Shown here one piece after another: positions 1 to 64,000 of a stretch of DNA of 64,000 nt (positions within the stretch are counted from its first letter, which is position 1; each line of letters starts with the position of its first letter). The notes beneath the pieces are model-generated. The model did not search any database and was not told the DNA's origin. It was given only the letters and a program-made list of their open reading frames with translations. The DNA lies in the NCBI GenBank assembly GCA_040753675.1, contig JBFMEB010000002.1, positions 41,888 to 105,887 of the forward strand, read 5' to 3'. Made by a program: the position numbers and the translations under genes. Origin of the DNA: Candidatus Omnitrophota bacterium. GTDB taxonomy: Bacteria > Omnitrophota > Gorgyraeia > JAHJTE01.

Positions 1-559
1 TACTGATGTAGGTTTAACCGTAGGAGTTTTGCCATTCGAAAAATTAAATTTAGAAGTAGGATTTGATCTTAATGAGCCCACAGACGACCCTCTATCGTTT
101 AATGCTAAATTTGGTACGCCTGAAAATGCATTATTTAAAGATTCGCCAGCATTAAATTTAGGTATTTTTAATGTTGGTACACAGGAGGATGTGACAGACT
201 ACAATATTGTAGATTTTATTGTGGGTAAAACCCTGTCAAAGAAATTAGGCAGGCTTCATGTTGGTGGATATGTGGGTTCTAATACCTTAAAAAATTCAGG
301 CGGACAAGTAAAGAATGAAGGTTTTATGTTGGGTTATGATTATGGGTTTTGTCCGGTCAAGGATGAAAAAGGCGAATTTAATAGATTTGTCCTGGCTGCT
401 GACTATGCCAGCGGCAAGAATGCCATAGGCGGTGGCGGAGTAGGTATGTATACCTATTTTACTCGCAATATTGATTTACTAATGGGGCCAGTTTGGTTTA
501 ATGACCAAGGCTTAAATGGGAACTGGAAGTGGACTGTGCAACTTGATATTAATTTTTAA
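1..559 (+). CDS. outer-membrane beta-barrel/porin-like protein, 5' partial at window edge
   Basis: ORF runs in frame from the window start. Gly/aromatic-rich alternating pattern and C-terminal ...DINF with terminal Phe typical of OMP beta-barrels. Sits upstream of amtB. Confidence 0.45.
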   Translation, partial: TDVGLTVGVLPFEKLNLEVGFDLNEPTDDPLSFNAKFGTPENALFKDSPALNLGIFNVGTQEDVTDYNIVDFIVGKTLSKKLGRLHVGGYVGSNTLKNSGGQVKNEGFMLGYDYGFCPVKDEKGEFNRFVLAADYASGKNAIGGGGVGMYTYFTRNIDLLMGPVWFNDQGLNGNWKWTVQLDINF

Positions 560-588
560 AAGAAAAATAGAAAGGAGGAGAAAATAAA

Positions 589-1914
589 ATGGATATGCAA
601 GTGGTGATGAATACGATTTGGGTTTTAGTTACTGCGAAGTTGGTCTTCTTTATGAATCTGGGCTTTGCTATGGTAGAATCTGGCTTTGCCCGTGTTAAAA
701 ACTGCGTAAACATACTATCTAAGAATTTTATTGTTTTTGCTGTCTCGTCTTTAGGGTTTCTCTTGTTGGGCTGGGGATTGATGTTTGGCGACGGAAGTCC
801 TTTTATTGGATTAAAAGGATTATGGTTTGCAAGTGGTCTAGATAACTCACCTGCGACTGGTAGCGCTTATCAGGGTGTTTATTCATCAATTGCCTGGACA
901 GCTGTGCCTTTCTGGGCAAAATTTTTCTTTCAGCTTGTCTTTTGTGGTACAGCTGCAACCATTGTTTCAGGCGCTGTTGCAGAGCGAATTAAATACAAAT
1001 CATTTATTCTATTTTCATTTATTATGACTATGTTTATCTATCCTATAGTTGGTCATTGGATTTGGGGTGGCGGATGGTTAGCGCAAAAAGGAATGTTTGA
1101 TTTTGCTGGTTCAACGGTGGTCCACTCTGTTGGTGGTTGGGCAGCTTTGGCTGGCGTATTGTTGCTTGGTCCAAGGTTTGGTAAATACAACAATGGTAAG
1201 ATTAATCCTATTCCAGGTCATAATCTTTCCTTAGCGACATTAGGAACGTTTGTATTATGGTTTGGATGGTTCGGTTTTAATCCTGGCTCAACGATGAGCG
1301 CAGATCCTATGGCAATAAGCCATATTGCTATCACTACCAATACTGCAGCTGCAGCAGCAATAATGAGCTCTACTATTATTTCTTGGATTATATTAGGTAA
1401 GCCAGATTTAGGCATGACGCTTAACGGTTGCCTTGCTGGCCTTGTTGCTATAACTGCGCCTTGTGCTTTTGTAAGTGTAGGTAGCTCTATAATTATCGGC
1501 TTGATTGCCGGTATATTAGTGGTGTTGGCAGTTATCTGTTTTGATAAAATAAAAGTTGATGACCCTGTTGGCGCTTTATCTGTACATTTAGTAAATGGTG
1601 TTTTCGGCACTCTGGCTGTTGGATTATTTGCCCAAGATAAACTGACTGGTACAGCCACTGGAAATGGGCTATTTTTTGGAGGTGGACTTAAGTTATTTAA
1701 TGCGCAGTTGATGGCTGTTATTAGCGTTGCCTTATTTACTTTTATTGTCTCACTTATTAGCTGGGCGATTTTAAAAGCAACTATGGGTATTAGAGTGAGT
1801 TTACAAGAAGAGATTGAAGGCTTGGATATTGGAGAACATGGAAATTCTGCCTATCCTGAATTTTTAGGCCGTAAACCAAGCTATTCCTTCTTAGGGATTA
1901 AGGCTGAAGAATAA
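589..1914 (+). CDS. amtB: ammonium transporter AmtB
   Basis: 441 aa, multi-TM. Amt/MEP signature GFAMVESGFARVKN and conserved twin His region. RBS GGAGG upstream. Confidence 0.95.
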   Translation: MDMQVVMNTIWVLVTAKLVFFMNLGFAMVESGFARVKNCVNILSKNFIVFAVSSLGFLLLGWGLMFGDGSPFIGLKGLWFASGLDNSPATGSAYQGVYSSIAWTAVPFWAKFFFQLVFCGTAATIVSGAVAERIKYKSFILFSFIMTMFIYPIVGHWIWGGGWLAQKGMFDFAGSTVVHSVGGWAALAGVLLLGPRFGKYNNGKINPIPGHNLSLATLGTFVLWFGWFGFNPGSTMSADPMAISHIAITTNTAAAAAIMSSTIISWIILGKPDLGMTLNGCLAGLVAITAPCAFVSVGSSIIIGLIAGILVVLAVICFDKIKVDDPVGALSVHLVNGVFGTLAVGLFAQDKLTGTATGNGLFFGGGLKLFNAQLMAVISVALFTFIVSLISWAILKATMGIRVSLQEEIEGLDIGEHGNSAYPEFLGRKPSYSFLGIKAEE

Positions 1915-1956
1915 TTAAATTTTTAGCTCGAGATAATCTATAATTGGAGGTTAAAT

Positions 1957-2295
1957 ATGAAGAAGATTGAAGTGATTATTCGTCCTGAAAAACAAGAGGC
2001 AGTACGGCTTGCTTTAGAAAAAGCAGGATGTTCTGGCCTGATGATTAGCGAGATAGAAGGACATGGCAAACAAAAGGGAGTTGTTCAGCAGTGGCGAGGT
2101 GAGAAGTATAAATTGGAACTCTTGCCAAAGATAAAGATAGAGACTGTGGTTAAAGATTCAGAGGTTGAACGTGTTAGTAAGGTTGTCCTTGAGAGTGCCA
2201 AAACTGGAGAAATAGGGGATGGTAAGATTTTTATCTCGAACATTGAAAATGCAATTAGAATAAGGACTGGCGAGAAAGGAGACACTGCACTTTAA
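1957..2295 (+). CDS. glnK: nitrogen regulatory protein P-II (GlnK/GlnB)
   Basis: 112 aa, MKKIEVIIRPEK...GHGKQKG with T-loop and C-terminal GDGKIF motif. Immediately downstream of amtB. Confidence 0.95.
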   Translation: MKKIEVIIRPEKQEAVRLALEKAGCSGLMISEIEGHGKQKGVVQQWRGEKYKLELLPKIKIETVVKDSEVERVSKVVLESAKTGEIGDGKIFISNIENAIRIRTGEKGDTAL

Positions 2296-2406
2296 AAAAA
2301 TTAGGTTACCAAAACAGGTCAAATTTTACTTAATATATAGTAAGAACAGAGAGCATATAATTTAGGCACATTGTGGTGCTGGCATAAGCAAAATTAGAAG
2401 AACAGA

Positions 2407-2437
2407 GGCGTTCGAGAGAACGCCTTTTTGTTTTTTT
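2407..2437 (+). terminator. rho-independent terminator/attenuator between glnK and glnA
   Basis: GGCGTTC-GAGA-GAACGCC hairpin followed by TTTTTGTTTTTTT. Confidence 0.5.
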
Positions 2438-2471
2438 AGATAAGCAAATCAAATATAGGAGGGAGTTTGAA

Positions 2472-3977
2472 ATGCCAAAAAAAACAAAGCAACTAAAAGA
2501 AGTAAAAACAAAAAATCCGCTCATAAACGGTTCTTGCGATGAGAGAGCAGCCAGAGAAGTGACGAAGCTGATTAAAGATAACAATATCCAAATTGTGGAT
2601 TTGAAATTTAATGACCTGCCTGGATTATGGCAGCACTTTTCTATTCCTGCTACTGAATTATCCGAAATGGATGATATCACTCGCTCTATCTGGGTTGATG
2701 GTATAGGTTTCGACGGTTCTTCCATCCGCGGTTTTCAGAAAATCCAGGAATCAGACATGATTTTAATCCCTGATCCAGCAACAGCAATTATTGACCCTGT
2801 CTGCGAAGTGCCTACATTAAGTATTATCTGCGATATTTACGATCCTTTGACTCGTAAGCCTTATACTCGCGACCCGCGTTATATTGCAAAAAAGGCAGAA
2901 AAATACCTTAAAGATAGCGGCATTGCTGATGCGGTTTACTTTGGGCCTGAGGCAGAGTTTTTTATCTTTAACAGCGTGCGTTTTGACCAGACTGAAAACG
3001 CAGGTTATTACTATATTGATTCGCAGGAAGCAGATTGGAATACGGGAAGAGACGAGAATCCTAACTTGGGATATAAGATTCGTTTTAAAGAGGGGTATTT
3101 TCCTGTTCCGCCGCATGATTCTATTCAGGATTTAAGAAGCAGGATAATCTTGAAAATGAAAGAATCAGGCATTAATGTTGAAGTCCACCATCATGAGGTT
3201 GCTACTGCCGGCCAGTGCGAGATTGATATGAAATTCGATAAACTGACCAAGATGGGTGATAACCTGTTGCTTTACAAATATATTATTAAGAATATGGCAA
3301 GAAAGGCAGGCATGGTTGCCACATTTATGCCTAAGCCGCTTTTTGCAGATAATGGTTCTGGCATGCACTGCCATCAGAGTCTATGGAAGAACGGCGTAAA
3401 CCTGTTTTATGATAAAAAGGGTTATGCTTTGCTTTCGCAGACTGCTAAATATTACATTGGAGGCCTGTTAAAGCATGCCAATAGTTTAATGGCATTCTGT
3501 GCACCGACGACAAATTCCTACAAGAGATTAGTGCCGGGTTATGAGGCGCCGGTAAATTTAGTTTATTCTGCAAGGAATAGGTCCGCAGCAGTAAGAATTC
3601 CTATGTATACGGATAACCCCAAATCAAAGAGAATTGAATTCCGTCCTCCTGATCCTGCCTGTAACGGATACTTAGCTTTCAGCGCTATGCTTATGGCAGG
3701 CCTTGATGGCATACAGCATAAAATTGATCCAGGCGAACCTCTGGATGTTGACCTTTTTGAATTGAGCGAAGAAGAGATGGCTAAGATAGCCACGGTTCCT
3801 TCTTCTTTACGACGGGCAGTAGACGCCCTGGAAACTGACCATGATTATCTTTTAAAAGGCGGAGTATTTACCAAAGATGTTATTGATATCTGGCTTGAGT
3901 ATAAGCGCAAAAAAGAGATAGACCCGGTTAGGATGCGTCCTAATCCGTACGAGTTCTATCTGTACTTCGATATTTAA
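2472..3977 (+). CDS. glnA: glutamine synthetase type I
   Basis: 501 aa. GS beta-grasp and catalytic domain pattern (e.g. ...[10 protein letters not shown], ...[11 protein letters not shown], adenylylation-region-like [10 protein letters not shown]). Confidence 0.9.
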
Positions 3978-4035
3978 TGCACAGATGATCACTGATAAAT
4001 AAACAGATGATCACAGATCTTTATCTGCGATTAAA

Positions 4036-4728
4036 ATGATTTTAATCATCAAGCATATTGAAATAGAGGGGCCAGGCAGTATTGAGGAGTTTTTCCGAAA
4101 TACTAACTGGCGTCTTCAGACTGTTAACTTGGCTCAAGGAGAAAGATTGCCTAATAGCTTTAAAGATATAGAAGCAATAATAACTTTAGGCGGCCCAATG
4201 AATGTTTATGAGGAAGATAAATATCCGTTTTTAAAAGATGAGAATGAATTTTTAAAAAATGCAATTAAAGAACAAGTACCTATCCTAGGAATATGTTTAG
4301 GGGCGCAGCTTTTAGCTAAGGCAGGTGGAGCAAAAGTAAGAAAAGCAGCAAAAGAAGAAATAGGCTGGTATAAAATTAATCTTACAAAAGACGGGTTAAA
4401 AGATAATTTATTTTCAGGACTTAAAGAAAAAATTGACGTATTTCAATGGCATGAAGATACATTTGATATACCAAAACAAGGTGTTTTGTTAGCGAACTCA
4501 GAAACTTGTAAGAATCAGGCTTTTCGCCTGGGGTCTAATGCCTATGGACTACAATTCCATTTTGAGGTAACGGCTGATATGATTGAAGATTGGACTAAAG
4601 AATATAAAAGAAATGGCGAATTTAAAGGAAAGGCATTGGAGATGATTACGTTATACAATAAACTCAAAACGGATTTCGAGTATCAGGCCAATTTAATAAG
4701 CTTAAATTTTAGTAGATTTATAAAATAA
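4036..4728 (+). CDS. class I glutamine amidotransferase (GATase1) family protein
   Basis: 230 aa. Catalytic Cys in ILGICLGAQLL and His in LQFHFE (HPE-like) motif. Confidence 0.75.
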   Translation: MILIIKHIEIEGPGSIEEFFRNTNWRLQTVNLAQGERLPNSFKDIEAIITLGGPMNVYEEDKYPFLKDENEFLKNAIKEQVPILGICLGAQLLAKAGGAKVRKAAKEEIGWYKINLTKDGLKDNLFSGLKEKIDVFQWHEDTFDIPKQGVLLANSETCKNQAFRLGSNAYGLQFHFEVTADMIEDWTKEYKRNGEFKGKALEMITLYNKLKTDFEYQANLISLNFSRFIK

Positions 4729-4780
4729 AATGATGAGTTTTTTTATTTAACCGTGCCCAAAATTTAGGCAGAGGTGAGAG

Positions 4781-5014
4781 ATGGAAGAAAAAGATAATAT
4801 TCACGTAAGTAATGAATGTATTTTTCTTAGCCAGAGGGGACGAGTTTACAGAGAAAGGGTTGAGCAGTTAGAAAAGCAATTAATTGAAAATGCATTGGAA
4901 CATTCTAACGGCAATCAATTATTAGCAGCAAAGATATTAGGGCTTAATCGTAATACGCTGCGCACGAAAATAAAAAAATTAAATATTAATGTAGGCGAAT
5001 TCAAGAGATTATGA
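4781..5014 (+). CDS. Fis/NtrC-C-terminal-type HTH DNA-binding mini-protein
   Basis: 77 aa. C-terminal HTH_8 motif NGNQLLAAKILGLNRNTLRTKIKKL. Stop overlaps the gltB start codon (ATGA), suggesting translational coupling. Confidence 0.5.
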   Translation: MEEKDNIHVSNECIFLSQRGRVYRERVEQLEKQLIENALEHSNGNQLLAAKILGLNRNTLRTKIKKLNINVGEFKRL

Positions 5015-8000
5015 GCAATTATCATTTTCCTAAAAAACAAGGGCTTTATGACCCTATCTTCGAGCATGATAGCTGCGGGGTTGGTTTTGTCTGCGATATC
5101 AAAGGTAGAAAATCCAATGATATTATCAGAAAAGGAATCGAAGTATTAGAGGCACTAAGCCATAGGGGAGCAGTGGGCGCAGACCCCCAGACTGGAGACG
5201 GAGCAGGTGTTTTAATTCAGATTCCGCATGAGTTCTTTTTAAAAGCCTGCAGCGATTCTAAGATTGATTTGCCAAATGCTGGCTCATATGCAACTGGGCT
5301 GGTTTTTTTGCCGACAGATTCAGGGGAACGGCAATTCTGTAAAAATGTTTTTTTAAAAATTATAAAAGAAGAAGGGCAAAATCTGCTTGGTTGGCGCAAA
5401 GTTCCAGTTAATGACTCTTGTATAGGAAAAACTGCCAAAGAAACCCAGCCCATTATCGAACAAGTGTTTATTTCCTTTGCTACTAAAAGTAACATGACAG
5501 AAGAGAATATCCTGGCTTTTGAGCGCAGCCTCTATTGTATTAGAAAACAGATAGAAAATATAATCCGCAATTCTCATTTAAAACAAAAATCTCAATTTTA
5601 TATTACTAATCTTTCCACCCGCACATTTTCTTACAAGGGCTTATTAAAGCCAGAACAGTTGGATAATTTTTTTATCGACCTAAAAGAGCCAAGTATCCAA
5701 AGTTCAATAGCGCTTGTCCATTCTCGCTATAGCACTAATACTTTCCCTACGTGGGATTTAGCTCAGCCATTTCGTTTTCTGGCGCATAATGGAGAAATTA
5801 ATACGCTCCGGGGTAATATAAGCTGGATGAGGGCTAAGGAAAGTCTTTTAAAAAGCAACTTGTTTGGGAAAACAATAGAAAAACTTAAGCCAATAATTAC
5901 CCCTGGCGGAAGCGATTCTGCCAGCTTAGACAATGTATTTGAATTGTTAGTTCTTTCAGGCAGGTCTTTGGCTCATGCGATGATGATGCTTATCCCCTCG
6001 GCCTGGGAACAGAATAATTTTTTAGACGATGAGTTAAGATATTTTTATGAATTCCATGCCTGTTTGATGGAGCCGTGGGATGGTCCGGCGAGCATTGCTT
6101 TTACAGATGGCGTGCGTGTCGGCGCAGTCTTGGATAGAAACGGCCTGAGGCCAGCGCGCTATATTCTGACTAAAGATGATCTTGCGGTAATGGCTTCTGA
6201 AGTTGGGGTGCTTGATATAAAACCGCAGGACATTGCTTATTCCGGAAGGCTTGAGCCGGGAAAGATTTTGTTTGTTGATACTCAACAAGGCCGTATCATT
6301 GAAGATGCCAAACTTAAGGAAAACATCTCTAAGAGAAAACCATATAAAAAATGGATTAAGGAAAATCTGATAGATATTGAGAATTTGCCTGTTGCTAAAG
6401 GAAAAGAAAAGAAGGTAGAGGATATTCTTATTGCTATGAAGGCTTTTGGCTATACAAGAGAAGACTTAAAAGTAATTGTAAAACCTATGGCCGAGAACGG
6501 ATATGAGCCAACCGGCTCTATGGGGAATGATACTCCACATGCCTTGCTTTCACAAAAGCCCAGGATGCTTTACGATTATTTTAAACAGCTTTTTGCTCAG
6601 GTCACCAACCCTGCTATTGATCCAATTCGTGAAGAATTAGTAATGAGTCTGGATTGCTTTATGGGCAGCCATAAAAACCTTCTGGAAGAAACAGCCGGCC
6701 ATTGTCGCAAAATTCACCTTAAAAATCCGATATTGACAAACGAGGAATTAGAAAAACTGCGCCATATTAATCAACCCGGATTTAGAACAAAGACTATTTC
6801 TATTCTGTTTAAAGTGCAAGCTAAAAATGGTCTTAAAGGTGCTCTTTCAAGAATCTGCCGTCAGGCTGAAGCAGCAATCAAAAAAGGTTACAACCTTATT
6901 ATCCTTAGCGACCGTCTGGTTAATAAAGACTATGCTGCTATTCCTGCGCTTTTGGCAATAGGAGCAGTGCATCAATATCTGGTAAAGAAAAGAAATCGTT
7001 CCAAGGTCGCTTTGATTCTAGAGAGTGCTGAACCAAGGGAGGTGCATCATTTTGCACTTCTTTTCGGTTACGGTGCCGGCTGTGTTAATCCTTACCTGGC
7101 GTTTGAAACTATTGAATATCTTTGGAAAAATGGAGAACTTAAACTGGGAAGAAATAAGTCAAAGGACAACTATATCAAAGCCATTAATAAAGGAATTTTA
7201 AAGATTCTCTCGAAAATGGGTATTTCCACATTACAGAGTTACCGCGGAGCACAGATTTTCGAGGCATTAGGAATACACTCTTCTGTAATTGAGCAATGTT
7301 TTGCTGCTACCACCAGCAGAATAGGAGGCGTAACCTTAGAGGTAATTGAGCAAGAGATTATAATTCGGCACAAGCAGGCATATAGCCAATATGGCAGTGA
7401 ATCGGTGCTTTCTAGCGGCGGAAAATATCAATGGAAGAGAGACGGCGAGTTTCATCTGTGGAATCCTGAAACAATCGCATCTTTGCAAGATTCAACCAGG
7501 GAAAATAATTATAATAAGTTCAAAGAATTCAGCCAACTTATAGATGACCAGTCAAAAAATCCGACTACTCTACGCAGTCTATTTAAGTTTTCCGCCACAA
7601 ATCGTGGCGGATCCGCCTCCGGCGGAAAGAGAATAGTTCCAATACCCCTTGAGGAGGTTGAGCCGGTTGAGCATATATTTAGGCGTTTTGCTACAGGAGC
7701 AATGAGTTTTGGTTCGATTAGCCGTGCAACACATGAGACATTAGCCATAGCGATGAATAGATTAAGAGGCCGTTCCAATACCGGCGAAGGAGGAGAAGAT
7801 CCACTGCGGTTTACGCCACTGCCCAATGGCGATTCTACCTGTAGTGCAATAAAACAAGTAGCTTCAGGCAGGTTCGGAGTAACAACTAATTATCTGATTA
7901 ATGCCGAAGAGATACAGATAAAGATTGCGCAGGGCGCCAAGCCAGGCGAAGGGGGCCAGCTCCCTGGACATAAGGTCAGCGCAATAATAGCGCGGACGCG

Positions 8001-9585
8001 CTATACCACTGCTGGCGTAACTTTGATATCTCCACCTCCACATCATGATATTTACTCTATTGAAGATTTGGCACAGTTGATTTTTGATTTAAAGAACGTG
8101 AATCCGCAGGCACGCATAAGCGTAAAATTAGTTTCTGAAATAGGCGTTGGGACTATTGCTGCAGGTGTAGCAAAAGGCCATGCTGATATGATATTGATTT
8201 CAGGAGGTGACGGCGGAACCGGCGCTTCTCCGATAAGTTCTATTATGCATGCAGGCCTGCCTTGGGAATTAGGTTTGTCAGAGACTCATCAGACATTGGT
8301 GCTGAATAATTTAAGAAGCAGGGTACGGCTTCAGACAGATGGCCAGATGAGGACAGCCAGAGACGTTGCCATTGCTGCAATTCTCGGAGCTGAAGAATAT
8401 GGTTTCTGCACAGCGGCTTTAATTGTATTAGGATGCGTGATGTTGCGGCATTGCCACCTTAATAATTGTTCTGTAGGTATTGCAACGCAGGATGAGGTTT
8501 TAGAGGAAAGGTTCGCTGGCAGAGTTGAATACGTGATTAATTATTTTAATTTTGTTGCCAGCCACCTTCGCGAAATTATGGCGAACTTGGGAGTAAGGAC
8601 TATAGACGAATTGATTGGCAGGACTGATCTTTTAGAACTTAATAGAGAGATACTCCCCTGGAAAGCGGGAAAAATTGATTATTCAAACATATTATTTAAA
8701 CCGAAAGTTCCTAAAAGCGTAGGTGTTTATTGCAAGGTTAAACAGGATCATAATATCGAGCATATTTTGGATAGAAAATTAATTTCACTTTCAAAGGCTG
8801 CGTTAGAAAGAAGAGAAACAGTGAGATTAGACTTTCGTATTACAAATTTGGATAGAACTACCGGAGCAATGTTAAGTGGAGAGGTTTGTAAGACTTTTGG
8901 CGAAGAAGGATTACCGCAAGATACTATTAATTGTAAATTCAGAGGTGTTGCTGGCCAGAGTTTTGGAGCATTTTTAGCAAAAGGCATAACTTTCCAACTT
9001 GAGGGTTTAGCCAATGATTATGTAGGAAAAGGAATTTCAGGTGGTAAAATTATTATTTATCCATACGAGACCAGTACGTATATCCCAGAAGAAAATATTA
9101 TTATAGGCAATACTTGTTTTTACGGCGCAATTTGTGGAGAAGCTTATATTAGAGGAATTGCCGGGGAAAGATTTTGCATAAGAAATTCTGGGCTATTGGT
9201 TGTGGTAGAAGGAGTGGGAGACCATGGCTGTGAGTATATGACTAGTGGGAGAGTTGTAATTTTAGGTAAGACTGGCCGCAATTTTGCTGCCGGCATGTCT
9301 GGCGGCATTGCCTATTGTTTTGACGAAGATGAAAATTTTAGAGAAAAGTGCAATATGGATATGGTAGAACTTATGCAGTTGGATAGCGATGATGAAAAAT
9401 TTATTTATAATTTAGTCTATAATCATCACAAATATACACAAAGTAATAAGGCGAAAGATATTCTTGATAATTTTAAACAACAAAAAGAAAAATTTATTAA
9501 AGTTATGCCCAAGGGATATAAGAGAATTTTAGCGGGTAAGCAAGTAGAAGAGAAATTAGGCTTGGCAGAGGTGCTAGATGGCTGA
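5011..9585 (+). CDS. gltB: glutamate synthase large subunit
   Basis: 1524 aa. Ntn-amidotransferase start M-SNY..CGVGF, FMN/Fe-S central domain, C-terminal GXGXG domain (GGIAYCFDED). Confidence 0.95.
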   Translation: MSNYHFPKKQGLYDPIFEHDSCGVGFVCDIKGRKSNDIIRKGIEVLEALSHRGAVGADPQTGDGAGVLIQIPHEFFLKACSDSKIDLPNAGSYATGLVFLPTDSGERQFCKNVFLKIIKEEGQNLLGWRKVPVNDSCIGKTAKETQPIIEQVFISFATKSNMTEENILAFERSLYCIRKQIENIIRNSHLKQKSQFYITNLSTRTFSYKGLLKPEQLDNFFIDLKEPSIQSSIALVHSRYSTNTFPTWDLAQPFRFLAHNGEINTLRGNISWMRAKESLLKSNLFGKTIEKLKPIITPGGSDSASLDNVFELLVLSGRSLAHAMMMLIPSAWEQNNFLDDELRYFYEFHACLMEPWDGPASIAFTDGVRVGAVLDRNGLRPARYILTKDDLAVMASEVGVLDIKPQDIAYSGRLEPGKILFVDTQQGRIIEDAKLKENISKRKPYKKWIKENLIDIENLPVAKGKEKKVEDILIAMKAFGYTREDLKVIVKPMAENGYEPTGSMGNDTPHALLSQKPRMLYDYFKQLFAQVTNPAIDPIREELVMSLDCFMGSHKNLLEETAGHCRKIHLKNPILTNEELEKLRHINQPGFRTKTISILFKVQAKNGLKGALSRICRQAEAAIKKGYNLIILSDRLVNKDYAAIPALLAIGAVHQYLVKKRNRSKVALILESAEPREVHHFALLFGYGAGCVNPYLAFETIEYLWKNGELKLGRNKSKDNYIKAINKGILKILSKMGISTLQSYRGAQIFEALGIHSSVIEQCFAATTSRIGGVTLEVIEQEIIIRHKQAYSQYGSESVLSSGGKYQWKRDGEFHLWNPETIASLQDSTRENNYNKFKEFSQLIDDQSKNPTTLRSLFKFSATNRGGSASGGKRIVPIPLEEVEPVEHIFRRFATGAMSFGSISRATHETLAIAMNRLRGRSNTGEGGEDPLRFTPLPNGDSTCSAIKQVASGRFGVTTNYLINAEEIQIKIAQGAKPGEGGQLPGHKVSAIIARTRYTTAGVTLISPPPHHDIYSIEDLAQLIFDLKNVNPQARISVKLVSEIGVGTIAAGVAKGHADMILISGGDGGTGASPISSIMHAGLPWELGLSETHQTLVLNNLRSRVRLQTDGQMRTARDVAIAAILGAEEYGFCTAALIVLGCVMLRHCHLNNCSVGIATQDEVLEERFAGRVEYVINYFNFVASHLREIMANLGVRTIDELIGRTDLLELNREILPWKAGKIDYSNILFKPKVPKSVGVYCKVKQDHNIEHILDRKLISLSKAALERRETVRLDFRITNLDRTTGAMLSGEVCKTFGEEGLPQDTINCKFRGVAGQSFGAFLAKGITFQLEGLANDYVGKGISGGKIIIYPYETSTYIPEENIIIGNTCFYGAICGEAYIRGIAGERFCIRNSGLLVVVEGVGDHGCEYMTSGRVVILGKTGRNFAAGMSGGIAYCFDEDENFREKCNMDMVELMQLDSDDEKFIYNLVYNHHKYTQSNKAKDILDNFKQQKEKFIKVMPKGYKRILAGKQVEEKLGLAEVLDG

Positions 9586-9695
9586 AAGCACAGATGGGCA
9601 CAGATTTAGAAGTGACAGATTAGCACAGATAAAATTATCTGTGATCATCTGTTCATTTATCTGTGATCATCTGCGTATTCGCCGGAGGCGAAAAG

Positions 9696-11144
9696 ATGGG
9701 TGACATTAGAGGCTTTTTAAAAGTTAAACGAGAGAATTTTGGATACAGGCCAGTTTGCGAGCGAATTAAAGATTTTAAACCTGTTTGCCTATTAGCAAAC
9801 CAAGATTGTTCTAAGGAGCAGGCTTCTCGATGTATGGACTGTGGAACTCCTTTTTGCCACTGGGGTTGTCCCGTCGGCAATTATATACCCGAATGGAATG
9901 ATTTTATGTTTACCAGCCATTGGCAGCAGGCATTTGATTTACTTAATGCTACTAACAATTTACCAGAAATTACCGGGAGGATCTGCCCGGCGCCTTGCGA
10001 ATTTGCCTGTGTTTTAGGGATAAATGATGATGCAGTAACTGTAAGAGAAAACGAACTTGCCATTATTGAATATGCTTTTAAGGCAGGGTTAATAAAAGCA
10101 AATCCTCCCAAGAAACGCACTGGCAAGAAAATTGCAGTTATCGGCTCAGGCCCAGCCGGGCTTTCAGCAGCAAGCCAGTTGAGCAAGGCAGGACACAAGA
10201 TAATAGTATTTGAGAAAGACGATAGACTCGGCGGAATAATGCGTTACGGTATACCTGATTTTAAATTAGAAAAAAATATTTTAGACCGGCGTATTAATCT
10301 ATTAAGAAAAGAAGGAATTGAATTTATTACAAACACAAATGTTGGTGTAGATTATAAGATTAGTAAGTTAAAAAAAGAATTCGATTGTTTAATCCTCGCT
10401 GGTGGATGTCGCGTTGCGCGAGATTTGAAAATTGAAGGCCGCAATTTATCTGGGATTCACTTTGCTATGGATTATTTGATGTATGCAAATAGGCTGGTAG
10501 CCGGTGATCATATACCCGCAGAAAAAAGCATAAATGCGAAAGGTAAAAGAGTAGTGGTTATCGGCGGCGGAGATACTGGCTCTGATTGTGTTGGTACGGC
10601 GCACCGCCAAGGCGCTTCTTGCGTTATTCAAATAGAATTATTAGCTAAGCCCTCAGAATGCAGGCCAAATGATATGCCTTGGCCCAAATACCCGCTTATT
10701 TTAAAAACATCAACCAGCCATGAGGAAGGGGGCCAGCGTCACTGGGCAGTTTTAACCAAAAAATTTATTGGAGAGGGTGGAAAAGTTAAAAAGATATCTT
10801 GTGTAAAGGTAGAGTTTATAGACGAAGGACGCAAAGTAATTTGTCCAGTAATGAAAGAGATTCCTGGAAGCGAATTCGAAATTGAGGCGGATTTGGTTAT
10901 TTTGGCTATGGGCTTTATTCATCCTCAGAAAGACGGATTACTCAGCGAATTAAAACTTCAATTAGACGAACACTCTAATATAAAGACAGACTTAAATTAT
11001 ATGACTTCGGTTAAGGGTGTATTTTCTGCCGGCGATATGAGACGAGGCCAATCTTTAATTGTCTGGGCAATTTCAGAGGGCAGAAGAGCTGCATACTCTG
11101 TTGATAGATACTTGATGAGAGGAAGCGGTTTGCCTATAATATAA
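9696..11144 (+). CDS. gltD: glutamate synthase small subunit (NAD(P)H-dependent)
   Basis: Fe-S Cys cluster CMDCGTPFC..C, FAD/NAD Rossmann GSGPAGLSAA and GGGDTGSD. Start set at ATG 9696 (MGDIRGF) with GGAGG RBS. The track ORF begins earlier, inside the repeat-rich intergenic region. Confidence 0.9.
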   Translation: MGDIRGFLKVKRENFGYRPVCERIKDFKPVCLLANQDCSKEQASRCMDCGTPFCHWGCPVGNYIPEWNDFMFTSHWQQAFDLLNATNNLPEITGRICPAPCEFACVLGINDDAVTVRENELAIIEYAFKAGLIKANPPKKRTGKKIAVIGSGPAGLSAASQLSKAGHKIIVFEKDDRLGGIMRYGIPDFKLEKNILDRRINLLRKEGIEFITNTNVGVDYKISKLKKEFDCLILAGGCRVARDLKIEGRNLSGIHFAMDYLMYANRLVAGDHIPAEKSINAKGKRVVVIGGGDTGSDCVGTAHRQGASCVIQIELLAKPSECRPNDMPWPKYPLILKTSTSHEEGGQRHWAVLTKKFIGEGGKVKKISCVKVEFIDEGRKVICPVMKEIPGSEFEIEADLVILAMGFIHPQKDGLLSELKLQLDEHSNIKTDLNYMTSVKGVFSAGDMRRGQSLIVWAISEGRRAAYSVDRYLMRGSGLPII

Positions 11145-11202
11145 GGTTGGATAATAAAAGTTTTGACTTCTCTTTAATAATTTGATATTATAATAGGGAA
11201 TG

Positions 11203-12889
<1,687 letters not shown>

Positions 12890-12890
12890 G

Positions 12891-13994
12891 ATGCGAGCAA
12901 TATTAGCCTTAGAAGACGGCGCAATTTTCGAGGGAGTCTGTTTTGGCGCAAGCGGCGAGCGCTGTGGAGAGGTTGTTTTTAATACCAGCATGACTGGCTA
13001 TCAGGAAATTCTCACTGACCCTTCCTATAAAGGCCAGATTGTTACCATGACCTATCCTTTGATTGGAAATTATGGAGTAAATCTCGATGATATTGAGTCT
13101 TGTAAGCCATTTGTCGAAGGCTTTGTGGTTAAGGAATGTAGTTCTCTTGCTAGTAATTGGAGAAGCAAAGAGACTTTAGAAAAGTATCTTAAAAAAAATA
13201 AAGTAATCGGAATAGAAGGGGTGGATACTCGCACCTTAACCCGCCATATTCGGCTTGCCGGTGCAATGAAGGGGTGTATTTCAACGCAAGATTTAAATAA
13301 GCATAGTTTAGTTAAGAAGGCTAAAAATTCCCCTGGTTTATTGGGTATAGATTTAGTAAAAGAAGTTACTTGTGATAAACCCTACCTTTGGCAGAAATCG
13401 AGAAGCAGCCAATTAGATGAGAAATTCAAAGTCGTCGTTCTTGATTGCGGGGTAAAATTCAATATTTTGCGAAATCTTGAGAGATTAGGTTGTCGAGTTT
13501 CTGTTATGCCGGCAAGTACTAGGCCAGAACAAATTTTAGAAGAAAAGCCAGATGGCCTGGTTTTGTCAAACGGGCCGGGTGATCCGGCAGCAGTTACTTA
13601 TGTTGTTGAGACTACTAAGAAATTGTTAGGTAAATTACCCATATTTGGGATTTGTCTTGGCCATCAGATGCTCGGCCAGGCATTGGGAGCGAAAACTTAT
13701 AAATTGAAATTCGGCCATCACGGCGCAAATCATCCGGTTAAAGAAATAAGAACTGGCTCCATAGCTATTACAGCCCAAAACCACGGGTTTTGTGTTGATC
13801 CAGAAGAATTAAAAAAATGCGGGGCAGAGATTACACATATAAATCTTTACGACGGCACCTGTGAAGGTATGGCGCATAAAGAATTAAAGGCTTTTTCTGT
13901 GCAATATCACCCAGAAGCCGGGCCGGGTCCGCATGATGCTAATTATTTATTTAAGGAATTCATCAATCTGTTAACTGTAAACAGTAAACTGTAA
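12891..13994 (+). CDS. carA: carbamoyl-phosphate synthase small subunit
   Basis: 367 aa. ALEDGxxFxG N-terminus, GATase ICLGHQ and HPE motifs. Confidence 0.95.
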   Translation: MRAILALEDGAIFEGVCFGASGERCGEVVFNTSMTGYQEILTDPSYKGQIVTMTYPLIGNYGVNLDDIESCKPFVEGFVVKECSSLASNWRSKETLEKYLKKNKVIGIEGVDTRTLTRHIRLAGAMKGCISTQDLNKHSLVKKAKNSPGLLGIDLVKEVTCDKPYLWQKSRSSQLDEKFKVVVLDCGVKFNILRNLERLGCRVSVMPASTRPEQILEEKPDGLVLSNGPGDPAAVTYVVETTKKLLGKLPIFGICLGHQMLGQALGAKTYKLKFGHHGANHPVKEIRTGSIAITAQNHGFCVDPEELKKCGAEITHINLYDGTCEGMAHKELKAFSVQYHPEAGPGPHDANYLFKEFINLLTVNSKL

Positions 13995-14015
13995 ACTCCT
14001 GAACGAAGTGAAGGT

Positions 14016-17000
14016 ATGCCTAAACGAACAGACATAAAGAAAATTTTGATTATCGGCTCAGGTCCGATAGTAATAAGCCAGGCCTGCGAATTTGATTATT
14101 CTGGCACGCAAGCCTGCAAGGCATTGAGAGAAGAAGGTTACAAGGTTATTCTTGTTAATTCAAATCCTGCCACAATTATGACTGACCCGGAAATGGCTGA
14201 TGTGACTTACATTGAGCCTATTACACCCGAAGCGATAGCAAAAATTATTGAAAAAGAACGACCAGATGCGCTTTTGCCTACTTTAGGTGGTCAGACTGGG
14301 CTTAATACAGCGATTAAAGTAGCAGATATGGGAATTTTAGAAAAATATTCCGTTAAAATGATTGGGGCAGATTATCAAGCAATCAAAAAAGCAGAAGATA
14401 GGGAATATTTTAAAAAATCAATGTTAAAGATTGGCTTGGATTTGCCTAAGAGTGCTCTTGCCTACAATATTGAACAGGCTCGTCAGGCGTTAAAAACTGT
14501 AGGACTTCCGGTTATTATCCGGCCAAGTTTTACTTTAGGCGGAACTGGCGGAGGGATTGCTTTTAGCGAAGAAGAGTTTGAAAAAATCGCCTTATTAGGA
14601 TTAAGAAATAGTATGAATAGTGAAATCCTTATTGAGGAATCTGTTTTGGGTTGGAAAGAATATGAGCTTGAGGTTATGCGCGACTTGAAAGATAACGTGG
14701 TTATAATTTGTTCTATTGAGAATTTTGATGCAATGGGTATTCATACCGGCGATTCGATAACAGTTGCGCCTGCTCAAACCTTAACCGACCAGGAATATCA
14801 GAAGATGCGCGATGCTGCAATTGCAATTATCAGAGAGATCGGTGTGGAAACTGGTGGTTCTAACATTCAGTTTGCGGTCAATCCCAAGACTGGTCGGATG
14901 GTCGTAATTGAGATGAACCCAAGAGTTTCACGAAGTTCTGCCTTAGCCAGTAAGGCAACTGGATTTCCTATTGCTAAGATTGCTGCTAAACTTGCTGTGG
15001 GGTTGAGTTTGGATGAGATAAGAAACGATATTACCAAAGAAACCCCGGCATCTTTTGAGCCGACCATAGATTATTGCGTGGTTAAAATCCCCAGATTTAC
15101 TTTTGAAAAATTCCCAGAAGCTGAGGATATTCTGGGAATATCAATGAAATCCGTAGGGGAAACAATGGCAATCGGCCGCACCTTTAAAGAGGCATTGCAA
15201 AAAGGCCTGCGCGGCTTGGAAATTAGCCATTTTGGATTGGATAATAAGCTTGATTTTAATAAAATTCCAGATGCAAAAATTCGCCTGCGCCTCGCTAAAC
15301 CAAACGCCTCCAGAATATTTTATATAAAATATGCACTTCAAAAAGGCTATTCTGTAGAGAGAATTTGTAAACTTACCCATATTGATCCTTGGTTTATTCG
15401 CAATATCAAAGATATTGTCCAGTTAGAGGGGAAGATAAAACAGGAATATAAAAAACAAGGCTCTTTAAGCAAGGCCGGTTTAAAAAAGGCAAAAGAATAT
15501 GGTTTTAGCGACAAGCAGATTGCTGGCTTAATCGGTTCAAATGAATTATCAGTTAGGCGCTTGAGAAAGAAAAAGAAAATTGAGCCGACCTTTAGATTAG
15601 TAGATACCTGCGCAGCAGAGTTTGAGGCATACACGCCATATTATTACTCGACCTATGAAACAGAAGATGAGACGCGCAAGTCTAAGAGAAAAAAGATTAT
15701 GATTTTAGGCGGTGGCCCAAACCGCATTGGCCAGGGTATTGAGTTTGATTATTGTTGTTGCCATGCCTCGTTTGCCTTAAAAGAATTGGGCTTTGAGACA
15801 ATTATGGTTAACTCTAATCCAGAAACAGTTTCAACGGATTATGATACCTCTGACAAATTATATTTTGAATCTCTTACCTTTGAAGATGTAATGAATATTA
15901 TTGATAAAGAAAAACCAAACGGTGTAATCGTCCAATTTGGAGGCCAAACGCCTTTAAACCTAGCGGAAAGATTAGAAAAGGCGGGCGCGCCGATTATCGG
16001 CACTAGCGTTAAATCAATAGATATGGCAGAAGACCGAGAAAAGTTTTCTAAATTAGTTAATAAATTGAAAATCAACCAGCCTGCTAATGGCTCAGCCACT
16101 TCAAAACAAGAGGCAAAAAGAATAGCCAAGAAAATCGGCTATCCTATTTTGGTAAGGCCGTCTTATGTTTTAGGCGGCAGAGCAATGCGTTTAGTTTATG
16201 ACGAGGAAAATTTGTTAGAATTTATTCAAGAGGCGCAAGAAGTTTCCAGCGAGCATCCGATTTTGATTGATAAGTTTTTAGAAGACGCGGTTGAGGTGGA
16301 TGTTGATGCAGTTAGTGATGGCAAGTTAGTTGTAATCGGCGGGATAATGGAACATATTGAATCAGCCGGAATCCACTCCGGTGATTCTGCCTGCGTTTTG
16401 CCGCCTCATACACTTAGCGATGAGATTATTGCCAACATCAGAAAATATACTTTTGATTTAGCAAAGGCATTGAAGGTTAAGGGGCTGATCAATATCCAAT
16501 TCGCGGTTAAGAACGACATAGTTTTTGTATTAGAAGTAAATCCGCGAGCATCTCGGACAGTTCCTTTTGTCAGCAAGGCCACCGGCGTGCCTTTAGCAAA
16601 GATAGCTGCCAAAGTAATGGTAGGGAAAAAATTAAGCGAATTAGGGTTTACCAAAGAGCGTCAGCCAGCTCATATAGCAGTTAAAGAGTCAGTATTGCCT
16701 TTTTCCAGATTTTCCGGAGTAGATATAATTCTTGGCCCGGAGATGAAATCTACGGGAGAAGTTATGGGTATAGATTCATCGTTTGGAAGAGCATTTTATA
16801 AATCTCAGGAAGCAGCTGGCTCTGCGCTTCCCAAAACCGGAACAGTATTTATAAGTGTAAAGAACGGCGATAAAAGAAATATAATATTTATAGCAAAGAA
16901 ACTGTTGGATATGGGTTTTAAAATAGCAGCTACAAAAGGAACTGCCAAGGTATTGTATTCTAATAATATTGATGTTCAAGAAGTTGGGAAAATCGGCGAA

Positions 17001-17246
17001 GGCAGCGATGAGATATTAGAACTCTTGAGAAAAGGAGAAATATCCCTCATTATTAACACACCTTCGGGTTCAAGAGGACAATTCGATATGAAACCCATTA
17101 GAAGCTCGGCAGTTTTGCACGGTATATCCTGTATTACTACTATTCAAGGAGCGCAGGCAGCTGTAAATGGTATTGAGTCGATATTAAAGGGTAAGTTAAG
17201 CGTAAAATCTATCCAAGAATATCACGCCAAAAATCGAGGGACATAG
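14016..17246 (+). CDS. carB: carbamoyl-phosphate synthase large subunit
   Basis: 1076 aa. Duplicated ATP-grasp halves, oligomerisation and MGS-like domains. Confidence 0.95.
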
Positions 17247-17265
17247 TATTTCCCTTTTTTCTAAT

Positions 17266-18432
17266 ATGGCTAAACATAAAAAAAGAAATAAAGTTAAACG
17301 ATATTTGAACGTCTATAAAAGACGTCTTAAACGGGCAAACCGTAAAAAAATAGTCTCTTGGTTTAAGAAAAATTTTAAAGACCACCCCTTTATCCTAGGG
17401 ATTTTATTTTTTATTTGGCTTAATAAGATTTTAATCAGCATATTTTTTGAAAAAAAAGATTTGTTTAAGTTAATAAGATTTCACTTTTTCCTCTTTATCT
17501 CCTGGTTGATTCTGGTTTTTATTTCAAATCTGTTACGCGATAAAAATAAAGTTAAATGGTACTTTAGGAAGCGCTTTATTTTTGTTATGCTCTTATTTTT
17601 TACTCCATTGGGTTTGATTTTTCTCTGGTCAGGCAGCCAATTTAAAAGAATAACCAAGATAACTTTAACTGTAATTTTTATCTCTCTTTTTTTAGCCTCT
17701 CAAATTTATTACAATAAAAAATACGAGAAACTTTTAGCACAGAAACCAGTTGAAAGAATTATTGAGATGATTACTAAGTCAAAGAGAAAAACTTATCTGA
17801 AGGCATCTAAAGTTGATTTATTCAAAGATCTACAACTTACAAAAATTCCCAAAAGGTTAAGGGTTAAGTTGGCTGTTTCTGATATAGCCGCAAGCTCGTT
17901 ACTGGGTACAGTTTCGATAAAAACTAAAGATAGATATGGAAAGGAACTTGGCTTGGGTAGTGGTTTTGTAGTTTCCAAAGAAGGATTTATTGCTACTAAT
18001 TTTCATGTGTTAGAATCAGCGTACAAAATAGTCATAAAAATCGGCGATAAGGAGTTTAAGGATTGTCTCTTGGTTAAAAGTGACCCTAGTTTAGATATTG
18101 CGCTTTTAAAGATTGAATCAAAAGATTTAACTGCCTTACCGATTGGAGACTCTGATGAATTATTAAATGGACAGTTTGTAGTTGTTTTGGGAAATCCCTG
18201 GGGCTTTGAACGGTCGGTTTCAAGCGGAATTATCAGCGGCATTCGCTCAGAAGGCGATATTAAGATTATCCAAATGACTGCTCCGGTTTCACCTGGTTCA
18301 AGCGGCGGTCCGGTAATAAACGAGTATGGCGAGGTCGTTGGAGTGACTACCTTAGCCTCATTTTTAATGGCGCAGAATTTAAATTTTGCCATCCCCATTA
18401 ATTATTTAAAAAAAATAATTAACGAACAATAG
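17266..18432 (+). CDS. membrane-anchored trypsin-like (S1C) serine protease
   Basis: N-terminal basic tail plus TM helices. Catalytic His (ATNFHV), Asp, and Ser in GSSGGPV. No PDZ domain evident. Confidence 0.7.
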   Translation: MAKHKKRNKVKRYLNVYKRRLKRANRKKIVSWFKKNFKDHPFILGILFFIWLNKILISIFFEKKDLFKLIRFHFFLFISWLILVFISNLLRDKNKVKWYFRKRFIFVMLLFFTPLGLIFLWSGSQFKRITKITLTVIFISLFLASQIYYNKKYEKLLAQKPVERIIEMITKSKRKTYLKASKVDLFKDLQLTKIPKRLRVKLAVSDIAASSLLGTVSIKTKDRYGKELGLGSGFVVSKEGFIATNFHVLESAYKIVIKIGDKEFKDCLLVKSDPSLDIALLKIESKDLTALPIGDSDELLNGQFVVVLGNPWGFERSVSSGIISGIRSEGDIKIIQMTAPVSPGSSGGPVINEYGEVVGVTTLASFLMAQNLNFAIPINYLKKIINEQ

Positions 18433-18512
18433 AATCTAAAAGAGCTCAGCCAAAATTTAATTATTTTTTTCTAATCCTTGTTTGGCATTTTTTCTTATGA
18501 TATAATTCTTTT

Positions 18513-19148
18513 ATGTGTAAATACTTAACGATAGGCCTAATTATTCTTGGGTTAATTTTATTCAATATTAACAATGTTTACGCAACTTTTAGTCGGCCAA
18601 ATATTCATTTGCAGCAGACCTATCGCTGGGATGACCGTAGAGATGGCGCCGACCTTTATATTCAAACACTTTCTCTCCCTTTTAGATATAACTTCCTAAA
18701 AGATAAACATAGTATTAAGCTGAACCTATTCTTCCAATGGCGCAGGAATGTTGAGAGAAACTTAACTCAACGTAAGACTTTTGGCTTAGGCTTAGGAAAG
18801 GATTTTAACCGCTGGCTTTCTCTCGGCGCAGATATACAATATAGTTGGTATAATGAGGGCTTCCGAGATTATGGTGTATTTGAAAAGAGGTCTATTCCCG
18901 AAGGCGTGCTTAAGCTCACCCTACAAAAGGAATTGATTGCGAATGGCAAATTCAATATGATCGGCTTTGTGGATAATGGCATTTTCTTTGATCTTAAAAA
19001 TGGCAGAGAAATCTGTAACGAAATTTCCTTAGGCGTAATTTTTCCTTTAGGTAAAAATTTCCAGACACAACTTGATTGGTTGCACATAGACAGAGTGCCT
19101 TATTACGATTCCGATGCCTTTGAAGGCTCTCTAACCATTAAGTTTTGA
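18513..19148 (+). CDS. hypothetical outer-membrane beta-barrel protein
   Basis: Signal peptide, alternating aromatic pattern, C-terminal LTIKF. Confidence 0.45.
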   Translation: MCKYLTIGLIILGLILFNINNVYATFSRPNIHLQQTYRWDDRRDGADLYIQTLSLPFRYNFLKDKHSIKLNLFFQWRRNVERNLTQRKTFGLGLGKDFNRWLSLGADIQYSWYNEGFRDYGVFEKRSIPEGVLKLTLQKELIANGKFNMIGFVDNGIFFDLKNGREICNEISLGVIFPLGKNFQTQLDWLHIDRVPYYDSDAFEGSLTIKF

Positions 19149-19172
19149 AATATTTTAATCCGACCCAATTTT

Positions 19173-20771
19173 ATGTCCTATCTTGTTTTTGCCCGTAAAT
19201 GGCGGCCGCAAAATTTCGAAGAAATTATTGGACAGGACCACATTGTCGCCACCCTAAAAAACGCCATTTCCTCTAAACGCCTTGCCCATGCCTATTTATT
19301 TTCTGGACCCCGAGGAGTGGGCAAAACTTCTACCGCTAGGATTTTAGCCAAAGCCCTGAATTGTCAAAAAGATATATCGGTTAATCCCTGCAATGAATGT
19401 TCCACCTGCAAAGAAATTTCCCAGGGCAGAAATTTAGACGTATTAGAAATAGACGGAGCGTCTAACCGCGGCATTGATGAAATACGGCAATTACGTGAGA
19501 ATGTTAAATTTTCACCTAGTGCGGGCAGATATAAAATATACATTATTGATGAAGTCCATATGCTTACCCCCGAAGCCTTCAATGCTCTACTAAAAACACT
19601 GGAAGAGCCACCCGAGCACGTTAAGTTTATTTTTGCGACCACTCAGCCCCACAAGGTTATCCCTACGATTATTTCCCGTTGTCAACGATTTGATTTTCGT
19701 CGCATACCTATTTTGAAAATAGTAGAGAGATTAAAAGAAATCGTAAAATCCGAGCATATAGATATCGAGGAAAAGGTATTAATTTCGATTGCCAAGGCTT
19801 CAGATGGCTCGTTGCGTGATGCTGAATCAATTCTCGACCAGCTTATCTCTTATAGCGCTGATAAGATTTCGCTTAAGGAGATAAATTCTCTTTTAGGTCT
19901 TATCGAGCAGGATGTGCTCTTCGAGTTCTCTAAACTGGTCATTGACTCGGACAGTTTCTCTTTGATAAGGTTATTAGATACGTTAGTCAGTTCAGGCAAA
20001 GACTTAAGTCAGGTTTTGGATAATTTGATTGAGCATTTTAGAAATTTGATGATAGCTCACATCAGCGATGCTAAGGCATTAACTTCTCTGGTTGACTTAC
20101 CACAAGAGTTTATCGAAGCGATTGCGAAGCAAAGCCGGCAATTGACCAGGGAAAAAATCTTGGAAATTTTACAAACCCTGATTGAGGTCAAAGATTTAGG
20201 TAAGCGTATCAATTCCTTACGTATTCCCCTAGAAGTTGCCATTATAAAGTTGGCCTATAATGCCAATCAGACCAAAATTAACAGTCCCTTAAAAGAGGAA
20301 TTAAAAGATAAGAAAAATCCTTCCGGCGAATCAATTATAAAGACAATACCTGCGGTTATAAAGAACGAACGGGGTTCTTTTAGTATTTCAGATAAAAAAG
20401 AAGAGATTAATCCACTAAAATCTGTTGATGATAAGCCAATTTTGGATATTAATATCATAAATTCCGTTTGGAAAGATTGCCTGACTGAGATTTCCAAGAA
20501 GAAGATGTCTGTAGCCACTTATCTGGCAGATTGCCTGCTTGAGAAATGCGAGAAGAATGTAGTTACCTTTAGTCTGCCTAAATCTGCAGATTTTCATAGG
20601 GAATTTTTAGACAGAAAGGATAATCGTGAACTGGTTGAGAATACATTAGAGAAGTTATTACAGGTAAAAATCAGATTGGCTTTTGTTATCAGCAATAGAG
20701 AGCCTAAAAATGAAGCGCAAGATGCGTTTGTTAAGAGTATATTAGAAACATTTAAAGGCAGGGTAATCTAA
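19173..20771 (+). CDS. dnaX: DNA polymerase III subunit gamma/tau
   Basis: Walker A GPRGVGKTS, clamp-loader motifs, zinc module CxxC..CxxC. Confidence 0.9.
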   Translation: MSYLVFARKWRPQNFEEIIGQDHIVATLKNAISSKRLAHAYLFSGPRGVGKTSTARILAKALNCQKDISVNPCNECSTCKEISQGRNLDVLEIDGASNRGIDEIRQLRENVKFSPSAGRYKIYIIDEVHMLTPEAFNALLKTLEEPPEHVKFIFATTQPHKVIPTIISRCQRFDFRRIPILKIVERLKEIVKSEHIDIEEKVLISIAKASDGSLRDAESILDQLISYSADKISLKEINSLLGLIEQDVLFEFSKLVIDSDSFSLIRLLDTLVSSGKDLSQVLDNLIEHFRNLMIAHISDAKALTSLVDLPQEFIEAIAKQSRQLTREKILEILQTLIEVKDLGKRINSLRIPLEVAIIKLAYNANQTKINSPLKEELKDKKNPSGESIIKTIPAVIKNERGSFSISDKKEEINPLKSVDDKPILDINIINSVWKDCLTEISKKKMSVATYLADCLLEKCEKNVVTFSLPKSADFHREFLDRKDNRELVENTLEKLLQVKIRLAFVISNREPKNEAQDAFVKSILETFKGRVI

Positions 20772-20774
20772 ATT

Positions 20775-21374
20775 ATGGCGAATTTCCCTTTTACTTTAGA
20801 AAATCTTATCAATGAGTTGATAAAGATGCCTGGCATAGGCCGGCGCAGTGCCCAACGCATTGCTTTTTACATCCTGAATTCTCCCAGGCCAGAAATACAA
20901 AAGCTGGTCTCTTGCATTGTGAAGGCAAAGGAGTCCATATGTTTTTGTAAAGTCTGCAACAATTTGAGCGATAAAGAAATCTGCTCTATCTGCCAGGACC
21001 AAAAACGCAATAAACGTAGTCTCTGTATCGTCGAGGGGCCGAATGATGTGGCAGTCATTGAGAATTCCGACATATTTAACGGGCTATACCATGTTTTACT
21101 CGGGGCTATTGCTCCCTTAGACGGGAAAGGCCCGCAGGACTTAAAGATTAACGGATTGTTAAACCGCATAAAGAACGACGCTATTAATGAAGTAATAATT
21201 GCTACTGATGCCGATACAGAAGGAGAGACCACTGCTTTATACTTGACCAAATTACTTAAGCCCACCAATATTAAGATTACCCGCATTGGCTTGGGGATTC
21301 CCATGGGAAGTAATATCGAATACGCAGATTCCCAGACAATAAGCCGCGCCTTCGAGCATAGAAAAGAAATCTAA
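20775..21374 (+). CDS. recR: recombination protein RecR
   Basis: HhH MPGIGRRSAQRIAFYIL, C4 zinc finger, Toprim domain. Confidence 0.9.
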   Translation: MANFPFTLENLINELIKMPGIGRRSAQRIAFYILNSPRPEIQKLVSCIVKAKESICFCKVCNNLSDKEICSICQDQKRNKRSLCIVEGPNDVAVIENSDIFNGLYHVLLGAIAPLDGKGPQDLKINGLLNRIKNDAINEVIIATDADTEGETTALYLTKLLKPTNIKITRIGLGIPMGSNIEYADSQTISRAFEHRKEI

Positions 21375-21382
21375 ATTCTTAG

Positions 21383-22549
21383 ATGCTAAATAATATATTT
21401 AATAAGAAGATATCACGAAGAGATTTTTGCAAGGTTTGTATTTTTAGCGCTTTGGGCCTTGGTATTTCTCCTCTAATTATGGATTTGTTTAAAAATTTTG
21501 CAAACTCAGAAGATGAAAAAGCTGGTATGGGCTTTATTGAGCCTAAGGAAGCAATGTTTTATGAAAAAGTGGATGATGAGACAATTCAATGCCACCTGTG
21601 TCCTCGAAACTGCACTCTTAAACATGGAATGAGAGGTTTCTGCCGTGCTAGAGAATCGCGCAATGGGAAACATTACAGTTTTGTTTATGCAAATCCAACA
21701 GCAGTGCACATTGATCCAATAGAGAAAAAGCCACTTTTTCATTTCTTGCCAGCTACAACTGCTTTTTCTATTGCCACTGCAGGCTGTAATTATCGGTGCA
21801 AATATTGTCAGAACTGGCAGATTTCTCAATTTCCGCCTGAAGAAACATTCAATCAGAATTTAGCACCCAAGGCTGTAGTTGAGCAAGCTAAAAGATTTAA
21901 TTGTCAAACAATCGCTTATACATATAGCGAGCCATCTGTATTCTATGAATATATGTTAGATACTGCAAAAATTGCAAAGATTTATGGCATTAAAAATATT
22001 TATCACTCTAACGGTTCTCTTAACCCTAAGCCAGTAGAGGAATTGTCTGTTTATTTGGACGCTGCTAATATTGACCTTAAAGGCTTCACGCATGAATTCT
22101 ACAAGAATATCCCAGAGGGTGATTTGGACACTGTGTTAAATACGATAAAGATTCTTAAGAAAAAGTCTGTGCATGTAGAGATTACCAACCTAATAGTACC
22201 TTCTCTTAATGATGATATGCAGACAATAAGAAAAATGTGCCTTTGGCTAAGAGATGAGGTAGGTAATGATGTTCCCATACATTTTTCAAGGTTTACTCCT
22301 ACTTACAAGTTAAAAAATCTATCTCCCACCCCAATAAAAACGCTGGAACAAGCAAGAAACATTGCTAAAAAAGAAGGGCTACTCTTCGCTTATATCGGCA
22401 ATGTCCCAGGACATGAAGGGGAAAATACCTATTGTCCGCGGGATGCCAAAGTGTTAATTCGCAGAATTGGCTATACGATAATAGAGAATAATATAGTTGG
22501 CGGAAAATGTAAATTCTGCGGATATCAGATTGCCGGCGTCTGGTCGTAA
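21383..22549 (+). CDS. AmmeMemoRadiSam-system radical SAM enzyme with N-terminal twin-arginine (Tat)-like signal
   Basis: CNYRCKYCQNW (CxxxCxxC) radical SAM motif, PFL-activase-like architecture. N-terminus KKISRRDFCKVCIFSALGLGISPL resembles a Tat signal. Linked with the MEMO1/AMMECR1 gene at 24844-26313. Confidence 0.8.
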   Translation: MLNNIFNKKISRRDFCKVCIFSALGLGISPLIMDLFKNFANSEDEKAGMGFIEPKEAMFYEKVDDETIQCHLCPRNCTLKHGMRGFCRARESRNGKHYSFVYANPTAVHIDPIEKKPLFHFLPATTAFSIATAGCNYRCKYCQNWQISQFPPEETFNQNLAPKAVVEQAKRFNCQTIAYTYSEPSVFYEYMLDTAKIAKIYGIKNIYHSNGSLNPKPVEELSVYLDAANIDLKGFTHEFYKNIPEGDLDTVLNTIKILKKKSVHVEITNLIVPSLNDDMQTIRKMCLWLRDEVGNDVPIHFSRFTPTYKLKNLSPTPIKTLEQARNIAKKEGLLFAYIGNVPGHEGENTYCPRDAKVLIRRIGYTIIENNIVGGKCKFCGYQIAGVWS

Positions 22550-22576
22550 ATTAACTTTAGATAAATTAAACTAAAT

Positions 22577-24877
22577 ATGAAAAAAAATCTCATTTTTTCT
22601 TTGATATTAATTGGCTTTAGTGCTATGGCTGGCCAGATAGTCTTAATGCGCCAGCTTATGGTAATATTCTATGGCAATGAACTTTCTTTAGGCATAACCT
22701 TGGCTATTTGGCTATTTTGGACAGGACTTGGTAGTCTGATAATAGGTAAATGGCTATCAGCAAAGATAAAACAAAAGTTTACTCTTTTTTGTTTTGGAGA
22801 AATTTTATTGGGTTTGCTTTTGCCTTTGAGCCTCTTCGCCGCAAGACTCATTCCTTTATGCTTTAATTATTCAGCCGGAGAGATAATCGGCCTCTTACCT
22901 ATGAGTTTAGCAACATTTTTATTATTAGCGCCTACTTGTATTTTAATAGGTTTTCTTTTTGTTTTAGGTTGCGAGGTTTATGTTAGTTTAGAAAATAGAA
23001 ATCTTGAGAAGGCAAGTGAGATTGGTTATGTATATATCTTAGAGGCGCTGGGTGCTTCTATAGGAGGATTAATAATCAGCTTTTTTCTAATTCGTATACT
23101 TACACCTATTTACATAATGGCTTTAATTACTTTTTTAAATCTTTTAGCTGCCTTTTTGCTTTTAGTAAATAATAAAATTTTAAAAATTTTTACAGGCATT
23201 ATTATCATAACTTTTTTGTTTTTAATTTTCTCTGGCAACTTAGAACTATTGAATCAAAAGACGCTAAATTTAGAGTGGAGAGGTTATGAGCTTCTTGCTT
23301 ACCAGGATTCAATATATGGCAACATTGCTGTTACAAAGAAAGAGGATGTTTTTACTATTTTTAATAATGGGCTGTATGATTTTAGTGTACCTGATGAATT
23401 GAGTAGCGAAAGAATGGCACATTTTCCGTTGTTGGAACACCCTCTACCTAAGAAGGTTTTGCTTATAGGTGGCGGTTCAAGTGGTCAGATAAATGAGGTG
23501 TTAAAACATCCAGTAGACTTAGTAGACTATGTTGAGCTTGACCCTCTTTTAATTAAAATGGCAAAAAAATACCTTTCCTCTACTAAAGCATTCAACGATA
23601 AAAGAGTCAGAGTTATTTCTAATATGGATGCAAGACTATTCATAAAAAGGACAGATAATATTTATGATGTAATTATAATAAGTTTACCAGCTCCAAACAC
23701 TGCCCAGCTTAACAGGTTCTATACCAAGGAATTCTACGAAGAAGCAAAAAAGATTCTGGACGAAAAAGGAGTACTATCTTTCTGCCTTTATTCAAACCCT
23801 AATTATATTAGCTCAGAACAGGCTCAACTTTATATGACATTAAAGAATACGCTTTGGGCTGTTTTTCCTGAAGTAGTGATTACGCCAGGAGAAGTAAATT
23901 ATTTTTTAGCTTCTAATATTAAAGGTCTACTTACTTTAGATTGGCAAAAACTTATACAGCGACTTAAAGAGAGAAACATACAAGCAAAATATATGAGAGA
24001 ATATTATCTTTATAGCGAGCTTAGTAATGAAAGGATTGATGCATTTGGAAAGAATCTACTTCTTGAGTCAACAAGTGTCATAAACAGGGATTTTAAACCA
24101 ATTGCTTATTATTATAATCTGGTTTTATGGAGCACATATTTTAAATACAATCTTAAAAAAGTATTTCAATATATAGATGCCAAGAAGATTTATCTGATAG
24201 TCGCGGCTGTCTTTATTCTTTTGCTTTTACCTTCTTGTTTTAGCAGTTTAAAGAAAAGATTGCCTCATTTTGGGGTGTTAACCTGTGTTAGCACAACTGG
24301 TTTTGCTGAAATAACTTTTCAGATTGTAACCTTGATTTCTTTTCAGGTTATATATGGTTTTGTATATTATAAACTTGGGATTATCTTGACTTCTTATATG
24401 ATTGGCTTGATTTTTGGCAGCTGGCTAATTACAAAAAGATTAGAGAGAAATACAGCGCCTAAGAGAGGATATTATTCTTTATTTCTTAAAACTCAAGTTT
24501 TGATATTTACTTATCCATTAATATTGCTGTTTTTTATTTGGTTATTTTCAAATTTTAAAAAAGGTTTTGGCCTATGGATAGGTTCAAATATCATCTTTCC
24601 ATTTTTGCCAATAATTGCTGGTTTTATAGGTGGCTTTCAATTTCCTTTGGCTAATAAACTTTATCTAAAATCTAATGATTTAGACCTTGCACACTCTGCT
24701 GGCATTACTTATGCTTTAGACCTTTTTGGCTCTTGCATCGGAGCAGTTATTAGCACTGTATTCTTGGTTCCTATTATTGGAATACCATTGACATGCATTT
24801 TAGTGGCGGTTTTAAATCTGGTGGGTTTGATATTGCTTTTGACTTACTCAGCAAAAACCTCGGCGCTAAAAATATAG
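22577..24877 (+). CDS. spermidine-synthase-family (aminopropyltransferase-like) protein with N- and C-terminal polytopic membrane domains
   Basis: 766 aa. Central Rossmann region VLLIGGGSSG...DVIIISLPAP flanked by many TM helices (COG4262-like architecture). Confidence 0.65.
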   Translation: MKKNLIFSLILIGFSAMAGQIVLMRQLMVIFYGNELSLGITLAIWLFWTGLGSLIIGKWLSAKIKQKFTLFCFGEILLGLLLPLSLFAARLIPLCFNYSAGEIIGLLPMSLATFLLLAPTCILIGFLFVLGCEVYVSLENRNLEKASEIGYVYILEALGASIGGLIISFFLIRILTPIYIMALITFLNLLAAFLLLVNNKILKIFTGIIIITFLFLIFSGNLELLNQKTLNLEWRGYELLAYQDSIYGNIAVTKKEDVFTIFNNGLYDFSVPDELSSERMAHFPLLEHPLPKKVLLIGGGSSGQINEVLKHPVDLVDYVELDPLLIKMAKKYLSSTKAFNDKRVRVISNMDARLFIKRTDNIYDVIIISLPAPNTAQLNRFYTKEFYEEAKKILDEKGVLSFCLYSNPNYISSEQAQLYMTLKNTLWAVFPEVVITPGEVNYFLASNIKGLLTLDWQKLIQRLKERNIQAKYMREYYLYSELSNERIDAFGKNLLLESTSVINRDFKPIAYYYNLVLWSTYFKYNLKKVFQYIDAKKIYLIVAAVFILLLLPSCFSSLKKRLPHFGVLTCVSTTGFAEITFQIVTLISFQVIYGFVYYKLGIILTSYMIGLIFGSWLITKRLERNTAPKRGYYSLFLKTQVLIFTYPLILLFFIWLFSNFKKGFGLWIGSNIIFPFLPIIAGFIGGFQFPLANKLYLKSNDLDLAHSAGITYALDLFGSCIGAVISTVFLVPIIGIPLTCILVAVLNLVGLILLLTYSAKTSALKI

Positions 24878-26313
24878 ATATCGCATTTACCTCTTTTCCA
24901 GGCATCTATGCTCATACCGGCTTTTTGACCACAGAGGGAATTCATAAATTCTTCTTTGCTCCAACCTGTTTCGGTTGCTACTTGCGGCAAATAAACTCCG
25001 CTTCTAAAAAAGTCTTTTACAATCACGCCGTGTTTACCCATAATTATTTCATCCGTATTGGTCGTCTTTTTTAAAGGTGAGAGCACTGATATCTCGATGT
25101 GGATATCTTTTAGTTCCTCTTTTGTAACCGGGCTAAACCTCGGGTCTTCAGTGGCTGATGCGATTGCCATATCTCTAACAGTTATATAAAGAGGGCCTAT
25201 GGCTTCAATGTGGCCGATACAACCGCGAAGCTCGCCTTTCTTATGTAAGGTAACAAAAGCACCCATGGGTTTTTTTAATAAAGGGTCATCTTCTTTTACT
25301 TCTAAGACCTTTCCCGTAGTGAGGTAGTGCGTGATTGTATTTCGTGCGATTTTTAAGAGTTTCTGTTTTTGCTCTTTGGTTAACAAATCTTTTTCTTTCA
25401 TTGGATTATTCTCCGAAATGGTTTTATCAGTTTCTTTTAGAAAAGCAGCGCTTAAATAACCTACGACTCTGCTTTTATCAAGCGTAGAATCTCCTGAATT
25501 TGCTTCTCTTAAGATCTCTATGCTGCTTGCTCCTAATTTTTTTGCTGCAATCATAGTGGAAGTAACTGTAGCCAGGCCACACATTCGGTTTTGGTTGGAA
25601 CTTGCTAAGAATAATTTCTCTGGCTCAAATTCTTTTATTAAGTTGATTGCTTCAGAATCAACGCCTATTGCCTGCTCATACGGCAAATAATGGCTCATAT
25701 CGGTGCTTGCTACAATTAAAAAATCTTTTTCACCTTTTAGTATTTCATATAGACTTGTGCCTAAGACTTCGCAACTTTCTAAAGTCTGATTTCCGATGGC
25801 AAGAAGCACTATTTTTGGATTTCCTAAAGCCGCTTGGATAAAAGGTAAAGTAAGTTCAATAGAATTTTCATCTTCGAAGAAAATACTGTTGCCAAAAATC
25901 TTCTTATTAGTCTTTAATAAATTTTCTCTTAATTCTTTGTTAGTATATAAGACGCCTAAGGGAGTTCGTATACCGTCTTTATTAAATACAGCAATACCAT
26001 CATAATCTTTTCTGTGGCTGAAGCCCACAACTATTACTGTGTCTATTTTTTTATTTTGCACAAGTTTAAATCCGTATGCCGCAACAGGCCCGGAATATTG
26101 AAGGCCTGCATGGGGTGAGATGATGGCTAAGACTTCGCCACTTACTTGTGGAGGATTGGCTACCTCTAAATAACCTTTAATCTGATTATAAAGTTTTTGG
26201 CTGTTCGCCGGATACCATGTTCCGGCCAGATCTGAGTCTTTGATGTCTTGGCAAAAGGCAGGAGAGGAGAATAGGAAGAGAAAGAGTAAAATTAAGAATA
26301 ATTTTAAACGCAT
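24844..26313 (-). CDS. MEMO1-like (AmmeMemoRadiSam protein B) fused to AMMECR1 (protein A), with Sec signal peptide
   Basis: Signal peptide MRLKLFLILLFLFLFSSPAFC. MEMO-type His motifs (SPHAGLQYSG, DMSHY). C-terminal AMMECR1 motif LRGCIGHIE. 3' end overlaps the convergent upstream gene by 34 bp. Confidence 0.8.
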   Translation of the reverse strand: MRLKLFLILLFLFLFSSPAFCQDIKDSDLAGTWYPANSQKLYNQIKGYLEVANPPQVSGEVLAIISPHAGLQYSGPVAAYGFKLVQNKKIDTVIVVGFSHRKDYDGIAVFNKDGIRTPLGVLYTNKELRENLLKTNKKIFGNSIFFEDENSIELTLPFIQAALGNPKIVLLAIGNQTLESCEVLGTSLYEILKGEKDFLIVASTDMSHYLPYEQAIGVDSEAINLIKEFEPEKLFLASSNQNRMCGLATVTSTMIAAKKLGASSIEILREANSGDSTLDKSRVVGYLSAAFLKETDKTISENNPMKEKDLLTKEQKQKLLKIARNTITHYLTTGKVLEVKEDDPLLKKPMGAFVTLHKKGELRGCIGHIEAIGPLYITVRDMAIASATEDPRFSPVTKEELKDIHIEISVLSPLKKTTNTDEIIMGKHGVIVKDFFRSGVYLPQVATETGWSKEEFMNSLCGQKAGMSIDAWKRGKCDIYIFSAEVFAE

Positions 26314-26406
26314 TTTAGGTCTTTGTGGTAATTATTTCCCAGAGTTAATGCGCCTGTGCAATCCTATGAAGAAGCTTTGAGATAAAAGTCTGGTACCGGA
26401 TGCCCA

Positions 26407-26568
26407 TTATCTGACCTTTCGCAATGCCTGGCTTGCTGATATGTTTACCACCTTGCCGTTGCGCCATACCGATAGAGGACGGCCAGTACGTTTGTGTTCT
26501 AACACAACTTCATAGACTGCCTCTTTAAGTGCTTTAAAGGCCTTTGCTTGTAACGTTTTCTTAGTCAT
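26407..26568 (-). CDS. small hypothetical protein (53 aa), possible partner of zeta-like kinase
   Basis: Hand-translated ORF MTKKTLQAKAFKALKEAVYEVVLEHKRTGRPLSVWRNGKVVNISASQALRKVR. Starts 7 bp after the zeta-like gene stop. Below the track length cutoff. Confidence 0.35.
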   Translation of the reverse strand: MTKKTLQAKAFKALKEAVYEVVLEHKRTGRPLSVWRNGKVVNISASQALRKVR

Positions 26569-26574
26569 TATGAT

Positions 26575-27147
26575 TTACCTCGCTGCTTTTAGTATCTTTT
26601 CAAATAAATCCTTGTTAACAACTTCTGTCTTTGTGTCCTTCTCGCGGGCAATCAGCTGCGGCACAGCATCTGCATTATTGAATAGCAACCAGGTATCGGC
26701 CAATTGCCTGTAATAAACAAGAAAATTATGCAATCCTCTATAAAATCTCCTTTTTACATCTACAGCCGGTACATCATGTCCGCCAGCAGCAACTCTGTCT
26801 TTTATGCGTTTCAGCGCAAGTTCAGAGTTTGGGATCCAAAGGAAAAATATATTTATAGAATAACCTCTTTTCTTTAACTCTTTCACAAAAGTTACATACG
26901 ATTTACCTGATAAGGTGGTTTCAAAAGCAAAGTCAACATTCTTATCTGCCATATTCCGTATTTGCTCCAACACAAGTCTACCAGCTCTTATAGCTGCTGC
27001 CTTCGGTGAAAATGGCGATAAACCTTGAGCAATTAGATCAGCATTTACGAAATTCTGGCATTTTGCGTAATCCGGAAGGAATTTCTTAGCAAAAGTAGTT
27101 TTGCCGGAACCGTTAGGACCTGCAATTATATAAACGTTCTTAGCCAT
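26575..27147 (-). CDS. zeta-toxin-like P-loop kinase (AAA/zeta_toxin family)
   Basis: Walker A IIAGPNGSGKTT, zeta-toxin-like fold length (190 aa). Confidence 0.65.
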   Translation of the reverse strand: MAKNVYIIAGPNGSGKTTFAKKFLPDYAKCQNFVNADLIAQGLSPFSPKAAAIRAGRLVLEQIRNMADKNVDFAFETTLSGKSYVTFVKELKKRGYSINIFFLWIPNSELALKRIKDRVAAGGHDVPAVDVKRRFYRGLHNFLVYYRQLADTWLLFNNADAVPQLIAREKDTKTEVVNKDLFEKILKAAR

Positions 27148-27380
27148 AGTTAGAATTATATCCTAAACAAAAGCCCTTCGCAAGCGTTTTGCCTGCAAAG
27201 GGCTTTCAGATGATTGGCTCCACCGCGAGGTCGTCGCTCCCTTTCTGTCGCTCCTCTTTAAAAGGAAACCCTGATGGTTTCCTTTTAATATTTTTCTTCC
27301 TTCTGCAGGTAGAAGTAGAATAAGGGGAAAATGCAACATTTTCCCCTTATCATCCCCTTTCTTTTCCTCGCGGGCTCGCC

Positions 27381-27428
27381 AAAAATAAGAAAGGCCCAGA
27401 TTTCTCTGGGCCTATTTTTGGCTCCCCG
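27381..27428 (-). repeat. copy of 'tRNA-Asn 3' end + terminator hairpin' module (att-scar-like)
   Basis: Minus strand reads GGGGAGCCAAAAATAGGCCCAGAGAAATCTGGGCCTTTCTTATTTTT. Near-identical to 59890-59936 with compensatory stem changes. Confidence 0.55.
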
Positions 27429-27844
27429 TGCAACACTCCGAGCGAACAAAAATCCTCAAAGCCATTGCTGAAATTATACCATACCATTATCGTTACTTCA
27501 ATAGAACTAAAACGTTATATTTAGGCGAAAGGCCGTCTTTTATCCCGAAAAATAGGATAATTACGAAAAAAGAGATGCGACATTTTAACTACCTCAACTC
27601 TTATGTAAATCCGATAGTCAGGGCTAAGGAATACCTGGAATTGCTTAAAAAGGAAGGCTTAAGCCAGAATAAGCTGGCTAAGCGGCTTGGAATTTCAAGG
27701 GTAAGGATAACGCAGTTTCTAAACCTGCTTAAACTGCCTAAAAGGCAGCAAAACTATATCTTAAGGCATGGGAAAAAGGAATTGATAACCGAAAGGGCTA
27801 TACGAAAGGGCATATTTGCTGCCAGTGGGGTGCAAAAATTATGA
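27428..27844 (+). CDS. truncated ParB/KorB-like HTH protein
   Basis: LAKRLGISRVRITQFLNLLKLPKRQQ resembles the ParB HTH and 'LLKLP..VQ' motif. No N-terminal ParB/Srx domain. Confidence 0.45.
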   Translation: MQHSERTKILKAIAEIIPYHYRYFNRTKTLYLGERPSFIPKNRIITKKEMRHFNYLNSYVNPIVRAKEYLELLKKEGLSQNKLAKRLGISRVRITQFLNLLKLPKRQQNYILRHGKKELITERAIRKGIFAASGVQKL

Positions 27845-27907
27845 GAACTGCTAAGGTGTGTTGTATCCTCTTTATAAATCAATGAGTTGTGAAAGGAGTA
27901 ATAATTC

Positions 27908-28975
27908 ATGTTTGGCAATAATACTTATACCAAAGATAACTGGATTTTTCAAGAGTTTTTGCTGCTTTTAGGCCATCTGGTCCATAGTAACCTTTTAAGG
28001 CAGATAGATTATCTTAAAGTGGAAAATCGAATACTCCGAAGTAAGTTGGGGCAAAGGGTAAATATCACCATATCAGAGAAACGAAGGCTCATCAAATATG
28101 GTCTGCCTTTAGGTGGGAGTATCAGGAATTTCATATCTATTGTCAGTTATTCTACCTTTCGTAGATGGGTTAGTAACGGCATATCCAAAAATAAAACCAA
28201 TACTGCCAGGGGCAGAAGACGAACTCCTGAGGAGATAAGGGAATTGATCGTAAGGTTAGCCAAGGAGAATAACTGGGGTTACACCAGGATATTGGGTGAA
28301 CTGAAGAAACTACGAATATACAGTATCTCCAGAAATACAGTTAAGAATATCTTGCGCGAAAATGGCCTTGATCCGGCTCCAAGACGCTCTGAGGATACCT
28401 GGGATGCTTTTATCAAGAGGCATTTTAAGACCCTCTGGGCGTGTGATTTCTTTACCAAGACTGTATGGACAATGTTAGGTCCTAAAACCTTCTATTGTTT
28501 ATTCTTCATCAATATCTGGACGCGCAAGGTCCATATCGCAGGGATTACAAAACATCCTGATAAGGAATGGGTAAATGACAAGGCAAGGGCTGTATCTTTC
28601 TTCTTTAAGGCTGACGATGGCTCAAGGAAGCTTTTGATTCGGGACAGCGATACAAAATTCTCAAGGGAATTCGATGAGATAATAAATAGATACGGCGCAG
28701 AGGTTAAAAGAATCCCTTACCGCTCACCAAATCTAAATCCTTACGCTGAAGGATGGGTTGGGACGATCAAACGAGAATGCCTGGATTACTTCTTTGTCTT
28801 CGGTGAAAAACATTTCAGATACCTCGTCAAAGAATACGTCAAATACTACAACACTGTAAGACCACATTCGTCTTTGGATAACATGCCCATAAATTACAGG
28901 GCAAAAAACGGCAACGGAAAACTCAAATGTGATTCACGACTTGGAGGCCTTATCAGGCATTATTACCGCGAATGA
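27908..28975 (+). CDS. DDE transposase, IS3/IS481 family (rve integrase core)
   Basis: N-terminal HTH (GYTRILGELKKLRIYSISRNTVKNIL), DDE core with D..D..E spacing and KYYNTVRPHSSL tail motif. Terminal inverted repeats not identified. Confidence 0.8.
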   Translation: MFGNNTYTKDNWIFQEFLLLLGHLVHSNLLRQIDYLKVENRILRSKLGQRVNITISEKRRLIKYGLPLGGSIRNFISIVSYSTFRRWVSNGISKNKTNTARGRRRTPEEIRELIVRLAKENNWGYTRILGELKKLRIYSISRNTVKNILRENGLDPAPRRSEDTWDAFIKRHFKTLWACDFFTKTVWTMLGPKTFYCLFFINIWTRKVHIAGITKHPDKEWVNDKARAVSFFFKADDGSRKLLIRDSDTKFSREFDEIINRYGAEVKRIPYRSPNLNPYAEGWVGTIKRECLDYFFVFGEKHFRYLVKEYVKYYNTVRPHSSLDNMPINYRAKNGNGKLKCDSRLGGLIRHYYRE

Positions 28976-28991
28976 ACGAAAGGGGTAAACC

Positions 28992-29258
28992 ATGCGATTT
29001 AGAAGAATCGAAGCATATCTGATTTTAGGATGTTACTTGGCAATTGGTGCATTGGCAGGATATTTTGTCGGCAAGGAAAGGCCGGTTACGAAGCCAAACA
29101 CCGTCACCGTGGATGTCGTCAAGGAAGGCGATGAAATTCTGATTTACGAGCATTATTCAGGGGAGTTGGTATTTGAGTATAATAAGAATAAGGAAGTGGA
29201 TAAGACCGCCTATAAGGAATTTGAGGATACATGGGAGGAAATAAAAAGTTTGAAGTAA
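28992..29258 (+). CDS. small hypothetical membrane-anchored protein
   Basis: N-terminal hydrophobic helix. No recognisable domain. Confidence 0.35.
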   Translation: MRFRRIEAYLILGCYLAIGALAGYFVGKERPVTKPNTVTVDVVKEGDEILIYEHYSGELVFEYNKNKEVDKTAYKEFEDTWEEIKSLK

Positions 29259-29321
29259 TTCAAAAACGATTGCCTTCATTTTAGTAATGCAAGCTTATCA
29301 AAACTAGAATATTATCTCCCT

Positions 29322-29999
29322 TTATTTATTGTTTTTTAATTTCTCAGGGTGATGTTTAACGATCTTTGCAGAAACCATATAGATAACATCTTCTGCAATG
29401 TTTGTAGCGTGGTCACAAATGCGCTCTAAATGACGGGCAATCAAGAGTAGGGGCACGGCGCCTGATACAGTAGTTGAATCCTTACTCATATAATCTTCGA
29501 TTAATTCTTTTTGAACCAAATTACGCAATCTATCCGCTTCGCTATCAAGCAAAATTACCTTTCCTGCTAAATCCGCATCCTTATTTACAAAGGCGTCCAA
29601 GGCATCTTTTGTCATCTGTTTAGCGACACTGGTTAATTTTGGAATATCGATAAGAGGTTTAAGTAATGGCTTACCTGCCAGTTCTAAAACGCGCTGAGCG
29701 ATATCTACAGCTAAATCTGCTATTCTCTCTAAATCCGTAGAGATCTTCATCGACATTGTTATGAAGCGCAAATCAACAGCCATTGGTTGCCTTAATGCCA
29801 ATAAATCAAGGCACTTTTCATCAATTTCATTTTCTAATTCATCAATAATCCTATCGTCAGCAATAACCTTATTGGCCTCTTCTATGCTAAGTTGTTTGAG
29901 GGCTTCTATGGAGCTAGATATAGCCTCTTCTACCAACGCGCCCATCTTTAGTAATACTTTCTTTAAATTCGCTAATTCTTCATCAAAATGTCTTTCCAT
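29322..29999 (-). CDS. phoU: phosphate signaling complex protein PhoU
   Basis: 225 aa, duplicated PhoU repeats. Downstream of pstB. Confidence 0.9.
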   Translation of the reverse strand: MERHFDEELANLKKVLLKMGALVEEAISSSIEALKQLSIEEANKVIADDRIIDELENEIDEKCLDLLALRQPMAVDLRFITMSMKISTDLERIADLAVDIAQRVLELAGKPLLKPLIDIPKLTSVAKQMTKDALDAFVNKDADLAGKVILLDSEADRLRNLVQKELIEDYMSKDSTTVSGAVPLLLIARHLERICDHATNIAEDVIYMVSAKIVKHHPEKLKNNK

Positions 30000-30023
30000 C
30001 GACTACCTCTTCTTTTATCTTTT

Positions 30024-30782
30024 TTATCCAAACCTTCCGGTAATATAATCTTCGGTTCTTTTATCCTTTGGCGCTTTAAAAATTTCTTCGGTTTTACCAA
30101 ACTCAATTAACTCGCCAAGTAGGAAAAATCCAGTTTGATCCGAAACCCTTGCTGCCTGTTGCATATTATGGGTCACTATTATTATGGTATAATTTTGTTT
30201 TAGATGAAATATCAACTCTTCAATTTTGCCTGTAGAGATAGGATCCAAGGCAGAGCAGGGCTCATCAAATAAAATTAGTTCCGGCTTAACCGCTAAAGCA
30301 CGCGCAATACACAGCCTCTGCTGCTGGCCTCCGGAAAGACTCACCCCGGAAGCATTGAGCTTATCTTTTACCTCATCCCATAAAGCAGCCATCTTAAGGG
30401 TCTGTTCCACTATTTCATCAAGATTATCCTTTCTTTTAATGCCGTTTAATTTTAGGCCCGCTGCCACATTGTCGTATATAGAGAGCACCGGGAAGGGATT
30501 TGGTTTCTGAAATACCATACCCACCTTTCGCCTTATCTCAATGGGATCAACATCAGCCGAATAAATATCTTTACCATCTAATAAAACTTCTCCCGAAACC
30601 TTGGCGTTCAGCACGACTTCATGCAGCCTGTTTATACAACGAATAAAGGTTGACTTGCCGCAGCCAGAAGGACCGATAATAGCGGTAACCATCTTTTCAG
30701 CAATGGACATATTGATATTCTTTAACGCCTGGGTATTACCAAAATATGCATTCAAGTTGGAAACTATAACTTCTTCTTTCAT
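30024..30782 (-). CDS. pstB: phosphate ABC transporter ATP-binding protein
   Basis: Walker [13 protein letters not shown] signature LSGGQQQR. Confidence 0.95.
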
Positions 30783-30791
30783 GTTAATTCC

Positions 30792-31643
30792 TTATCTTGA
30801 TATTAATGATTTGTAGCGTAATTTAATCACGAACCGGCTGATAAAACTGATTAAGAAAACCATAACAATCAATACAAATGCTCCAGCCCAGGCCTGCCTG
30901 TGCCAGTCATCAAAAGGAGAAATGGCATAGGAGAATATCTGTAATGGAAGCGCTGCAATAGGCTGAGTAAGGTTTTGATGCCAGAACCTGTTGCCTAAAA
31001 CAGTAAAAAGTAACGGCGCAGTCTCACCTGCTATGCGCGCTATAGCCAATAATATCCCCGTAAGTATGCCGGGCAGCGCGGTCTTAAGTACTATACTAAA
31101 CATTGCCCTGAATTGGTTAATGCCCAAAGCCAACGCCGCTTCGCGAATAGTGCGAGGCACCATTAATAACATCTCTTCAGTTGTGCGCATTATCGTTGGG
31201 ATCATAATTATTCCCAAAGCAAAAGCGCCGCTTATCGCTGAAAAGCTTTTCATCGGAATGACAAACAAGGTATAAGCAAATATCCCGATTACAATTGAGG
31301 GGATTCCGTTTAATACGTCCGCTGCGAATCTGACGGTTGTGCCTAATTTATTATTGCCAAATTCAGCCAAATAAATTCCACCTGCTATTCCTAAGGGTAT
31401 TGCCCACAAACTAGAAAGACCAATTAAAATAAGAGTTCCTACGATGGCATTACTCATGCCTCCGCCAACCTCGCCTACTGGCTTTGGCAGATGAGTAAAA
31501 AAATCAAGATTTATACTGGAGATCCCTTTAATGATGACGTAGCCAAAAATGCTTATCAGAGGCACCAAAGTTAAAATCGCGCAGAACAATGTAATTGTGC
31601 ACATTAATTTATTGATGACTTTTCTGTTTTTATAAGTGTTCAT
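30792..31643 (-). CDS. pstA: phosphate ABC transporter permease PstA
   Basis: 6-TM permease with EAA-like loop. Operon position. Confidence 0.9.
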   Translation of the reverse strand: MNTYKNRKVINKLMCTITLFCAILTLVPLISIFGYVIIKGISSINLDFFTHLPKPVGEVGGGMSNAIVGTLILIGLSSLWAIPLGIAGGIYLAEFGNNKLGTTVRFAADVLNGIPSIVIGIFAYTLFVIPMKSFSAISGAFALGIIMIPTIMRTTEEMLLMVPRTIREAALALGINQFRAMFSIVLKTALPGILTGILLAIARIAGETAPLLFTVLGNRFWHQNLTQPIAALPLQIFSYAISPFDDWHRQAWAGAFVLIVMVFLISFISRFVIKLRYKSLISR

Positions 31644-32566
31644 TCTCTAATCTGGCCTTTTACCTTGTTTGAAACTCTCCAAATCAAAAGCCGCGCGATA
31701 ATATTAATGACAAGGGTAACAAAAAACAATACCAGCCCTACTTCGATCAGCGCCGAAAGATACAAGTTGCTGGTAGCTTCAGCAAATTCGTTGGCGATAA
31801 CCGAAGCCATGGTATATGCTGGAGCAAATAATGAAGCGGAGATCTCCGGCCGGTTACCTATTACCATAGTAACTGCCATAGTTTCGCCCAATGCCCTTCC
31901 CAGCCCCAAGATTACTGCGCCCAAAATACCTGTCCGGCTATACCCTAATACCGCAAGTCTGATAACTTCCCAAGGCGTTGCCCCTAACGCTACTGCCGCT
32001 TCTCGCTGAGTAAAAGGCACAACCAGAAAAACTTCTCTGCATACCGAAGAAATAGTCGGTATAATCATGATGCTAAGTATAATACCAGCCGTTAACATAC
32101 CCACACCGTAGAATTGTCCCTGAAATAGAGGAAGAAATCCAAAGTATTTAGTCAAAAACGGCTGGACGGTTATCCTTAAAAATGGCGCCAGAACAAATAT
32201 CCCCCAAAGACCATAGATTACGCTGGGTATGGCGGCTAATAGCTCAATTAAAAAACTCAAAGGCTGCCTTATAAACTGCGGCGCTAATTCAGCCAGATAA
32301 ATGGCAATTCCTAAAGAAACCGGCACAGCAAGTAAAAGCGCTAAGAATGAAGTGACAACCGTTCCGTAAATAAACGGCAGAGCCCCGAATATCTCCTTAA
32401 CCGGATCCCATGTGCTGGTAAATAAAAAATTCCAGCCAAACTTCTGTATTGCAGGTCCAGCATTTCGGCTCATGCTATAAACCAAAAGCAGCGTTAAGGC
32501 AACCACTGACAAGCCCAATACAGTGGTCGTCTTTTTAAACCAGATATCAATAAATCTTATTCTCAT
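31640..32566 (-). CDS. pstC: phosphate ABC transporter permease PstC
   Basis: Polytopic permease. Overlaps pstA start by 4 bp. Confidence 0.9.
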   Translation of the reverse strand: MRIRFIDIWFKKTTTVLGLSVVALTLLLVYSMSRNAGPAIQKFGWNFLFTSTWDPVKEIFGALPFIYGTVVTSFLALLLAVPVSLGIAIYLAELAPQFIRQPLSFLIELLAAIPSVIYGLWGIFVLAPFLRITVQPFLTKYFGFLPLFQGQFYGVGMLTAGIILSIMIIPTISSVCREVFLVVPFTQREAAVALGATPWEVIRLAVLGYSRTGILGAVILGLGRALGETMAVTMVIGNRPEISASLFAPAYTMASVIANEFAEATSNLYLSALIEVGLVLFFVTLVINIIARLLIWRVSNKVKGQIRE

Positions 32567-32582
32567 TACTTAAGTCGCCCAT

Positions 32583-33614
32583 TTAATAATTTATCTGACT
32601 TATTTTTTCTTCTATTTTATTGATCATACTCTTCGGTAAAGGCGCATATAGCAAATCAGCAGAGTAGTCTTGTCCATCGGTAATAGCCCAACGCAAAAAT
32701 TCGACTATTTTTTTGCCTTTTACCGGGTCATTCTGATTCTTATAGACTAAAATCCAGGTAAATCCACTAATAGGATAGGCATCCTTTCCGTCGGGATCTA
32801 CCAAAGAAACCCTAAAATCAGCTGGCATAGAATTGACCTTTCCATTTACTGCCGCTGTAGTTGATTCTATGCTGGGTGCTATGAAATTTCCGGATTTATT
32901 TTTGATATCCGCGTAGGGAAGATTGTTTTTAACAGCATATGCGAGTTCCACATAACCTATCGAGCCAGGCGTCTGTTTAACCAAGCCTGCAACCCCTTCA
33001 TTGCCTTTTCCGCCCAATCCCACAGGCCAGTTAACAGAGGTGCCTTTTCCAACCTTAGACTTCCAAGTTTTCGACACTTCGGAAAGATAATCGGTAAAGA
33101 TATTGGTTGTTCCGCTTCCGTCTGAACGATGGGCAACAATAATATTTTCATTGGGCAGGTTTGCGCCAGGATTATCTTTAGATATCCGCGGGTCACTCCA
33201 TTTGGTGATTTTACCAAGAAAAATATCGGCCAATACATCCGGACTAAACCTTAAGCGTTGGCTTACCTGATTAAGGTTATACGTAACTACTACAGCGCCC
33301 GCAGTCATTGGTATATGGAATAATTCACCGGGAGCTTGTTTTAACTGCTCATCGGTCAGCGCTCCGTCAGATGCGCCAAAATCCACAGTCTGAGCCGTTA
33401 TCTGTTTTATCCCGCCTCCCGAACCAATAGACTGATAGTTAAAATTGACAGTGGGATCGACCTTGGTATATTCATAGAACCACTTTGAATATAGAGGATA
33501 GGGGAAAGTTGCTCCCGCCCCGTTTATCAAAAGCAGTTTTGCAGCTAAAGCTACGCCCCCCATAAGGCCTGTTACTATTAACCCTACAATTAATCCTAAC
33601 AATTTCTTCCTCAT
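32583..33614 (-). CDS. pstS: phosphate-binding protein PstS
   Basis: Signal peptide. PBP fold motifs GAGATFPYP, SDG. Start set at MRKKLLGL rather than the longer track ORF. Confidence 0.9.
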   Translation of the reverse strand: MRKKLLGLIVGLIVTGLMGGVALAAKLLLINGAGATFPYPLYSKWFYEYTKVDPTVNFNYQSIGSGGGIKQITAQTVDFGASDGALTDEQLKQAPGELFHIPMTAGAVVVTYNLNQVSQRLRFSPDVLADIFLGKITKWSDPRISKDNPGANLPNENIIVAHRSDGSGTTNIFTDYLSEVSKTWKSKVGKGTSVNWPVGLGGKGNEGVAGLVKQTPGSIGYVELAYAVKNNLPYADIKNKSGNFIAPSIESTTAAVNGKVNSMPADFRVSLVDPDGKDAYPISGFTWILVYKNQNDPVKGKKIVEFLRWAITDGQDYSADLLYAPLPKSMINKIEEKISQINY

Positions 33615-33718
33615 TTTATAACCCTCCTTTTTGATTTTGCATTTTTCATCTTTTCTTTTCAAAGTTTAACATTCGGCTGTGACAATCCTGTGACAAAAAA
33701 GTAAATTCTTTGAAAACT

Positions 33719-34984
33719 TTAAAATTTGAAATTTAAATCTGCCTGAAAGAGATTCTCTGTCTTATCTGGGGTGCTGGTTAAATCAGTATGATAGTAATCC
33801 AGCTCCAGATTCCAGTTCTTGCCTAAACCATAAGTAAGCAGTACCTCGTGTCCTCTTATGCCAGTTCTGCCGCCGTACCTGTCTGAATCTGGAAATACAT
33901 CTGGCCAGGCATACGTTCCAAGGAGCGTATGGGTGTATCTGAACTGCCATTGGCCAAAATCTTTTACTTTTTTATGGCCAAGCCTAACACCTCCCATATA
34001 CCCATTTTTGGATTGCTTGGCATCGAGATTATGGATGTATTCGCCAAAAAACCCAAGATAAGGCAGAGCACTTAAACCAAGAGGTTCTTTAACTCCTAAT
34101 TCAATAGTGGGACTAATGGAATTAAAATCTCCTCCACCATTTGTCACAGCTGTATTGTTATTTGTGTTATGGTTTAAGGTTGCGCCTCCTACTTTCTTAA
34201 ATCCATAATAGGTTGTTGCTAAATTCAAATCTAAGCCATCGTTTATCTTCCATTTTAAACCTGGTTGGAATACATACATTAATGGGTCAGCAGTTGCAGA
34301 ATTTTCATCCAACAAAAAAAGGGCTGTATTCATGTATGGCTCAAGATTTGGATTTAGTTTCCATTTAAGCTTACCCGCCACACCTTCAGGATGGATATCT
34401 GTATCCCAGAGCATATCACCTGGCTCCCAAATGGGATTTGCCATTCTACCGCCAAAAAATGTTGCCCATTTGAAAGGCGCATATTCAGCATAGGCATAAT
34501 CGAGGCGGATATCTTTAAGCTCAAAGGTGTTTTCTAAGGTCTGATTGGTTGAACGCGGGTCGGTTCCGCCGCTGGCCAATCCAAAATGCGCTTTGATTTG
34601 ATCATTAACCTTGGCCTCTGCGCCAACCCTAAACCTTATCCTTCCTCGCTCCCGCTCAGTAGTATTTCCCATGTTTAGATTGCTTCCTTTTCTCTTTTCA
34701 TTTTGGTAGCGCAACCTGAAATCGCCTTTGAGTTTTATGTTTTTTGCCCAATCAGGCATATTATCTTTTGCCAGTTTTTTATAGTCTTCCTGTTTCTGCT
34801 TTTCCATTTTGGCTATTTCTTCATTCGTCTCGGTTCTAACTTCTTGTGCTTCAGAAGCGCTTAAAATACCTTTTTCTACCAGTTTCTGCAGAAGAACGTC
34901 AACTTCACCGGCATATGACGGTCTTATCCCCAAGCACACCCCTAGAAATCCGATTAACACAAATACAACAAAACTTTTCTTCAT
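33719..34984 (-). CDS. outer-membrane porin, probably phosphate-selective (OprO/P-like)
   Basis: Signal peptide after MKKSFVV, coiled N-terminal region, beta-barrel with C-terminal NFKF. Head of the pst operon. Start set at the internal Met. Confidence 0.55.
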   Translation of the reverse strand: MKKSFVVFVLIGFLGVCLGIRPSYAGEVDVLLQKLVEKGILSASEAQEVRTETNEEIAKMEKQKQEDYKKLAKDNMPDWAKNIKLKGDFRLRYQNEKRKGSNLNMGNTTERERGRIRFRVGAEAKVNDQIKAHFGLASGGTDPRSTNQTLENTFELKDIRLDYAYAEYAPFKWATFFGGRMANPIWEPGDMLWDTDIHPEGVAGKLKWKLNPNLEPYMNTALFLLDENSATADPLMYVFQPGLKWKINDGLDLNLATTYYGFKKVGGATLNHNTNNNTAVTNGGGDFNSISPTIELGVKEPLGLSALPYLGFFGEYIHNLDAKQSKNGYMGGVRLGHKKVKDFGQWQFRYTHTLLGTYAWPDVFPDSDRYGGRTGIRGHEVLLTYGLGKNWNLELDYYHTDLTSTPDKTENLFQADLNFKF

Positions 34985-35042
34985 TTGGCTTCCTCCTTTT
35001 AATGACCAATTTTTCTGATTTGACGTATATTCAACATCTCCT

Positions 35043-35483
35043 TCATTTCGATATACCACCTCCTTCTCCTGAATTGACCGAAAATGTTTTGTCTCTTATC
35101 CCAGTTAATTCCTTAATAATATCCATCAACTTGGCAACACTGAAAGGCTTGGTGAGGTAATAATCTGCACCTATGATGTTGCCGTAAATCTTATCCAGAG
35201 GCTGAACTCTAGCAGTCAAAACTACTACAAATGTCTTGAACGCTGCCGGATTCTCTTTAATAAACTCACATATACGAAAGCCGTCGATTCCCGGAAGCAT
35301 AATATCCAAGACCACTACGTCAAAAATGTCTTTTGAGAGCTTCTCTTTCGCAGAAATCCCATCAAAAACACTCTCAACTGTGTAGCCATTCTTTAAGAGG
35401 TTGTACGAAATGAGCTTGTTGAGGCTTGCGTCGTCCTCGACAACCATTATTCTTTTTGCTTTCTTTGCTATCGCTGTTTTCAT
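35043..35483 (-). CDS. single-domain response regulator (CheY-like receiver)
   Basis: 146 aa. Receiver Asp pocket (VVEDD...D...LPGIDG...K). Confidence 0.8.
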   Translation of the reverse strand: MKTAIAKKAKRIMVVEDDASLNKLISYNLLKNGYTVESVFDGISAKEKLSKDIFDVVVLDIMLPGIDGFRICEFIKENPAAFKTFVVVLTARVQPLDKIYGNIIGADYYLTKPFSVAKLMDIIKELTGIRDKTFSVNSGEGGGISK

Positions 35484-35564
35484 AATCTATTTTACTTTCA
35501 GCATTAAGCTTACAAAATTATTGTTACAAAATCCTTAAACGACTGTGAACTTTCTGCAAACTCT

Positions 35565-36257
35565 TTAAATTTCAACCTTATATCCTTCCCCCTTGATTGT
35601 CTTAATAAATTGAGGATTATTCGGATCTTTTTCTATTTTTTCTCTTAAATGCCTTATATGGACATCGATATTGCCGTACTCAACGATTTTGTCTTGCCAG
35701 ACTGCATCAGAGATTTGTTCATGAGTAAGAAGCTCACCTTTTCTCTCTATAAGCACCTTGAGAATCGCTGCTTCTTTATTTGTAAGGTATATCTCTTTAC
35801 CTTTCACTCTCACTGTAGAATCCACAAAATCAATCTCAATTCCATTAAAAGTATATTTTCTAGGTAACATGGGAGGTTTTTCGGCTCTGGCTAAAACTCT
35901 CTTTACTCTTGCCACAAGCTCCCTGGGGCTAAATGGCTTGGTAACATAATCATCCGCGCCAACCTCAAACCCTTTGAGTTTATCTTCGGTCTCGGCGCGG
36001 CAGGTAAGCATTATTACGAGGATGTCCTTTGTCTTTTGAGTTTCTCTTAAGCGTTTACAAACTTCCCAGCCATCTATCTTGGGAAGCATTAAATCTAAAA
36101 TCATTAGGTCAGGCAATTCTCTTTCGGCTATTTTGAGTGCCTCTTCTCCGTCATCGCAAGATAGAACATCGTAGCCCAACATTTTTATATGCAGGCTCAC
36201 TAAAGCAACTAGTTCCTTCTCATCATCAACGATTAAGATTTTCTTTTTACTAGACAT
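35565..36257 (-). CDS. OmpR-family response regulator (PhoB-like)
   Basis: Receiver plus winged-helix trans_reg_C domain. Confidence 0.85.
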   Translation of the reverse strand: MSSKKKILIVDDEKELVALVSLHIKMLGYDVLSCDDGEEALKIAERELPDLMILDLMLPKIDGWEVCKRLRETQKTKDILVIMLTCRAETEDKLKGFEVGADDYVTKPFSPRELVARVKRVLARAEKPPMLPRKYTFNGIEIDFVDSTVRVKGKEIYLTNKEAAILKVLIERKGELLTHEQISDAVWQDKIVEYGNIDVHIRHLREKIEKDPNNPQFIKTIKGEGYKVEI

Positions 36258-36362
36258 CTTCTTTTATTGTTTTGTCAAGGAAAGTATAACTTATGGGTGT
36301 GACAAAATCCTTAAGGGAATGTAAATTTTGTGTGAAGTTAAGAATGTAGAATTAGGTGAGGA

Positions 36363-37535
36363 TTAAGCTTGAGGAATGGTAAAGCTAAAAGTAGAGCCCT
36401 GGCCAAATTCTGATTTGACCCAGACTTGGCCTTCGTGAGCCTGGACAATGTGCTTTACAATGGAAAGCCCTAATCCAGTCCCACCAAGTTCTCTTGAGCG
36501 GGCTTTATCTACACGATAGAATCTCTCAAAGATGCGAGGAAGGTCTTTTTCCGGAATGCCTATGCCGGTATCTTCTATCTCTACTTGTACGAATCTATCT
36601 TTTTTAGATACAGTGATTGAAACCTTGCCTCCGTCAGGGGTATATTTTATGGCATTGTCCAAGAGATTTAGAACAACCTGGGATATCCTTGTCTCATCAG
36701 CTAAGACCTTAGGTAAACTAGCTGTGACATTTAAACTTATGGAGATAGACTTTCTTTTTGCTTGCGCCTCCAATACCTTCATTGTGCGTTTTATTACCTC
36801 TAAGATATCAACGGGCAAGAAGACCATCTTTAATTTTCCGGATTCTATCTTGGATAGATCCAAAAGGTCGTCAATTAATTTTGCCAAGCGGTCGCTATCG
36901 CGATAAATTATTTCTATAAAATCCTTGGCATTATCTTTATCCTGTATCGCCCCCTCTAAAAGTGTCTCGGCATATCCTTTTATGCTGGTTAAAGGAGTGC
37001 GCAGTTCATGGGAAACATTGGCCACAAAATCCTGACGGATTCTTTCCAGCCGCCTTAATTCAGTAATGTCGTGAAAAACTAAAATTGCGCCTTCTACTGT
37101 ATCATCCCTAACAATGGGAGCACTATTAATTTTGAGCACCTTTTCTTCCGGGGTAAAAAGCTGTATCTCTTCCGAGACTAATTTTTGCTCTCCTTTAAGT
37201 GTCCTGTCTACAATATCACAAACCTTGACATTGCGGATTATTTCTAAGGGTGTTTTGCCTTCAGGAGAGGTATCTATAAAAAATGTCTTTCTTAAAGAGG
37301 AGTTCATCAAGAGGATTTCTCCCGCTTTATTAACTACCAACACCCCTTCGAACATACTTGAAAGCACAGTCTCTAACTTTGCTTGGCCTGTAGAGTGGGT
37401 TTCTATCTTTTCCTTTAATTTCGCCTCCTTCTCCTCCAAGGATAATTTTAGCCTTTGCACAAGCCTGGCTTGCCTGGATTGTTTAAATAATAAGATTAAA
37501 ATTACAAGAATTAAGAAAATTATAAAATAGGGCAT
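36363..37535 (-). CDS. sensor histidine kinase (PhoR-like): TM, PAS, HisKA, HATPase_c
   Basis: H-box SHELRTPL, N/G1/G2 boxes (DTGIGI, GGTGLGL). Confidence 0.85.
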   Translation of the reverse strand: MPYFIIFLILVILILLFKQSRQARLVQRLKLSLEEKEAKLKEKIETHSTGQAKLETVLSSMFEGVLVVNKAGEILLMNSSLRKTFFIDTSPEGKTPLEIIRNVKVCDIVDRTLKGEQKLVSEEIQLFTPEEKVLKINSAPIVRDDTVEGAILVFHDITELRRLERIRQDFVANVSHELRTPLTSIKGYAETLLEGAIQDKDNAKDFIEIIYRDSDRLAKLIDDLLDLSKIESGKLKMVFLPVDILEVIKRTMKVLEAQAKRKSISISLNVTASLPKVLADETRISQVVLNLLDNAIKYTPDGGKVSITVSKKDRFVQVEIEDTGIGIPEKDLPRIFERFYRVDKARSRELGGTGLGLSIVKHIVQAHEGQVWVKSEFGQGSTFSFTIPQA

Positions 37536-37538
37536 ATT

Positions 37539-38225
37539 CTAATCTTCTTCTTTGAACCTGTATCCTAATCCGCGCACAGTCTCAATCAGATTGCCGAGTT
37601 TACCTAATTTCTCTCTTAGGCGTTTAATATGGGTATCTACGGTGCGGGTGTCAACTTCTGCATGGATATCCCAAATATCAGATAATAATCTATCCCTGGT
37701 CTGGACTCGGCCCTGCCTTTCGATGAGGGTAACTAACAACTTAAACTCTAAAGGCGACAGTTCTATCTCTTTTTGATTTATGGTAGCTTTGTGTTTGGGT
37801 ATATCTACAATTAGATTATTTACTTTTAGAATATCCTTTTTTGATTCCTCTAACTTACCTCTTTTTAAAATCGCCTTTACCCTTAAGACTAACTCCCTTG
37901 GACTAAATGGTTTGACTATATAGTCATCTGCCCCAAGCTCTAAACCCACGATCCTATCTACCTCTTCACCCTTAGCCGTAAGCATTACTATCGGGATATT
38001 TTTAAGTTTTGGGTCTTGTTTTATGAGGCGGCAGGTCTCAAATCCATCCATCTTAGGAAGCATAATATCCAGAATAATTAAGTCTATGGGAAATTTACTC
38101 AAGACCTCTAACGCCTCTTCGCCGGTTATGGCTGTAAGACATTCAAAATCTTGCTTCTCTAAATTATATTTGACGAGTTTAGAAATATTTTTATCGTCTT
38201 CGACTATTAAAATCTTTTCTCTCAT
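37539..38225 (-). CDS. OmpR-family response regulator (PhoB/PhoP-like)
   Basis: Receiver plus winged helix. 4 bp from the kinase gene. Confidence 0.85.
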   Translation of the reverse strand: MREKILIVEDDKNISKLVKYNLEKQDFECLTAITGEEALEVLSKFPIDLIILDIMLPKMDGFETCRLIKQDPKLKNIPIVMLTAKGEEVDRIVGLELGADDYIVKPFSPRELVLRVKAILKRGKLEESKKDILKVNNLIVDIPKHKATINQKEIELSPLEFKLLVTLIERQGRVQTRDRLLSDIWDIHAEVDTRTVDTHIKRLREKLGKLGNLIETVRGLGYRFKEED

Positions 38226-38301
38226 TATTTTTGTACTTTTCTATTTATGTACATATTGCTATTGTTTTTCCTTTTGTCCATATTTCAGCATAAACAAAAA
38301 A

Positions 38302-38478
38302 CTACTTATTTGTCCTTACCTTGACAAACTCCTCTAAATCCTCTGGCTTAATCCTCCACTTCTTCATTTTAGTAGCTCTTAGTTGTTTGTTCTGGATAAG
38401 GTCACGAATCCAATCCTCGGTAACATCCAGTCTTTTAGCCACTTCTTTGACAGTAAGATATTTGGTAAGGTCAACCAT
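38302..38478 (-). CDS. excisionase/AlpA-type helix-turn-helix protein (58 aa)
   Basis: Hand-translated MVDLTKYLTVKEVAKRLDVTEDWIRDLIQNKQLRATKMKKWRIKPEDLEEFVKVRTNK. Typical Xis-family HTH. Below the track cutoff. Confidence 0.5.
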   Translation of the reverse strand: MVDLTKYLTVKEVAKRLDVTEDWIRDLIQNKQLRATKMKKWRIKPEDLEEFVKVRTNK

Positions 38479-38584
38479 AGTTTAGACTCCTAATAAATGC
38501 AGGGAAATATACGATTTGGTAACTTCCTATTGCTTACTATTGTATATCTTTAAGGTTGGAATGTCAAATAAACAAATCGTCTCT

Positions 38585-39343
38585 TTACCACCTCTTACAC
38601 AATTCCCTATACCCACATATCCCGCAGAAGTAATTTTCATCCGGGTAGAATATCCCAGTCTTTATCGCTTTAGAGACATAAGCGAGGATTTTAAGGAAGC
38701 GGTCTAAGTCTTGCTGTGTGCGCTGGGTAGTTAGTTGCTGGACTTTAGGCTTTTTGGTTCTGACCATTACATCAAAGCGAAGGGCCTTTTCTTTTAGGCC
38801 TAAGGCATGGCGGTAGGCAAGGGAATAGCAGGTAATCTGAAGGTCTGTGTTGATATTTTCTTCCGGCATAGAGCGCTTGGTAGTTTTATGGTCAATGATA
38901 ATGTCTTGGTTATCTACAAGATCAAGCTTTCCTTTTAAGGTATAGTCAACGTTCTGGAAGGAGAGGTCAAAGTCTTTCTCTACAACTTTGGGCTGAATAG
39001 TAGGTGAGATTTGGTTGTGGTAAGTAGTAATAAGGCCAACTCCTTCGTCTTTGACTTGGCCGGGCTTTTCGCCTTCTTCAAAGACCGTTTCCTTTACCTC
39101 GGATTCCCACAGATCCGAGAATAAGTCAGTTACCTGTTTAACCGGAAGGTCCTGTTTTGTCTTTATCTTTTGGGAATAGTTTATCTCTAAGGCGGAGTGG
39201 ATAGAACGTCCTAAGGTAATAGCACTAACAGGTGGTATCTTTAGTCCGTCAACATAGCGGAACTTATACTGCAAGGGACAGCGAAGATACATTTTAATCT
39301 GAGTTATAGATAAGTGATTGTTATTCATCTTTTTTACCTCCAT
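38585..39343 (-). CDS. PD-(D/E)XK nuclease, Cas4/RecB-like with Fe-S cysteines (phage-type)
   Basis: N-terminal Cys (YLRCPLQY) plus C-terminal CGICGYRELC, as in the Cas4/DUF83 family. Confidence 0.65.
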   Translation of the reverse strand: MEVKKMNNNHLSITQIKMYLRCPLQYKFRYVDGLKIPPVSAITLGRSIHSALEINYSQKIKTKQDLPVKQVTDLFSDLWESEVKETVFEEGEKPGQVKDEGVGLITTYHNQISPTIQPKVVEKDFDLSFQNVDYTLKGKLDLVDNQDIIIDHKTTKRSMPEENINTDLQITCYSLAYRHALGLKEKALRFDVMVRTKKPKVQQLTTQRTQQDLDRFLKILAYVSKAIKTGIFYPDENYFCGICGYRELCKRW

Positions 39344-39421
39344 CTTAATATGTCAATAAAGGGTCATTTTGTGACAGAAAAAGTAGGGCGGGCCCTCGAA
39401 TGAGAACCCGCCCCTTTCAAA

Positions 39422-39835
39422 CTAAACTGCCACTGCCATCAACTCATCGATTTTCTCAGATGCCTCCTGCATCGTGAGATTGTTTAGCCCCTCGATGAAT
39501 TGGCCTCTTTCTTTGGCAAGCCGGATAATAAGCGACTTCTGCTTGCCTGTTGCAGGAGCGTCAGGGTCCTTAAGCTGAGGCTTGCCGTTGCCGTTCTTTT
39601 CCCTTCGACTTTGCTCATGGCGAGTCGGCTGAGGCACCGTAACTTCCTCCTTAGGCGGAAACTCCAAAGGATCAGCGTCAGGATTAAGCTGGCGCTGAAT
39701 GGCGGCCTTTGCCAAAGCGAAGAGCTCATCAACGACTGTGTCAGCTTTATCTTTCGGCACGTCGCCGACTGTTTCAAAAGTGACTGAATAGGTATCACCG
39801 TTATTTTTGTAACCGTAATTCGCTAAGATTCTCAT
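39422..39835 (-). CDS. hypothetical phage protein
   Basis: ORF only. Acidic/Pro-rich centre. Confidence 0.35.
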   Translation of the reverse strand: MRILANYGYKNNGDTYSVTFETVGDVPKDKADTVVDELFALAKAAIQRQLNPDADPLEFPPKEEVTVPQPTRHEQSRREKNGNGKPQLKDPDAPATGKQKSLIIRLAKERGQFIEGLNNLTMQEASEKIDELMAVAV

Positions 39836-39852
39836 GGCATTTACCTCCTGTT

Positions 39853-40080
39853 TTAGAATCCCTTGTACCAGGATTCATTTTTAACGTTATCGCCTTGTCT
39901 GTGTGAACTGATAGGCTTAATTGTGCCAAGGCATTTTTTACACATAAGCCCATACTCCGTAGAAAAGCAATCCTCAACTGCAATGCCATCCTCATCAACG
40001 AGGAATTTATCGCAGTAATCACATACGCGAGGATCGCCTTCCTGAAGCGTTACTTTAATGATGAAAGGGTTATCATCCAT
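39853..40080 (-). CDS. small zinc-ribbon protein
   Basis: CDYC ... CKKC pairs. Confidence 0.3.
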   Translation of the reverse strand: MDDNPFIIKVTLQEGDPRVCDYCDKFLVDEDGIAVEDCFSTEYGLMCKKCLGTIKPISSHRQGDNVKNESWYKGF

Positions 40081-40095
40081 AGACTAATCACCTCT

Positions 40096-40383
40096 TCAAA
40101 GTTCGATTGCCTTGAGGTGGGCAACCGTCCATTTCTCTTTTTCTTCCAAGTTCTTTCCCCAGCCCATACGCAGAGCCTCTTGGTGGGTGGGGATATCGGT
40201 AAGCTCAATGAAAGAGTTAGACTTTACATAGTCAATGTGCTTACAGTGACGATAGTAAAGCCAGCCCTTGCAGTTACAGGAGAGCTCACCGGTAGAAAGC
40301 TTCCGTTTCACGAAATAAACATCACCTCCTTTTTTGGACTTGAATTTCGCTAAGGTCTCATATTTAAGGGCCATCTTCATCAC
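40096..40383 (-). CDS. SWIM zinc-finger protein
   Basis: CxCx(n)CxH pattern SCNCKGWLYYRHCKH. Confidence 0.45.
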   Translation of the reverse strand: MMKMALKYETLAKFKSKKGGDVYFVKRKLSTGELSCNCKGWLYYRHCKHIDYVKSNSFIELTDIPTHQEALRMGWGKNLEEKEKWTVAHLKAIEL

Positions 40384-40850
40384 CTCCCCTCATGAATGAC
40401 TGAGACCTCTAAACCTGCTTTCTGGGCAGCCTCAAAGGTAAATTTAGTACCCCTGGACTTACCGTCCCAGATGGCAAAGCACTCTTTTGATAAGCCGACC
40501 ATATAGAGATTGCGGGCAAGATAGGTAGAAGATAGCCTGATAACTTTACCGACTTTATCTAAAGCAAACTCATTACGGCACCTGCCGTGAGCGCCGACAA
40601 CAGTAACATGCTTGCCATAGCCGCGCCTAATTGCCTCGGCGACAACAAGGCGGTCAACACCGGGAGCATCGCCAACGACAATCTCAACGCCCCTATTGAT
40701 GAGCGTGTCAATGAGGAGCGATATATTTTCAGAGTGCGTAATGCTACGAGAGCCTGTAATAACCACATACTGCTTACTCATCGTTATCACCTCCCATAGT
40801 CTGGCCTTCGCCGTCTCTCTCGAAACCACAGTGCTCACACCAGGAGCCAT
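40380..40850 (-). CDS. SLOG/DUF2493-like Rossmann-fold protein (DprA/LOG superfamily)
   Basis: VVITGSRS...GDAPGVD...VTVVGAHG pattern typical of phage SLOG proteins. Confidence 0.45.
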   Translation of the reverse strand: MAPGVSTVVSRETAKARLWEVITMSKQYVVITGSRSITHSENISLLIDTLINRGVEIVVGDAPGVDRLVVAEAIRRGYGKHVTVVGAHGRCRNEFALDKVGKVIRLSSTYLARNLYMVGLSKECFAIWDGKSRGTKFTFEAAQKAGLEVSVIHEGR

Positions 40851-40902
40851 AACCTGGCATAATGTGGTAATCTGAACTATTGCAGACAGGACAACGCAAC
40901 AT

Positions 40903-41295
40903 CTAAATCACCTCCTCTAAGACATCACTGTGTCCCTGGACAAACTCCTCAAGAGACTCCCAAGCCTGAGGGACAAAGCCAGCTGAGATAAGCCGATGGA
41001 CATCCCTCATAAGACGACGCTCTTCTCTGACAGCAGAGGAACCAAAGGAATACGAAGGTAAATCCTCAAAAGAAGTGCGATACTGAGAATCGCGAGATGT
41101 AGAATATCTTTCCATACACGCATCCACACGCAACATGCCATCCTCAAACTTTCTTTCCTTTGCCGAACTATAAATATTTTTTTGCCGCATGGCGAACCTC
41201 CTTTCTTTTTTCGCCAAAAAAATAAGCCCAAGTATTTGACCCCGAAGGGTTACGCCACGATAGTGGCGTAATACCGAGCCTTTGAGGCAAACCAC
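40903..41295 (-). CDS. hypothetical protein
   Basis: ORF only. Confidence 0.35.
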   Translation of the reverse strand: MVCLKGSVLRHYRGVTLRGQILGLIFLAKKERRFAMRQKNIYSSAKERKFEDGMLRVDACMERYSTSRDSQYRTSFEDLPSYSFGSSAVREERRLMRDVHRLISAGFVPQAWESLEEFVQGHSDVLEEVI

Positions 41296-42124
41296 AAAGG
41301 CGAGGTAGAGATGAATTTTTCTAAAAAATTTTCTTGCACAAAAGTCAAATCTTGGGCATCTCTTAAAGCGAAAAAGAAAGGACGGTGAGGCAGAGGCAAA
41401 AAAGATACCTCAATCCGGTGAGGCAAAGGAAAGGACTAAAGAAGGATGGCGATGGATGCAGGATGAAGGAAAGCCGTTTTGGGGTCTGGGGCATTTTTCA
41501 AAAATGCCCCAGTGGGAGTTCAGAGGGCAAAGCCCTCTGACAGGCAGGCACTCTGCCGAAGACCGCCCTTACCTACTAAAAACTTGTATTTTTAAGGTGG
41601 TGAAATTCAGGTGGGGCGGGCTGAGGCAGAGGTGGACACGAGCGAGGCACAAAAAAGAGACACAAACTTTTCTCCCCTGTTGTTAAGGAACTCTCGGGAG
41701 AAAAGTTTTAGGGTTCGCCTGCTTGTCTTAAAGGCGAACGCTAAAAGTGTCTCTTAGCGAAAGCAAATCTTGCGAGTGAAACGAGCAAGTTTTGCGAAGC
41801 GATTTTTGTGCCGAGTGAGTGGACACGGCTGGCTTCGGCGTCGTTAGATACAGGTGATTTGAGGGATGGTGAGCTTGGTGAGGCGAAAACACCGAAGGTG
41901 GTTGAGCCCCGAGCACGCCAACCCGAAATGAGGAAAGCAGGCTAAGCCGAAGCCAGCCTGCCTGAAGTATATTGTTTATCTTCTATGTATAAATATACAA
42001 CAAAAAATTATCAGGATAAAAAATAGTAGTACTATTAGTGTCGAGAGGATATTCTTCACTTCCCTTTCAGCCTGTCTTTATAACTTTAACTAAGTTACTT
42101 AAACAACTATGCAAGTTAAAAAAG

Positions 42125-42577
42125 TTAGTGGAGTTTCAATTTCTTTACTGGTTCAATCTTTTCTTCAAGTTCCGTGCCACACTTAGGACATTTGCCTGGT
42201 TTTATATCAGAGATTTTACACATTGGGCATTCGTAGCGGACATCCTTCTCAATCAAATCGGATTTACACATCGGACATTTTCCCGGTTTATTCTGTGAGT
42301 AATCGCAAGTTGAACAGGAATATGTGTGGGCAACCTTTACCTTTTTTAGTTCCGTCTTGCAAGTTGGACAAATACCCGGCTTATCTTGTTCATATCCGCA
42401 ATTAGGGCACTGATAAACTTCCTTTATGCTCACCTTTGATTCTACCTCAGTGTCCTTTGTAACACCATTAGCTTCCTGTGCTTGTGCTTTAGGTATACAT
42501 CCTCCGCAGGCAAAAGATTTATACTGAGGACTAAATACTACCAAACCTCCTATTATTAAAATAAACAGCAACTTCAT
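42125..42577 (-). CDS. periplasmic protein with three tandem heavy-metal-binding (HMBD-like, YxCPxC..KPGxCPxC) repeats
   Basis: Signal peptide. Repeats YQCPNCGYEQDKPGICPTC, YSCSTCDYSQNKPGKCPMC, YECPMCKISDIKPGKCPKCG. Confidence 0.55.
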   Translation of the reverse strand: MKLLFILIIGGLVVFSPQYKSFACGGCIPKAQAQEANGVTKDTEVESKVSIKEVYQCPNCGYEQDKPGICPTCKTELKKVKVAHTYSCSTCDYSQNKPGKCPMCKSDLIEKDVRYECPMCKISDIKPGKCPKCGTELEEKIEPVKKLKLH

Positions 42578-42698
42578 AACTTATTCACCTCCTTTTCGAT
42601 TTCTCTTTTATCTCCCGCGCAAGAAAGAAGAAACAGCAGAAAATTATTATTGCAAAAAGCGATGCTCCCATGAAAATTAAAATGGACATTTTCATAAT

Positions 42699-42893
42699 TT
42701 AAGCTCTACATTCTCCACGCATAGATTTGTGAAAACACTCTAAACACTTAGGACACAACCCATCGCTACAGTTCCAATCGGGATGTTTCTTCTTAATCTC
42801 ATCGATAATGTGAAGCTCGGCATGATGAATATATTTTACTAAGTCTCTTTCAACCTTTTGGTTGCAGGTTGAGCAGATGTAGTATTCCGGCAT
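42699..42893 (-). CDS. small Cys-rich (zinc-ribbon-like) protein
   Basis: CSTC...CSDGLCPKCLEC pattern. Confidence 0.3.
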   Translation of the reverse strand: MPEYYICSTCNQKVERDLVKYIHHAELHIIDEIKKKHPDWNCSDGLCPKCLECFHKSMRGECRA

Positions 42894-42905
42894 TTTCTAT
42901 TTCCC

Positions 42906-44321
42906 CTATTCCACGCAACAGCTCATTCTTTTAGGATCATGTTTAAAGGATTGAGCAACAATTTTTATCGCTTCCGAAAAAGCGGGAAAGATATGCACGG
43001 TATCAATAATCTCATCTATGGTGAGACCAAATTTTACGGCTAAAGTTGCCTCATGAATTATCTCTGAGGCAAGGCTGGAAACTATATGCACACCCAAAAT
43101 TTTCTTTGTCTCATGGTCAAGCACCATAAAGATAAGACCTCTTGTATCTTTTATTGCTTTCGCCTTAGGAATTCTGTCCATCTTAACCGTTGAACATAAG
43201 CAGGTGCCGAATTTAACCATATAATCAGATTCTTTTATCCCCACACTGGCAACCTGTGGAGAGGTAAAGACAGCATAAGGGATACTATTAAAATCCATCT
43301 TAATCTTTGAATCTTTAAGCGCATTCTGCGTGGCAATATTTCCTTCTTTGGCAGCTACGGTCTCAAGCCACGGCGCTCCAATTATATCTCCTGCGGCATA
43401 AATATGAGGTTTTGCTGTCTGTAGGTAATCATTTACCTTAACAAATCCATTTTTATCCACTTCAATTGCGGTATTTTCTAATCCCAATTCTTGACTGTTT
43501 CCCATAACGCCCGTAGCTAATAAAATTTCTTCTGTTTCAATATTCTCAATATTCCCCTCCTTTTCAATCTGCACAATCTTTTTCTTATCCTTGCGAACGT
43601 TTTTTGTTTTTGCGCCGGTAATTATCCTTATTCCTTCATCCTCAAGAGACTTTCTTAATTCCTCAGAAACTACTGGCTCTGATTGGGGTAGAATGCGCTC
43701 CATTAACTCCACAATCGTAACTCGACTGCCTAATCTAGAAAAAATCTGTCCAAATTCCAAACCAATAGGGCCTGCCCCAATTACAATCAGGCTTTCGGGC
43801 AAACTCTTCAGTTCCAAGGCGGTGCGATTTGTTAAAAATCCAACCTCTTTTAACCCTTCGATGGGGATAATCTTCGTAGATGAACCGGTAGCGATGATAA
43901 ACTTAGAAGCAGAGAATTTATCGCCGTTTATTTCTATTTCATTTTGGGATATGAAATGTGCCTTACCTTCTTTAAAAGTTACTTTAGGTAGATTTTTAAG
44001 TACATCTTCGTAGTTAGATTTTCTTAAGGAATCGACCAAGATATTTTTCTCTTCAATAAGTTTAGTAAAATCGATCTTAGCAGAGGAAACTAAAGAATCA
44101 AAACGACTGTGATTTGCGTTATGATAATCACTTGCTACTTCTAATAAAAACTTTGTGGGCACACAGCCGACATTTACACATGTACCACCCATAGGCAAAC
44201 CTGAATTTACCATTAAGGTCTTGGCCCCTAATTCATCTGCCTTAATTGCTGCAGCAAAACCCGCAGCGCCACCACCAATAATGATTAAATCAAATTTATT
44301 ATCTGAAATAGAACAGCACAT
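42906..44321 (-). CDS. merA: mercuric reductase-like class I pyridine nucleotide-disulfide oxidoreductase
   Basis: Redox-active GGTCVNVGCVPTK, FAD/NAD Rossmann motifs, and a C-terminal vicinal Cys pair (...RMSCCVE) characteristic of MerA. No NmerA domain. Confidence 0.65.
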   Translation of the reverse strand: MCCSISDNKFDLIIIGGGAAGFAAAIKADELGAKTLMVNSGLPMGGTCVNVGCVPTKFLLEVASDYHNANHSRFDSLVSSAKIDFTKLIEEKNILVDSLRKSNYEDVLKNLPKVTFKEGKAHFISQNEIEINGDKFSASKFIIATGSSTKIIPIEGLKEVGFLTNRTALELKSLPESLIVIGAGPIGLEFGQIFSRLGSRVTIVELMERILPQSEPVVSEELRKSLEDEGIRIITGAKTKNVRKDKKKIVQIEKEGNIENIETEEILLATGVMGNSQELGLENTAIEVDKNGFVKVNDYLQTAKPHIYAAGDIIGAPWLETVAAKEGNIATQNALKDSKIKMDFNSIPYAVFTSPQVASVGIKESDYMVKFGTCLCSTVKMDRIPKAKAIKDTRGLIFMVLDHETKKILGVHIVSSLASEIIHEATLAVKFGLTIDEIIDTVHIFPAFSEAIKIVAQSFKHDPKRMSCCVE

Positions 44322-44340
44322 TTGCTTTCCTCCTTGCTTT

Positions 44341-44898
44341 TTAAGGCTGACAAATTTTCAATCCTTTTCTTACAAATCTCTCAAAATCTTTTAAGGCTTT
44401 CTTCTGAATCGGGTTGATATGAACTTCTGGCCGCTTATCTTTTACGAAATTAATTGCATCTTTTGTATTCATCTTCTGCGTTAGAATTAAAAAACTTGCT
44501 ACAAAGGTTAGAGAGCGGCTGTGGCCGTGTTCGCAATGGACATAGGTTTTTATCTTCTGGTCAGTTAAAGATTTTAAGAAACAGCTACCAGCTAAAAGCT
44601 GTTCAGGCGAAAGCGGCTTGTGCTCTTTTGTAGGAAGCCACAAGTAAAATTTTACCCCGAAAGGCGTATCAATCTTCTCTCTTTCTAAACTTATATCTGC
44701 CCTTATTCCTTTTTTAAGTAATTCTTTAATAAACCTCTTTTCTTCACAGCATTTGTTTGTGCCTATGTAGATATATTTGGTAATCTTAGAATAGCCAAAA
44801 GGCAAATCATCCGGATGGCGCATTATTTCCTCCCCAAGAATAGATGAAAGAAGCAACAAAGAAACAATAAAATCACCGCGATTAGATAAATTATCCAA
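44341..44898 (-). CDS. dual-specificity/protein-tyrosine phosphatase-like protein
   Basis: CX5R P-loop VHCEHGHSRS. Confidence 0.55.
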   Translation of the reverse strand: MDNLSNRGDFIVSLLLLSSILGEEIMRHPDDLPFGYSKITKYIYIGTNKCCEEKRFIKELLKKGIRADISLEREKIDTPFGVKFYLWLPTKEHKPLSPEQLLAGSCFLKSLTDQKIKTYVHCEHGHSRSLTFVASFLILTQKMNTKDAINFVKDKRPEVHINPIQKKALKDFERFVRKGLKICQP

Positions 44899-44902
44899 TC
44901 TT

Positions 44903-45490
44903 TCATTCCGCAGTCTCTTTTATTTCTCCGGGCGCACTGGCTTTATAACCAGTTTTATTTACGGCTTCAATGAGCTTGTTTAAATTTGTCTTTTTAGGGT
45001 CGAAGGCAACCTTAACTTTTCCTTCTTTAGCTGAGGCAGTGGCTTCAATTACACCATCTACTTTTTTAAGGCTAGATGAAACAGTAAGTTCACAAGTCAA
45101 ACAAGTCATTCCTTTAACTGGAATAATAATACTTTCAAGATTAGCTACAGAGGTTTTTGGGATAATACTGCTTGGCTTAGCTGTATAGGTATACAAATTT
45201 AAACCTACAAAGAAGGCGACAATAATAGTTGCCACTATTAAAGTGATTAGAGTTGCTTGCTTATTCTCCATCTGGCAACCTTTTAAGTTACAGGCCCTTC
45301 TTTCCTTAAAATAGTACTTCCAAGCAATGATAATTAACAAAACACCCGCACCCACAAACCACCAGTGATATTTCCCAATCACTGCGCCTATGCCAAGACT
45401 CCCTAATCCTACCATAACCAGCAAAAGTGGTCCCACACAACAAATCGAAGCAAAGATCGCTGAAAATATACCTAAATTTTTTGCTTTCAT
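44903..45490 (-). CDS. MerT-like membrane protein fused to C-terminal HMA (MerP-like) domain
   Basis: N-terminal TM with vicinal CC (ASICCVGPLL). C-terminal GMTCLTCE heavy-metal-associated fold. Confidence 0.55.
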   Translation of the reverse strand: MKAKNLGIFSAIFASICCVGPLLLVMVGLGSLGIGAVIGKYHWWFVGAGVLLIIIAWKYYFKERRACNLKGCQMENKQATLITLIVATIIVAFFVGLNLYTYTAKPSSIIPKTSVANLESIIIPVKGMTCLTCELTVSSSLKKVDGVIEATASAKEGKVKVAFDPKKTNLNKLIEAVNKTGYKASAPGEIKETAE

Positions 45491-45556
45491 AGAATACCTC
45501 CAACCCGCAGGAGGAAAGGAAACACCCTTAAAATGCTCCTATCCTCCTTCTAGAAT

Positions 45557-45805
45557 TTACGCAAAGAGACTTTTTACTTCTGCCAAACTCGGCTTTCCCA
45601 TCAGTCTAATCTTACCATCCACAACTACCGTAGGAACAGCCTTGATTCTATAATCCAAGGCTGGCTCACAGCATTCATCACCTTGGCATCTTCTTTCAAT
45701 TATCTCGCATTCACTACAAGCCTCTTGCCTTAAGATGCGTAATGTATCTTTGCAAAGAGGACAATCTGCTGTGAATACCTCAATTTTTCTCTTCATTTGA
45801 AACAC
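45557..45805 (-). CDS. glutaredoxin/thioredoxin-like small redox protein
   Basis: CPLC active-site-like motif near the N-terminus, 82 aa. Confidence 0.45.
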   Translation of the reverse strand: MFQMKRKIEVFTADCPLCKDTLRILRQEACSECEIIERRCQGDECCEPALDYRIKAVPTVVVDGKIRLMGKPSLAEVKSLFA

Positions 45806-45810
45806 CTCCT

Positions 45811-46107
45811 TTACTTTGCAAACTTATAGATTATATCCATAAGTTCATTATAGATTTCTTCTTGTTTCTCCTTACGTTTAGACTGCATTGCATCGGTAGC
45901 ACATATCTCTAAATAATTTCGCATCAGAACCTTACTTACACCTCTTAGGGCTTCGAAGGTAGAGGAGACCTGTTGCAGTATATCCAAACAGTAACGTTCA
46001 TCTTCTATCATATTTTTCATACCTTTAATTTGCCCCTCAATACGGCTTAAACGATCTAAAAGTTCCGATTTTCTTTCTTTGGAAATACAGCCTTTTTTTG
46101 TAGCCAT
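45811..46107 (-). CDS. CsoR/RcnR/FrmR-family metal-sensing transcriptional repressor
   Basis: LDRLSRIEGQIKGMKNMIEDERYCLDILQQ... matches the DUF156 signature including the conserved Cys. Confidence 0.8.
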   Translation of the reverse strand: MATKKGCISKERKSELLDRLSRIEGQIKGMKNMIEDERYCLDILQQVSSTFEALRGVSKVLMRNYLEICATDAMQSKRKEKQEEIYNELMDIIYKFAK

Positions 46108-46212
46108 TTTTAGCCTCCTATATAGATATACTCCCTACCACTATAAGTATACCCTATAAAAAAGATTTGTCAAGAGAATTCTTTTCTTGGATATTGAGTG
46201 TAGCAAACCGAG

Positions 46213-46446
46213 CTAAAGCCTGCCTAATGAGAGCCTTATAGACATTACTAGATACTCAAGACATCTATCACAACCAAGTAAATGTTTTATAATTCTGTTT
46301 CGTTCTTTTCTACTTAATAATCCCTCTACAAAGCAGGCCAAAGTTTCTTCATCTGGACATCTCCTCTTGCGCTGAGGGAGATTCTTCTTCCAATGCCTGT
46401 AGACAACCCGAATAAGGTTTTCTAAGTGACTATTCTTTAATTTCAT
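46213..46446 (-). CDS. zf-HC2 (anti-sigma-factor-type) zinc-finger protein
   Basis: CPDEETLACFVEGLLSRKERNRIIKHLLGCDRC matches the H-x3-C-x2-C anti-sigma zinc finger. No TM segment. Confidence 0.45.
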   Translation of the reverse strand: MKLKNSHLENLIRVVYRHWKKNLPQRKRRCPDEETLACFVEGLLSRKERNRIIKHLLGCDRCLEYLVMSIRLSLGRL

Positions 46447-46805
46447 TTAGACAAAAATATCATAAGAAGTATCCGTCGTAATCTCTTCTTCCATTTATTC
46501 CAGGCCAAGAGATTTGGATTCCTTCTTCGCCTTTTACCTACTTTGCTAAATCTTTCCAGCCAGCGGTCAAATCTTATGGAGAGGATATCGCCAATGCCAT
46601 TGCCACAGCCATAGATGAGGATTAACCAGACATGGTGCAAATTCTCTACCACAATCACGATTACATAGTACCAAAGTAAAATTGAGATAACTGAAACGAT
46701 AAAGCTTAAAATCTGCCTATTCTTTTGTATCGTCTTGGTGTTGAAGGCAGAGAAAAAACTTTCCAGTGCTCCTACAATAAAAATCTTGATAGCATTTAGA
46801 ATCAT
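46443..46805 (-). CDS. hypothetical membrane protein
   Basis: Hydrophobic helices, basic C-terminus. 4-bp overlap with the downstream gene. Confidence 0.35.
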   Translation of the reverse strand: MILNAIKIFIVGALESFFSAFNTKTIQKNRQILSFIVSVISILLWYYVIVIVVENLHHVWLILIYGCGNGIGDILSIRFDRWLERFSKVGKRRRRNPNLLAWNKWKKRLRRILLMIFLSK

Positions 46806-46808
46806 AGA

Positions 46809-47174
46809 TTATCTTTTTCCTTCATTAGCAATTCTATCGCCGATAAAGTAAACAATCGCCGCATCACGTATAAATCCGATTATCTCTTTGAAGTCATCTT
46901 TTAAGGTATGATATTTCGAGACCATTACGGTTGTCTCGGCTTCATATTTCTGGCTTAATTCTTTGCTTAATTCTTCAGGGGTCTTATTCTTGCAGGATAT
47001 CTCCCCTGCTAAAGGAAGGCTTATCTTCTGGTCTGGGCGGACGATAGTCTTTTCATCTAATTTCTTCCAGATGACAACCCTTAATTCGTCTCCCACTCTT
47101 AAGCGATAGTCGCCTGCTGTGGCGCAGCCGGAAATAATAATTGAAATGCATAAAATTAAAGCAACATGTTTCAT
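46809..47174 (-). CDS. lipoprotein with polysaccharide-export (Wza N-terminal, Poly_export)-like domain
   Basis: Lipobox IISGC. YRLRVGDELRVVIW...ISLPLAGEIS pattern. Confidence 0.5.
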   Translation of the reverse strand: MKHVALILCISIIISGCATAGDYRLRVGDELRVVIWKKLDEKTIVRPDQKISLPLAGEISCKNKTPEELSKELSQKYEAETTVMVSKYHTLKDDFKEIIGFIRDAAIVYFIGDRIANEGKR

Positions 47175-48223
47175 CTCGATATCTCCTTAAATTCCGTTAT
47201 GGTTAAATCTGCATGGGCAACATAAAGGCTCTGATTCTTTAATTTCTCTAAGAATTCACTTGGACAATAGGAAAGGATGAGTTTATTTCCTTGATTGGGG
47301 TCTATTCTGATGACTTTGTATTCCTTCTCCTCGAATGACCAGAGGATGTCTTTTATGTTCTCGTAGCCTTCGTAGAAGATAAAGCCAGAGATTATGGAGT
47401 TTTTAGGAATATCTATTGAGTCAAAGAGGCAGTAGGAGTATTCCTTGTCTGAGACCTGTTTTTGGATTTTCTTTCCTAAGATGACATTTATCTTGTTTAT
47501 GATGATGGCTGAGTAGGCCCTATAGGTTACAAGGTAGATTCTGTCTTTGTTGTCTTCTATGATTAGGCCTTCATCTAAGACAGCTAATACAGAGAATTCC
47601 TCATCTACCGGCATCTGGGATTCAGCCCAGATGCCTTTTATTCTTACTTTGATGAGGTAATTCTCGGAGTATTTCTTTGCTTCCTCTATGGCGCCGTAGG
47701 TGGTCTGGGAAATTCTATAGAATAAAGACTTATAGCCGATAAAGGATAAGGGTGTGGTTATAGTTACAAGGAAAATCAATATGGCAAGCAGGATATATTC
47801 CCTCTTTGAGTTTACCTCAATACGCAAGGATTTATTCTCTGGAAAGACAAATCTTGAGGGGCTTGGGTAAAAGAAGGGAACTCCAGATATATTCGCCATA
47901 TCGAGCATAATATGGGAGATAATGCCTATGATTAGGCCTGCGTATTTAAGCAATCCTAAAAAGAAGATAAAGGGACTGAAAAGAAATAGGCTTATTATGA
48001 TAAATATCCAAGAATGGGTAATCTGTCTGTGGCCATATTTCTGCTCAATTATCTTAGAAGGTGGGAATATCTTGCCTATGGCTGATTTAGGGGTGTCTAT
48101 ATCTGGTAAAAGAGAGCCTATACCGCTTAATGCTAAGGTTGTGGTATTTGGCTCTATTCCTAAGCTGGTTAGGATAAACTCTGTTAAAAGCACTCCAAAG
48201 GATATATGGGTAACTGAGATCAT
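47171..48223 (-). CDS. membrane protein, N-terminal DUF457/YdjM-like metal-dependent hydrolase region
   Basis: MISVTHISFGVLL...LLPDIDTPKS start typical of the DUF457 family. Several TM helices. Confidence 0.4.
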   Translation of the reverse strand: MISVTHISFGVLLTEFILTSLGIEPNTTTLALSGIGSLLPDIDTPKSAIGKIFPPSKIIEQKYGHRQITHSWIFIIISLFLFSPFIFFLGLLKYAGLIIGIISHIMLDMANISGVPFFYPSPSRFVFPENKSLRIEVNSKREYILLAILIFLVTITTPLSFIGYKSLFYRISQTTYGAIEEAKKYSENYLIKVRIKGIWAESQMPVDEEFSVLAVLDEGLIIEDNKDRIYLVTYRAYSAIIINKINVILGKKIQKQVSDKEYSYCLFDSIDIPKNSIISGFIFYEGYENIKDILWSFEEKEYKVIRIDPNQGNKLILSYCPSEFLEKLKNQSLYVAHADLTITEFKEISR

Positions 48224-49179
48224 TGCTGGGCTCCTCTTCTTGCCTGTCTGTAAAGTAGATACCGGATAAATATGCCTATGCCTGTTAAGGCGCCAAATAA
48301 GGCGTAACCTTGGTATTCGCCAAAGCCTCTGTATACGAATCTCATCACGATAAAGAAGGCAAAGATTAGAATCACAAATGGCGAGGCATCAATCTCTTTT
48401 ATGCCGCTTCCGTGGATGAACATCTCTCTGACATAGGATTTTGTTATAACTTTTTGGGTCTTGGCGCGGTTTAGGGTTTCAACGATTGATAAGGGTATGC
48501 CTGAGGTATTGGCTATGACTTGATTGATGAAGAAGTCTCTGCATTTGACTTTTAGACGTTTTAATCTGATCAATCTATCTACAAGCAGTTTTGATTCATC
48601 CTTTGTTAGGGGTTCTATTTCGATGATATCAAACTGCCAGAAGAATCTTCGTAAGGTCCTTATTCTTCTTATGAATTGGCAGGCGCCGAAGATAATGCAG
48701 AGGCTTGAGAGCTCTTGTAATATGTCTGCGGTAGATGAGGTGATTTCCTCTAAGTGGTCAAAGATGAGGATAAAGGGCCTGGTTTTTGATTTTTCTTCTA
48801 GAAGTAGGATTACCTCCTCAGTAAGTTCTGTGACGGTTAAGCGTTTAATCTGTTTTTGTTGTTTCTGGGAGACTTTTTTCTTTAAGGTTATGTAAAGATT
48901 GATAAGCGTTTCTTTGACGGGTTTGAATTTCTCGATATAAAGATAAGGCCTTCTTTTTTCTTTAAGATGCTGGCAGAGGAGCTTTAAGATATGGGTCTTA
49001 CCTGTGCCGGGCTTTCCTAAAAGAAGGGTAGGAATTCCTTCATCTAAATTCTTGATGAGCTTCTTTAGTTCTTCTTCTCTGCCTATTGTGAAGTTAAGGA
49101 GATGTTGATCCATTGGTAAAGTCTTCCTTTCTAAAGGAGAAGGAAAATACCTTGTCGTAGACAGCGCCTTGGAATACAT
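48220..49179 (-). CDS. AAA family ATPase (ExeA/TniB-like) with C-terminal membrane helices
   Basis: Walker A LLLGKPGTGKTH, Walker B LIFDHLEE. Confidence 0.6.
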   Translation of the reverse strand: MYSKALSTTRYFPSPLERKTLPMDQHLLNFTIGREEELKKLIKNLDEGIPTLLLGKPGTGKTHILKLLCQHLKEKRRPYLYIEKFKPVKETLINLYITLKKKVSQKQQKQIKRLTVTELTEEVILLLEEKSKTRPFILIFDHLEEITSSTADILQELSSLCIIFGACQFIRRIRTLRRFFWQFDIIEIEPLTKDESKLLVDRLIRLKRLKVKCRDFFINQVIANTSGIPLSIVETLNRAKTQKVITKSYVREMFIHGSGIKEIDASPFVILIFAFFIVMRFVYRGFGEYQGYALFGALTGIGIFIRYLLYRQARRGAQQ

Positions 49180-49762
49180 AAGTTATCTGGATTGAGACTT
49201 TGTAGTAGGGCTGGTCTGTTATAAGATAGAGTTTAAAGTCTGCCTCTGGGCCTCTTTTTAGGTTCTGGCCTACTACCCCTACGCTTGAAAGGACATATCT
49301 TATCCTGTCATTTGAGATTTTTACAGAGATATCGGATAAGATTTCGATGAAGATATCTTGTATCTTCTCAGCTGATGAGACTTTAATTTTCAAGATATCG
49401 CCTTTTAGGTCTGCCTTTACATCTAAGCCGACATCAGGGCCTTTTGGTTCGATTAAGGGAACGAAGGTTTCTTTCATAGTCTTATATTCTCCTATCCATT
49501 CTTTTACTGTGTATTGGACTGTGAATTTGGTTTTTATGTTAGATACATTTATCCTCTGCCCTTGCTTTAGGCCTCCTAAGTAGCGGTAGAAGGGAAAAAT
49601 TATTTCCAGGTGAAGAATATCCTTTTTTCCTGTGTTTATGAGGTATCTTCCATCGTAGATGAGCTTGGATTTTGGAGAATAGGTCTTCTGTTCTTCTTCG
49701 GCATAGAGAAGGCTTGTTGCGATAAAGAGAATTAGGATCAAGGTTATCCATTTTGGCTTCAT
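49094..49762 (-). CDS. secreted hypothetical protein
   Basis: Signal peptide MKPKWITLILILFIATSLLYA. Confidence 0.4.
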   Translation of the reverse strand: MKPKWITLILILFIATSLLYAEEEQKTYSPKSKLIYDGRYLINTGKKDILHLEIIFPFYRYLGGLKQGQRINVSNIKTKFTVQYTVKEWIGEYKTMKETFVPLIEPKGPDVGLDVKADLKGDILKIKVSSAEKIQDIFIEILSDISVKISNDRIRYVLSSVGVVGQNLKRGPEADFKLYLITDQPYYKVSIQITYVFQGAVYDKVFSFSFRKEDFTNGSTSP

Positions 49763-49967
49763 TTAGTTCTCCTGATTGTCTATATCTACGATATATTCAG
49801 AGCTCTGATAGTGGATTGAGATTACCCTTGAGTCACGAATTTCGATGATTATCATTCCCCTTTTTGTGCCTTCAATCTTCGATTTAATCCAAACGATTAA
49901 TTTGTTGTGTAAGGGTGCATGTGTTGTGTTCCAGTCCTTGGTCATTTTAGAACCCTCCTTTCGTTTT

Positions 49968-50510
49968 TTATTTGCAGTCTTCCAAGAGAGAATTGAAATA
50001 CCGGATAAATTCCTCTGCGACTTGTTTTGATTTAATGAGCACATTCGATTCGTTGTTCTTGGATAAGGCGTAATAAGACCAGTTTGTGCTTCCTATGATT
50101 GTGATGTAGCGGTCTATGACGATGAGTTTGTTGTGGGTTGAGGTATAAAGGCTGTCGTAGTAGACTTTGATACCTCTATTTTCAAGCACCTCTCCTGTTT
50201 CATAGTTTTTGTCTGAGTTAGCTTTTCCGAAGTCTTTTGACTGTTCAAGGATAACTATTACTTTAACTCCCCTTTGAGTTGCATCGGCTAATGCTTCGAT
50301 AAGAAGATTTGTGGGGGTTGAATAATATTTACGATAATACCTTGCCTCATACATAACGATATAGATTGATTCCTTGGCTCCAGATATAGCCTTGTGCACT
50401 ACCTCAAAGTAGTCTTGATTATTCAAAGGCAATACATCATCGGCTGGAAGGGCGAATACAATTTGAGTGATGGTAAGTAATGCTACTAAGGTTAATATTA
50501 ACTTTCTCAT
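49968..50510 (-). CDS. secreted phospholipase-D-family (Nuc-like) endonuclease
   Basis: Signal peptide. HKD motif HNKLIVID...GSTNWS. Confidence 0.75.
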   Translation of the reverse strand: MRKLILTLVALLTITQIVFALPADDVLPLNNQDYFEVVHKAISGAKESIYIVMYEARYYRKYYSTPTNLLIEALADATQRGVKVIVILEQSKDFGKANSDKNYETGEVLENRGIKVYYDSLYTSTHNKLIVIDRYITIIGSTNWSYYALSKNNESNVLIKSKQVAEEFIRYFNSLLEDCK

Positions 50511-50512
50511 TT

Positions 50513-50833
50513 TTAGGGCCTCCTTTGAATTAAGTTAAGAAAATCTTTTAGGTTTAAGATTATGTAGTTGGCCTTATCGTTTTTGTACTTAAAGACCAGA
50601 AGCGGTATCCTGCCCTGAGCTTGTGCTTCTTTTTCAATTTTCTTAAGCCAATCTTTTTCTATCGCAATCTGCTTCTTGCCAGATGAGCCGCGAAGTTTAC
50701 ATTCAATTAAAAACTTATCTGTAATCACATCACCAGGCATAGAAGACAAGCTTCCACTTAAAGGAATTCTTTTACCTCCTATGAGTCTTGCTATTCTTCT
50801 TTCCATTGCTTTGTGGGTATTTTTGTGTGTCAT
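50513..50833 (-). CDS. Hjc-like Holliday-junction resolvase / PD-(D/E)XK nuclease
   Basis: GxERRxARLIGG...GS...DV...IECK...pattern of archaeal-type Hjc resolvases. Confidence 0.45.
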   Translation of the reverse strand: MTHKNTHKAMERRIARLIGGKRIPLSGSLSSMPGDVITDKFLIECKLRGSSGKKQIAIEKDWLKKIEKEAQAQGRIPLLVFKYKNDKANYIILNLKDFLNLIQRRP

Positions 50834-50931
50834 TTGTGTTTGTGTGTTTTAAATATAAATATAAAGCGAAAATCTTGAGATACCTCCAAAACCCTCCCAC
50901 CCATCGCATACTTTTTAAAAAACTATCCCAC

Positions 50932-51270
50932 TCATTGCACAGTTTTAGGGGTAATCTCACCTTGGCAGTGGTTGATATTGGCTAATGTGCCTTTACCTTG
51001 TCTATTAGGGTTCTTTCCTAACCGGTAAGGATAAAGAGCGCAGTCTGTAAAATTGCACTCTTTGACTTCCTTCCATTCAAACCCAGAGCAGTCATAACAG
51101 CGCATCTTTATTGCTTTAAGGACCGGCTCTTTAAAGCCTTCTGCTCTTTTTCCCTGTCTTAAAGGATGGATGGGGCAATCTTCAGCCGGGCAAAGTTTTA
51201 CTTCCTTTGGCTGATCACCACAGCACCAGAAGCAATACTTTTTAACTGCGTATAATGGACCTGTTCTCAT
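50932..51270 (-). CDS. Cys-rich hypothetical phage protein
   Basis: Multiple CxxC/CxxxC motifs. Confidence 0.3.
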   Translation of the reverse strand: MRTGPLYAVKKYCFWCCGDQPKEVKLCPAEDCPIHPLRQGKRAEGFKEPVLKAIKMRCYDCSGFEWKEVKECNFTDCALYPYRLGKNPNRQGKGTLANINHCQGEITPKTVQ

Positions 51271-51896
51271 CTTGCCACCTCCTCGCCAAATTCCTGCCTT
51301 ATAACTTCGCCTATAAGAACCGGCTCTTTTAGGCGCTCTTTAAAATTGGATTTTCTGTTTTTAAAGAATTGAGATTGAGAAAAATTCCCCTTTTCTTTAA
51401 TACTTTCTTTATATATATTTCTTTCTTTATTTTGTGTGGTGTCCTGCAAGACACCTTTTAAGGTGTCTTGGGGGACACCACCTGGTGTCTTACAGGACAC
51501 CTCTGGGGTGTCTCTCAAGACACCACCTTTTAAAGTTATCCACAACTTCCACTGTGGATATCTCTTATTTAAGCCAAGGATGTTTTTGGTTCTATTTTTC
51601 TCTTTGACAAGCACTCGGTCGTTGATTAACTGCTCTACTACCTTTTTGACATAGCGCTTGTTTAAGCCGGTTAGATAAGAGATAACTCCGTAACTTATCT
51701 CTGATTTTTTCTTACGCCAGCCATAGGTCTTTCTCATAACGACCAAGAGCACTTTAATCTGGGCAGCAGTGAAAGGATAAGCGATAATTGCCTCTAAAAG
51801 CTCATTGGCAATTCGCGTATGACCTTTCTCAAGCTGGGGGCTACCTATTCTCAAAGTCAAACTCCTTCTGATACCTGATGCCAAATTTATCCTCAA
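51267..51896 (-). CDS. phage replisome-organizer/replication initiator (lambda O-like N-terminal HTH)
   Basis: N-terminal HTH region (VISYLTGLNKRYVKKVVEQLINDRVL). Gene body contains four ori-type iterons. Confidence 0.55.
   Translation of the reverse strand: MRINLASGIRRSLTLRIGSPQLEKGHTRIANELLEAIIAYPFTAAQIKVLLVVMRKTYGWRKKKSEISYGVISYLTGLNKRYVKKVVEQLINDRVLVKEKNRTKNILGLNKRYPQWKLWITLKGGVLRDTPEVSCKTPGGVPQDTLKGVLQDTTQNKERNIYKESIKEKGNFSQSQFFKNRKSNFKERLKEPVLIGEVIRQEFGEEVAR
51438..51524. repeat. four iterons GGTGTC-N6-GACACC (putative phage origin)
   Basis: 18-bp units at 51438, 51462, 51484 and 51507, spacing 22-24 bp. Each unit has perfect 6-bp inverted arms. Confidence 0.7.
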
Positions 51897-52197
51897 CTGC
51901 CTTGCTTAATCTCTTGGCCCTGTTGGCCACTTCTTTTACTCTTGACCAGTACTGCCTTAGACATTGGAGCGCTTCATCTTTATCTGTGATAAGGTAGAAG
52001 CCGTAAGGGTAATTGACTGATGAGGCAATGGGTATCTCGTGGTAAATGACAAGATTTGCTACTGCTTTTCTAATCTTACGCGATGAGGCTAGGGTCATCC
52101 TTTCTAACTCCTGAACTGTAATAGGATTATCCTTACCCTTATGGCACTCAAGAATATGAAGAATTGTCTGCTCTAAACTGTTCATCTTAGGAGGCAT
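51841..52197 (-). CDS. hypothetical phage protein
   Basis: ORF only. Confidence 0.3.
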   Translation of the reverse strand: MPPKMNSLEQTILHILECHKGKDNPITVQELERMTLASSRKIRKAVANLVIYHEIPIASSVNYPYGFYLITDKDEALQCLRQYWSRVKEVANRAKRLSKAVEDKFGIRYQKEFDFENR

Positions 52198-52822
52198 TTT
52201 GTAAGTAACCTTTCAAGATATCGATGAATTTTGAGGCTTGGGATTTAGTTAAATCAGCTGATGAGATAACTCCGAAGTTCTTCTCTAAGATTTCCATATA
52301 GTCCTCATCAGTTAGGTTAAGCCTCAGGCTAAGCATATGGATGTATTTGCTCTGTGAAGGAGTTATCTTTTCTTCATCTGATTTTGGCTTAGGAATTACC
52401 GGCTCTTCTGTATTTGGTTGTCTTGAAAGCGCGTCTTTTACTTCCTCTGCTGTTGCTATACCTCCACCTAAAAGACCAATCCCAAAGAAACCTAAACATC
52501 TGCCGTAGGCGGAGGTCTCAGCATTCTCATAGGGGTTGGATTTATCAACTGTAGTCTGACCATAGGCACCGGCAGAGGCTTCGGCTACTCCGAAGATTTC
52601 TGAGAAAACCTTGACGTAGCAAATGATGTTTCCTTCCGGGTCTTTTTCAAATCTTCTTGAGAATTTGAATTTCTTATTCTGTTCTTTATGTATATCAGTA
52701 AATTCCTTGACTCTGCCGTCGACCATCATATATTCGTTGGTTACGGTCTTATAACTTCCGTCTTCTTGTTTTTGTTTATGGGTTAGCTTCTGGATGAACT
52801 TGGAGTAGTCTTTCTTTTCCAT
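52187..52822 (-). CDS. possible phage single-strand annealing protein (Erf/Rad52-like)
   Basis: Weak resemblance (…AYGRCLGFFGIG…). Position beside the replication module. Confidence 0.3.
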   Translation of the reverse strand: MEKKDYSKFIQKLTHKQKQEDGSYKTVTNEYMMVDGRVKEFTDIHKEQNKKFKFSRRFEKDPEGNIICYVKVFSEIFGVAEASAGAYGQTTVDKSNPYENAETSAYGRCLGFFGIGLLGGGIATAEEVKDALSRQPNTEEPVIPKPKSDEEKITPSQSKYIHMLSLRLNLTDEDYMEILEKNFGVISSADLTKSQASKFIDILKGYLQNAS

Positions 52823-52833
52823 TGGGGGCCTCC

Positions 52834-53160
52834 TTATTTTGATTTTGTTGTCCCTGGTTTAAAATTTATGGTCCTCAGTAAACCTTCTATTGCCGGATGA
52901 GGATGAAGATTTTTCTTGTCATCTTTTAGGTCAAAGATAATCCCTGCGCCGAGGATAGTTTCTAACCTGTCCATTGACTTGTAGTAGATATCCTCAATGG
53001 AGTTGGCTATCTCCCAGATGAGTTTATTATCGGCTTTCCGGGTCAGGAATATCCCGCCTAAGCATAATGCGATGTCTTTAAAAGTGTCATTGACTAGTTC
53101 ATAGATTTGGTATTCTTTTGAGCTACGCATCTTGTCACCTCCGCTTTTTGTTGCTCTCAC
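52834..53160 (-). CDS. hypothetical protein
   Basis: ORF only. Confidence 0.3.
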   Translation of the reverse strand: MRATKSGGDKMRSSKEYQIYELVNDTFKDIALCLGGIFLTRKADNKLIWEIANSIEDIYYKSMDRLETILGAGIIFDLKDDKKNLHPHPAIEGLLRTINFKPGTTKSK

Positions 53161-53202
53161 CCTTAATATGTCAATCTTGGGGCAAATTGTGACAAAGAAT
53201 TT

Positions 53203-53955
53203 TTAAAATTTTTCCTTGCCAAGATATGTTCGTATGGCTTTTTGTGCCCTTGCTTTCTTTTGGCGGATTGCTGCATAAGATAGACCCTTTAGTTCTTGGG
53301 ATACATCTTTCATGGACCTGCCATAGACCTTGGTAGCCAGAAGGATATATTTATCAGTTTCAGAGATAACGCCTAATTTGACTAAATTATCAAGTAAAGA
53401 AATAATCTCTTGAGGGTCAACTTTAGCCGGTATAGAGGGAATGCATTCTGGATGTATCGCCAATTCCTGCTCAGAGCCGAGTTCTTTAAAAAGGGCTGTA
53501 AAATAATCCCTTAACTTGTTACGCAGCCTGCCTAAGACTTTTGAGGCGAGCTTTGTTTTGTCTTTGTTTAAGTCAATCTGGCTTAATTCTTCAAAGAATA
53601 AGGTTACAATCTGACACCAAAGGTCCAATTCTCCATACGAAGCAAATTGTTTTGCCCTTGATTTAAATTGAAAGAATATCTTGAGCAAACCGGGCCTAAA
53701 AAGAATTAGTAAATATGAACCGACTGACTTAGATTCCTCTTGGGACTGATATTCCAAGATAAGGCTTGATAGGATTTCATCGTTGAGTTTGAAGTTAGGA
53801 TTTCTCTGGTTATGCAGGCAATCTATAAGATCCTGTGGTGTAGGATAGGATTTAATTGAGACGTGTTTTTCTCTGATTGTTTCGTAGAGTGCGATAAATT
53901 TTTCTGATGAGATTTCATTTTCTACTTCCCTTAGAAGCTTTCTGATAGACTCCAT
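53203..53955 (-). CDS. HTH protein with sigma-70 region-4-like C-terminus (possible phage sigma/regulator)
   Basis: C-terminal LKGLSYAAIRQKKARAQKAIRTYL. Confidence 0.35.
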   Translation of the reverse strand: MESIRKLLREVENEISSEKFIALYETIREKHVSIKSYPTPQDLIDCLHNQRNPNFKLNDEILSSLILEYQSQEESKSVGSYLLILFRPGLLKIFFQFKSRAKQFASYGELDLWCQIVTLFFEELSQIDLNKDKTKLASKVLGRLRNKLRDYFTALFKELGSEQELAIHPECIPSIPAKVDPQEIISLLDNLVKLGVISETDKYILLATKVYGRSMKDVSQELKGLSYAAIRQKKARAQKAIRTYLGKEKF

Positions 53956-54037
53956 AGTTCTCCTCGCCTAGAAAGCCCGCCTGTGGCGGACAGGCAGGGT
54001 CTCGGAGAACCTCGGAGCTTTCTTTTTTAGTTAGTTT

Positions 54038-54265
54038 TTAGAATTTGGTTATGGTTTTACATTTTTTGCATTTGATAGATACTAAGTATCTAGTTTGACG
54101 TTCTGCTATCACATCCTTTCTGTGTTCATTTGCGTCAGAAATAATTTTTCTGGTAGTCTCTGCTAATTTTCTATTACATTTCGGGCAGCGGATTTCATAC
54201 ATTGGTAAATCTCTATAAAAAGAAAAAGCCCAACCCCAGGCTATTACCTGAAATTGGGCCTTCAA
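54038..54265 (-). CDS. zinc-ribbon (Com-like) small protein
   Basis: CPKCNRKL...CKKCKT. Confidence 0.4.
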   Translation of the reverse strand: MKAQFQVIAWGWAFSFYRDLPMYEIRCPKCNRKLAETTRKIISDANEHRKDVIAERQTRYLVSIKCKKCKTITKF

Positions 54266-54301
54266 ACCTAAATAATTGGCTATGGACCTATAAAGACTTT
54301 A

Positions 54302-54448
54302 TTATTTCATAATCTCAACTTTATGTTCGCGCTTACAGCGCTTGCATTTAACATAGATTTCTTTGCCTTTTATAGTAAATAAATACCGGTTACAATCGCA
54401 ACGGACCTCTTTAGTATCAGTGCTTTTGTCTTTAACTAGTACCTTCAT
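54302..54448 (-). CDS. zinc-ribbon small protein (48 aa), paralogous in style to 54038-54265
   Basis: Hand-translated MKVLVKDKSTDTKEVRCDCNRYLFTIKGKEIYVKCKRCKREHKVEIMK. Confidence 0.3.
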   Translation of the reverse strand: MKVLVKDKSTDTKEVRCDCNRYLFTIKGKEIYVKCKRCKREHKVEIMK

Positions 54449-54553
54449 AGCAAAATCCTCCTTTCAGCGTGAATATCTTCCAATGGGATTTTGCCAGGGA
54501 GGGGTAGCGTTTCCCGGGAATTCGGGAAGGGCTGGTTCATCTAGCAAGTCAGG

Positions 54554-55168
54554 TTAATATTTTCTGTAGACTCCGATTACTTTGCCAAGGATGCTTATTG
54601 TAGCGTCTTCGGGATGAAAGGCAAAAGGCGGTATTGCAGGGTTTTCCGCCTTTAGGGTTATAGTATCATCATTTTTATAAAAACGCTTTACAGTTGCCTC
54701 ATCATTTATTAAGGCAACCACAATTTCGCCATTTTCTGCTATTGGCTGTTGTTTGACAATTACAAAGTCACCGTTATAGATACCAGCGTTTATCATACTA
54801 TCACCCTGAACTTTTAAGGCAAAAATATTCTCTCCTTTAGCCCAAGTTTTATCTATGGCGACATAGCCTTCGATATTCTCAACAGCTAAGATAGGACTTC
54901 CTGCTGCAACTCTACCTAAAACCGGAACCTCCACTATATCACGTAAGGTCTTTCTAATTCCTGTAAGAAAAATGGCTCGCGCTTTATCTCTTTCTCTCTT
55001 TATATATCCCTTTTTTTCTAAAACAGCCAGGTAATCCTGGGCCGTGCCGAGAGCTTTAAACCCAAAGTGGGCCATTATTTCACGCAGTGTAGGCGTGGAA
55101 TTATTCTTCAGCCAACAGTCTTTAATGAAGTTTAGAATTTGCTTCTGTTTCCTGGTTAGGTCCTGCAT
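54554..55168 (-). CDS. LexA-family (S24 peptidase) repressor, prophage CI-like
   Basis: LexA DNA-binding domain (LTRKQKQILNFIKD..PTLREI...LEKKGYI), Ala-Gly cleavage site (VAAGSP), and Ser/Lys S24 domain. Start set at MQDLTRKQ with GGAGG RBS. The track ORF extends further. Confidence 0.8.
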   Translation of the reverse strand: MQDLTRKQKQILNFIKDCWLKNNSTPTLREIMAHFGFKALGTAQDYLAVLEKKGYIKRERDKARAIFLTGIRKTLRDIVEVPVLGRVAAGSPILAVENIEGYVAIDKTWAKGENIFALKVQGDSMINAGIYNGDFVIVKQQPIAENGEIVVALINDEATVKRFYKNDDTITLKAENPAIPPFAFHPEDATISILGKVIGVYRKY

Positions 55169-55297
55169 TAGAATCTGCCTCCTTCCAGCAAAAGTAATAT
55201 ACCATACATTTGTCTGGGATGTCAAGAAAAAAAATTTCACCCCCTCTGTCACAATTCCCATGTTTCTTGACATACTGTATATGAGGAAGGTAAATCA

Positions 55298-55504
55298 ATG
55301 GAAACCGGGAAAATAGCAAACAAAAAGGGTAGGCCAAGGGGCTCTAAAAAAGAATTCCGTATTACATACGAAATAGTGCCTCCTGGCACTATAAAAAGCG
55401 ACCTACCCATACCTCAGAAAACTCCCGACGAACGTTGGGAAGAAATAGTCGAAATTTGTTCTGCCATTATAGCCGAAGCTTATCAGAAAAAAGATTTTAA
55501 TTGA
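55298..55504 (+). CDS. small hypothetical protein divergent from repressor (Cro/Xis position)
   Basis: 68 aa, basic N-terminus. Confidence 0.35.
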   Translation: METGKIANKKGRPRGSKKEFRITYEIVPPGTIKSDLPIPQKTPDERWEEIVEICSAIIAEAYQKKDFN

Positions 55505-55560
55505 CATTTAGATACGTTCGGTTTACCATATGGTATCGTATATAACAATTAGGGAATTAG

Positions 55561-57210
55561 ATGAGCATAAAAAAGTGCGCACTATACATAAGGGTCTCTA
55601 CCTCACGACAGGCAAGTGTTGAAGATGGTTCTTTAAAGGCTCAGGAAGCCAGATTAAAAGCCTATGTAGATTATGAAAATACCAATAAAGGCGGCGACTG
55701 GGAAATAGCCGATATATATCGTGAGGAAGGGCGCTCAGCCAAAGATCTAAAACGACCTGAGTTTCAACGGCTTTTAGTAGATATAGAAGCCGGTAAAATA
55801 AACACCATTGTAATCTGGAAGATAGACCGCCTTACCAGATCCCTAAAGGACTTCTCCACCCTCTGGGAATTATTCAAAGAAAAAGGAATCCAGCTTATCT
55901 CCCTCAATGAAAAATTTGATACGAGCACAGCCCTGGGAAGGGCAATGATTAGCATTATCCTTGTTTTCGCCCAGCTTGAGCGAGAACAAACCGGAGAAAG
56001 AACTGCTGCAACAATGCAATACAGGGCGGAAAAGGGACTCTGGAATGGCGGTAGGATAATCGGCTATGACCTCGACCCAAACAATAAGGGCTCCCTTAAA
56101 ATAAATCGTGAGCAAATGGCAATAGTAAAAAAGGCCTTTGACCTTTGTATAGAAAAGGGTTCAGCAGGACAAGTGCAAAGAACACTTAACGACCTCGGCT
56201 ATAGAATGCCTACCTATAAATCAAGGCGCGGCAAAGAGCACGGCAACAACCTCTTTACCAAGCAGGCAGTTATAAGAATGCTTACTAACTCTGTTTATGT
56301 TGGTAAAATAAACTGGGGTGGTAAACTTTATCAAGGAAAACACCAAGGAACAATAGATGAAAAGAAATTTTTGAAGATACAGGAAATACTACGACAAAAT
56401 AGAAAGAGAAAGACTAATGATAAGTTACCACGGCAACACGTATATCTCTTGCAAGGCATTCTCCGCTGTGGAAAATGCGGTTCAATGATGACACCAAAAG
56501 GTGGCATAAACGGTTCCGGACACCCATACCACTATTATCAATGTACAAAAAATAGCCATATAGGGAATATTGCCTGCAAAGCTAAATACGTCCCGGCAAA
56601 ATCAATCGAGAATTTTGTCGTAGAAAGAGTAAAAGAGCTGACTACAAACGAAGAAGAAATTGCAAAGATGGTAAAAAATGCTAATAAATATAGTGATACA
56701 CAATTAAAGAAATTAATTGAAGATAAACAGAGCTTACAGAAGGCTATCCACCAAGTAAAAGAGAAACTTAACGCAATGGTCGACACTATAGAGAACGAAG
56801 GCGCTAAAGCTTTTAAGACTTTGCAAGAAAGAATGGCTGCATTGGAAAAACAGCGTGAAGAGTTAGAAAAGAAACTTGAGGTAATAGACTTTGAGGCTAC
56901 AAAAATCGAGCAGGAAAGAGTCAGTGCAGAAATAATGCAGGAGCACTTTAAATCCTTTAGGGATGTCGTTAAAAAGGCTGATGCTCAAAAACTAAAAGAG
57001 CTTCTTTTTCAAATCATAGAAATCATACAATGGCATGAAAATCCTGATGATAGCTCCTCAGGACACTGCAAGATTAGTTATTTCGAACAACCCCGCTTAA
57101 TTATTCCCCAAAATAAACTGAGCGAACAAGGTGGTAACCTACTGTTCGCTCAGAGTGACAACTGGCTCCCCCGCGAGGACTCGAACCTCGGACATGGTGG
57201 TTACACTTAA
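55561..57210 (+). CDS. large serine recombinase (integrase)
   Basis: Resolvase catalytic N-terminus (ALYIRVSTSRQ), recombinase domain, zinc ribbon (CGKCGS...C), coiled coil. The last ~20 codons are antisense to tRNA exon 2, so the true C-terminus is uncertain. Confidence 0.85.
   Translation: MSIKKCALYIRVSTSRQASVEDGSLKAQEARLKAYVDYENTNKGGDWEIADIYREEGRSAKDLKRPEFQRLLVDIEAGKINTIVIWKIDRLTRSLKDFSTLWELFKEKGIQLISLNEKFDTSTALGRAMISIILVFAQLEREQTGERTAATMQYRAEKGLWNGGRIIGYDLDPNNKGSLKINREQMAIVKKAFDLCIEKGSAGQVQRTLNDLGYRMPTYKSRRGKEHGNNLFTKQAVIRMLTNSVYVGKINWGGKLYQGKHQGTIDEKKFLKIQEILRQNRKRKTNDKLPRQHVYLLQGILRCGKCGSMMTPKGGINGSGHPYHYYQCTKNSHIGNIACKAKYVPAKSIENFVVERVKELTTNEEEIAKMVKNANKYSDTQLKKLIEDKQSLQKAIHQVKEKLNAMVDTIENEGAKAFKTLQERMAALEKQREELEKKLEVIDFEATKIEQERVSAEIMQEHFKSFRDVVKKADAQKLKELLFQIIEIIQWHENPDDSSSGHCKISYFEQPRLIIPQNKLSEQGGNLLFAQSDNWLPREDSNLGHGGYT
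57098..57142 (-). terminator. terminator downstream of tRNA-Asn
   Basis: Minus strand CTGAGCGAACA-N14-TGTTCGCTCAG followed by TTTATTTTGGGG. Confidence 0.5.
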
Positions 57211-57513
57211 CCCGAAATTACTTTCGGAAGTGGACTATATTATTGCCGGCGACTTTACGTTTCGGCAGCGGGTATATAGTCTCTGCACATTTACTCCGAT
57301 TTCTCGAAGACTTAGCTCAGGATTACCCCTGCTGTTTCGTTTTGCTTCGCAAAAGCGAAACAAAACGACAGGGGTTTCCCTGAATTAGCCCGCTTTTTCA
57401 TCTACGGTTTCCCGTAGAAGCTGCCATTTAAGATCCCTCGGCTTCGCCTCGGGATCAAATCCGCCTTTGGCGGATTTGACAGCCACCCGCTCTACCAACT
57501 GAGCTACAGGGGA
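57143..57513 (-). tRNA. tRNA-Asn(GUU) interrupted by a group I intron (exon1 57479-57513, exon2 57143-57183, CCA encoded)
   Basis: Exon1 is TCCCCTG-TA-GCTCAGTTGGTAGAGC-G-GGTGG-CTGT. Exon2 is TAA-CCACC-ATGTC-CGAGGTTCGAGTCCTCG-CGGGGGA-G-CCA. Acceptor and anticodon stems pair perfectly across the 295-nt insertion. U1-A72 and loop CUGUUAA match Asn. Confidence 0.75.
57184..57478 (-). ncRNA. group I self-splicing intron (no ORF)
   Basis: Core R element GTGCAGAGACTATA and S element AATATAGTCC (P7 pairing). P4-like GCGGG/AATCC. 5' exon ends in U, intron ends in G. Candidate IGS GCAGCU pairs with exon GGCUGU. Confidence 0.7.
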
Positions 57514-57530
57514 ATTATTTTTTGTTCTAT

Positions 57531-57560
57531 TATTTTATCTCAATGGGTGGATTAGTCAAG
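57531..57560 (-). promoter_or_regulatory. putative sigma70-type promoter for tRNA-Asn
   Basis: Minus strand TTGACT-16nt-TAAAAT, about 20 nt upstream of tRNA position 1. Confidence 0.4.
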
Positions 57561-57677
57561 CAGAAAACCGGAGGCGCCGAGTCCGAGCGGGGGGAGTTTC
57601 CATTTTTTAACCCACTATGATATAATATATTGCAGTGGGTTTTTCTTTTAGCCAAGGTTTAAAGAGGAGAGGAAAAG

Positions 57678-58931
57678 ATGAATATTAAAATTCGTTATCT
57701 ATTGTGGTTTATTGTTGTTTCTCTTTGTTTCTCGGTAATATCCTTAAGCTTAGCGGCAGAAGGTTCTAAATATAGTGTTACTTCAAAGGAAATAATTTTT
57801 TTCCGCAATGAGGGTGCTCATTCTCCTTTTGAGTTTATTGAAGTTTCAATACGAGCTGACGGTTCGGGCGTAACCATATTTGAGCGTTATGGCGAGAAGA
57901 GTGTAGAGACATCCTTTAAGCTGAACCAGTACGAGATGGATGAATTAAAGGCACTTGTTTATGAAGTAAATTTCTTTTCACAATCAGATCAACAAACTAC
58001 TTTTATTGAGGACACCGGTAAGTCAACTCTTCGTATTTCGCTTGAGGACAAACAGAAAGAAATCATGTTTTTTAGCCTGCCAGAAATTCAACCTCTTATT
58101 TCTTCCCTTTGGAAACTGATAAATCAAGGTGTTATTTTATGGGGTCTTAATGAGAAGGATGATGTATATCCTGTTAATGTGGCACTATCAGGACACCTTG
58201 TAGGACAGAAAGTTTTCCAGCCGCAAGTTTTCCGCGATCCTTTGATGAAATTCATAAGTAGATCTAATGATCGCCAAAAGCTTATTTGGAGTTTTGAAGC
58301 GCTCTCATGGGTAATGACGCCAGAAGAATGGACAAGCTTTTTATCTGCAGAATTAGGCAAAGCTAAGGACACACGCAAGAGCTTGCTTCTCGAAGCTCTA
58401 TCTTCTCATCCATTTACAGGAAACATTTTGAAGCCGCACCGTCAAGCATTACTATCTTTACTTCTTAAGAATCTTCAACTTGAATATATAAGATGGCCTC
58501 AATTTTCCAAAGAGAAAAAGGAGTCCTATGAATCTATTATAAGGTTTTTAGGCTACGAGCGCTATGCTCCAGCAACGCCGATCTTAATATCGATGATAGA
58601 AAAGCCATACAGATGGGATATTTCGTGGCTTAGAAACTCTTTATCTCTTATGGGGATGGAAGCGATTAAGCCTTTAGAGCATTTACTTAATGATCCTGAG
58701 TCCGATGTGCGCGCTGTTGCCACAGATATGTTAGGCGAAATATTAAGAGCGAATCCTGATTGGCCTACAAAGGGCTCTGTTTCCGAAGAAGAACAGAAAC
58801 GCATTTTAAATACATTAGAAACATCTATCTTACCCAAACTTAAGAGAATGATTGATAAAGATCCTGATGATTCAGTTCGAAAGGCAGCCCAGCAATCTGT
58901 CCAACAAATAAAGCAGGGTTGGTGTAAGTAA
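57678..58931 (+). CDS. secreted HEAT/PBS-lyase-repeat protein
   Basis: Signal peptide. C-terminal HEAT-like repeats (ESDVRAVATDMLGEI, DPDDSVRKAAQQSV). Confidence 0.55.
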   Translation: MNIKIRYLLWFIVVSLCFSVISLSLAAEGSKYSVTSKEIIFFRNEGAHSPFEFIEVSIRADGSGVTIFERYGEKSVETSFKLNQYEMDELKALVYEVNFFSQSDQQTTFIEDTGKSTLRISLEDKQKEIMFFSLPEIQPLISSLWKLINQGVILWGLNEKDDVYPVNVALSGHLVGQKVFQPQVFRDPLMKFISRSNDRQKLIWSFEALSWVMTPEEWTSFLSAELGKAKDTRKSLLLEALSSHPFTGNILKPHRQALLSLLLKNLQLEYIRWPQFSKEKKESYESIIRFLGYERYAPATPILISMIEKPYRWDISWLRNSLSLMGMEAIKPLEHLLNDPESDVRAVATDMLGEILRANPDWPTKGSVSEEEQKRILNTLETSILPKLKRMIDKDPDDSVRKAAQQSVQQIKQGWCK

Positions 58932-59161
58932 AGATTAAAATGACTTATTTAACTGATAATTACCAAATCTATTATCAGCTTGCCTGATTCTTCTGAGTAG
59001 AGCCAGTTGCGAAACTCGTCCAATACGGGGAGCTAAAAGGGAACGACGACCTCGCGGGGGGAGGCCAGAAGCGAGGACTCGAAAAGAACGAACATGAATT
59101 TTCCCTCTTGACAATACAACTATTTAGTTGTATACTTTATTTGGATAAAGAGAGGATATAA

Positions 59162-59515
59162 GTGGCTAACTATTCGTGCTTTTACTTTACAACCGAATCA
59201 GGAAAGGCACCAGTTGAGGAATTTATAGATTCATTAGATTATTCAAGTCAGAGGAAGTTCTTTTTTAAGAAAGGGCTATTAGAGGAATTTGGACCAAGAT
59301 TACCCTTTCCACATGCGAAATACATAGGCAGTGAGATTTATGAATTAAGATTTGAAGGCAAAGAAGGGGCTATACGAGTTCTATATTTCTTTTATTACAA
59401 AAACGAGGTCATATTTACGAACGGCTTTATTAAGAAATCGAATAAGACTCCGAAGGGAGAGAAAGAATTAGCTATTGAGAGAAGAAAATTATTCCTAGAA
59501 AGAAGAGGTGGTTAA
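59162..59515 (+). CDS. HigB-like (Gp49/RelE-ParE superfamily) toxin
   Basis: Gp49-family pattern: FIDSLD, YELRF.., IRVLYFF, FIKKSNKTPKGE. Confidence 0.65.
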   Translation: MANYSCFYFTTESGKAPVEEFIDSLDYSSQRKFFFKKGLLEEFGPRLPFPHAKYIGSEIYELRFEGKEGAIRVLYFFYYKNEVIFTNGFIKKSNKTPKGEKELAIERRKLFLERRGG

Positions 59516-59855
59516 AATGAGACAGGTAAATAAACACTTAGAACAGAAACTGAAAGATCCATACTTCAAAGAGCTTTATGAGCTGGAAGAGCAAAAATTA
59601 AATATTGTCAAACGCATCATTGATTATCGCGTCAAAAACAATCTTACCCAGGGCCAATTAGCTAAAAAGATAGGGATTAGCCAGCAGCACATATCCAAGA
59701 TTGAGAATGGTGAGTTTAGCAATATCGTTACTCTTGAGAAGATTCTCTTAGCTATTGGTTTTAAGGTAAAGATTGAAGTTGCACCTTTGCATAAAAGAAT
59801 CAGAGACCAAATTCTGAAGATGCGGCCATTAAAAATGCATCATCAAATGGCCTGA
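59508..59855 (+). CDS. XRE-family HTH antitoxin (HigA-like)
   Basis: LTQGQLAKKIGISQQHISKIENGE HTH. 8-bp overlap with the toxin gene. Confidence 0.7.
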   Translation: MVKMRQVNKHLEQKLKDPYFKELYELEEQKLNIVKRIIDYRVKNNLTQGQLAKKIGISQQHISKIENGEFSNIVTLEKILLAIGFKVKIEVAPLHKRIRDQILKMRPLKMHHQMA

Positions 59856-59889
59856 TTTCAATTAAGGAGTTTCTAAACTCAGTTACGAA

Positions 59890-59936
59890 GGGGAGCCAAA
59901 AATAGGCCCGGAGAAATCCGGGCCTTTCTTATTTTT
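59890..59936 (+). repeat. copy of 'tRNA-Asn 3' end + terminator hairpin' module; also functions as terminator after higA
   Basis: GGGGAGCCAAAAATAGGCCCGGAGAAATCCGGGCCTTTCTTATTTTT. 8-bp stem plus T tract. Paralog of 27381-27428. Confidence 0.6.
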
Positions 59937-59977
59937 AGGGAGTCTGCGAGTAGCGAAAAATCAGTTAAATATTTTCT

Positions 59978-60006
59978 TGACTCGATACTTAAAAAGGAAT
60001 ATAAAT
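59978..60006 (+). promoter_or_regulatory. putative sigma70 promoter of mgtE
   Basis: TTGACT-17nt-TATAAA. Confidence 0.4.
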
Positions 60007-60019
60007 AAAAAATAGGCAA

Positions 60020-61453
60020 ATGACTTTGGAAGGTGGAAATATTATGTCTCCCAATAGAAAAAATGGCTTGAAACAACTGGATGTGTTCGCACTTTTTCTT
60101 CCGGACATAAAAGAGCTCATTGCAGCGAAGAATTTTACTGACCTTAAAGAATTTATCAAGAAGATAAATTCTATAGATATTGCAGAGGGTTGGTCAAAAC
60201 TTACCCTTCAGGAGAGCCTGCTTTTATTTAAACTTCTTTCTCCTAAGAGAGCAGTAGAGGTATTCGAAGACCTGCGCTTCGAAGACCAATCCCGTCTTTT
60301 AAGCAACCTCAATAGCGAAGAAGCTTCGAGCATATTAAACGAGATGGCTCCTGATGACAGGTCACGGCTATTCAAAGACCTCTCTCCCAAGCTAATGAAA
60401 AAATTCCTTAATCTTCTCAAGAGCGAAGAGATATCCAATGTTAAGGAGCTTCTTACTTACCGCCATGGAACCGCAGGCAGCTTAATGACTACTGATGTAA
60501 TTGAAATTAAAAAGGACATGACTGCCAGAAAAGCCCTTCTCACTCTGCAGGAGCGCCTTACGAGCGGCCATACCAAAGATATATATTCTATATATGTTAC
60601 AGATGACGAGCATGTCCTTATAGGAGCAGTTGGCCTTCAGCTTCTTCTTAAGGCACCTCAGGACATTCTGATAAAGGATATAATGACCGGGATTGACGAT
60701 ATTAAGGTCAATGCCAAGCTTAGCAAAGGAGCAGTGGCAAAACATTTCTCAAAGTATGATTTATTGGATGCGCCGGTTGTTGACGATAATGGTCAACTTC
60801 TGGGAGTTATAACTGTTGACGACGTAGTCGAGCTCATAGAGCGCCAGGCAACAAGCGATATGTATGGGGTAGGCAAAATGAGTTCAGCTGAAGGTGAGAT
60901 TATACGTTACCAGACAGCCACGGTCACAGAACTTGTTAAAAGGCGCGCGGGTTGGCTTATTGCCCTTTTGATATTTGATTTCTTGACAGGCACTGTCTTA
61001 AAAAACTTTGAGGCAACCTTAAGTGCTGTTGTATCGCTGACATTTTTTATACCAATGCTTCTTGATACAGGAGGCAATGCCGGCGCCCAGACTTCAATTA
61101 CCATAATCCGGGGACTTGCTACTGGCGATGTCTCATTTAAAAATGTTTGGAAAGTAATTAGACTTGAAATTTTTGCTGCTTTTCTCATGGCAGCGATAGT
61201 TGGTAGTGTTGCCCTCAGCAGAGCTTTCTTGTTGCAGAAAGATTTCTGGCTTGCCTCGGTAGTAGGAATTACTATGTTCCTGATAGTGCTTGTGGCAATC
61301 TCTACTGGTATTACCTTGCCTCTTCTCTCGAAGCGAGTAGGACTAGATCCAGCAGCACTGGCAGGGCCCATAACCACAAGCATTGTAGATGTAATTGGTC
61401 TCATAGTATATTTTAAAGTAGCTCAGGCCTTTATTCCTGCCTTAAGATTTTAG
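60020..61453 (+). CDS. mgtE: magnesium transporter MgtE
   Basis: MgtE N-domain, tandem CBS (GVITVDDVVELIE), C-terminal 5-TM domain. True start may be Met at 60044. Confidence 0.9.
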   Translation: MTLEGGNIMSPNRKNGLKQLDVFALFLPDIKELIAAKNFTDLKEFIKKINSIDIAEGWSKLTLQESLLLFKLLSPKRAVEVFEDLRFEDQSRLLSNLNSEEASSILNEMAPDDRSRLFKDLSPKLMKKFLNLLKSEEISNVKELLTYRHGTAGSLMTTDVIEIKKDMTARKALLTLQERLTSGHTKDIYSIYVTDDEHVLIGAVGLQLLLKAPQDILIKDIMTGIDDIKVNAKLSKGAVAKHFSKYDLLDAPVVDDNGQLLGVITVDDVVELIERQATSDMYGVGKMSSAEGEIIRYQTATVTELVKRRAGWLIALLIFDFLTGTVLKNFEATLSAVVSLTFFIPMLLDTGGNAGAQTSITIIRGLATGDVSFKNVWKVIRLEIFAAFLMAAIVGSVALSRAFLLQKDFWLASVVGITMFLIVLVAISTGITLPLLSKRVGLDPAALAGPITTSIVDVIGLIVYFKVAQAFIPALRF

Positions 61454-61523
61454 TTTCAATTCAAGATGGTTTTATAAATCTTTCTCCTTGTAAGCAAAAA
61501 GAAGCTTTGTTAAGATAGTTTTT

Positions 61524-62162
61524 ATGTTCGAAGATAGAGAGGATGCAGGAAGAAATCTTGCCAAGGCATTAGAAAAATACAAAGATAAAGGAGTCATTGT
61601 TCTTGCCATACCCCGGGGCGGAGTTGAAGTCGGATACGAAGTAGCCAGATATCTCAACGCAGATTTTTCAATTATAATTTCCAGAAAACTGCCCTTTCCC
61701 GATAACCCTGAATCCGGTTTTGGAGCAGTTGCCGAGGATGGAAGTTTATTTCTCTTTGCCGGCTTTGAGGCATTGCTCTCGAAAGAGGAAGTTAATCGGA
61801 TAATCAGCGAGCAGAAATCAGAAATTATTAGGCGCATAACAGTTCTGCGCGCTGGAAAGCCGCTGCCCAATATTAGAGAAAAAATCGTAATACTGGTGGA
61901 TGATGGAATTGCTATGGGTTCTACAATGCGCTCAGCAATAACCTTATGTAAAAATAAAAAAGCAAAAAGAATCGTAGTGGCTGTTCCTGTTTCAGGAGAA
62001 GAGGCAGAAAGGGATTTCGCTGCCCTTGTTGATGAGGTGATAATTTTGGAAAAGCCGCATTTTTTTCAGGCAGTAGCTCAGGCGTATAAAAATTGGCATG
62101 ACGTAAGGGATAAAGAAGTTATATCTATATTAGAAAAGTGGGGAAGCAAAAAATATGAATAA
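61524..62162 (+). CDS. type I phosphoribosyltransferase-domain protein
   Basis: PRPP-binding motif VILVDDGIAMGSTM. Confidence 0.75.
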   Translation: MFEDREDAGRNLAKALEKYKDKGVIVLAIPRGGVEVGYEVARYLNADFSIIISRKLPFPDNPESGFGAVAEDGSLFLFAGFEALLSKEEVNRIISEQKSEIIRRITVLRAGKPLPNIREKIVILVDDGIAMGSTMRSAITLCKNKKAKRIVVAVPVSGEEAERDFAALVDEVIILEKPHFFQAVAQAYKNWHDVRDKEVISILEKWGSKKYE

Positions 62163-62661
62163 GAAGAGGAGGAATGCTGACATGTTAATTCCGACCATAA
62201 TTATGGGGTTATTGGCAATTATCTTGATTTTTATAGGATATCTTAAAGGCCAGCATATTGAGGGAATAAAATCCGCCTTAAATATGACTATTCAGATTTT
62301 GCCGATATTATTATTTTCATTCATAGTAGCAAGTATGGTTCAGTTGTTGATACCTCGCGAAGTTTTAACTAATTTGGTAGGCAAGGAGTCGGGCCTAAGG
62401 GGAATATTTATTGGCACAATAGCCGGGGCATTTTCTCCGGGCGGGCCTTATATAAGTTTGCCTATTGTTGCGGCGCTACTACGCGCTGGTGCAAGCATAG
62501 GGACTTCAGTAGCATTCCTTACTGGGTGGTCATTATGGGCTGTAAGCCGCCTGCCTATGGAGGTTGGGATATTAGGTTGGAGATTTACGCTTATAAGACT
62601 TATCAGTGTTTTCTTTTTCCCACCAATTGCCGGCCTGATTGCTCAGGCGTTAACGAAATAA
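62155..62661 (+). CDS. small polytopic membrane protein (putative permease)
   Basis: 4-5 TM helices. 8-bp overlap with the upstream gene. Confidence 0.45.
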   Translation: MNKKRRNADMLIPTIIMGLLAIILIFIGYLKGQHIEGIKSALNMTIQILPILLFSFIVASMVQLLIPREVLTNLVGKESGLRGIFIGTIAGAFSPGGPYISLPIVAALLRAGASIGTSVAFLTGWSLWAVSRLPMEVGILGWRFTLIRLISVFFFPPIAGLIAQALTK

Positions 62662-62668
62662 AAGTATA

Positions 62669-63790
62669 ATGGAAAAGATAGAAATTAGTATTGTGGGTGC
62701 TGGGGTTATAGGTCTGGCTATTGGCTTAGAGCTATCTAAGAGCAATAGCAATATTTTTTTGATTGAGAAAAATTTCTCCTTTGGCCAAGAAATAAGTTCA
62801 CGAAATAGCGAGGTAATCCATGCGGGAATTTACTACCCAAAGGATTCTCTAAAGACCAAGACCTGCATAGAAGGCAGGGATTTGCTTTACGAATTTTGTG
62901 CTAAAAATAATATTAATCACAAAAAGATAGGAAAGCTTATCGTGGCTATAAATAATAATGAGATAAGCGACTTAGAAAATCTTTTTAAACATGCAAGCGA
63001 AAATGAAGTTGCCGGCTTAAAATTTCTTTCAAAAAGCGAGGTAAAAAAAATTGAGCCCAACATAGAAGCGCAAGCAGCTATATATTCAGCATCTACAGGC
63101 ATTTTAGATTCCCATAATTTAATGAAAAATATAGCGCTACAATTTGAAAGTGAAGGCGGCACCATTGCCTATAATACAGAGGTAATCGGCGTAGAAAAGG
63201 TTAAAAACGGATTTGAAGTTGCAGTTAGCGATAAGCGGGAAGGTGCTTTTAAATTCTTTAGCCATATTTTAATCAATGCCGCAGGTTTAAATTCAGACAA
63301 GATATCGAGTATGGCTGGCTTTGCAAAGGACGAATACAGATTAAAATACTGTAAAGGCGATTATTTTCGGGTTAATAAAGATAAGGCAAGATTCATCAAT
63401 AGGCTCGTGTATCCTGTTCCTAAAAAAGACAGAGCTGGATTAGGAATACATGCGACTTTAGACTTGGCAGGAGGTTTGCGTTTAGGCCCGGATGATGAAT
63501 ATGTGAGAGAGATAGATTATAATGTCGATTCTTCTAAAAGAGAAATTTTTTACGAAAGTGTAAAGACATTTTTACCTTTTATTGATTTAGAAGATTTAAG
63601 CCCGGATATAGCCGGTATCAGGCCAAAACTCCAAGGGCCAGGAGAGGATTTTAGAGATTTTATTATTAAGGAGGAAAGCAATAACGACCTGCCCGGCCTT
63701 ATAAACCTTATCGGCATCGAATCCCCTGGTTTAACCAGCTCATTTTCTGTTGCAAAAATAGTTAGAGACATGGTTTTGAATTTGAGATAG
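62669..63790 (+). CDS. FAD-dependent oxidoreductase (L-2-hydroxyglutarate oxidase/LhgO-like)
   Basis: GAGVIGLAIG dinucleotide motif, HAGIYYP, DAO family length. Confidence 0.7.
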   Translation: MEKIEISIVGAGVIGLAIGLELSKSNSNIFLIEKNFSFGQEISSRNSEVIHAGIYYPKDSLKTKTCIEGRDLLYEFCAKNNINHKKIGKLIVAINNNEISDLENLFKHASENEVAGLKFLSKSEVKKIEPNIEAQAAIYSASTGILDSHNLMKNIALQFESEGGTIAYNTEVIGVEKVKNGFEVAVSDKREGAFKFFSHILINAAGLNSDKISSMAGFAKDEYRLKYCKGDYFRVNKDKARFINRLVYPVPKKDRAGLGIHATLDLAGGLRLGPDDEYVREIDYNVDSSKREIFYESVKTFLPFIDLEDLSPDIAGIRPKLQGPGEDFRDFIIKEESNNDLPGLINLIGIESPGLTSSFSVAKIVRDMVLNLR

Positions 63791-63811
63791 AATTAATACA
63801 AGGAGGTAGTT

Positions 63812-64000
63812 ATGGCTAAAAAAATAATTTCATTTATATTTTGTGCGTTACTATTAGTCAACATGTGTGGTTGTGTAGCTCTTTTAGCCGGAGCAGCAGG
63901 AGGCGCAGGCACGGCAACATGGCTTTCTGGAAAATTAAGCCAAGAAGTAAATGCCTCATTTGAAAAGAGCCTGAAGGCTAGCCGGACCGCTTTAAAGTCG
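63812..64000 (+). CDS. lipoprotein, 3' partial at window edge
   Basis: Signal peptide with lipobox-like NMCGC. Runs off the window. Confidence 0.35.
   Translation, partial: MAKKIISFIFCALLLVNMCGCVALLAGAAGGAGTATWLSGKLSQEVNASFEKSLKASRTALKS

What the first reader, a model, noticed from the sequence alone, without database searches (positions are those of the whole stretch)
41296..42040. GC-rich ~700-nt non-coding island with multiple perfect hairpins inside the prophage (candidate large structured RNA or element junction)
There is no convincing ORF; the only candidates are two short ORFs of 62-76 aa with odd composition. Local GC is clearly above the surrounding ~38%. Perfect palindromes include GGGGCATTTTT-C-AAAAATGCCCC (41492-41514), CAGAGGGC-AAA-GCCCTCTG (41521-41539) and GGCAG-GCACT-CTGCC. 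A 13-bp long-range inverted pair GGCTGGCTTCGGC (41838-41850) / GCCGAAGCCAGCC (41947-41959) is present. A GGTGAGGCA direct repeat occurs at 41384-41392 and 41428-41436. Prophages are known hosts of large ornate ncRNAs (GOLLD, ROOL, HEARO classes). This could be such an RNA, an intron/IS fragment, or a foreign segment joining two elements.
Basis: seen in the sequence. Interest (0 to 1): 0.6.

Follow-up and report, generated by a model that had tools for sequence, protein, structure and literature searches.

The report
New large structured RNA in Omnitrophota element
The flagged non-coding stretch is a real, evolutionarily conserved, intricately folded nucleic-acid element of about 0.5-0.6 kb, most likely a previously undescribed large non-coding RNA, carried by a family of integrated mobile elements of the uncultured phylum Omnitrophota and always found next to one particular small-gene/nuclease operon.

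Summary
Window 41191-42124 is a 930-nt gene-free gap, and 41296-41970 folds far better than shuffles (z about -9.8). The flagged interval contains two things.

1. 41178-41403 is the long-hairpin 5' leader of the minus-strand 95-aa gene (p95). Its Shine-Dalgarno and start region pairs with an upstream pyrimidine tract.

2. About 41480-41964 is a multi-branched structured domain. I found 11 full and 4-5 reduced homologues in Omnitrophota genomes and metagenomes. All fold the same way. In the central 200-nt domain, 95% of cells are paired and 25 of 61 pairs show compensatory double changes (0/500 shuffles).

There is no Rfam match and no conserved ORF. The domain occurs in 23/24 evaluable loci that carry the SLOG/zinc-finger/DUF3072/Cas4-like nuclease operon, and in 0/38 other p95 loci. 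It sits in a roughly 19-kb integrated element (serine recombinase, cI-like repressor, RepO) beside a tRNA-Thr gene. It abuts a variable cargo region, which is a mercury/metal operon in this window.

Best reading: a new class of large structured ncRNA on the + strand, function unknown. The strand, and RNA versus ssDNA, are inferred and not shown.

The parts
40903..41190 (-). p95 gene (95 aa, ATG at 41190, GGAGG RBS). First gene of the operon that the structured element always accompanies.
   Evidence: 39 homologues, nearly all from Omnitrophota or metagenomes. No Pfam, PHROG or NCBIfam hit.
41178..41403 (-). p95 leader: a ~230-nt long hairpin. The SD/start arm (41178-41232) pairs with the pyrimidine-rich anti-SD arm (41351-41403 on the minus strand, which is the purine/GGTGAGGCA tract on the + strand). 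Apex hairpins lie at 41250-41271, 41272-41307 and 41309-41333. A conserved TTGACT lies at 41343-41348 (minus).
   Evidence: Inverted repeat of 33 nt. Folds give z -8.1 (DNA, + strand) and -8.5 (RNA, - strand). The profile of the leader matches its own reverse complement; the leader is conserved in ~100 loci and often present twice per locus. SD pairs with an upstream pyrimidine tract in about 22 of 29 distinct loci.
41404..41479 (+). Purine-rich spacer carrying the second GGTGAGGCA copy. Its length varies between loci (0 to ~390 nt).
41486..41540 (+). Optional peripheral hairpins A (41486-41512) and B (41520-41540). They are absent in L106, L018, L036 and L096.
   Evidence: Compensatory changes seen: GGGGCAUUUUU/AAAAAUGCCCC versus GGGGAAUUU/AAAUUCCCC, and CAGAGGGC/GCCCUCUG versus UUGGGGC/GCCCCAA.
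41541..41631 (+). 5' strand of the closing helix P1 (41541-41549), helix P2 (CUCUGCC/GGCAGAG) and the variable hairpin C.
   Evidence: P2 covaries: it is CUGCGCC/GGCGCAG in L065, L075 and L056.
41631..41832 (+). Central domain D. It contains helix P3 with a tandem G.A (GUGGACAC/GUGGACAC), GA-rich internal loops, P4/P5, and three hairpins around a junction.
   Evidence: All 11 homologues fold independently to the same architecture. Of 61 pairs, 95% of cells are paired and 25 show both-side changes, 0/500 shuffles. Covariance model R1 scores 207.8 bits here.
41827..41964 (+). Domain E, closed by the 13-bp helix 41827-41839/41946-41958, plus the 3' strand of P1 (41956-41964). The 3' strand 41955-41961 can alternatively pair with the internal 41937-41943.
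41965..42124 (.). Unconserved AT-rich flank up to the stop of the HMBD gene, where the variable cargo region begins. It contains the palindrome 42024-42037, which looks like a weak terminator for the cargo operon.
   Evidence: Homology to all related loci ends at 41964-41973. Palindrome.
38585..40902 (-). Rest of the co-occurring operon: a 42-aa Zn-ribbon, a SLOG/DprA-like protein, a 95-aa CxC..CxH protein, a 75-aa Zn-ribbon, a 137-aa DUF3072-like protein, and a 252-aa PD-(D/E)XK/Cas4-like exonuclease.
   Evidence: Co-occurrence with the structured element is 23/24 versus 0/38.

Best explanation
Window ~41480-41964 (up to ~41377-41964 with its purine-rich 5' extension) encodes a previously undescribed class of large (~0.5-0.6 kb), highly base-paired, multi-domain non-coding RNA. 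It is read from the + strand, divergent from the p95 operon. The RNA has a conserved core: closing helix P1, helix P2, a GA-rich irregular helix P3/P4, a junction with three hairpins, and a 3' domain closed by a 13-bp helix. Peripheral hairpins are gained and lost between lineages. It belongs to a family of integrated mobile elements of Omnitrophota and is inherited together with one specific operon (p95, SLOG/DprA-like, two or three small zinc-finger proteins, a DUF3072-like protein, a Cas4-like PD-(D/E)XK exonuclease). I therefore infer that it acts as an RNA together with, or on behalf of, these proteins, as a scaffold, partner or regulator. A possible conformational switch exists at its 3' end, where the last 7-9 nt can pair with either of two upstream strands.

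Shown: conservation, covariation-supported structure, absence of coding potential, absence from Rfam, and linkage to the operon.

Inferred: that the folded molecule is RNA, that the + strand is the functional one, and any functional coupling to the operon.

The left ~110 nt of the flagged interval are a separate device. They form half of the p95 leader hairpin, which hides the p95 ribosome-binding site in any transcript entering from upstream.
For: The fold is far better than shuffles. Homologues were found in 11 distinct full-length and 4-5 reduced forms at 64-88% identity. All 11 give the same domain-D architecture when folded independently. Domain D has 61 pairs, with 95.0% of cells paired against 85.4% in shuffles; 25 pairs and 73 cells show double changes (0/500 shuffles), and slid controls give at most 7 pairs. 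RNAalifold on the full-length alignment found 19 of 54 pairs compensatory. Peripheral hairpins are inserted or deleted while the core is kept, for example an extra hairpin in L105 and a minimal domain E in L096.

Strand asymmetry favours the + strand. Conserved tandem 5'-GA/3'-AG motifs occur at about 4 sites. The P3 tandem is replaced by Watson-Crick pairs in L036 and L018. Loops are GAAA, GGAA or GAA, and unpaired positions are G295/A258 against U152/C104.

There is no Rfam family in the window or in 13 homologous loci. ORFs are not conserved. Linkage to the operon type is 23/24 versus 0/38. The setting is a mobile element.
Against: No transcription data are available. I found no convincing conserved sigma-70-like promoter upstream on the + strand and no conserved intrinsic terminator after 41964. 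G.U pairs are rare (about 1.5% of helix cells) and no more frequent than A.C (11 vs 14; 9 vs about 6 real ones). Wobble pairs therefore do not identify the strand, and the near-exclusive Watson-Crick pairing with 13-15-bp perfect stems is unusual for a functional RNA. The SD/anti-SD leader implies that minus-strand transcripts do enter from this side. All related loci were retrieved through p95, so whether the RNA occurs without the operon could not be tested. The operon linkage could partly reflect shared ancestry of one element lineage.
Confidence: 0.6

Rival explanations
1. The structured domain is transcribed on the minus strand as a very long (~800 nt) structured 5' leader of the p95 operon. 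In this reading it acts as a cis-regulatory device upstream of the anti-SD tract and controls whether the p95 ribosome-binding site is exposed.
For: All neighbouring genes, including the upstream cargo, are on the minus strand. The SD/anti-SD pairing, conserved in about 22/29 loci, only makes sense if minus-strand transcripts start upstream of 41403. A promoter-like TTTATA-16-TATACT ends 1 nt before the conservation boundary in the window, and weak -10-like boxes sit 4-13 nt before it in L030, L091, L092 and L105. The minus strand also folds with z -9.8. Wobble counts do not favour either strand.
Against: On the minus strand the conserved tandem G.A motifs become U.C/C.U mismatches. The loops become UUUC or CUUC, and unpaired regions become pyrimidine-rich. 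Nine of 14 loci have no promoter-like site at the boundary. L065 has a strong terminator hairpin immediately upstream of the element in this orientation. The spacer between the domain and the leader varies from 0 to ~390 nt. p95 leaders work without the domain in at least 38 loci.
Confidence: 0.2
2. The structure acts in single-stranded DNA and not in RNA, as a single-strand origin, priming site or ssDNA promoter (sso/ssi/Frpo-like). It would be used when the element is transferred or replicated as ssDNA. The + strand, which is the template for the operon, would be the folded strand.
For: Helices are ~96% Watson-Crick, with G.U as rare as A.C, and contain many 13-15-bp perfect stems. C-GAA-G type loops are also very stable in DNA (my own knowledge). 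The folded + strand is the template strand of a co-oriented operon of small mobile-element genes. The ~230-nt hairpin leader is repeated upstream of successive gene modules in other loci, which recalls the repeated Frpo/ssi elements of plasmid leading regions (PMC11541004).
Against: No relaxase, T4SS, oriT or HUH Rep lies near. The element carries a serine recombinase and a RepO-like initiator. No -35/-10 pair lies within the stems in the orientation Frpo requires (my reading of the sequence). Known ssDNA signals are simple hairpins of 300 nt or less, not ~500-nt multi-junction folds with conserved GA-rich internal loops (established knowledge; PMC11541004 describes Frpo as a promoter-mimicking hairpin of 50-350 bp regions).
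Confidence: 0.1
3. It is a divergent member of an already described RNA family (GOLLD, ROOL, HEARO/omega RNA, group I/II intron, RNase P, tmRNA) that the models miss.
For: The location in a mobile element resembles GOLLD and ROOL. Weak sub-threshold Rfam hits were seen: BTnc231 22 bits, RNaseP_arch 14 bits, SSRC8_2 15.6 bits.
Against: All hits are far below gathering scores, cover small or mis-stranded parts, and none recurs. A gathering-score search of the window and of 13 homologous loci finds nothing in the element. No IscB, TnpB, RT or intron ORF is adjacent.
Confidence: 0.03
4. It is a decayed gene or a chance collection of palindromes with no function.
For: Short ORFs of 45-76 aa are present.
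Against: z is about -9.8. Compensatory changes are seen across 11-16 homologues. ORFs are broken in close homologues.
Confidence: 0.02

Closest known systems
GOLLD and ROOL (large 'ornate' bacterial ncRNAs, often in or next to prophages)
   Same: Size class (~0.5-0.8 kb). Multi-domain fold supported by covariation. Carried by mobile elements. No known biochemical function from sequence. Variable peripheral hairpins around a conserved core.
   Different: No sequence or structure match to their Rfam models. Different phylum (Omnitrophota). No neighbouring tRNA cluster. Tight linkage to a specific protein operon. Unusually long perfect helices and very few G.U pairs.
HEARO / omega RNAs of IscB and TnpB (large structured RNAs encoded beside a nuclease in a mobile element, ending at a module boundary)
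   Same: A large structured RNA co-inherited with a nuclease gene inside a mobile element. Conservation stops abruptly at one end of the RNA, next to variable DNA.
   Different: The nuclease here is a small PD-(D/E)XK/Cas4-like exonuclease, not RuvC/HNH. The RNA is divergent from the operon and about 2.5 kb from the nuclease gene. There is no evidence for a guide segment, no IS200/605 ends and no Rfam match.
Fold-back inhibition of IS10/IS50 transposase mRNAs (applies to the 41178-41403 leader only)
   Same: An inverted repeat upstream of the start codon pairs with the SD/start region, so transcripts entering from outside are not translated.
   Different: The hairpin here is ~230 nt with three apex hairpins. 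It precedes a non-transposase gene and recurs as a cassette before successive gene modules. No transcript mapping is available. This is a resemblance recalled from knowledge, not tested.
Frpo/ssi single-stranded-DNA promoters of plasmid leading regions
   Same: Hairpin-forming non-coding modules of 200-300 nt, repeated upstream of co-oriented small mobile-element genes. The folded strand would be the template strand.
   Different: There is no conjugation machinery or oriT and no -35/-10 pair in the stems. The large domain is multi-branched rather than a single hairpin (PMC11541004).

Membership tests
Any Rfam 15 family (4227 models, including GOLLD, ROOL, HEARO, OLE, raiA, group I/II introns, RNase P, tmRNA, 6S) | Covariance-model score at or above the family's gathering threshold | tested here: not met
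   Whole window at gathering score: the only hit is Intron_gpI at 57211-57440. Region 41100-42200 at E<=10: best hit is 22.3 bits against an 80.4 gathering score. 13 homologous loci: only a tRNA, elsewhere.
Structured functional RNA (generic) | Secondary structure conserved through compensatory base changes in homologues | tested here: met
   61 pairs; 95% of cells paired; 25 pairs with both-side changes; 0/500 shuffles; slid controls <=7. 11/11 independent folds agree.
Structured functional RNA (generic) | Is transcribed as a discrete RNA from a defined strand | not testable with these tools
   No expression data. Promoter and terminator scans were inconclusive. The + strand is inferred from G.A tandems, GNRA-like loops and purine-rich loops.
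HEARO / omega RNA (IscB, TnpB) | Adjacent IscB or TnpB (RuvC-type) nuclease gene and IS200/605-type ends | tested here: not met
   Pfam, PHROG and NCBIfam searches of all seven operon proteins and the flanking genes show none.
Group II intron / retron / DGR RNA | Reverse transcriptase gene nearby; domain V/VI or msr-msd models | tested here: not met
   No RT domain in neighbouring ORFs. No Rfam hit.
Frpo/ssi ssDNA promoter | Lies in the leading region next to the oriT of a conjugative element | tested here: not met
   No relaxase, T4CP or T4SS domains between 24 and 58 kb. The element has a serine recombinase and RepO.
Frpo/ssi ssDNA promoter | Hairpin stem that reconstitutes -35 and -10 hexamers | tested here: inconclusive
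   The leader is a long hairpin, but no sigma-70 pair sits on the arm where Frpo geometry needs it (and my reading). Omnitrophota promoter consensus is unknown.
Protein-coding gene or pseudogene | ORF and reading frame conserved in homologues | tested here: not met
   Frameshifting indels and in-frame stops in L001 and L106 (87-89% identity) for all three candidate ORFs.
   Serine recombinase, cI/LexA-like, GemA-like and RepO-like genes are present. No capsid, tail or terminase hit among ORFs at 38-57 kb. It looks more like an integrative or satellite-like element.

The most novel reading that the evidence does not exclude
The RNA is the RNA component of a new RNA-protein system of mobile elements. 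In this reading, a ~0.5-kb scaffold, possibly a switching or catalytic RNA, works with the co-inherited SLOG/zinc-finger/Cas4-like nuclease operon in an RNA-dependent DNA transaction, such as RNA-directed targeting, cargo capture at the adjacent variable region, or anti-defence. It would be functionally analogous to omega RNA/IscB but built from unrelated parts.
Probability: 0.1. Interest if true: 0.85.

Novelty: new variant of a known kind. Interest (0 to 1): 0.68.

Why it matters
Only a handful of large (>400 nt) bacterial non-coding RNA classes are known. Each one that was solved (HEARO as IscB omega RNA; OLE, ROOL and GOLLD as giant assemblies) revealed new biology. This would add a new class from an uncultured, poorly understood phylum, and it comes with two unusually clean handles for experiments. 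One is a strict genomic partnership with a defined six- or seven-gene operon that includes a Cas4-like nuclease. The other is a position exactly at the edge of a hypervariable cargo region of a mobile element. The adjacent leader hairpin also suggests a reusable 'translate only from my own promoter' cassette in these elements.

Tried and rejected
- **BLASTN of 41200-42100 against phage and plasmid collections:** no match.
- **The search for related loci with p95 alone in viral contigs:** nothing.
- **Two degenerate core patterns in viral contigs:** nothing. My second pattern only fitted one sub-type.
- **Exact-protein look-up of the SLOG ORF from its longest start:** not on record, probably a start-codon issue.
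- **Wobble-pair (G.U vs A.C) strand test:** uninformative.
- **Promoter at the conservation boundary (minus orientation):** my first fuzzy-anchor script mislocated boundaries. Redone with explicit coordinates, it gave only 5/14 loci with weak sites.
- **Sigma-54 and sigma-70 readings of the conserved TTGACT/TTGGGCA region:** no consistent spacing across loci (my reading).
- **att-type direct repeat of the RNA 3' end, or of the tRNA-Thr 3' end, elsewhere in the window:** none.
- **A small + strand ORF starting at GTG 41385 ('MRQRQK', resembling p95 'MRQKN'):** rejected. The resemblance follows automatically from the anti-SD arm being the complement of the SD/start region. In L083 the equivalent ORF is 11 codons.
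- **AlphaFold model of p95:** low confidence (pLDDT 69.9, pTM 0.41), so I did not use it for fold search.
- **Formal pair counting for hairpins A and B:** abandoned because MAFFT put hairpin B out of register between sub-types. I described these by direct reading instead.

Full report
**What is at the coordinates**

The interval lies in a 930-nt gene-free gap, 41191-42124. On the left is the start of a minus-strand 95-aa gene that I call p95 (ATG at 41190, GGAGG ribosome-binding site). On the right is the stop of a minus-strand heavy-metal-binding zinc-ribbon gene.

Folded as RNA, 41296-41970 gives -267.5 kcal/mol on the + strand and -225.1 on the - strand. Both are about 9.8 standard deviations better than dinucleotide shuffles.

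GC of about 0.50 exceeds the right flank (0.36-0.40) but matches the gene island on the left. No Rfam 15 model matches the region at gathering score or, credibly, at E<=10. BLASTN against phage and plasmid collections finds nothing.

**Getting relatives**

p95 is 100% identical to a hypothetical protein of a Candidatus Omnitrophota MAG. It has 39 relatives, nearly all Omnitrophota or unassigned metagenome proteins. An alignment of these retrieved 80 metagenome loci and 15 genome loci. Exact-protein look-ups added 11 more.

BLASTN and iterated nhmmer with the window sequence show that the flagged interval is two different things:

- Window 41194-41239 and 41271-41405 are conserved in about 70-100 loci, often twice per locus about 3.8 kb apart.
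- Window ~41377-41964 has homologues only in a subset: L001, L106, L030, L091, L105, L092, L100, L018, L036 and L096, with partial copies in L081 and L104.

In every case homology stops at window 41964-41973.

**The leader (41178-41403)**

This segment matches its own reverse complement. It folds into a ~230-nt hairpin, with z -8.1 as DNA and -8.5 as minus-strand RNA. The base of the hairpin pairs the p95 Shine-Dalgarno and start region (41178-41232) with a pyrimidine tract on the minus strand (41351-41403).

The same SD-to-upstream-pyrimidine pairing is predicted in about 22 of 29 distinct loci. The anti-SD sequence tracks the local SD-to-ATG spacer; for example, CAUAAGCCUCCUUUC pairs with GAAAGGAGGCUUAUG in L065. 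I read this as fold-back control: transcripts that enter from upstream cannot translate p95. This is an inference by analogy with IS10-type fold-back inhibition.

A Frpo-like ssDNA promoter was considered because the module is repeated before successive gene cassettes (PMC11541004). However, no -35/-10 pair sits where that geometry requires one, and no conjugation genes are present.

**The large structured domain (~41480-41964)**

Read on the + strand, it contains:

- two optional hairpins, A and B;
- a closing helix P1 (41541-41549/41956-41964);
- helix P2 with a variable hairpin C;
- a 200-nt central domain D (41631-41832);
- a 3' domain E, closed by the 13-bp helix 41827-41839/41946-41958.

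All eleven full-length homologues, folded one at a time, give the same domain-D architecture. Sequence replacements pair-for-pair, for example ACUUUUCUCCC/GGGAGAAAAGU versus CCCUUAAUGA/UUAAGGG versus UCCUUGACACC/GGCGUCAAGGA. L105 carries an extra inserted hairpin.

On the MAFFT alignment of domain D, the consensus of 61 pairs has 95.0% of cells paired, against 85.4% in shuffles. 25 pairs and 73 cells show changes on both sides, and no shuffle in 500 reaches these values. Sliding the partners by 1-3 columns gives at most 7 such pairs. A covariance model of domain D (R1) recovers the 11 sequences at 139-208 bits. It also finds four reduced variants (L095, L065, L075, L056), which keep P1, P2 (now CUGCGCC/GGCGCAG), P3 and the 3' helix.

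The short ORFs are broken by 1-, 2- and 4-nt indels and by stops in homologues that are 87-89% identical. The element is real, conserved and non-coding.

**Which strand, and RNA or DNA?**

Wobble pairs do not decide the strand. G.U and A.C are about equally rare (11 vs 14 cells; 9 vs about 6 genuine ones in the model-based alignment). Helices are roughly 96% Watson-Crick, which is unusual for an RNA.

The asymmetric features all point to the + strand:

- Conserved tandem 5'-GA/3'-AG motifs occur in P3, in the P3/P4 internal loops and in hairpin D3.
- The P3 tandem is replaced by Watson-Crick pairs in L036 (GUGCCCAC/GUGGGCAC) and L018.
- Loops are GAAA, GGAA or GAA.
- Unpaired positions are purine-rich, G295/A258 against U152/C104.

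Neither orientation has a consistent sigma-70-like promoter or terminator. L065 has a bidirectional terminator hairpin 5 nt beyond the + strand 3' end. I therefore favour a + strand RNA (about 0.6). I keep a minus-strand leader (about 0.2) and an ssDNA signal (about 0.1) as live rivals.

**A possible switch**

The last 7-9 nt (41955-41964) can pair in two ways. One partner is the 5' P1 strand. The other is an internal copy of the same sequence (41937-41943), giving a local hairpin that is predicted in 10 of 13 homologues. In L091 and L100 the 3' strand and the internal strand changed together, while P1 remains possible through G.U pairs. This is suggestive only.

**Context and linkage**

The surrounding genes are not a classical prophage. 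From 57.2 kb down to about 38.3 kb, the element carries the following, all on the minus strand except the recombinase:

- a large serine recombinase;
- a cI/LexA-like repressor;
- GemA-like and phage RepO-like genes;
- PLD and PD-(D/E)XK nucleases;
- an AAA ATPase, YdjM and Poly_export;
- a metal-resistance cargo (CsoR-like, thioredoxin, MerT/HMA, phosphatase, MerA-like, HMBD);
- the structured element;
- the p95 operon;
- a small excisionase-like HTH ORF.

No virion genes were hit, and 1-24 kb holds host core metabolism.

L030, L081 and L096 share the order [AAA, YdjM, Poly_export] - variable cargo - structured element - p95 operon. Other loci have arsenic, toxin, nuclease or defence-like genes in the cargo position. 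The sharp end of conservation at 41964 is therefore the border with a hypervariable cargo slot inside a family of elements. In L081 an IS256-type transposase has replaced most of the element.

The structured element is present in 23 of 24 evaluable loci whose p95 is followed by the SLOG/zinc-finger/DUF3072/Cas4-like operon. It is present in none of 38 loci where p95 precedes other genes such as ThiF/JAB or DUF6876. That linkage is the best clue to function. It may partly reflect shared descent, and all loci were ascertained through p95.

**Comparison with known systems and verdict**

By size, fold complexity and mobile-element setting, the element resembles the large ornate RNAs GOLLD and ROOL. 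By its partnership with a nuclease operon and its abrupt end next to variable DNA, it recalls omega/HEARO RNAs. It fails every testable membership criterion for these and all other Rfam families (no IscB, TnpB or RT). I found no paper describing such an RNA in Omnitrophota.

I rate it a new class within the known kind 'large structured ncRNAs of mobile elements'. I have high confidence that the structure is real and selected, moderate confidence that it is a + strand RNA, and its mechanism is unknown.

Noticed in passing
window 57163-57513 (minus strand): A tRNA-Thr(UGU) gene is interrupted in its anticodon loop by a ~275-nt group I intron. The Rfam Intron_gpI hit is at 57211-57440 (79.8 bits). 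After removing 57206-57480, ARAGORN calls a 76-nt tRNA-Thr(tgt). The plain ARAGORN run missed it. Its 3' exon overlaps the end of the serine recombinase ORF in antisense, so it is probably the integration site of the element.
   Followed up: partly
window ~38300-57210: A ~19-kb integrated element without detected virion genes. It carries a large serine recombinase (55561-57210, +), a cI/LexA-like repressor (54554-55273), a GemA-like gene, a phage RepO-like gene (51267-51896), PDDEXK_15 and PLD nucleases, metal-resistance cargo (42125-46446), the p95 operon, and a 58-aa excisionase-like HTH ORF (38303-38476, minus). Its left end was not defined, and I found no att repeat.
   Followed up: partly
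window 39344-39381 and 53162-53199: A 38-nt direct repeat (79% identical; CTTAATATGTCAAT...TTGTGACA) lies just upstream of the PD-(D/E)XK gene and of a 108-aa gene 13.8 kb away. It looks like a shared operator or promoter, which would tie both ends of the region to one regulatory circuit.
   Followed up: no
L083/L016 1782-2123 and 5643-5985; also L021, L031, L037, L047, L051-L053, L055, L087, L089, L090: The ~230-350-nt p95-type leader hairpin occurs twice per locus about 3.8 kb apart. Each copy heads a cassette of small genes (for example ThiF-like E1 plus JAB, DUF6876). It appears to be a reusable leader/promoter cassette in Omnitrophota islands.
   Followed up: partly
L081 3029-4262 and 5425-5608: In Omnitrophica GWA2_41_15, an IS256/Mutator-family transposase and a PLD nuclease occupy the cargo slot. 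Only hairpins A and B of the structured element remain, so this looks like a natural disruption of the element.
   Followed up: partly
many related loci (e.g. L005, L008, L013, L027, L061, L066, L079, L086): Contigs very often end within 20-1000 nt upstream of p95, inside or next to the leader or structured region. This suggests assembly breaks caused by repeats or strain variation at the cargo junction.
   Followed up: no
L065 ~40-105 (reverse complement shown): A strong GC-rich hairpin flanked by A-rich and U-rich runs (a bidirectional terminator) sits 5 nt beyond the 3' end of the structured element. This is consistent with convergent transcription of the element and the upstream gene in that locus.
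   Followed up: no
window 26575-28975: Zeta-toxin-like, ParB-HTH and rve-family transposase genes lie between host genes. This is a separate small mobile or toxin-antitoxin patch, unrelated to the finding.
   Followed up: no

What the first reader, a model, noticed from the sequence alone, without database searches (positions are those of the whole stretch)
57143..57513. tRNA-Asn(GUU) gene split by a 295-nt group I intron in the anticodon loop
The 5' tRNA portion (acceptor, D arm, GGTGG-CTGT) and the 3' portion (TAA-CCACC, variable loop, T arm, CGGGGGA-G-CCA) lie 295 nt apart on the minus strand. The acceptor stem (UCCCCUG/CGGGGGA, U1-A72) and anticodon stem (GGUGG/CCACC) pair perfectly across the insertion. 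The insertion carries group I catalytic-core elements R (CAGAGACTA) and S (ATATAGTCC) that form P7. Splice-site rules hold: exon ends in U, intron ends in G, and IGS GCAGCU pairs with GGCUGU. Reconstituted loop CUGUUAA gives anticodon GUU. Bacterial tRNA group I introns are known for Leu(UAA), fMet, Ile and Arg. An Asn(GUU) host with insertion between positions 35 and 36 would be unusual.
Basis: partly seen in the sequence, partly recalled or inferred. Interest (0 to 1): 0.8.

Follow-up and report, generated by a model that had tools for sequence, protein, structure and literature searches.

The report
Group I intron in tRNA-Asn gene
An Omnitrophota asparagine-tRNA gene is split in its anticodon loop by a 275-base self-splicing group I intron; the finding is correct, but this intron type was described in 2020 and shown to splice in 2025-2026, so this is one more member.

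Summary
On the minus strand a tRNA gene spans 57513-57163. Exon 1 is 57513-57479, the intron is 57478-57204 (275 nt, not 295), and exon 2 is 57203-57163.

Rfam's group I model scores 79.8 bits against a cut-off of 50. The joined exons give a 76-nt tRNA-Asn(GUU) that matches annotated E. coli tRNA-Asn end to end.

Helices P1-P9 are supported by covariation in 39 homologous introns. The U·G wobble at U35 is kept in 39/39, which fixes the splice site at 35/36. This rejects ARAGORN's alternative call of Thr(UGU) at 33/34.

Williams (bioRxiv 2020) defined this class as 'Asn.4Ug'. Nakagawa et al. (mSystems 2026) showed precise in vitro self-splicing of a homologue.

The host is a Candidatus Omnitrophota MAG. 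That phylum does not appear for this class in the parts of the 2026 survey I could read.

Side finding: the tRNA's 3' end is the attachment site of a roughly 30-kb island (27231-57162). The island carries a large serine recombinase whose reading frame runs antisense through exon 2. The same arrangement recurs in about a quarter of related loci.

The parts
57479..57513 (-). tRNA-Asn exon 1 (positions 1-35; ends ...GGCUGU, U35)
   Evidence: ARAGORN folds the joined exons as tRNA-Asn(gtt). The joined exons match annotated E. coli tRNA-Asn over 76/76 nt at 76.3% identity.
57204..57478 (-). Group I intron, 275 nt; the last base, G at 57204, is the 3'-terminal G (omega-G)
   Evidence: RF00028 scores 79.8 bits at 57440-57211. 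Covariation on alignment A1. Fold z-score -8.85. Aligns in the same order with published tRNA-Asn 35/36 introns.
57163..57203 (-). tRNA-Asn exon 2 (U36 to the encoded CCA)
57477..57484 (-). P1 5' strand: exon GGCUGU plus the first two intron bases, CA
   Evidence: Pairs with 57419-57426. The U35·G wobble is kept in 39/39 sequences. The next pair covaries (CG 16, AU 8, GC 6, UG 1) and is paired in 102/102 metagenome loci.
57419..57426 (-). P1 3' strand / internal guide sequence (UG-GCAGCU)
57427..57476 (-). L1 insertion: two hairpins (AAAUCCGCC-AAA-GGCGGAUUU and GAUCCC..GGGAUC) in the loop of P1
   Evidence: Both hairpins appear in the unconstrained MFE fold. L1 is the variable site of this subfamily, at 6-384 nt, and holds an HNH-type ORF in the long versions.
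57401..57418 (-). P2 hairpin (UCUACGG-GAAA-CCGUAGA)
   Evidence: All 7 pairs show changes on both sides; 92.7% of cells are paired.
57389..57394 (-). P3 5' strand (AGCGGG); pairs with 57267-57272 (CCCGCU)
   Evidence: Five of 6 pairs show changes on both sides.
57317..57383 (-). P4-P5 with a long P5a hairpin extension
   Evidence: P4 is 100% paired with compensatory changes. The hairpin is recovered by the MFE fold.
57294..57309 (-). P6 hairpin (CUUCGA-GAAA-UCGGAG)
   Evidence: Covariation here is weaker because the MAFFT register is poor in this variable stem.
57275..57281 (-). P7 5' strand (R element, GACUAUA)
   Evidence: Five of 7 pairs are invariant in 39 sequences. Forms a pseudoknot with P3.
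57233..57239 (-). P7 3' strand (S element, UAUAGUC)
57245..57266 (-). P8 hairpin
57205..57231 (-). P9 hairpin (CCGAAA-GUAA-UUUCGG) closed by a 4-bp helix (ACUU/AAGU) that ends just before the 3'-terminal G
   Evidence: P9 has 6/6 pairs with changes on both sides. The closing helix has 4/4, for example ACUU/AAGU versus AAGU/ACUU versus GAAU/AUUC.
57532..57559 (-). Sigma-70-like promoter for the tRNA (TTGACT, 16 nt, TAAAAT)
   Evidence: Matches 10 of 12 consensus positions. Consensus match only.
57110..57153 (-). Terminator-like hairpin plus T run after the tRNA (CTGAGCGAACA..TGTTCGCTCAG TTTATTTT)
   Evidence: Read from the sequence. The scan tool did not list it, presumably because its loop exceeds the tool's 8-nt limit. 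It lies on the island side of the att core.
55561..57210 (+). Large serine recombinase, 549 aa, convergent with the tRNA; the ORF runs antisense through exon 2 and stops 7 nt inside the intron
   Evidence: Pfam domains Resolvase, Recombinase and Zn_ribbon_recom. Same arrangement in 16 or more genome loci and 19 metagenome loci.
57163..57178 (-). Proximal att core: the last 16 nt of the tRNA (CCTCGCGGGGGAGCCA)
   Evidence: Direct repeat with 27215-27230.
27215..27230 (-). Distal att core: remnant of the tRNA-Asn 3' end (CCTCGCGGTGGAGCCA, 15/16 identical), followed by a terminator hairpin
   Evidence: About 0.02 such matches are expected by chance in the window (my estimate).
27231..57162 (.). 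Inferred integrated island of about 30 kb. It holds the recombinase, a LexA/cI-like repressor, phage-type replication genes, an exonuclease, the Pho/Pst genes, and an IS transposase
   Evidence: The boundaries are inferred from the direct repeat. No empty site from the same species was found.

Best explanation
This is a tRNA-Asn(GUU) gene of a Candidatus Omnitrophota bacterium, interrupted between anticodon positions 35 and 36 by a 275-nt group I intron.

Proposed mechanism:
1. The precursor is transcribed from a sigma-70-like promoter about 20 nt upstream.
2. The intron folds into the P1-P9 core.
3. The internal guide sequence UG-GCAGCU pairs with exon bases 30-35 plus the first two intron bases. 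This presents U35 in a U·G wobble.
4. A free guanosine attacks after U35.
5. The 3'-terminal G (57204) then takes the same guanosine-binding site in P7, and the exons are ligated.
6. Ligation restores the anticodon loop CUGUUAA and a normal 76-nt tRNA-Asn.

What is shown here: the sequence, the model match, the tRNA fold, the covariation of the helices, and the splice-site register.

What is inferred: catalysis itself. This rests on homology to introns of the same class and insertion site that splice precisely in vitro (PMC13011429).
For: - RF00028 scores 79.8 bits against a cut-off of 50, full model length, and is the only Rfam hit in the window.
- The joined exons give tRNA-Asn(gtt) in ARAGORN. 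They align 76/76 nt with annotated E. coli tRNA-Asn genes. U1-A72 and the discriminator base G73 are, from my own knowledge rather than a check here, the usual features of bacterial tRNA-Asn.
- On 39 homologous introns, 79.5% of cells are paired, against 49% or less when the partners are slid. There are 462 double-sided changes against 168 in shuffles (0/500 shuffles reach this).
- U35·G is kept in 39/39 sequences, while U33 sits in a Watson-Crick U-A pair in 38/39.
- The pair next to the splice site covaries and is paired in 102/102 metagenome loci.
- The unconstrained MFE fold recovers P1, P2, P3, P4-P6, P8 and P9, with z = -8.85.
- The intron aligns in the same order with published tRNA-Asn 35/36 introns of Nitrospirota and Bipolaricaulota.
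- Homologues self-splice precisely at 35/36 in vitro, and a G-to-C change of the 3'-terminal G blocks exon ligation (PMC13011429).
- Host phylum: the window's carbamoyl-phosphate synthase large subunit (CarB) is 100% identical to an NCBI Candidatus Omnitrophota MAG protein.
Against: - No RNA data or splicing assay exists for this locus.
- I could not test whether this is the genome's only tRNA-Asn gene. The window holds no other tRNA.
- The window's intron lacks the roughly 34-nt stretch between P7 and P3 found in the published IA1 members, which I read as P7.1/P7.2. I did not assign its structural subgroup.
- The terminal G before TAA was part of my search pattern, so its invariance across the loci is not independent evidence.
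- P6 and P8 show weak covariation in the MAFFT alignment.
Confidence: 0.93

Rival explanations
1. The gene is tRNA-Thr(UGU), with the intron two bases further 5' at position 33/34. This is ARAGORN's call when it searches for introns.
For: - ARAGORN -i returns Thr(tgt) with a 275-nt intron at 33/34.
- The shifted boundaries also put a U before the intron and a G at its end, because of the GT...TG|T repeat at the two junctions.
Against: - In P1, U33 pairs with A (38/39 sequences), while U35 pairs with G in a wobble (39/39).
- The pair just inside the intron covaries in the 35/36 register.
- The tRNA body matches E. coli tRNA-Asn over its full length. It has U1-A72 and G73. From my own knowledge, bacterial tRNA-Thr usually has G1-C72 and A73 instead.
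- The same mis-call by ARAGORN and tFind is documented. It was corrected by sequencing spliced products of homologues (PMC13011429).
Confidence: 0.02
2. The intron is a decayed relic that no longer splices, so the locus is a tRNA pseudogene and an intact tRNA-Asn gene lies elsewhere in the genome.
For: - No expression data exists for this locus.
- The window's intron carries a 50-nt L1 insertion and lacks the stretch between P7 and P3 seen in published relatives, which I read as P7.1/P7.2.
- The rest of the genome was not available to me.
Against: - Every conserved core element is intact: the J3/4, J4/5 and J8/7 junction sequences, all 7 P7 pairs, the U·G wobble and the terminal G.
- All helices pair perfectly in this sequence.
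- The exons are undamaged, and a strong promoter match sits upstream.
- L1 insertions of 29-131 nt are common in the subfamily.
Confidence: 0.05

Closest known systems
tRNA-Asn(GUU) group I introns at position 35/36: class 'Asn.4Ug' of Williams 2020 (bioRxiv 10.1101/2020.01.27.920355), characterised by Nakagawa et al. 2026 (mSystems, PMC13011429)
   Same: - Same host tRNA, same insertion site, and the same U(-1) and 3'-terminal G.
- Same guide sequence, GCAGC.
- Same order of P1, P2, P3, P4-P6, P7, P8 and P9, with recognisable sequence similarity.
- Standard tRNA finders miss it, and ARAGORN's intron search mis-calls it as Thr(UGU) 33/34, as the paper reports for homologues.
   Different: - The host phylum is Omnitrophota. 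The 2026 survey of complete genomes lists 35/36 introns in Patescibacteria, Cyanobacteriota, Nitrospirota, Bacillota_A, Bipolaricaulota and Pseudomonadota. The one Omnitrophota entry I found in its supplement is an fMet 33/34 intron; that file was cut when stored.
- The window's intron lacks the roughly 34-nt insertion between P7 and P3 seen in the published IA1 examples, which I read as P7.1/P7.2.
- It has a 50-nt two-hairpin insertion in L1.
Classical bacterial tRNA group I introns: cyanobacterial tRNA-Leu(UAA) 34/35, tRNA-fMet 33/34, Azoarcus tRNA-Ile and Agrobacterium tRNA-Arg 36/37 (subgroup IC3)
   Same: - Small introns of about 200-300 nt without an ORF, in the anticodon loop.
- P1 is built from anticodon-arm bases.
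- Self-splicing with guanosine.
   Different: - Different tRNA and different insertion position.
- The literature places most 35/36 introns in subgroup IA rather than IC3.
- I made no sequence comparison with these introns.
Integrative elements that use the 3' end of a tRNA gene as attB. Most encode tyrosine integrases; phage phiRSM is a cited case with a resolvase-like serine recombinase (title of reference 22 in PMC7192596; its attB was not checked here)
   Same: - The island next to this tRNA is flanked by the intact tRNA and a 16-nt repeat of the tRNA's 3' end.
- The recombinase gene lies at the island end that abuts the tRNA.
   Different: - The enzyme is a large serine recombinase.
- Its attP appears to lie inside its own reading frame, so the last 15 or so residues differ between the integrated and excised forms.

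Membership tests
Group I intron (Rfam RF00028) | Scores above the curated gathering threshold of the covariance model | tested here: met
   79.8 bits against 50, E 1.2e-18, model positions 1-253 of 253.
Group I intron (Rfam RF00028) | P1 formed by the 5' exon end and an internal guide sequence, with a U·G wobble at the 5' splice site | tested here: met
   GGCUGU-CA pairs with UG-GCAGCU. U·G is kept in 39/39 sequences, and the adjacent pair covaries.
Group I intron (Rfam RF00028) | Conserved core helices P3-P8, including the P3/P7 pseudoknot, supported by covariation | tested here: met
   P2, P3, P4, P5 and P9 show changes on both sides. P7 is nearly invariant. Overall 79.5% of cells are paired, against 49% or less when slid.
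Group I intron (Rfam RF00028) | A guanosine as the last intron base (omega-G) | tested here: met
   G at 57204, directly before exon 2. Its conservation across the fetched loci was imposed by my search pattern.
Group I intron (Rfam RF00028) | Guanosine-dependent self-splicing | not testable with these tools
   Shown in vitro only for homologues of the same class (PMC13011429).
tRNA-Asn(GUU) 35/36 intron class (Asn.4Ug) | The exons form a tRNA-Asn | tested here: met
   ARAGORN calls tRNA-Asn(gtt) on the joined exons. Full-length match to annotated E. coli tRNA-Asn. U1-A72 and G73 are present in the sequence.
tRNA-Asn(GUU) 35/36 intron class (Asn.4Ug) | Insertion between anticodon positions 35 and 36 | tested here: met
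   The P1 register puts the wobble at U35. The loop CUGU|UAA is restored on joining.
tRNA-Asn(GUU) 35/36 intron class (Asn.4Ug) | Sequence homology to described members | tested here: met
   Aligns in the same order with the Nitrospirota and Bipolaricaulota introns from the paper's supplement. Related to 51 cleanly parsed genome loci and 102 metagenome loci with a recognisable Asn 5' exon.
Group I subgroup IA (assigned in the literature to most 35/36 tRNA introns) | Extra helices P7.1/P7.2 between P7 and P3 (feature recalled from the Michel-Westhof scheme), or a best score with the IA subgroup covariance models | tested here: inconclusive
   The window has only 2 nt between P7 and P3', whereas the published IA1 relatives have about 34 nt more there. 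The subgroup models were not available to me.
tRNA-Thr(UGU) with an intron at 33/34 (ARAGORN's alternative) | U·G wobble at U33 in P1, and a tRNA-Thr body | tested here: not met
   U33 pairs with A in 38/39 sequences. The tRNA body matches tRNA-Asn.
Large serine recombinase integrative element (side finding) | Resolvase catalytic domain plus Recombinase and zinc-ribbon domains | tested here: met
   PF00239, PF07508 and PF13408, all well above their cut-offs.
Large serine recombinase integrative element (side finding) | Element bounded by att sites, with occupied and empty sites seen in related genomes | tested here: inconclusive
   In the window there is a 16-nt direct repeat (15/16 identical) at 57163-57178 and 27215-27230, but I found no empty site from the same species. 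Clean occupied/empty pairs exist for related elements: L213 versus L161, and L199 versus L162/L009.

The most novel reading that the evidence does not exclude
A diverse clade of large-serine-recombinase islands or prophages (24-38% identity over most of the protein in the best-aligned homologues) uses the 3' end of tRNA-Asn genes in Omnitrophota, Patescibacteria and other uncultivated lineages as its attachment site. All the tRNA-Asn genes I sampled contain the intron, because that is how the loci were selected.

Its attP lies inside the recombinase reading frame. Integration therefore replaces the enzyme's last 15 or so residues with a tail encoded antisense to tRNA exon 2 (...WLPxEDSNLGxGGYT).

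The untested novel reading is that this tail swap acts as a built-in switch between the integration and excision forms of the enzyme. The intron itself would remain an ordinary member of a known class.
Probability: 0.15. Interest if true: 0.55.

Novelty: new member of a known kind. Interest (0 to 1): 0.25.

Why it matters
There are three practical consequences.

1. Annotation. Default tRNA finders miss this gene: ARAGORN found no tRNA in the whole window. Intron-aware modes mis-name it Thr(UGU). A genome like this would appear to lack tRNA-Asn and would lose points for completeness.

2. Distribution. The published survey of complete genomes describes 35/36 introns as rare outside Patescibacteria. 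Here the class is also common in Omnitrophota MAGs and in metagenomes.

3. Island mapping. The hidden tRNA is an attachment site for mobile islands, so island-mapping tools that depend on tRNA calls would miss the roughly 30-kb island here.

None of this changes what is known about how group I introns work.

Tried and rejected
- ARAGORN's Thr(UGU) 33/34 call. Rejected on the P1 register and the tRNA body.
- A phage origin for the tRNA or intron. blastn of the whole gene against 50,697 phage records found nothing.
- The recombinase as a protein query against IMG/VR found no relatives. A DNA pattern did find one viral contig, L120, with the same tRNA-recombinase arrangement.
- A longer second copy of the tRNA's 3' part in the window. 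Nothing longer than the 16-nt remnant turned up.
- Exact-protein look-ups to name the contig, using the magnesium transporter MgtE, the recombinase, and the CarB hit P0001. None is on record. The phylum came instead from a 100% identical NCBI protein name.
- A same-species empty site to fix the island's ends. The best metagenome relative is only 78% identical, and only across the tRNA gene.
- Subgroup assignment (IA or IC3). I could not do this because the subgroup covariance models are not available. I only noted that the window lacks the insertion between P7 and P3 that I read as P7.1/P7.2.
- Direct repeats for other recombinase-bearing loci. My script missed the known L213 repeat, which has two mismatches, and it reported none for the other loci apart from one AT-rich 14-nt match in L007 that I take to be chance. 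Island sizes elsewhere remain unknown, except L213 at about 6.15 kb.
- Literature searches for serine recombinases targeting tRNA-Asn, or for group I introns in Omnitrophota, returned only incidental co-mentions.
Full report
**Observation**

The minus strand between 57513 and 57163 holds a tRNA gene in two pieces.
- Exon 1 is TCCCCTGTAGCTCAGTTGGTAGAGCGGGTGGCTGT, at 57513-57479.
- Exon 2 is TAACCACC...GGGGGAGCCA, at 57203-57163.
- They are separated by 275 nt (57478-57204).

ARAGORN in default mode finds no tRNA anywhere in the 64-kb window. Once the 275 nt are removed, it returns a canonical 76-nt tRNA-Asn(gtt). Rfam's Intron_gpI model is the only family that passes its gathering score in the window: 79.8 bits against 50, E 1.2e-18, 57440-57211 on the minus strand.

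**Which tRNA, and which splice site**

The junction sequences..CTGT|CAAA...AAGTG|TAA.., allow a second reading shifted by two bases. ARAGORN's intron mode takes that reading and calls Thr(tgt) with the intron at 33/34. Three results reject it.

1. In P1, the guide sequence UG-GCAGCU pairs with exon GGCUGU plus the intron bases CA. U35 sits in a U·G wobble in 39 of 39 homologous introns. U33 sits in a Watson-Crick U-A pair in 38 of 39.
2. The pair just inside the intron covaries in this register: CG 16, AU 8, GC 6, UG 1. It is paired in 102 of 102 metagenome loci.
3. The ligated sequence aligns over all 76 nt (76.3% identity) with genes annotated tRNA-Asn in 5,425 of 5,426 complete E. coli genomes. 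It has U1-A72 and discriminator base G73, which from my own knowledge are the usual bacterial tRNA-Asn features.

**Structure of the intron**

I placed P1-P9 on the sequence and counted them on a MAFFT alignment of 39 introns of 185-352 nt taken from the genome scan.
- 79.5% of cells are paired, against 32-49% when the partners are slid.
- There are 462 double-sided changes against 168 in shuffles (0 of 500 shuffles reach this).
- P2, P3, P4, P5, P9 and the 4-bp helix that closes P9 just before the 3'-terminal G all show compensatory changes.
- P7 (GACUAUA/UAUAGUC) is nearly invariant.

The unconstrained fold recovers P1, P2, P3, P4-P5-P5a, P6, P8 and P9, at -123.2 kcal/mol with z = -8.85. The centroid structure swaps P3 for P7, as expected for a pseudoknot.

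Two local features stand out:
- a 50-nt insertion of two hairpins in the P1 loop (57476-57427);
- a long P5a hairpin.

L1 is the variable site of this subfamily. It ranges from 6 to 384 nt, and about 25 of 102 metagenome introns carry a 338-384-nt L1. In the long L1 sequences I read, there is an HNH-type motif.

**How it most likely works**

A sigma-70-like promoter (TTGACT, 16 nt, TAAAAT; 57559-57532) would drive the precursor. The intron folds, guanosine attacks after U35, and the 3'-terminal G at 57204 then directs exon ligation. This restores the loop CUGUUAA.

The chemistry is inferred from homology. Nakagawa et al. showed precise in vitro self-splicing at 35/36 for a Patescibacteria tRNA-Asn intron, and a G-to-C mutant of the 3'-terminal G failed to ligate (PMC13011429).

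**Comparison with what is known**

That is out of date.
- Williams (bioRxiv 2020) extended the list to 21 settings. According to Nakagawa et al., these include the class Asn.4Ug, which is position 35/36.
- Nakagawa et al. (preprint 2025, mSystems 2026) found 15 tRNA-Asn(GUU) 35/36 introns in 95 complete Patescibacteria genomes. They documented the same Thr(UGU) mis-call by ARAGORN and tFind. They found 28 introns at 35/36 among 4,934 complete genomes, mostly of subgroup IA.
- Their supplement gives Nitrospirota and Bipolaricaulota examples labelled IA1. These align with the window's intron in the same order, from the guide sequence to P9. They carry about 34 extra nt between P7 and P3, which I read as P7.1/P7.2 and which the window lacks. 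I could not run subgroup models, so the subgroup here is open.

**Distribution**

At least 51 of them are clean CTGT|intron|TAA tRNA-Asn genes.
- By record title, these come from Patescibacteria, Omnitrophota (7), Planctomycetia, Limnocylindria, Bacteroidetes, Gammaproteobacteria-labelled MAGs and DPANN archaea.
Together with the one viral contig L120 that makes 121 loci, and 102 of them have a recognisable Asn 5' exon.
- The window's CarB protein is 100% identical to an NCBI protein named 'MAG... [Candidatus Omnitrophota bacterium]' on a 110,862-nt contig. The next named hits are also Omnitrophota.
- In the survey's supplement, the one Omnitrophota entry I found is an fMet 33/34 intron (the file was cut when stored).

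**Surroundings**

A 549-aa large serine recombinase gene (55561-57210, plus strand; Resolvase, Recombinase and Zn_ribbon_recom domains) converges on the tRNA. Its reading frame passes antisense through the terminator and all of exon 2, and stops 7 nt inside the intron.

To its left lie:
- a LexA/cI-like repressor;
- phage-type replication genes and an exonuclease;
- unexpectedly, a complete Pho/Pst gene set;
- an IS transposase.

At 27215-27230 the minus strand reads CCTCGCGGTGGAGCCA. This matches 15 of the last 16 nt of the tRNA and is followed by a terminator hairpin. I estimate about 0.02 such matches by chance. I infer a roughly 30-kb island (27231-57162) integrated at the 3' end of the tRNA.

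**The same arrangement elsewhere**

Homologous recombinases sit in the same convergent, overlapping position in:
- at least 16 of 119 genome loci;
- 19 of the 82 loci in the metagenome set that have at least 600 nt of downstream sequence. These 19 include the one IMG/VR contig, L120.

Most homologues are 22-38% identical to the window's enzyme.

Two occupied/empty pairs show where the element inserts.
- L213 carries a 6.15-kb element that is absent from the 99% identical L161. It is flanked by a 19-nt repeat that spans the last 9 nt of the tRNA plus 10 nt downstream. Two mismatches in the repeat place the crossover in TTGAACGA, just after the CCA.
- L199 is identical to L162, L009, L240 and L215 up to the last base of the tRNA.

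Joining the island ends in silico gives a 553-aa recombinase with a different 19-residue tail after the shared WL; in the integrated form that tail is 13 residues (549 aa). The same holds for L213, at 502 aa against 505 aa. So attP appears to lie inside the recombinase reading frame. Whether that has any function is untested.

**Verdict**

The finding is real and correctly interpreted, apart from the intron length. It is an ordinary new member, in Omnitrophota, of a class that has already been described and tested at the bench. The recombinase island at the tRNA's 3' end is the less expected part of the locus.

Noticed in passing
window 55561-57210 (+), with 57163-57178 and 27215-27230: A large serine recombinase converges on the tRNA-Asn and reads antisense through exon 2 to a stop 7 nt inside the intron. 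A 15/16-nt repeat of the tRNA's 3' end at 27215-27230, followed by a terminator hairpin, implies a roughly 30-kb island (27231-57162). Joining the island ends in silico changes the enzyme's C-terminal tail (549 aa versus 553 aa), so attP seems to lie inside the reading frame.
   Followed up: partly
L213 5396-11547 versus L161; L199 versus L162/L009/L240/L215; also L071, L103, L091, L007, L115, L121, L164, L132, L239, L193, L120: The same recombinase-tRNA-Asn arrangement recurs in 16 or more of 119 genome loci and in 19 of the 82 metagenome-set loci with enough downstream sequence, across several phyla. Most of these recombinases are only 22-38% identical to the window's. Two occupied/empty pairs place the crossover at or just after the tRNA's CCA end.
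   Followed up: partly
window 29322-38225 (-): A full phosphate-uptake set lies inside the inferred island boundaries: PhoU, PstB, PstA, PstC, PstS, a porin, a histidine kinase and two response regulators. This is odd cargo for a mobile element. Alternatively, the 16-nt remnant may date from an older or tandem integration.
   Followed up: no
L130 (L1 of 340 nt), L127/L143 (L1 of 214 nt), and about 25 further metagenome loci with introns of 527-579 nt: The long versions of this intron carry an ORF with an HNH-type motif (..CANCHREIHA..) in the loop of P1. L127 and L143 look like decayed remnants of it. The window's two L1 hairpins may be what is left after such a loss.
   Followed up: partly
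L001, L006, L064, L101 (also L038): Contigs labelled Pacearchaeota, Nanoarchaeota or Woesearchaeota carry the same 35/36 intron in tRNA-Asn genes. In the four parsed loci (L001, L006, L064, L101) the exons start GUC, so the first pair is G1-C72. All five end ..(G/A)CG and have no encoded CCA, unlike the bacterial U1-A72 type. This would argue against simple mis-binning of bacterial contigs. L050, labelled Methanosarcinales, has bacterial-type exons.
   Followed up: no
L008, L029, L030, L041, L055, L058, L067, L068, L087, L099, L100, L102, L108, L111 (Collinsella): Gut Collinsella genomes matched the pattern with a different exon 2 (TAATCAGTGGG...CACTGGCTCCA, discriminator U). This is not tRNA-Asn. 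I did not map the 5' exon or the intron length reliably.
   Followed up: no
window 59162-59855 (+) and 26575-27147 (-): Toxin-antitoxin-like genes flank the locus on the host side: a Gp49/HigB-like protein with an HTH partner, and a zeta-toxin-like ATPase next to the distal att remnant.
   Followed up: no
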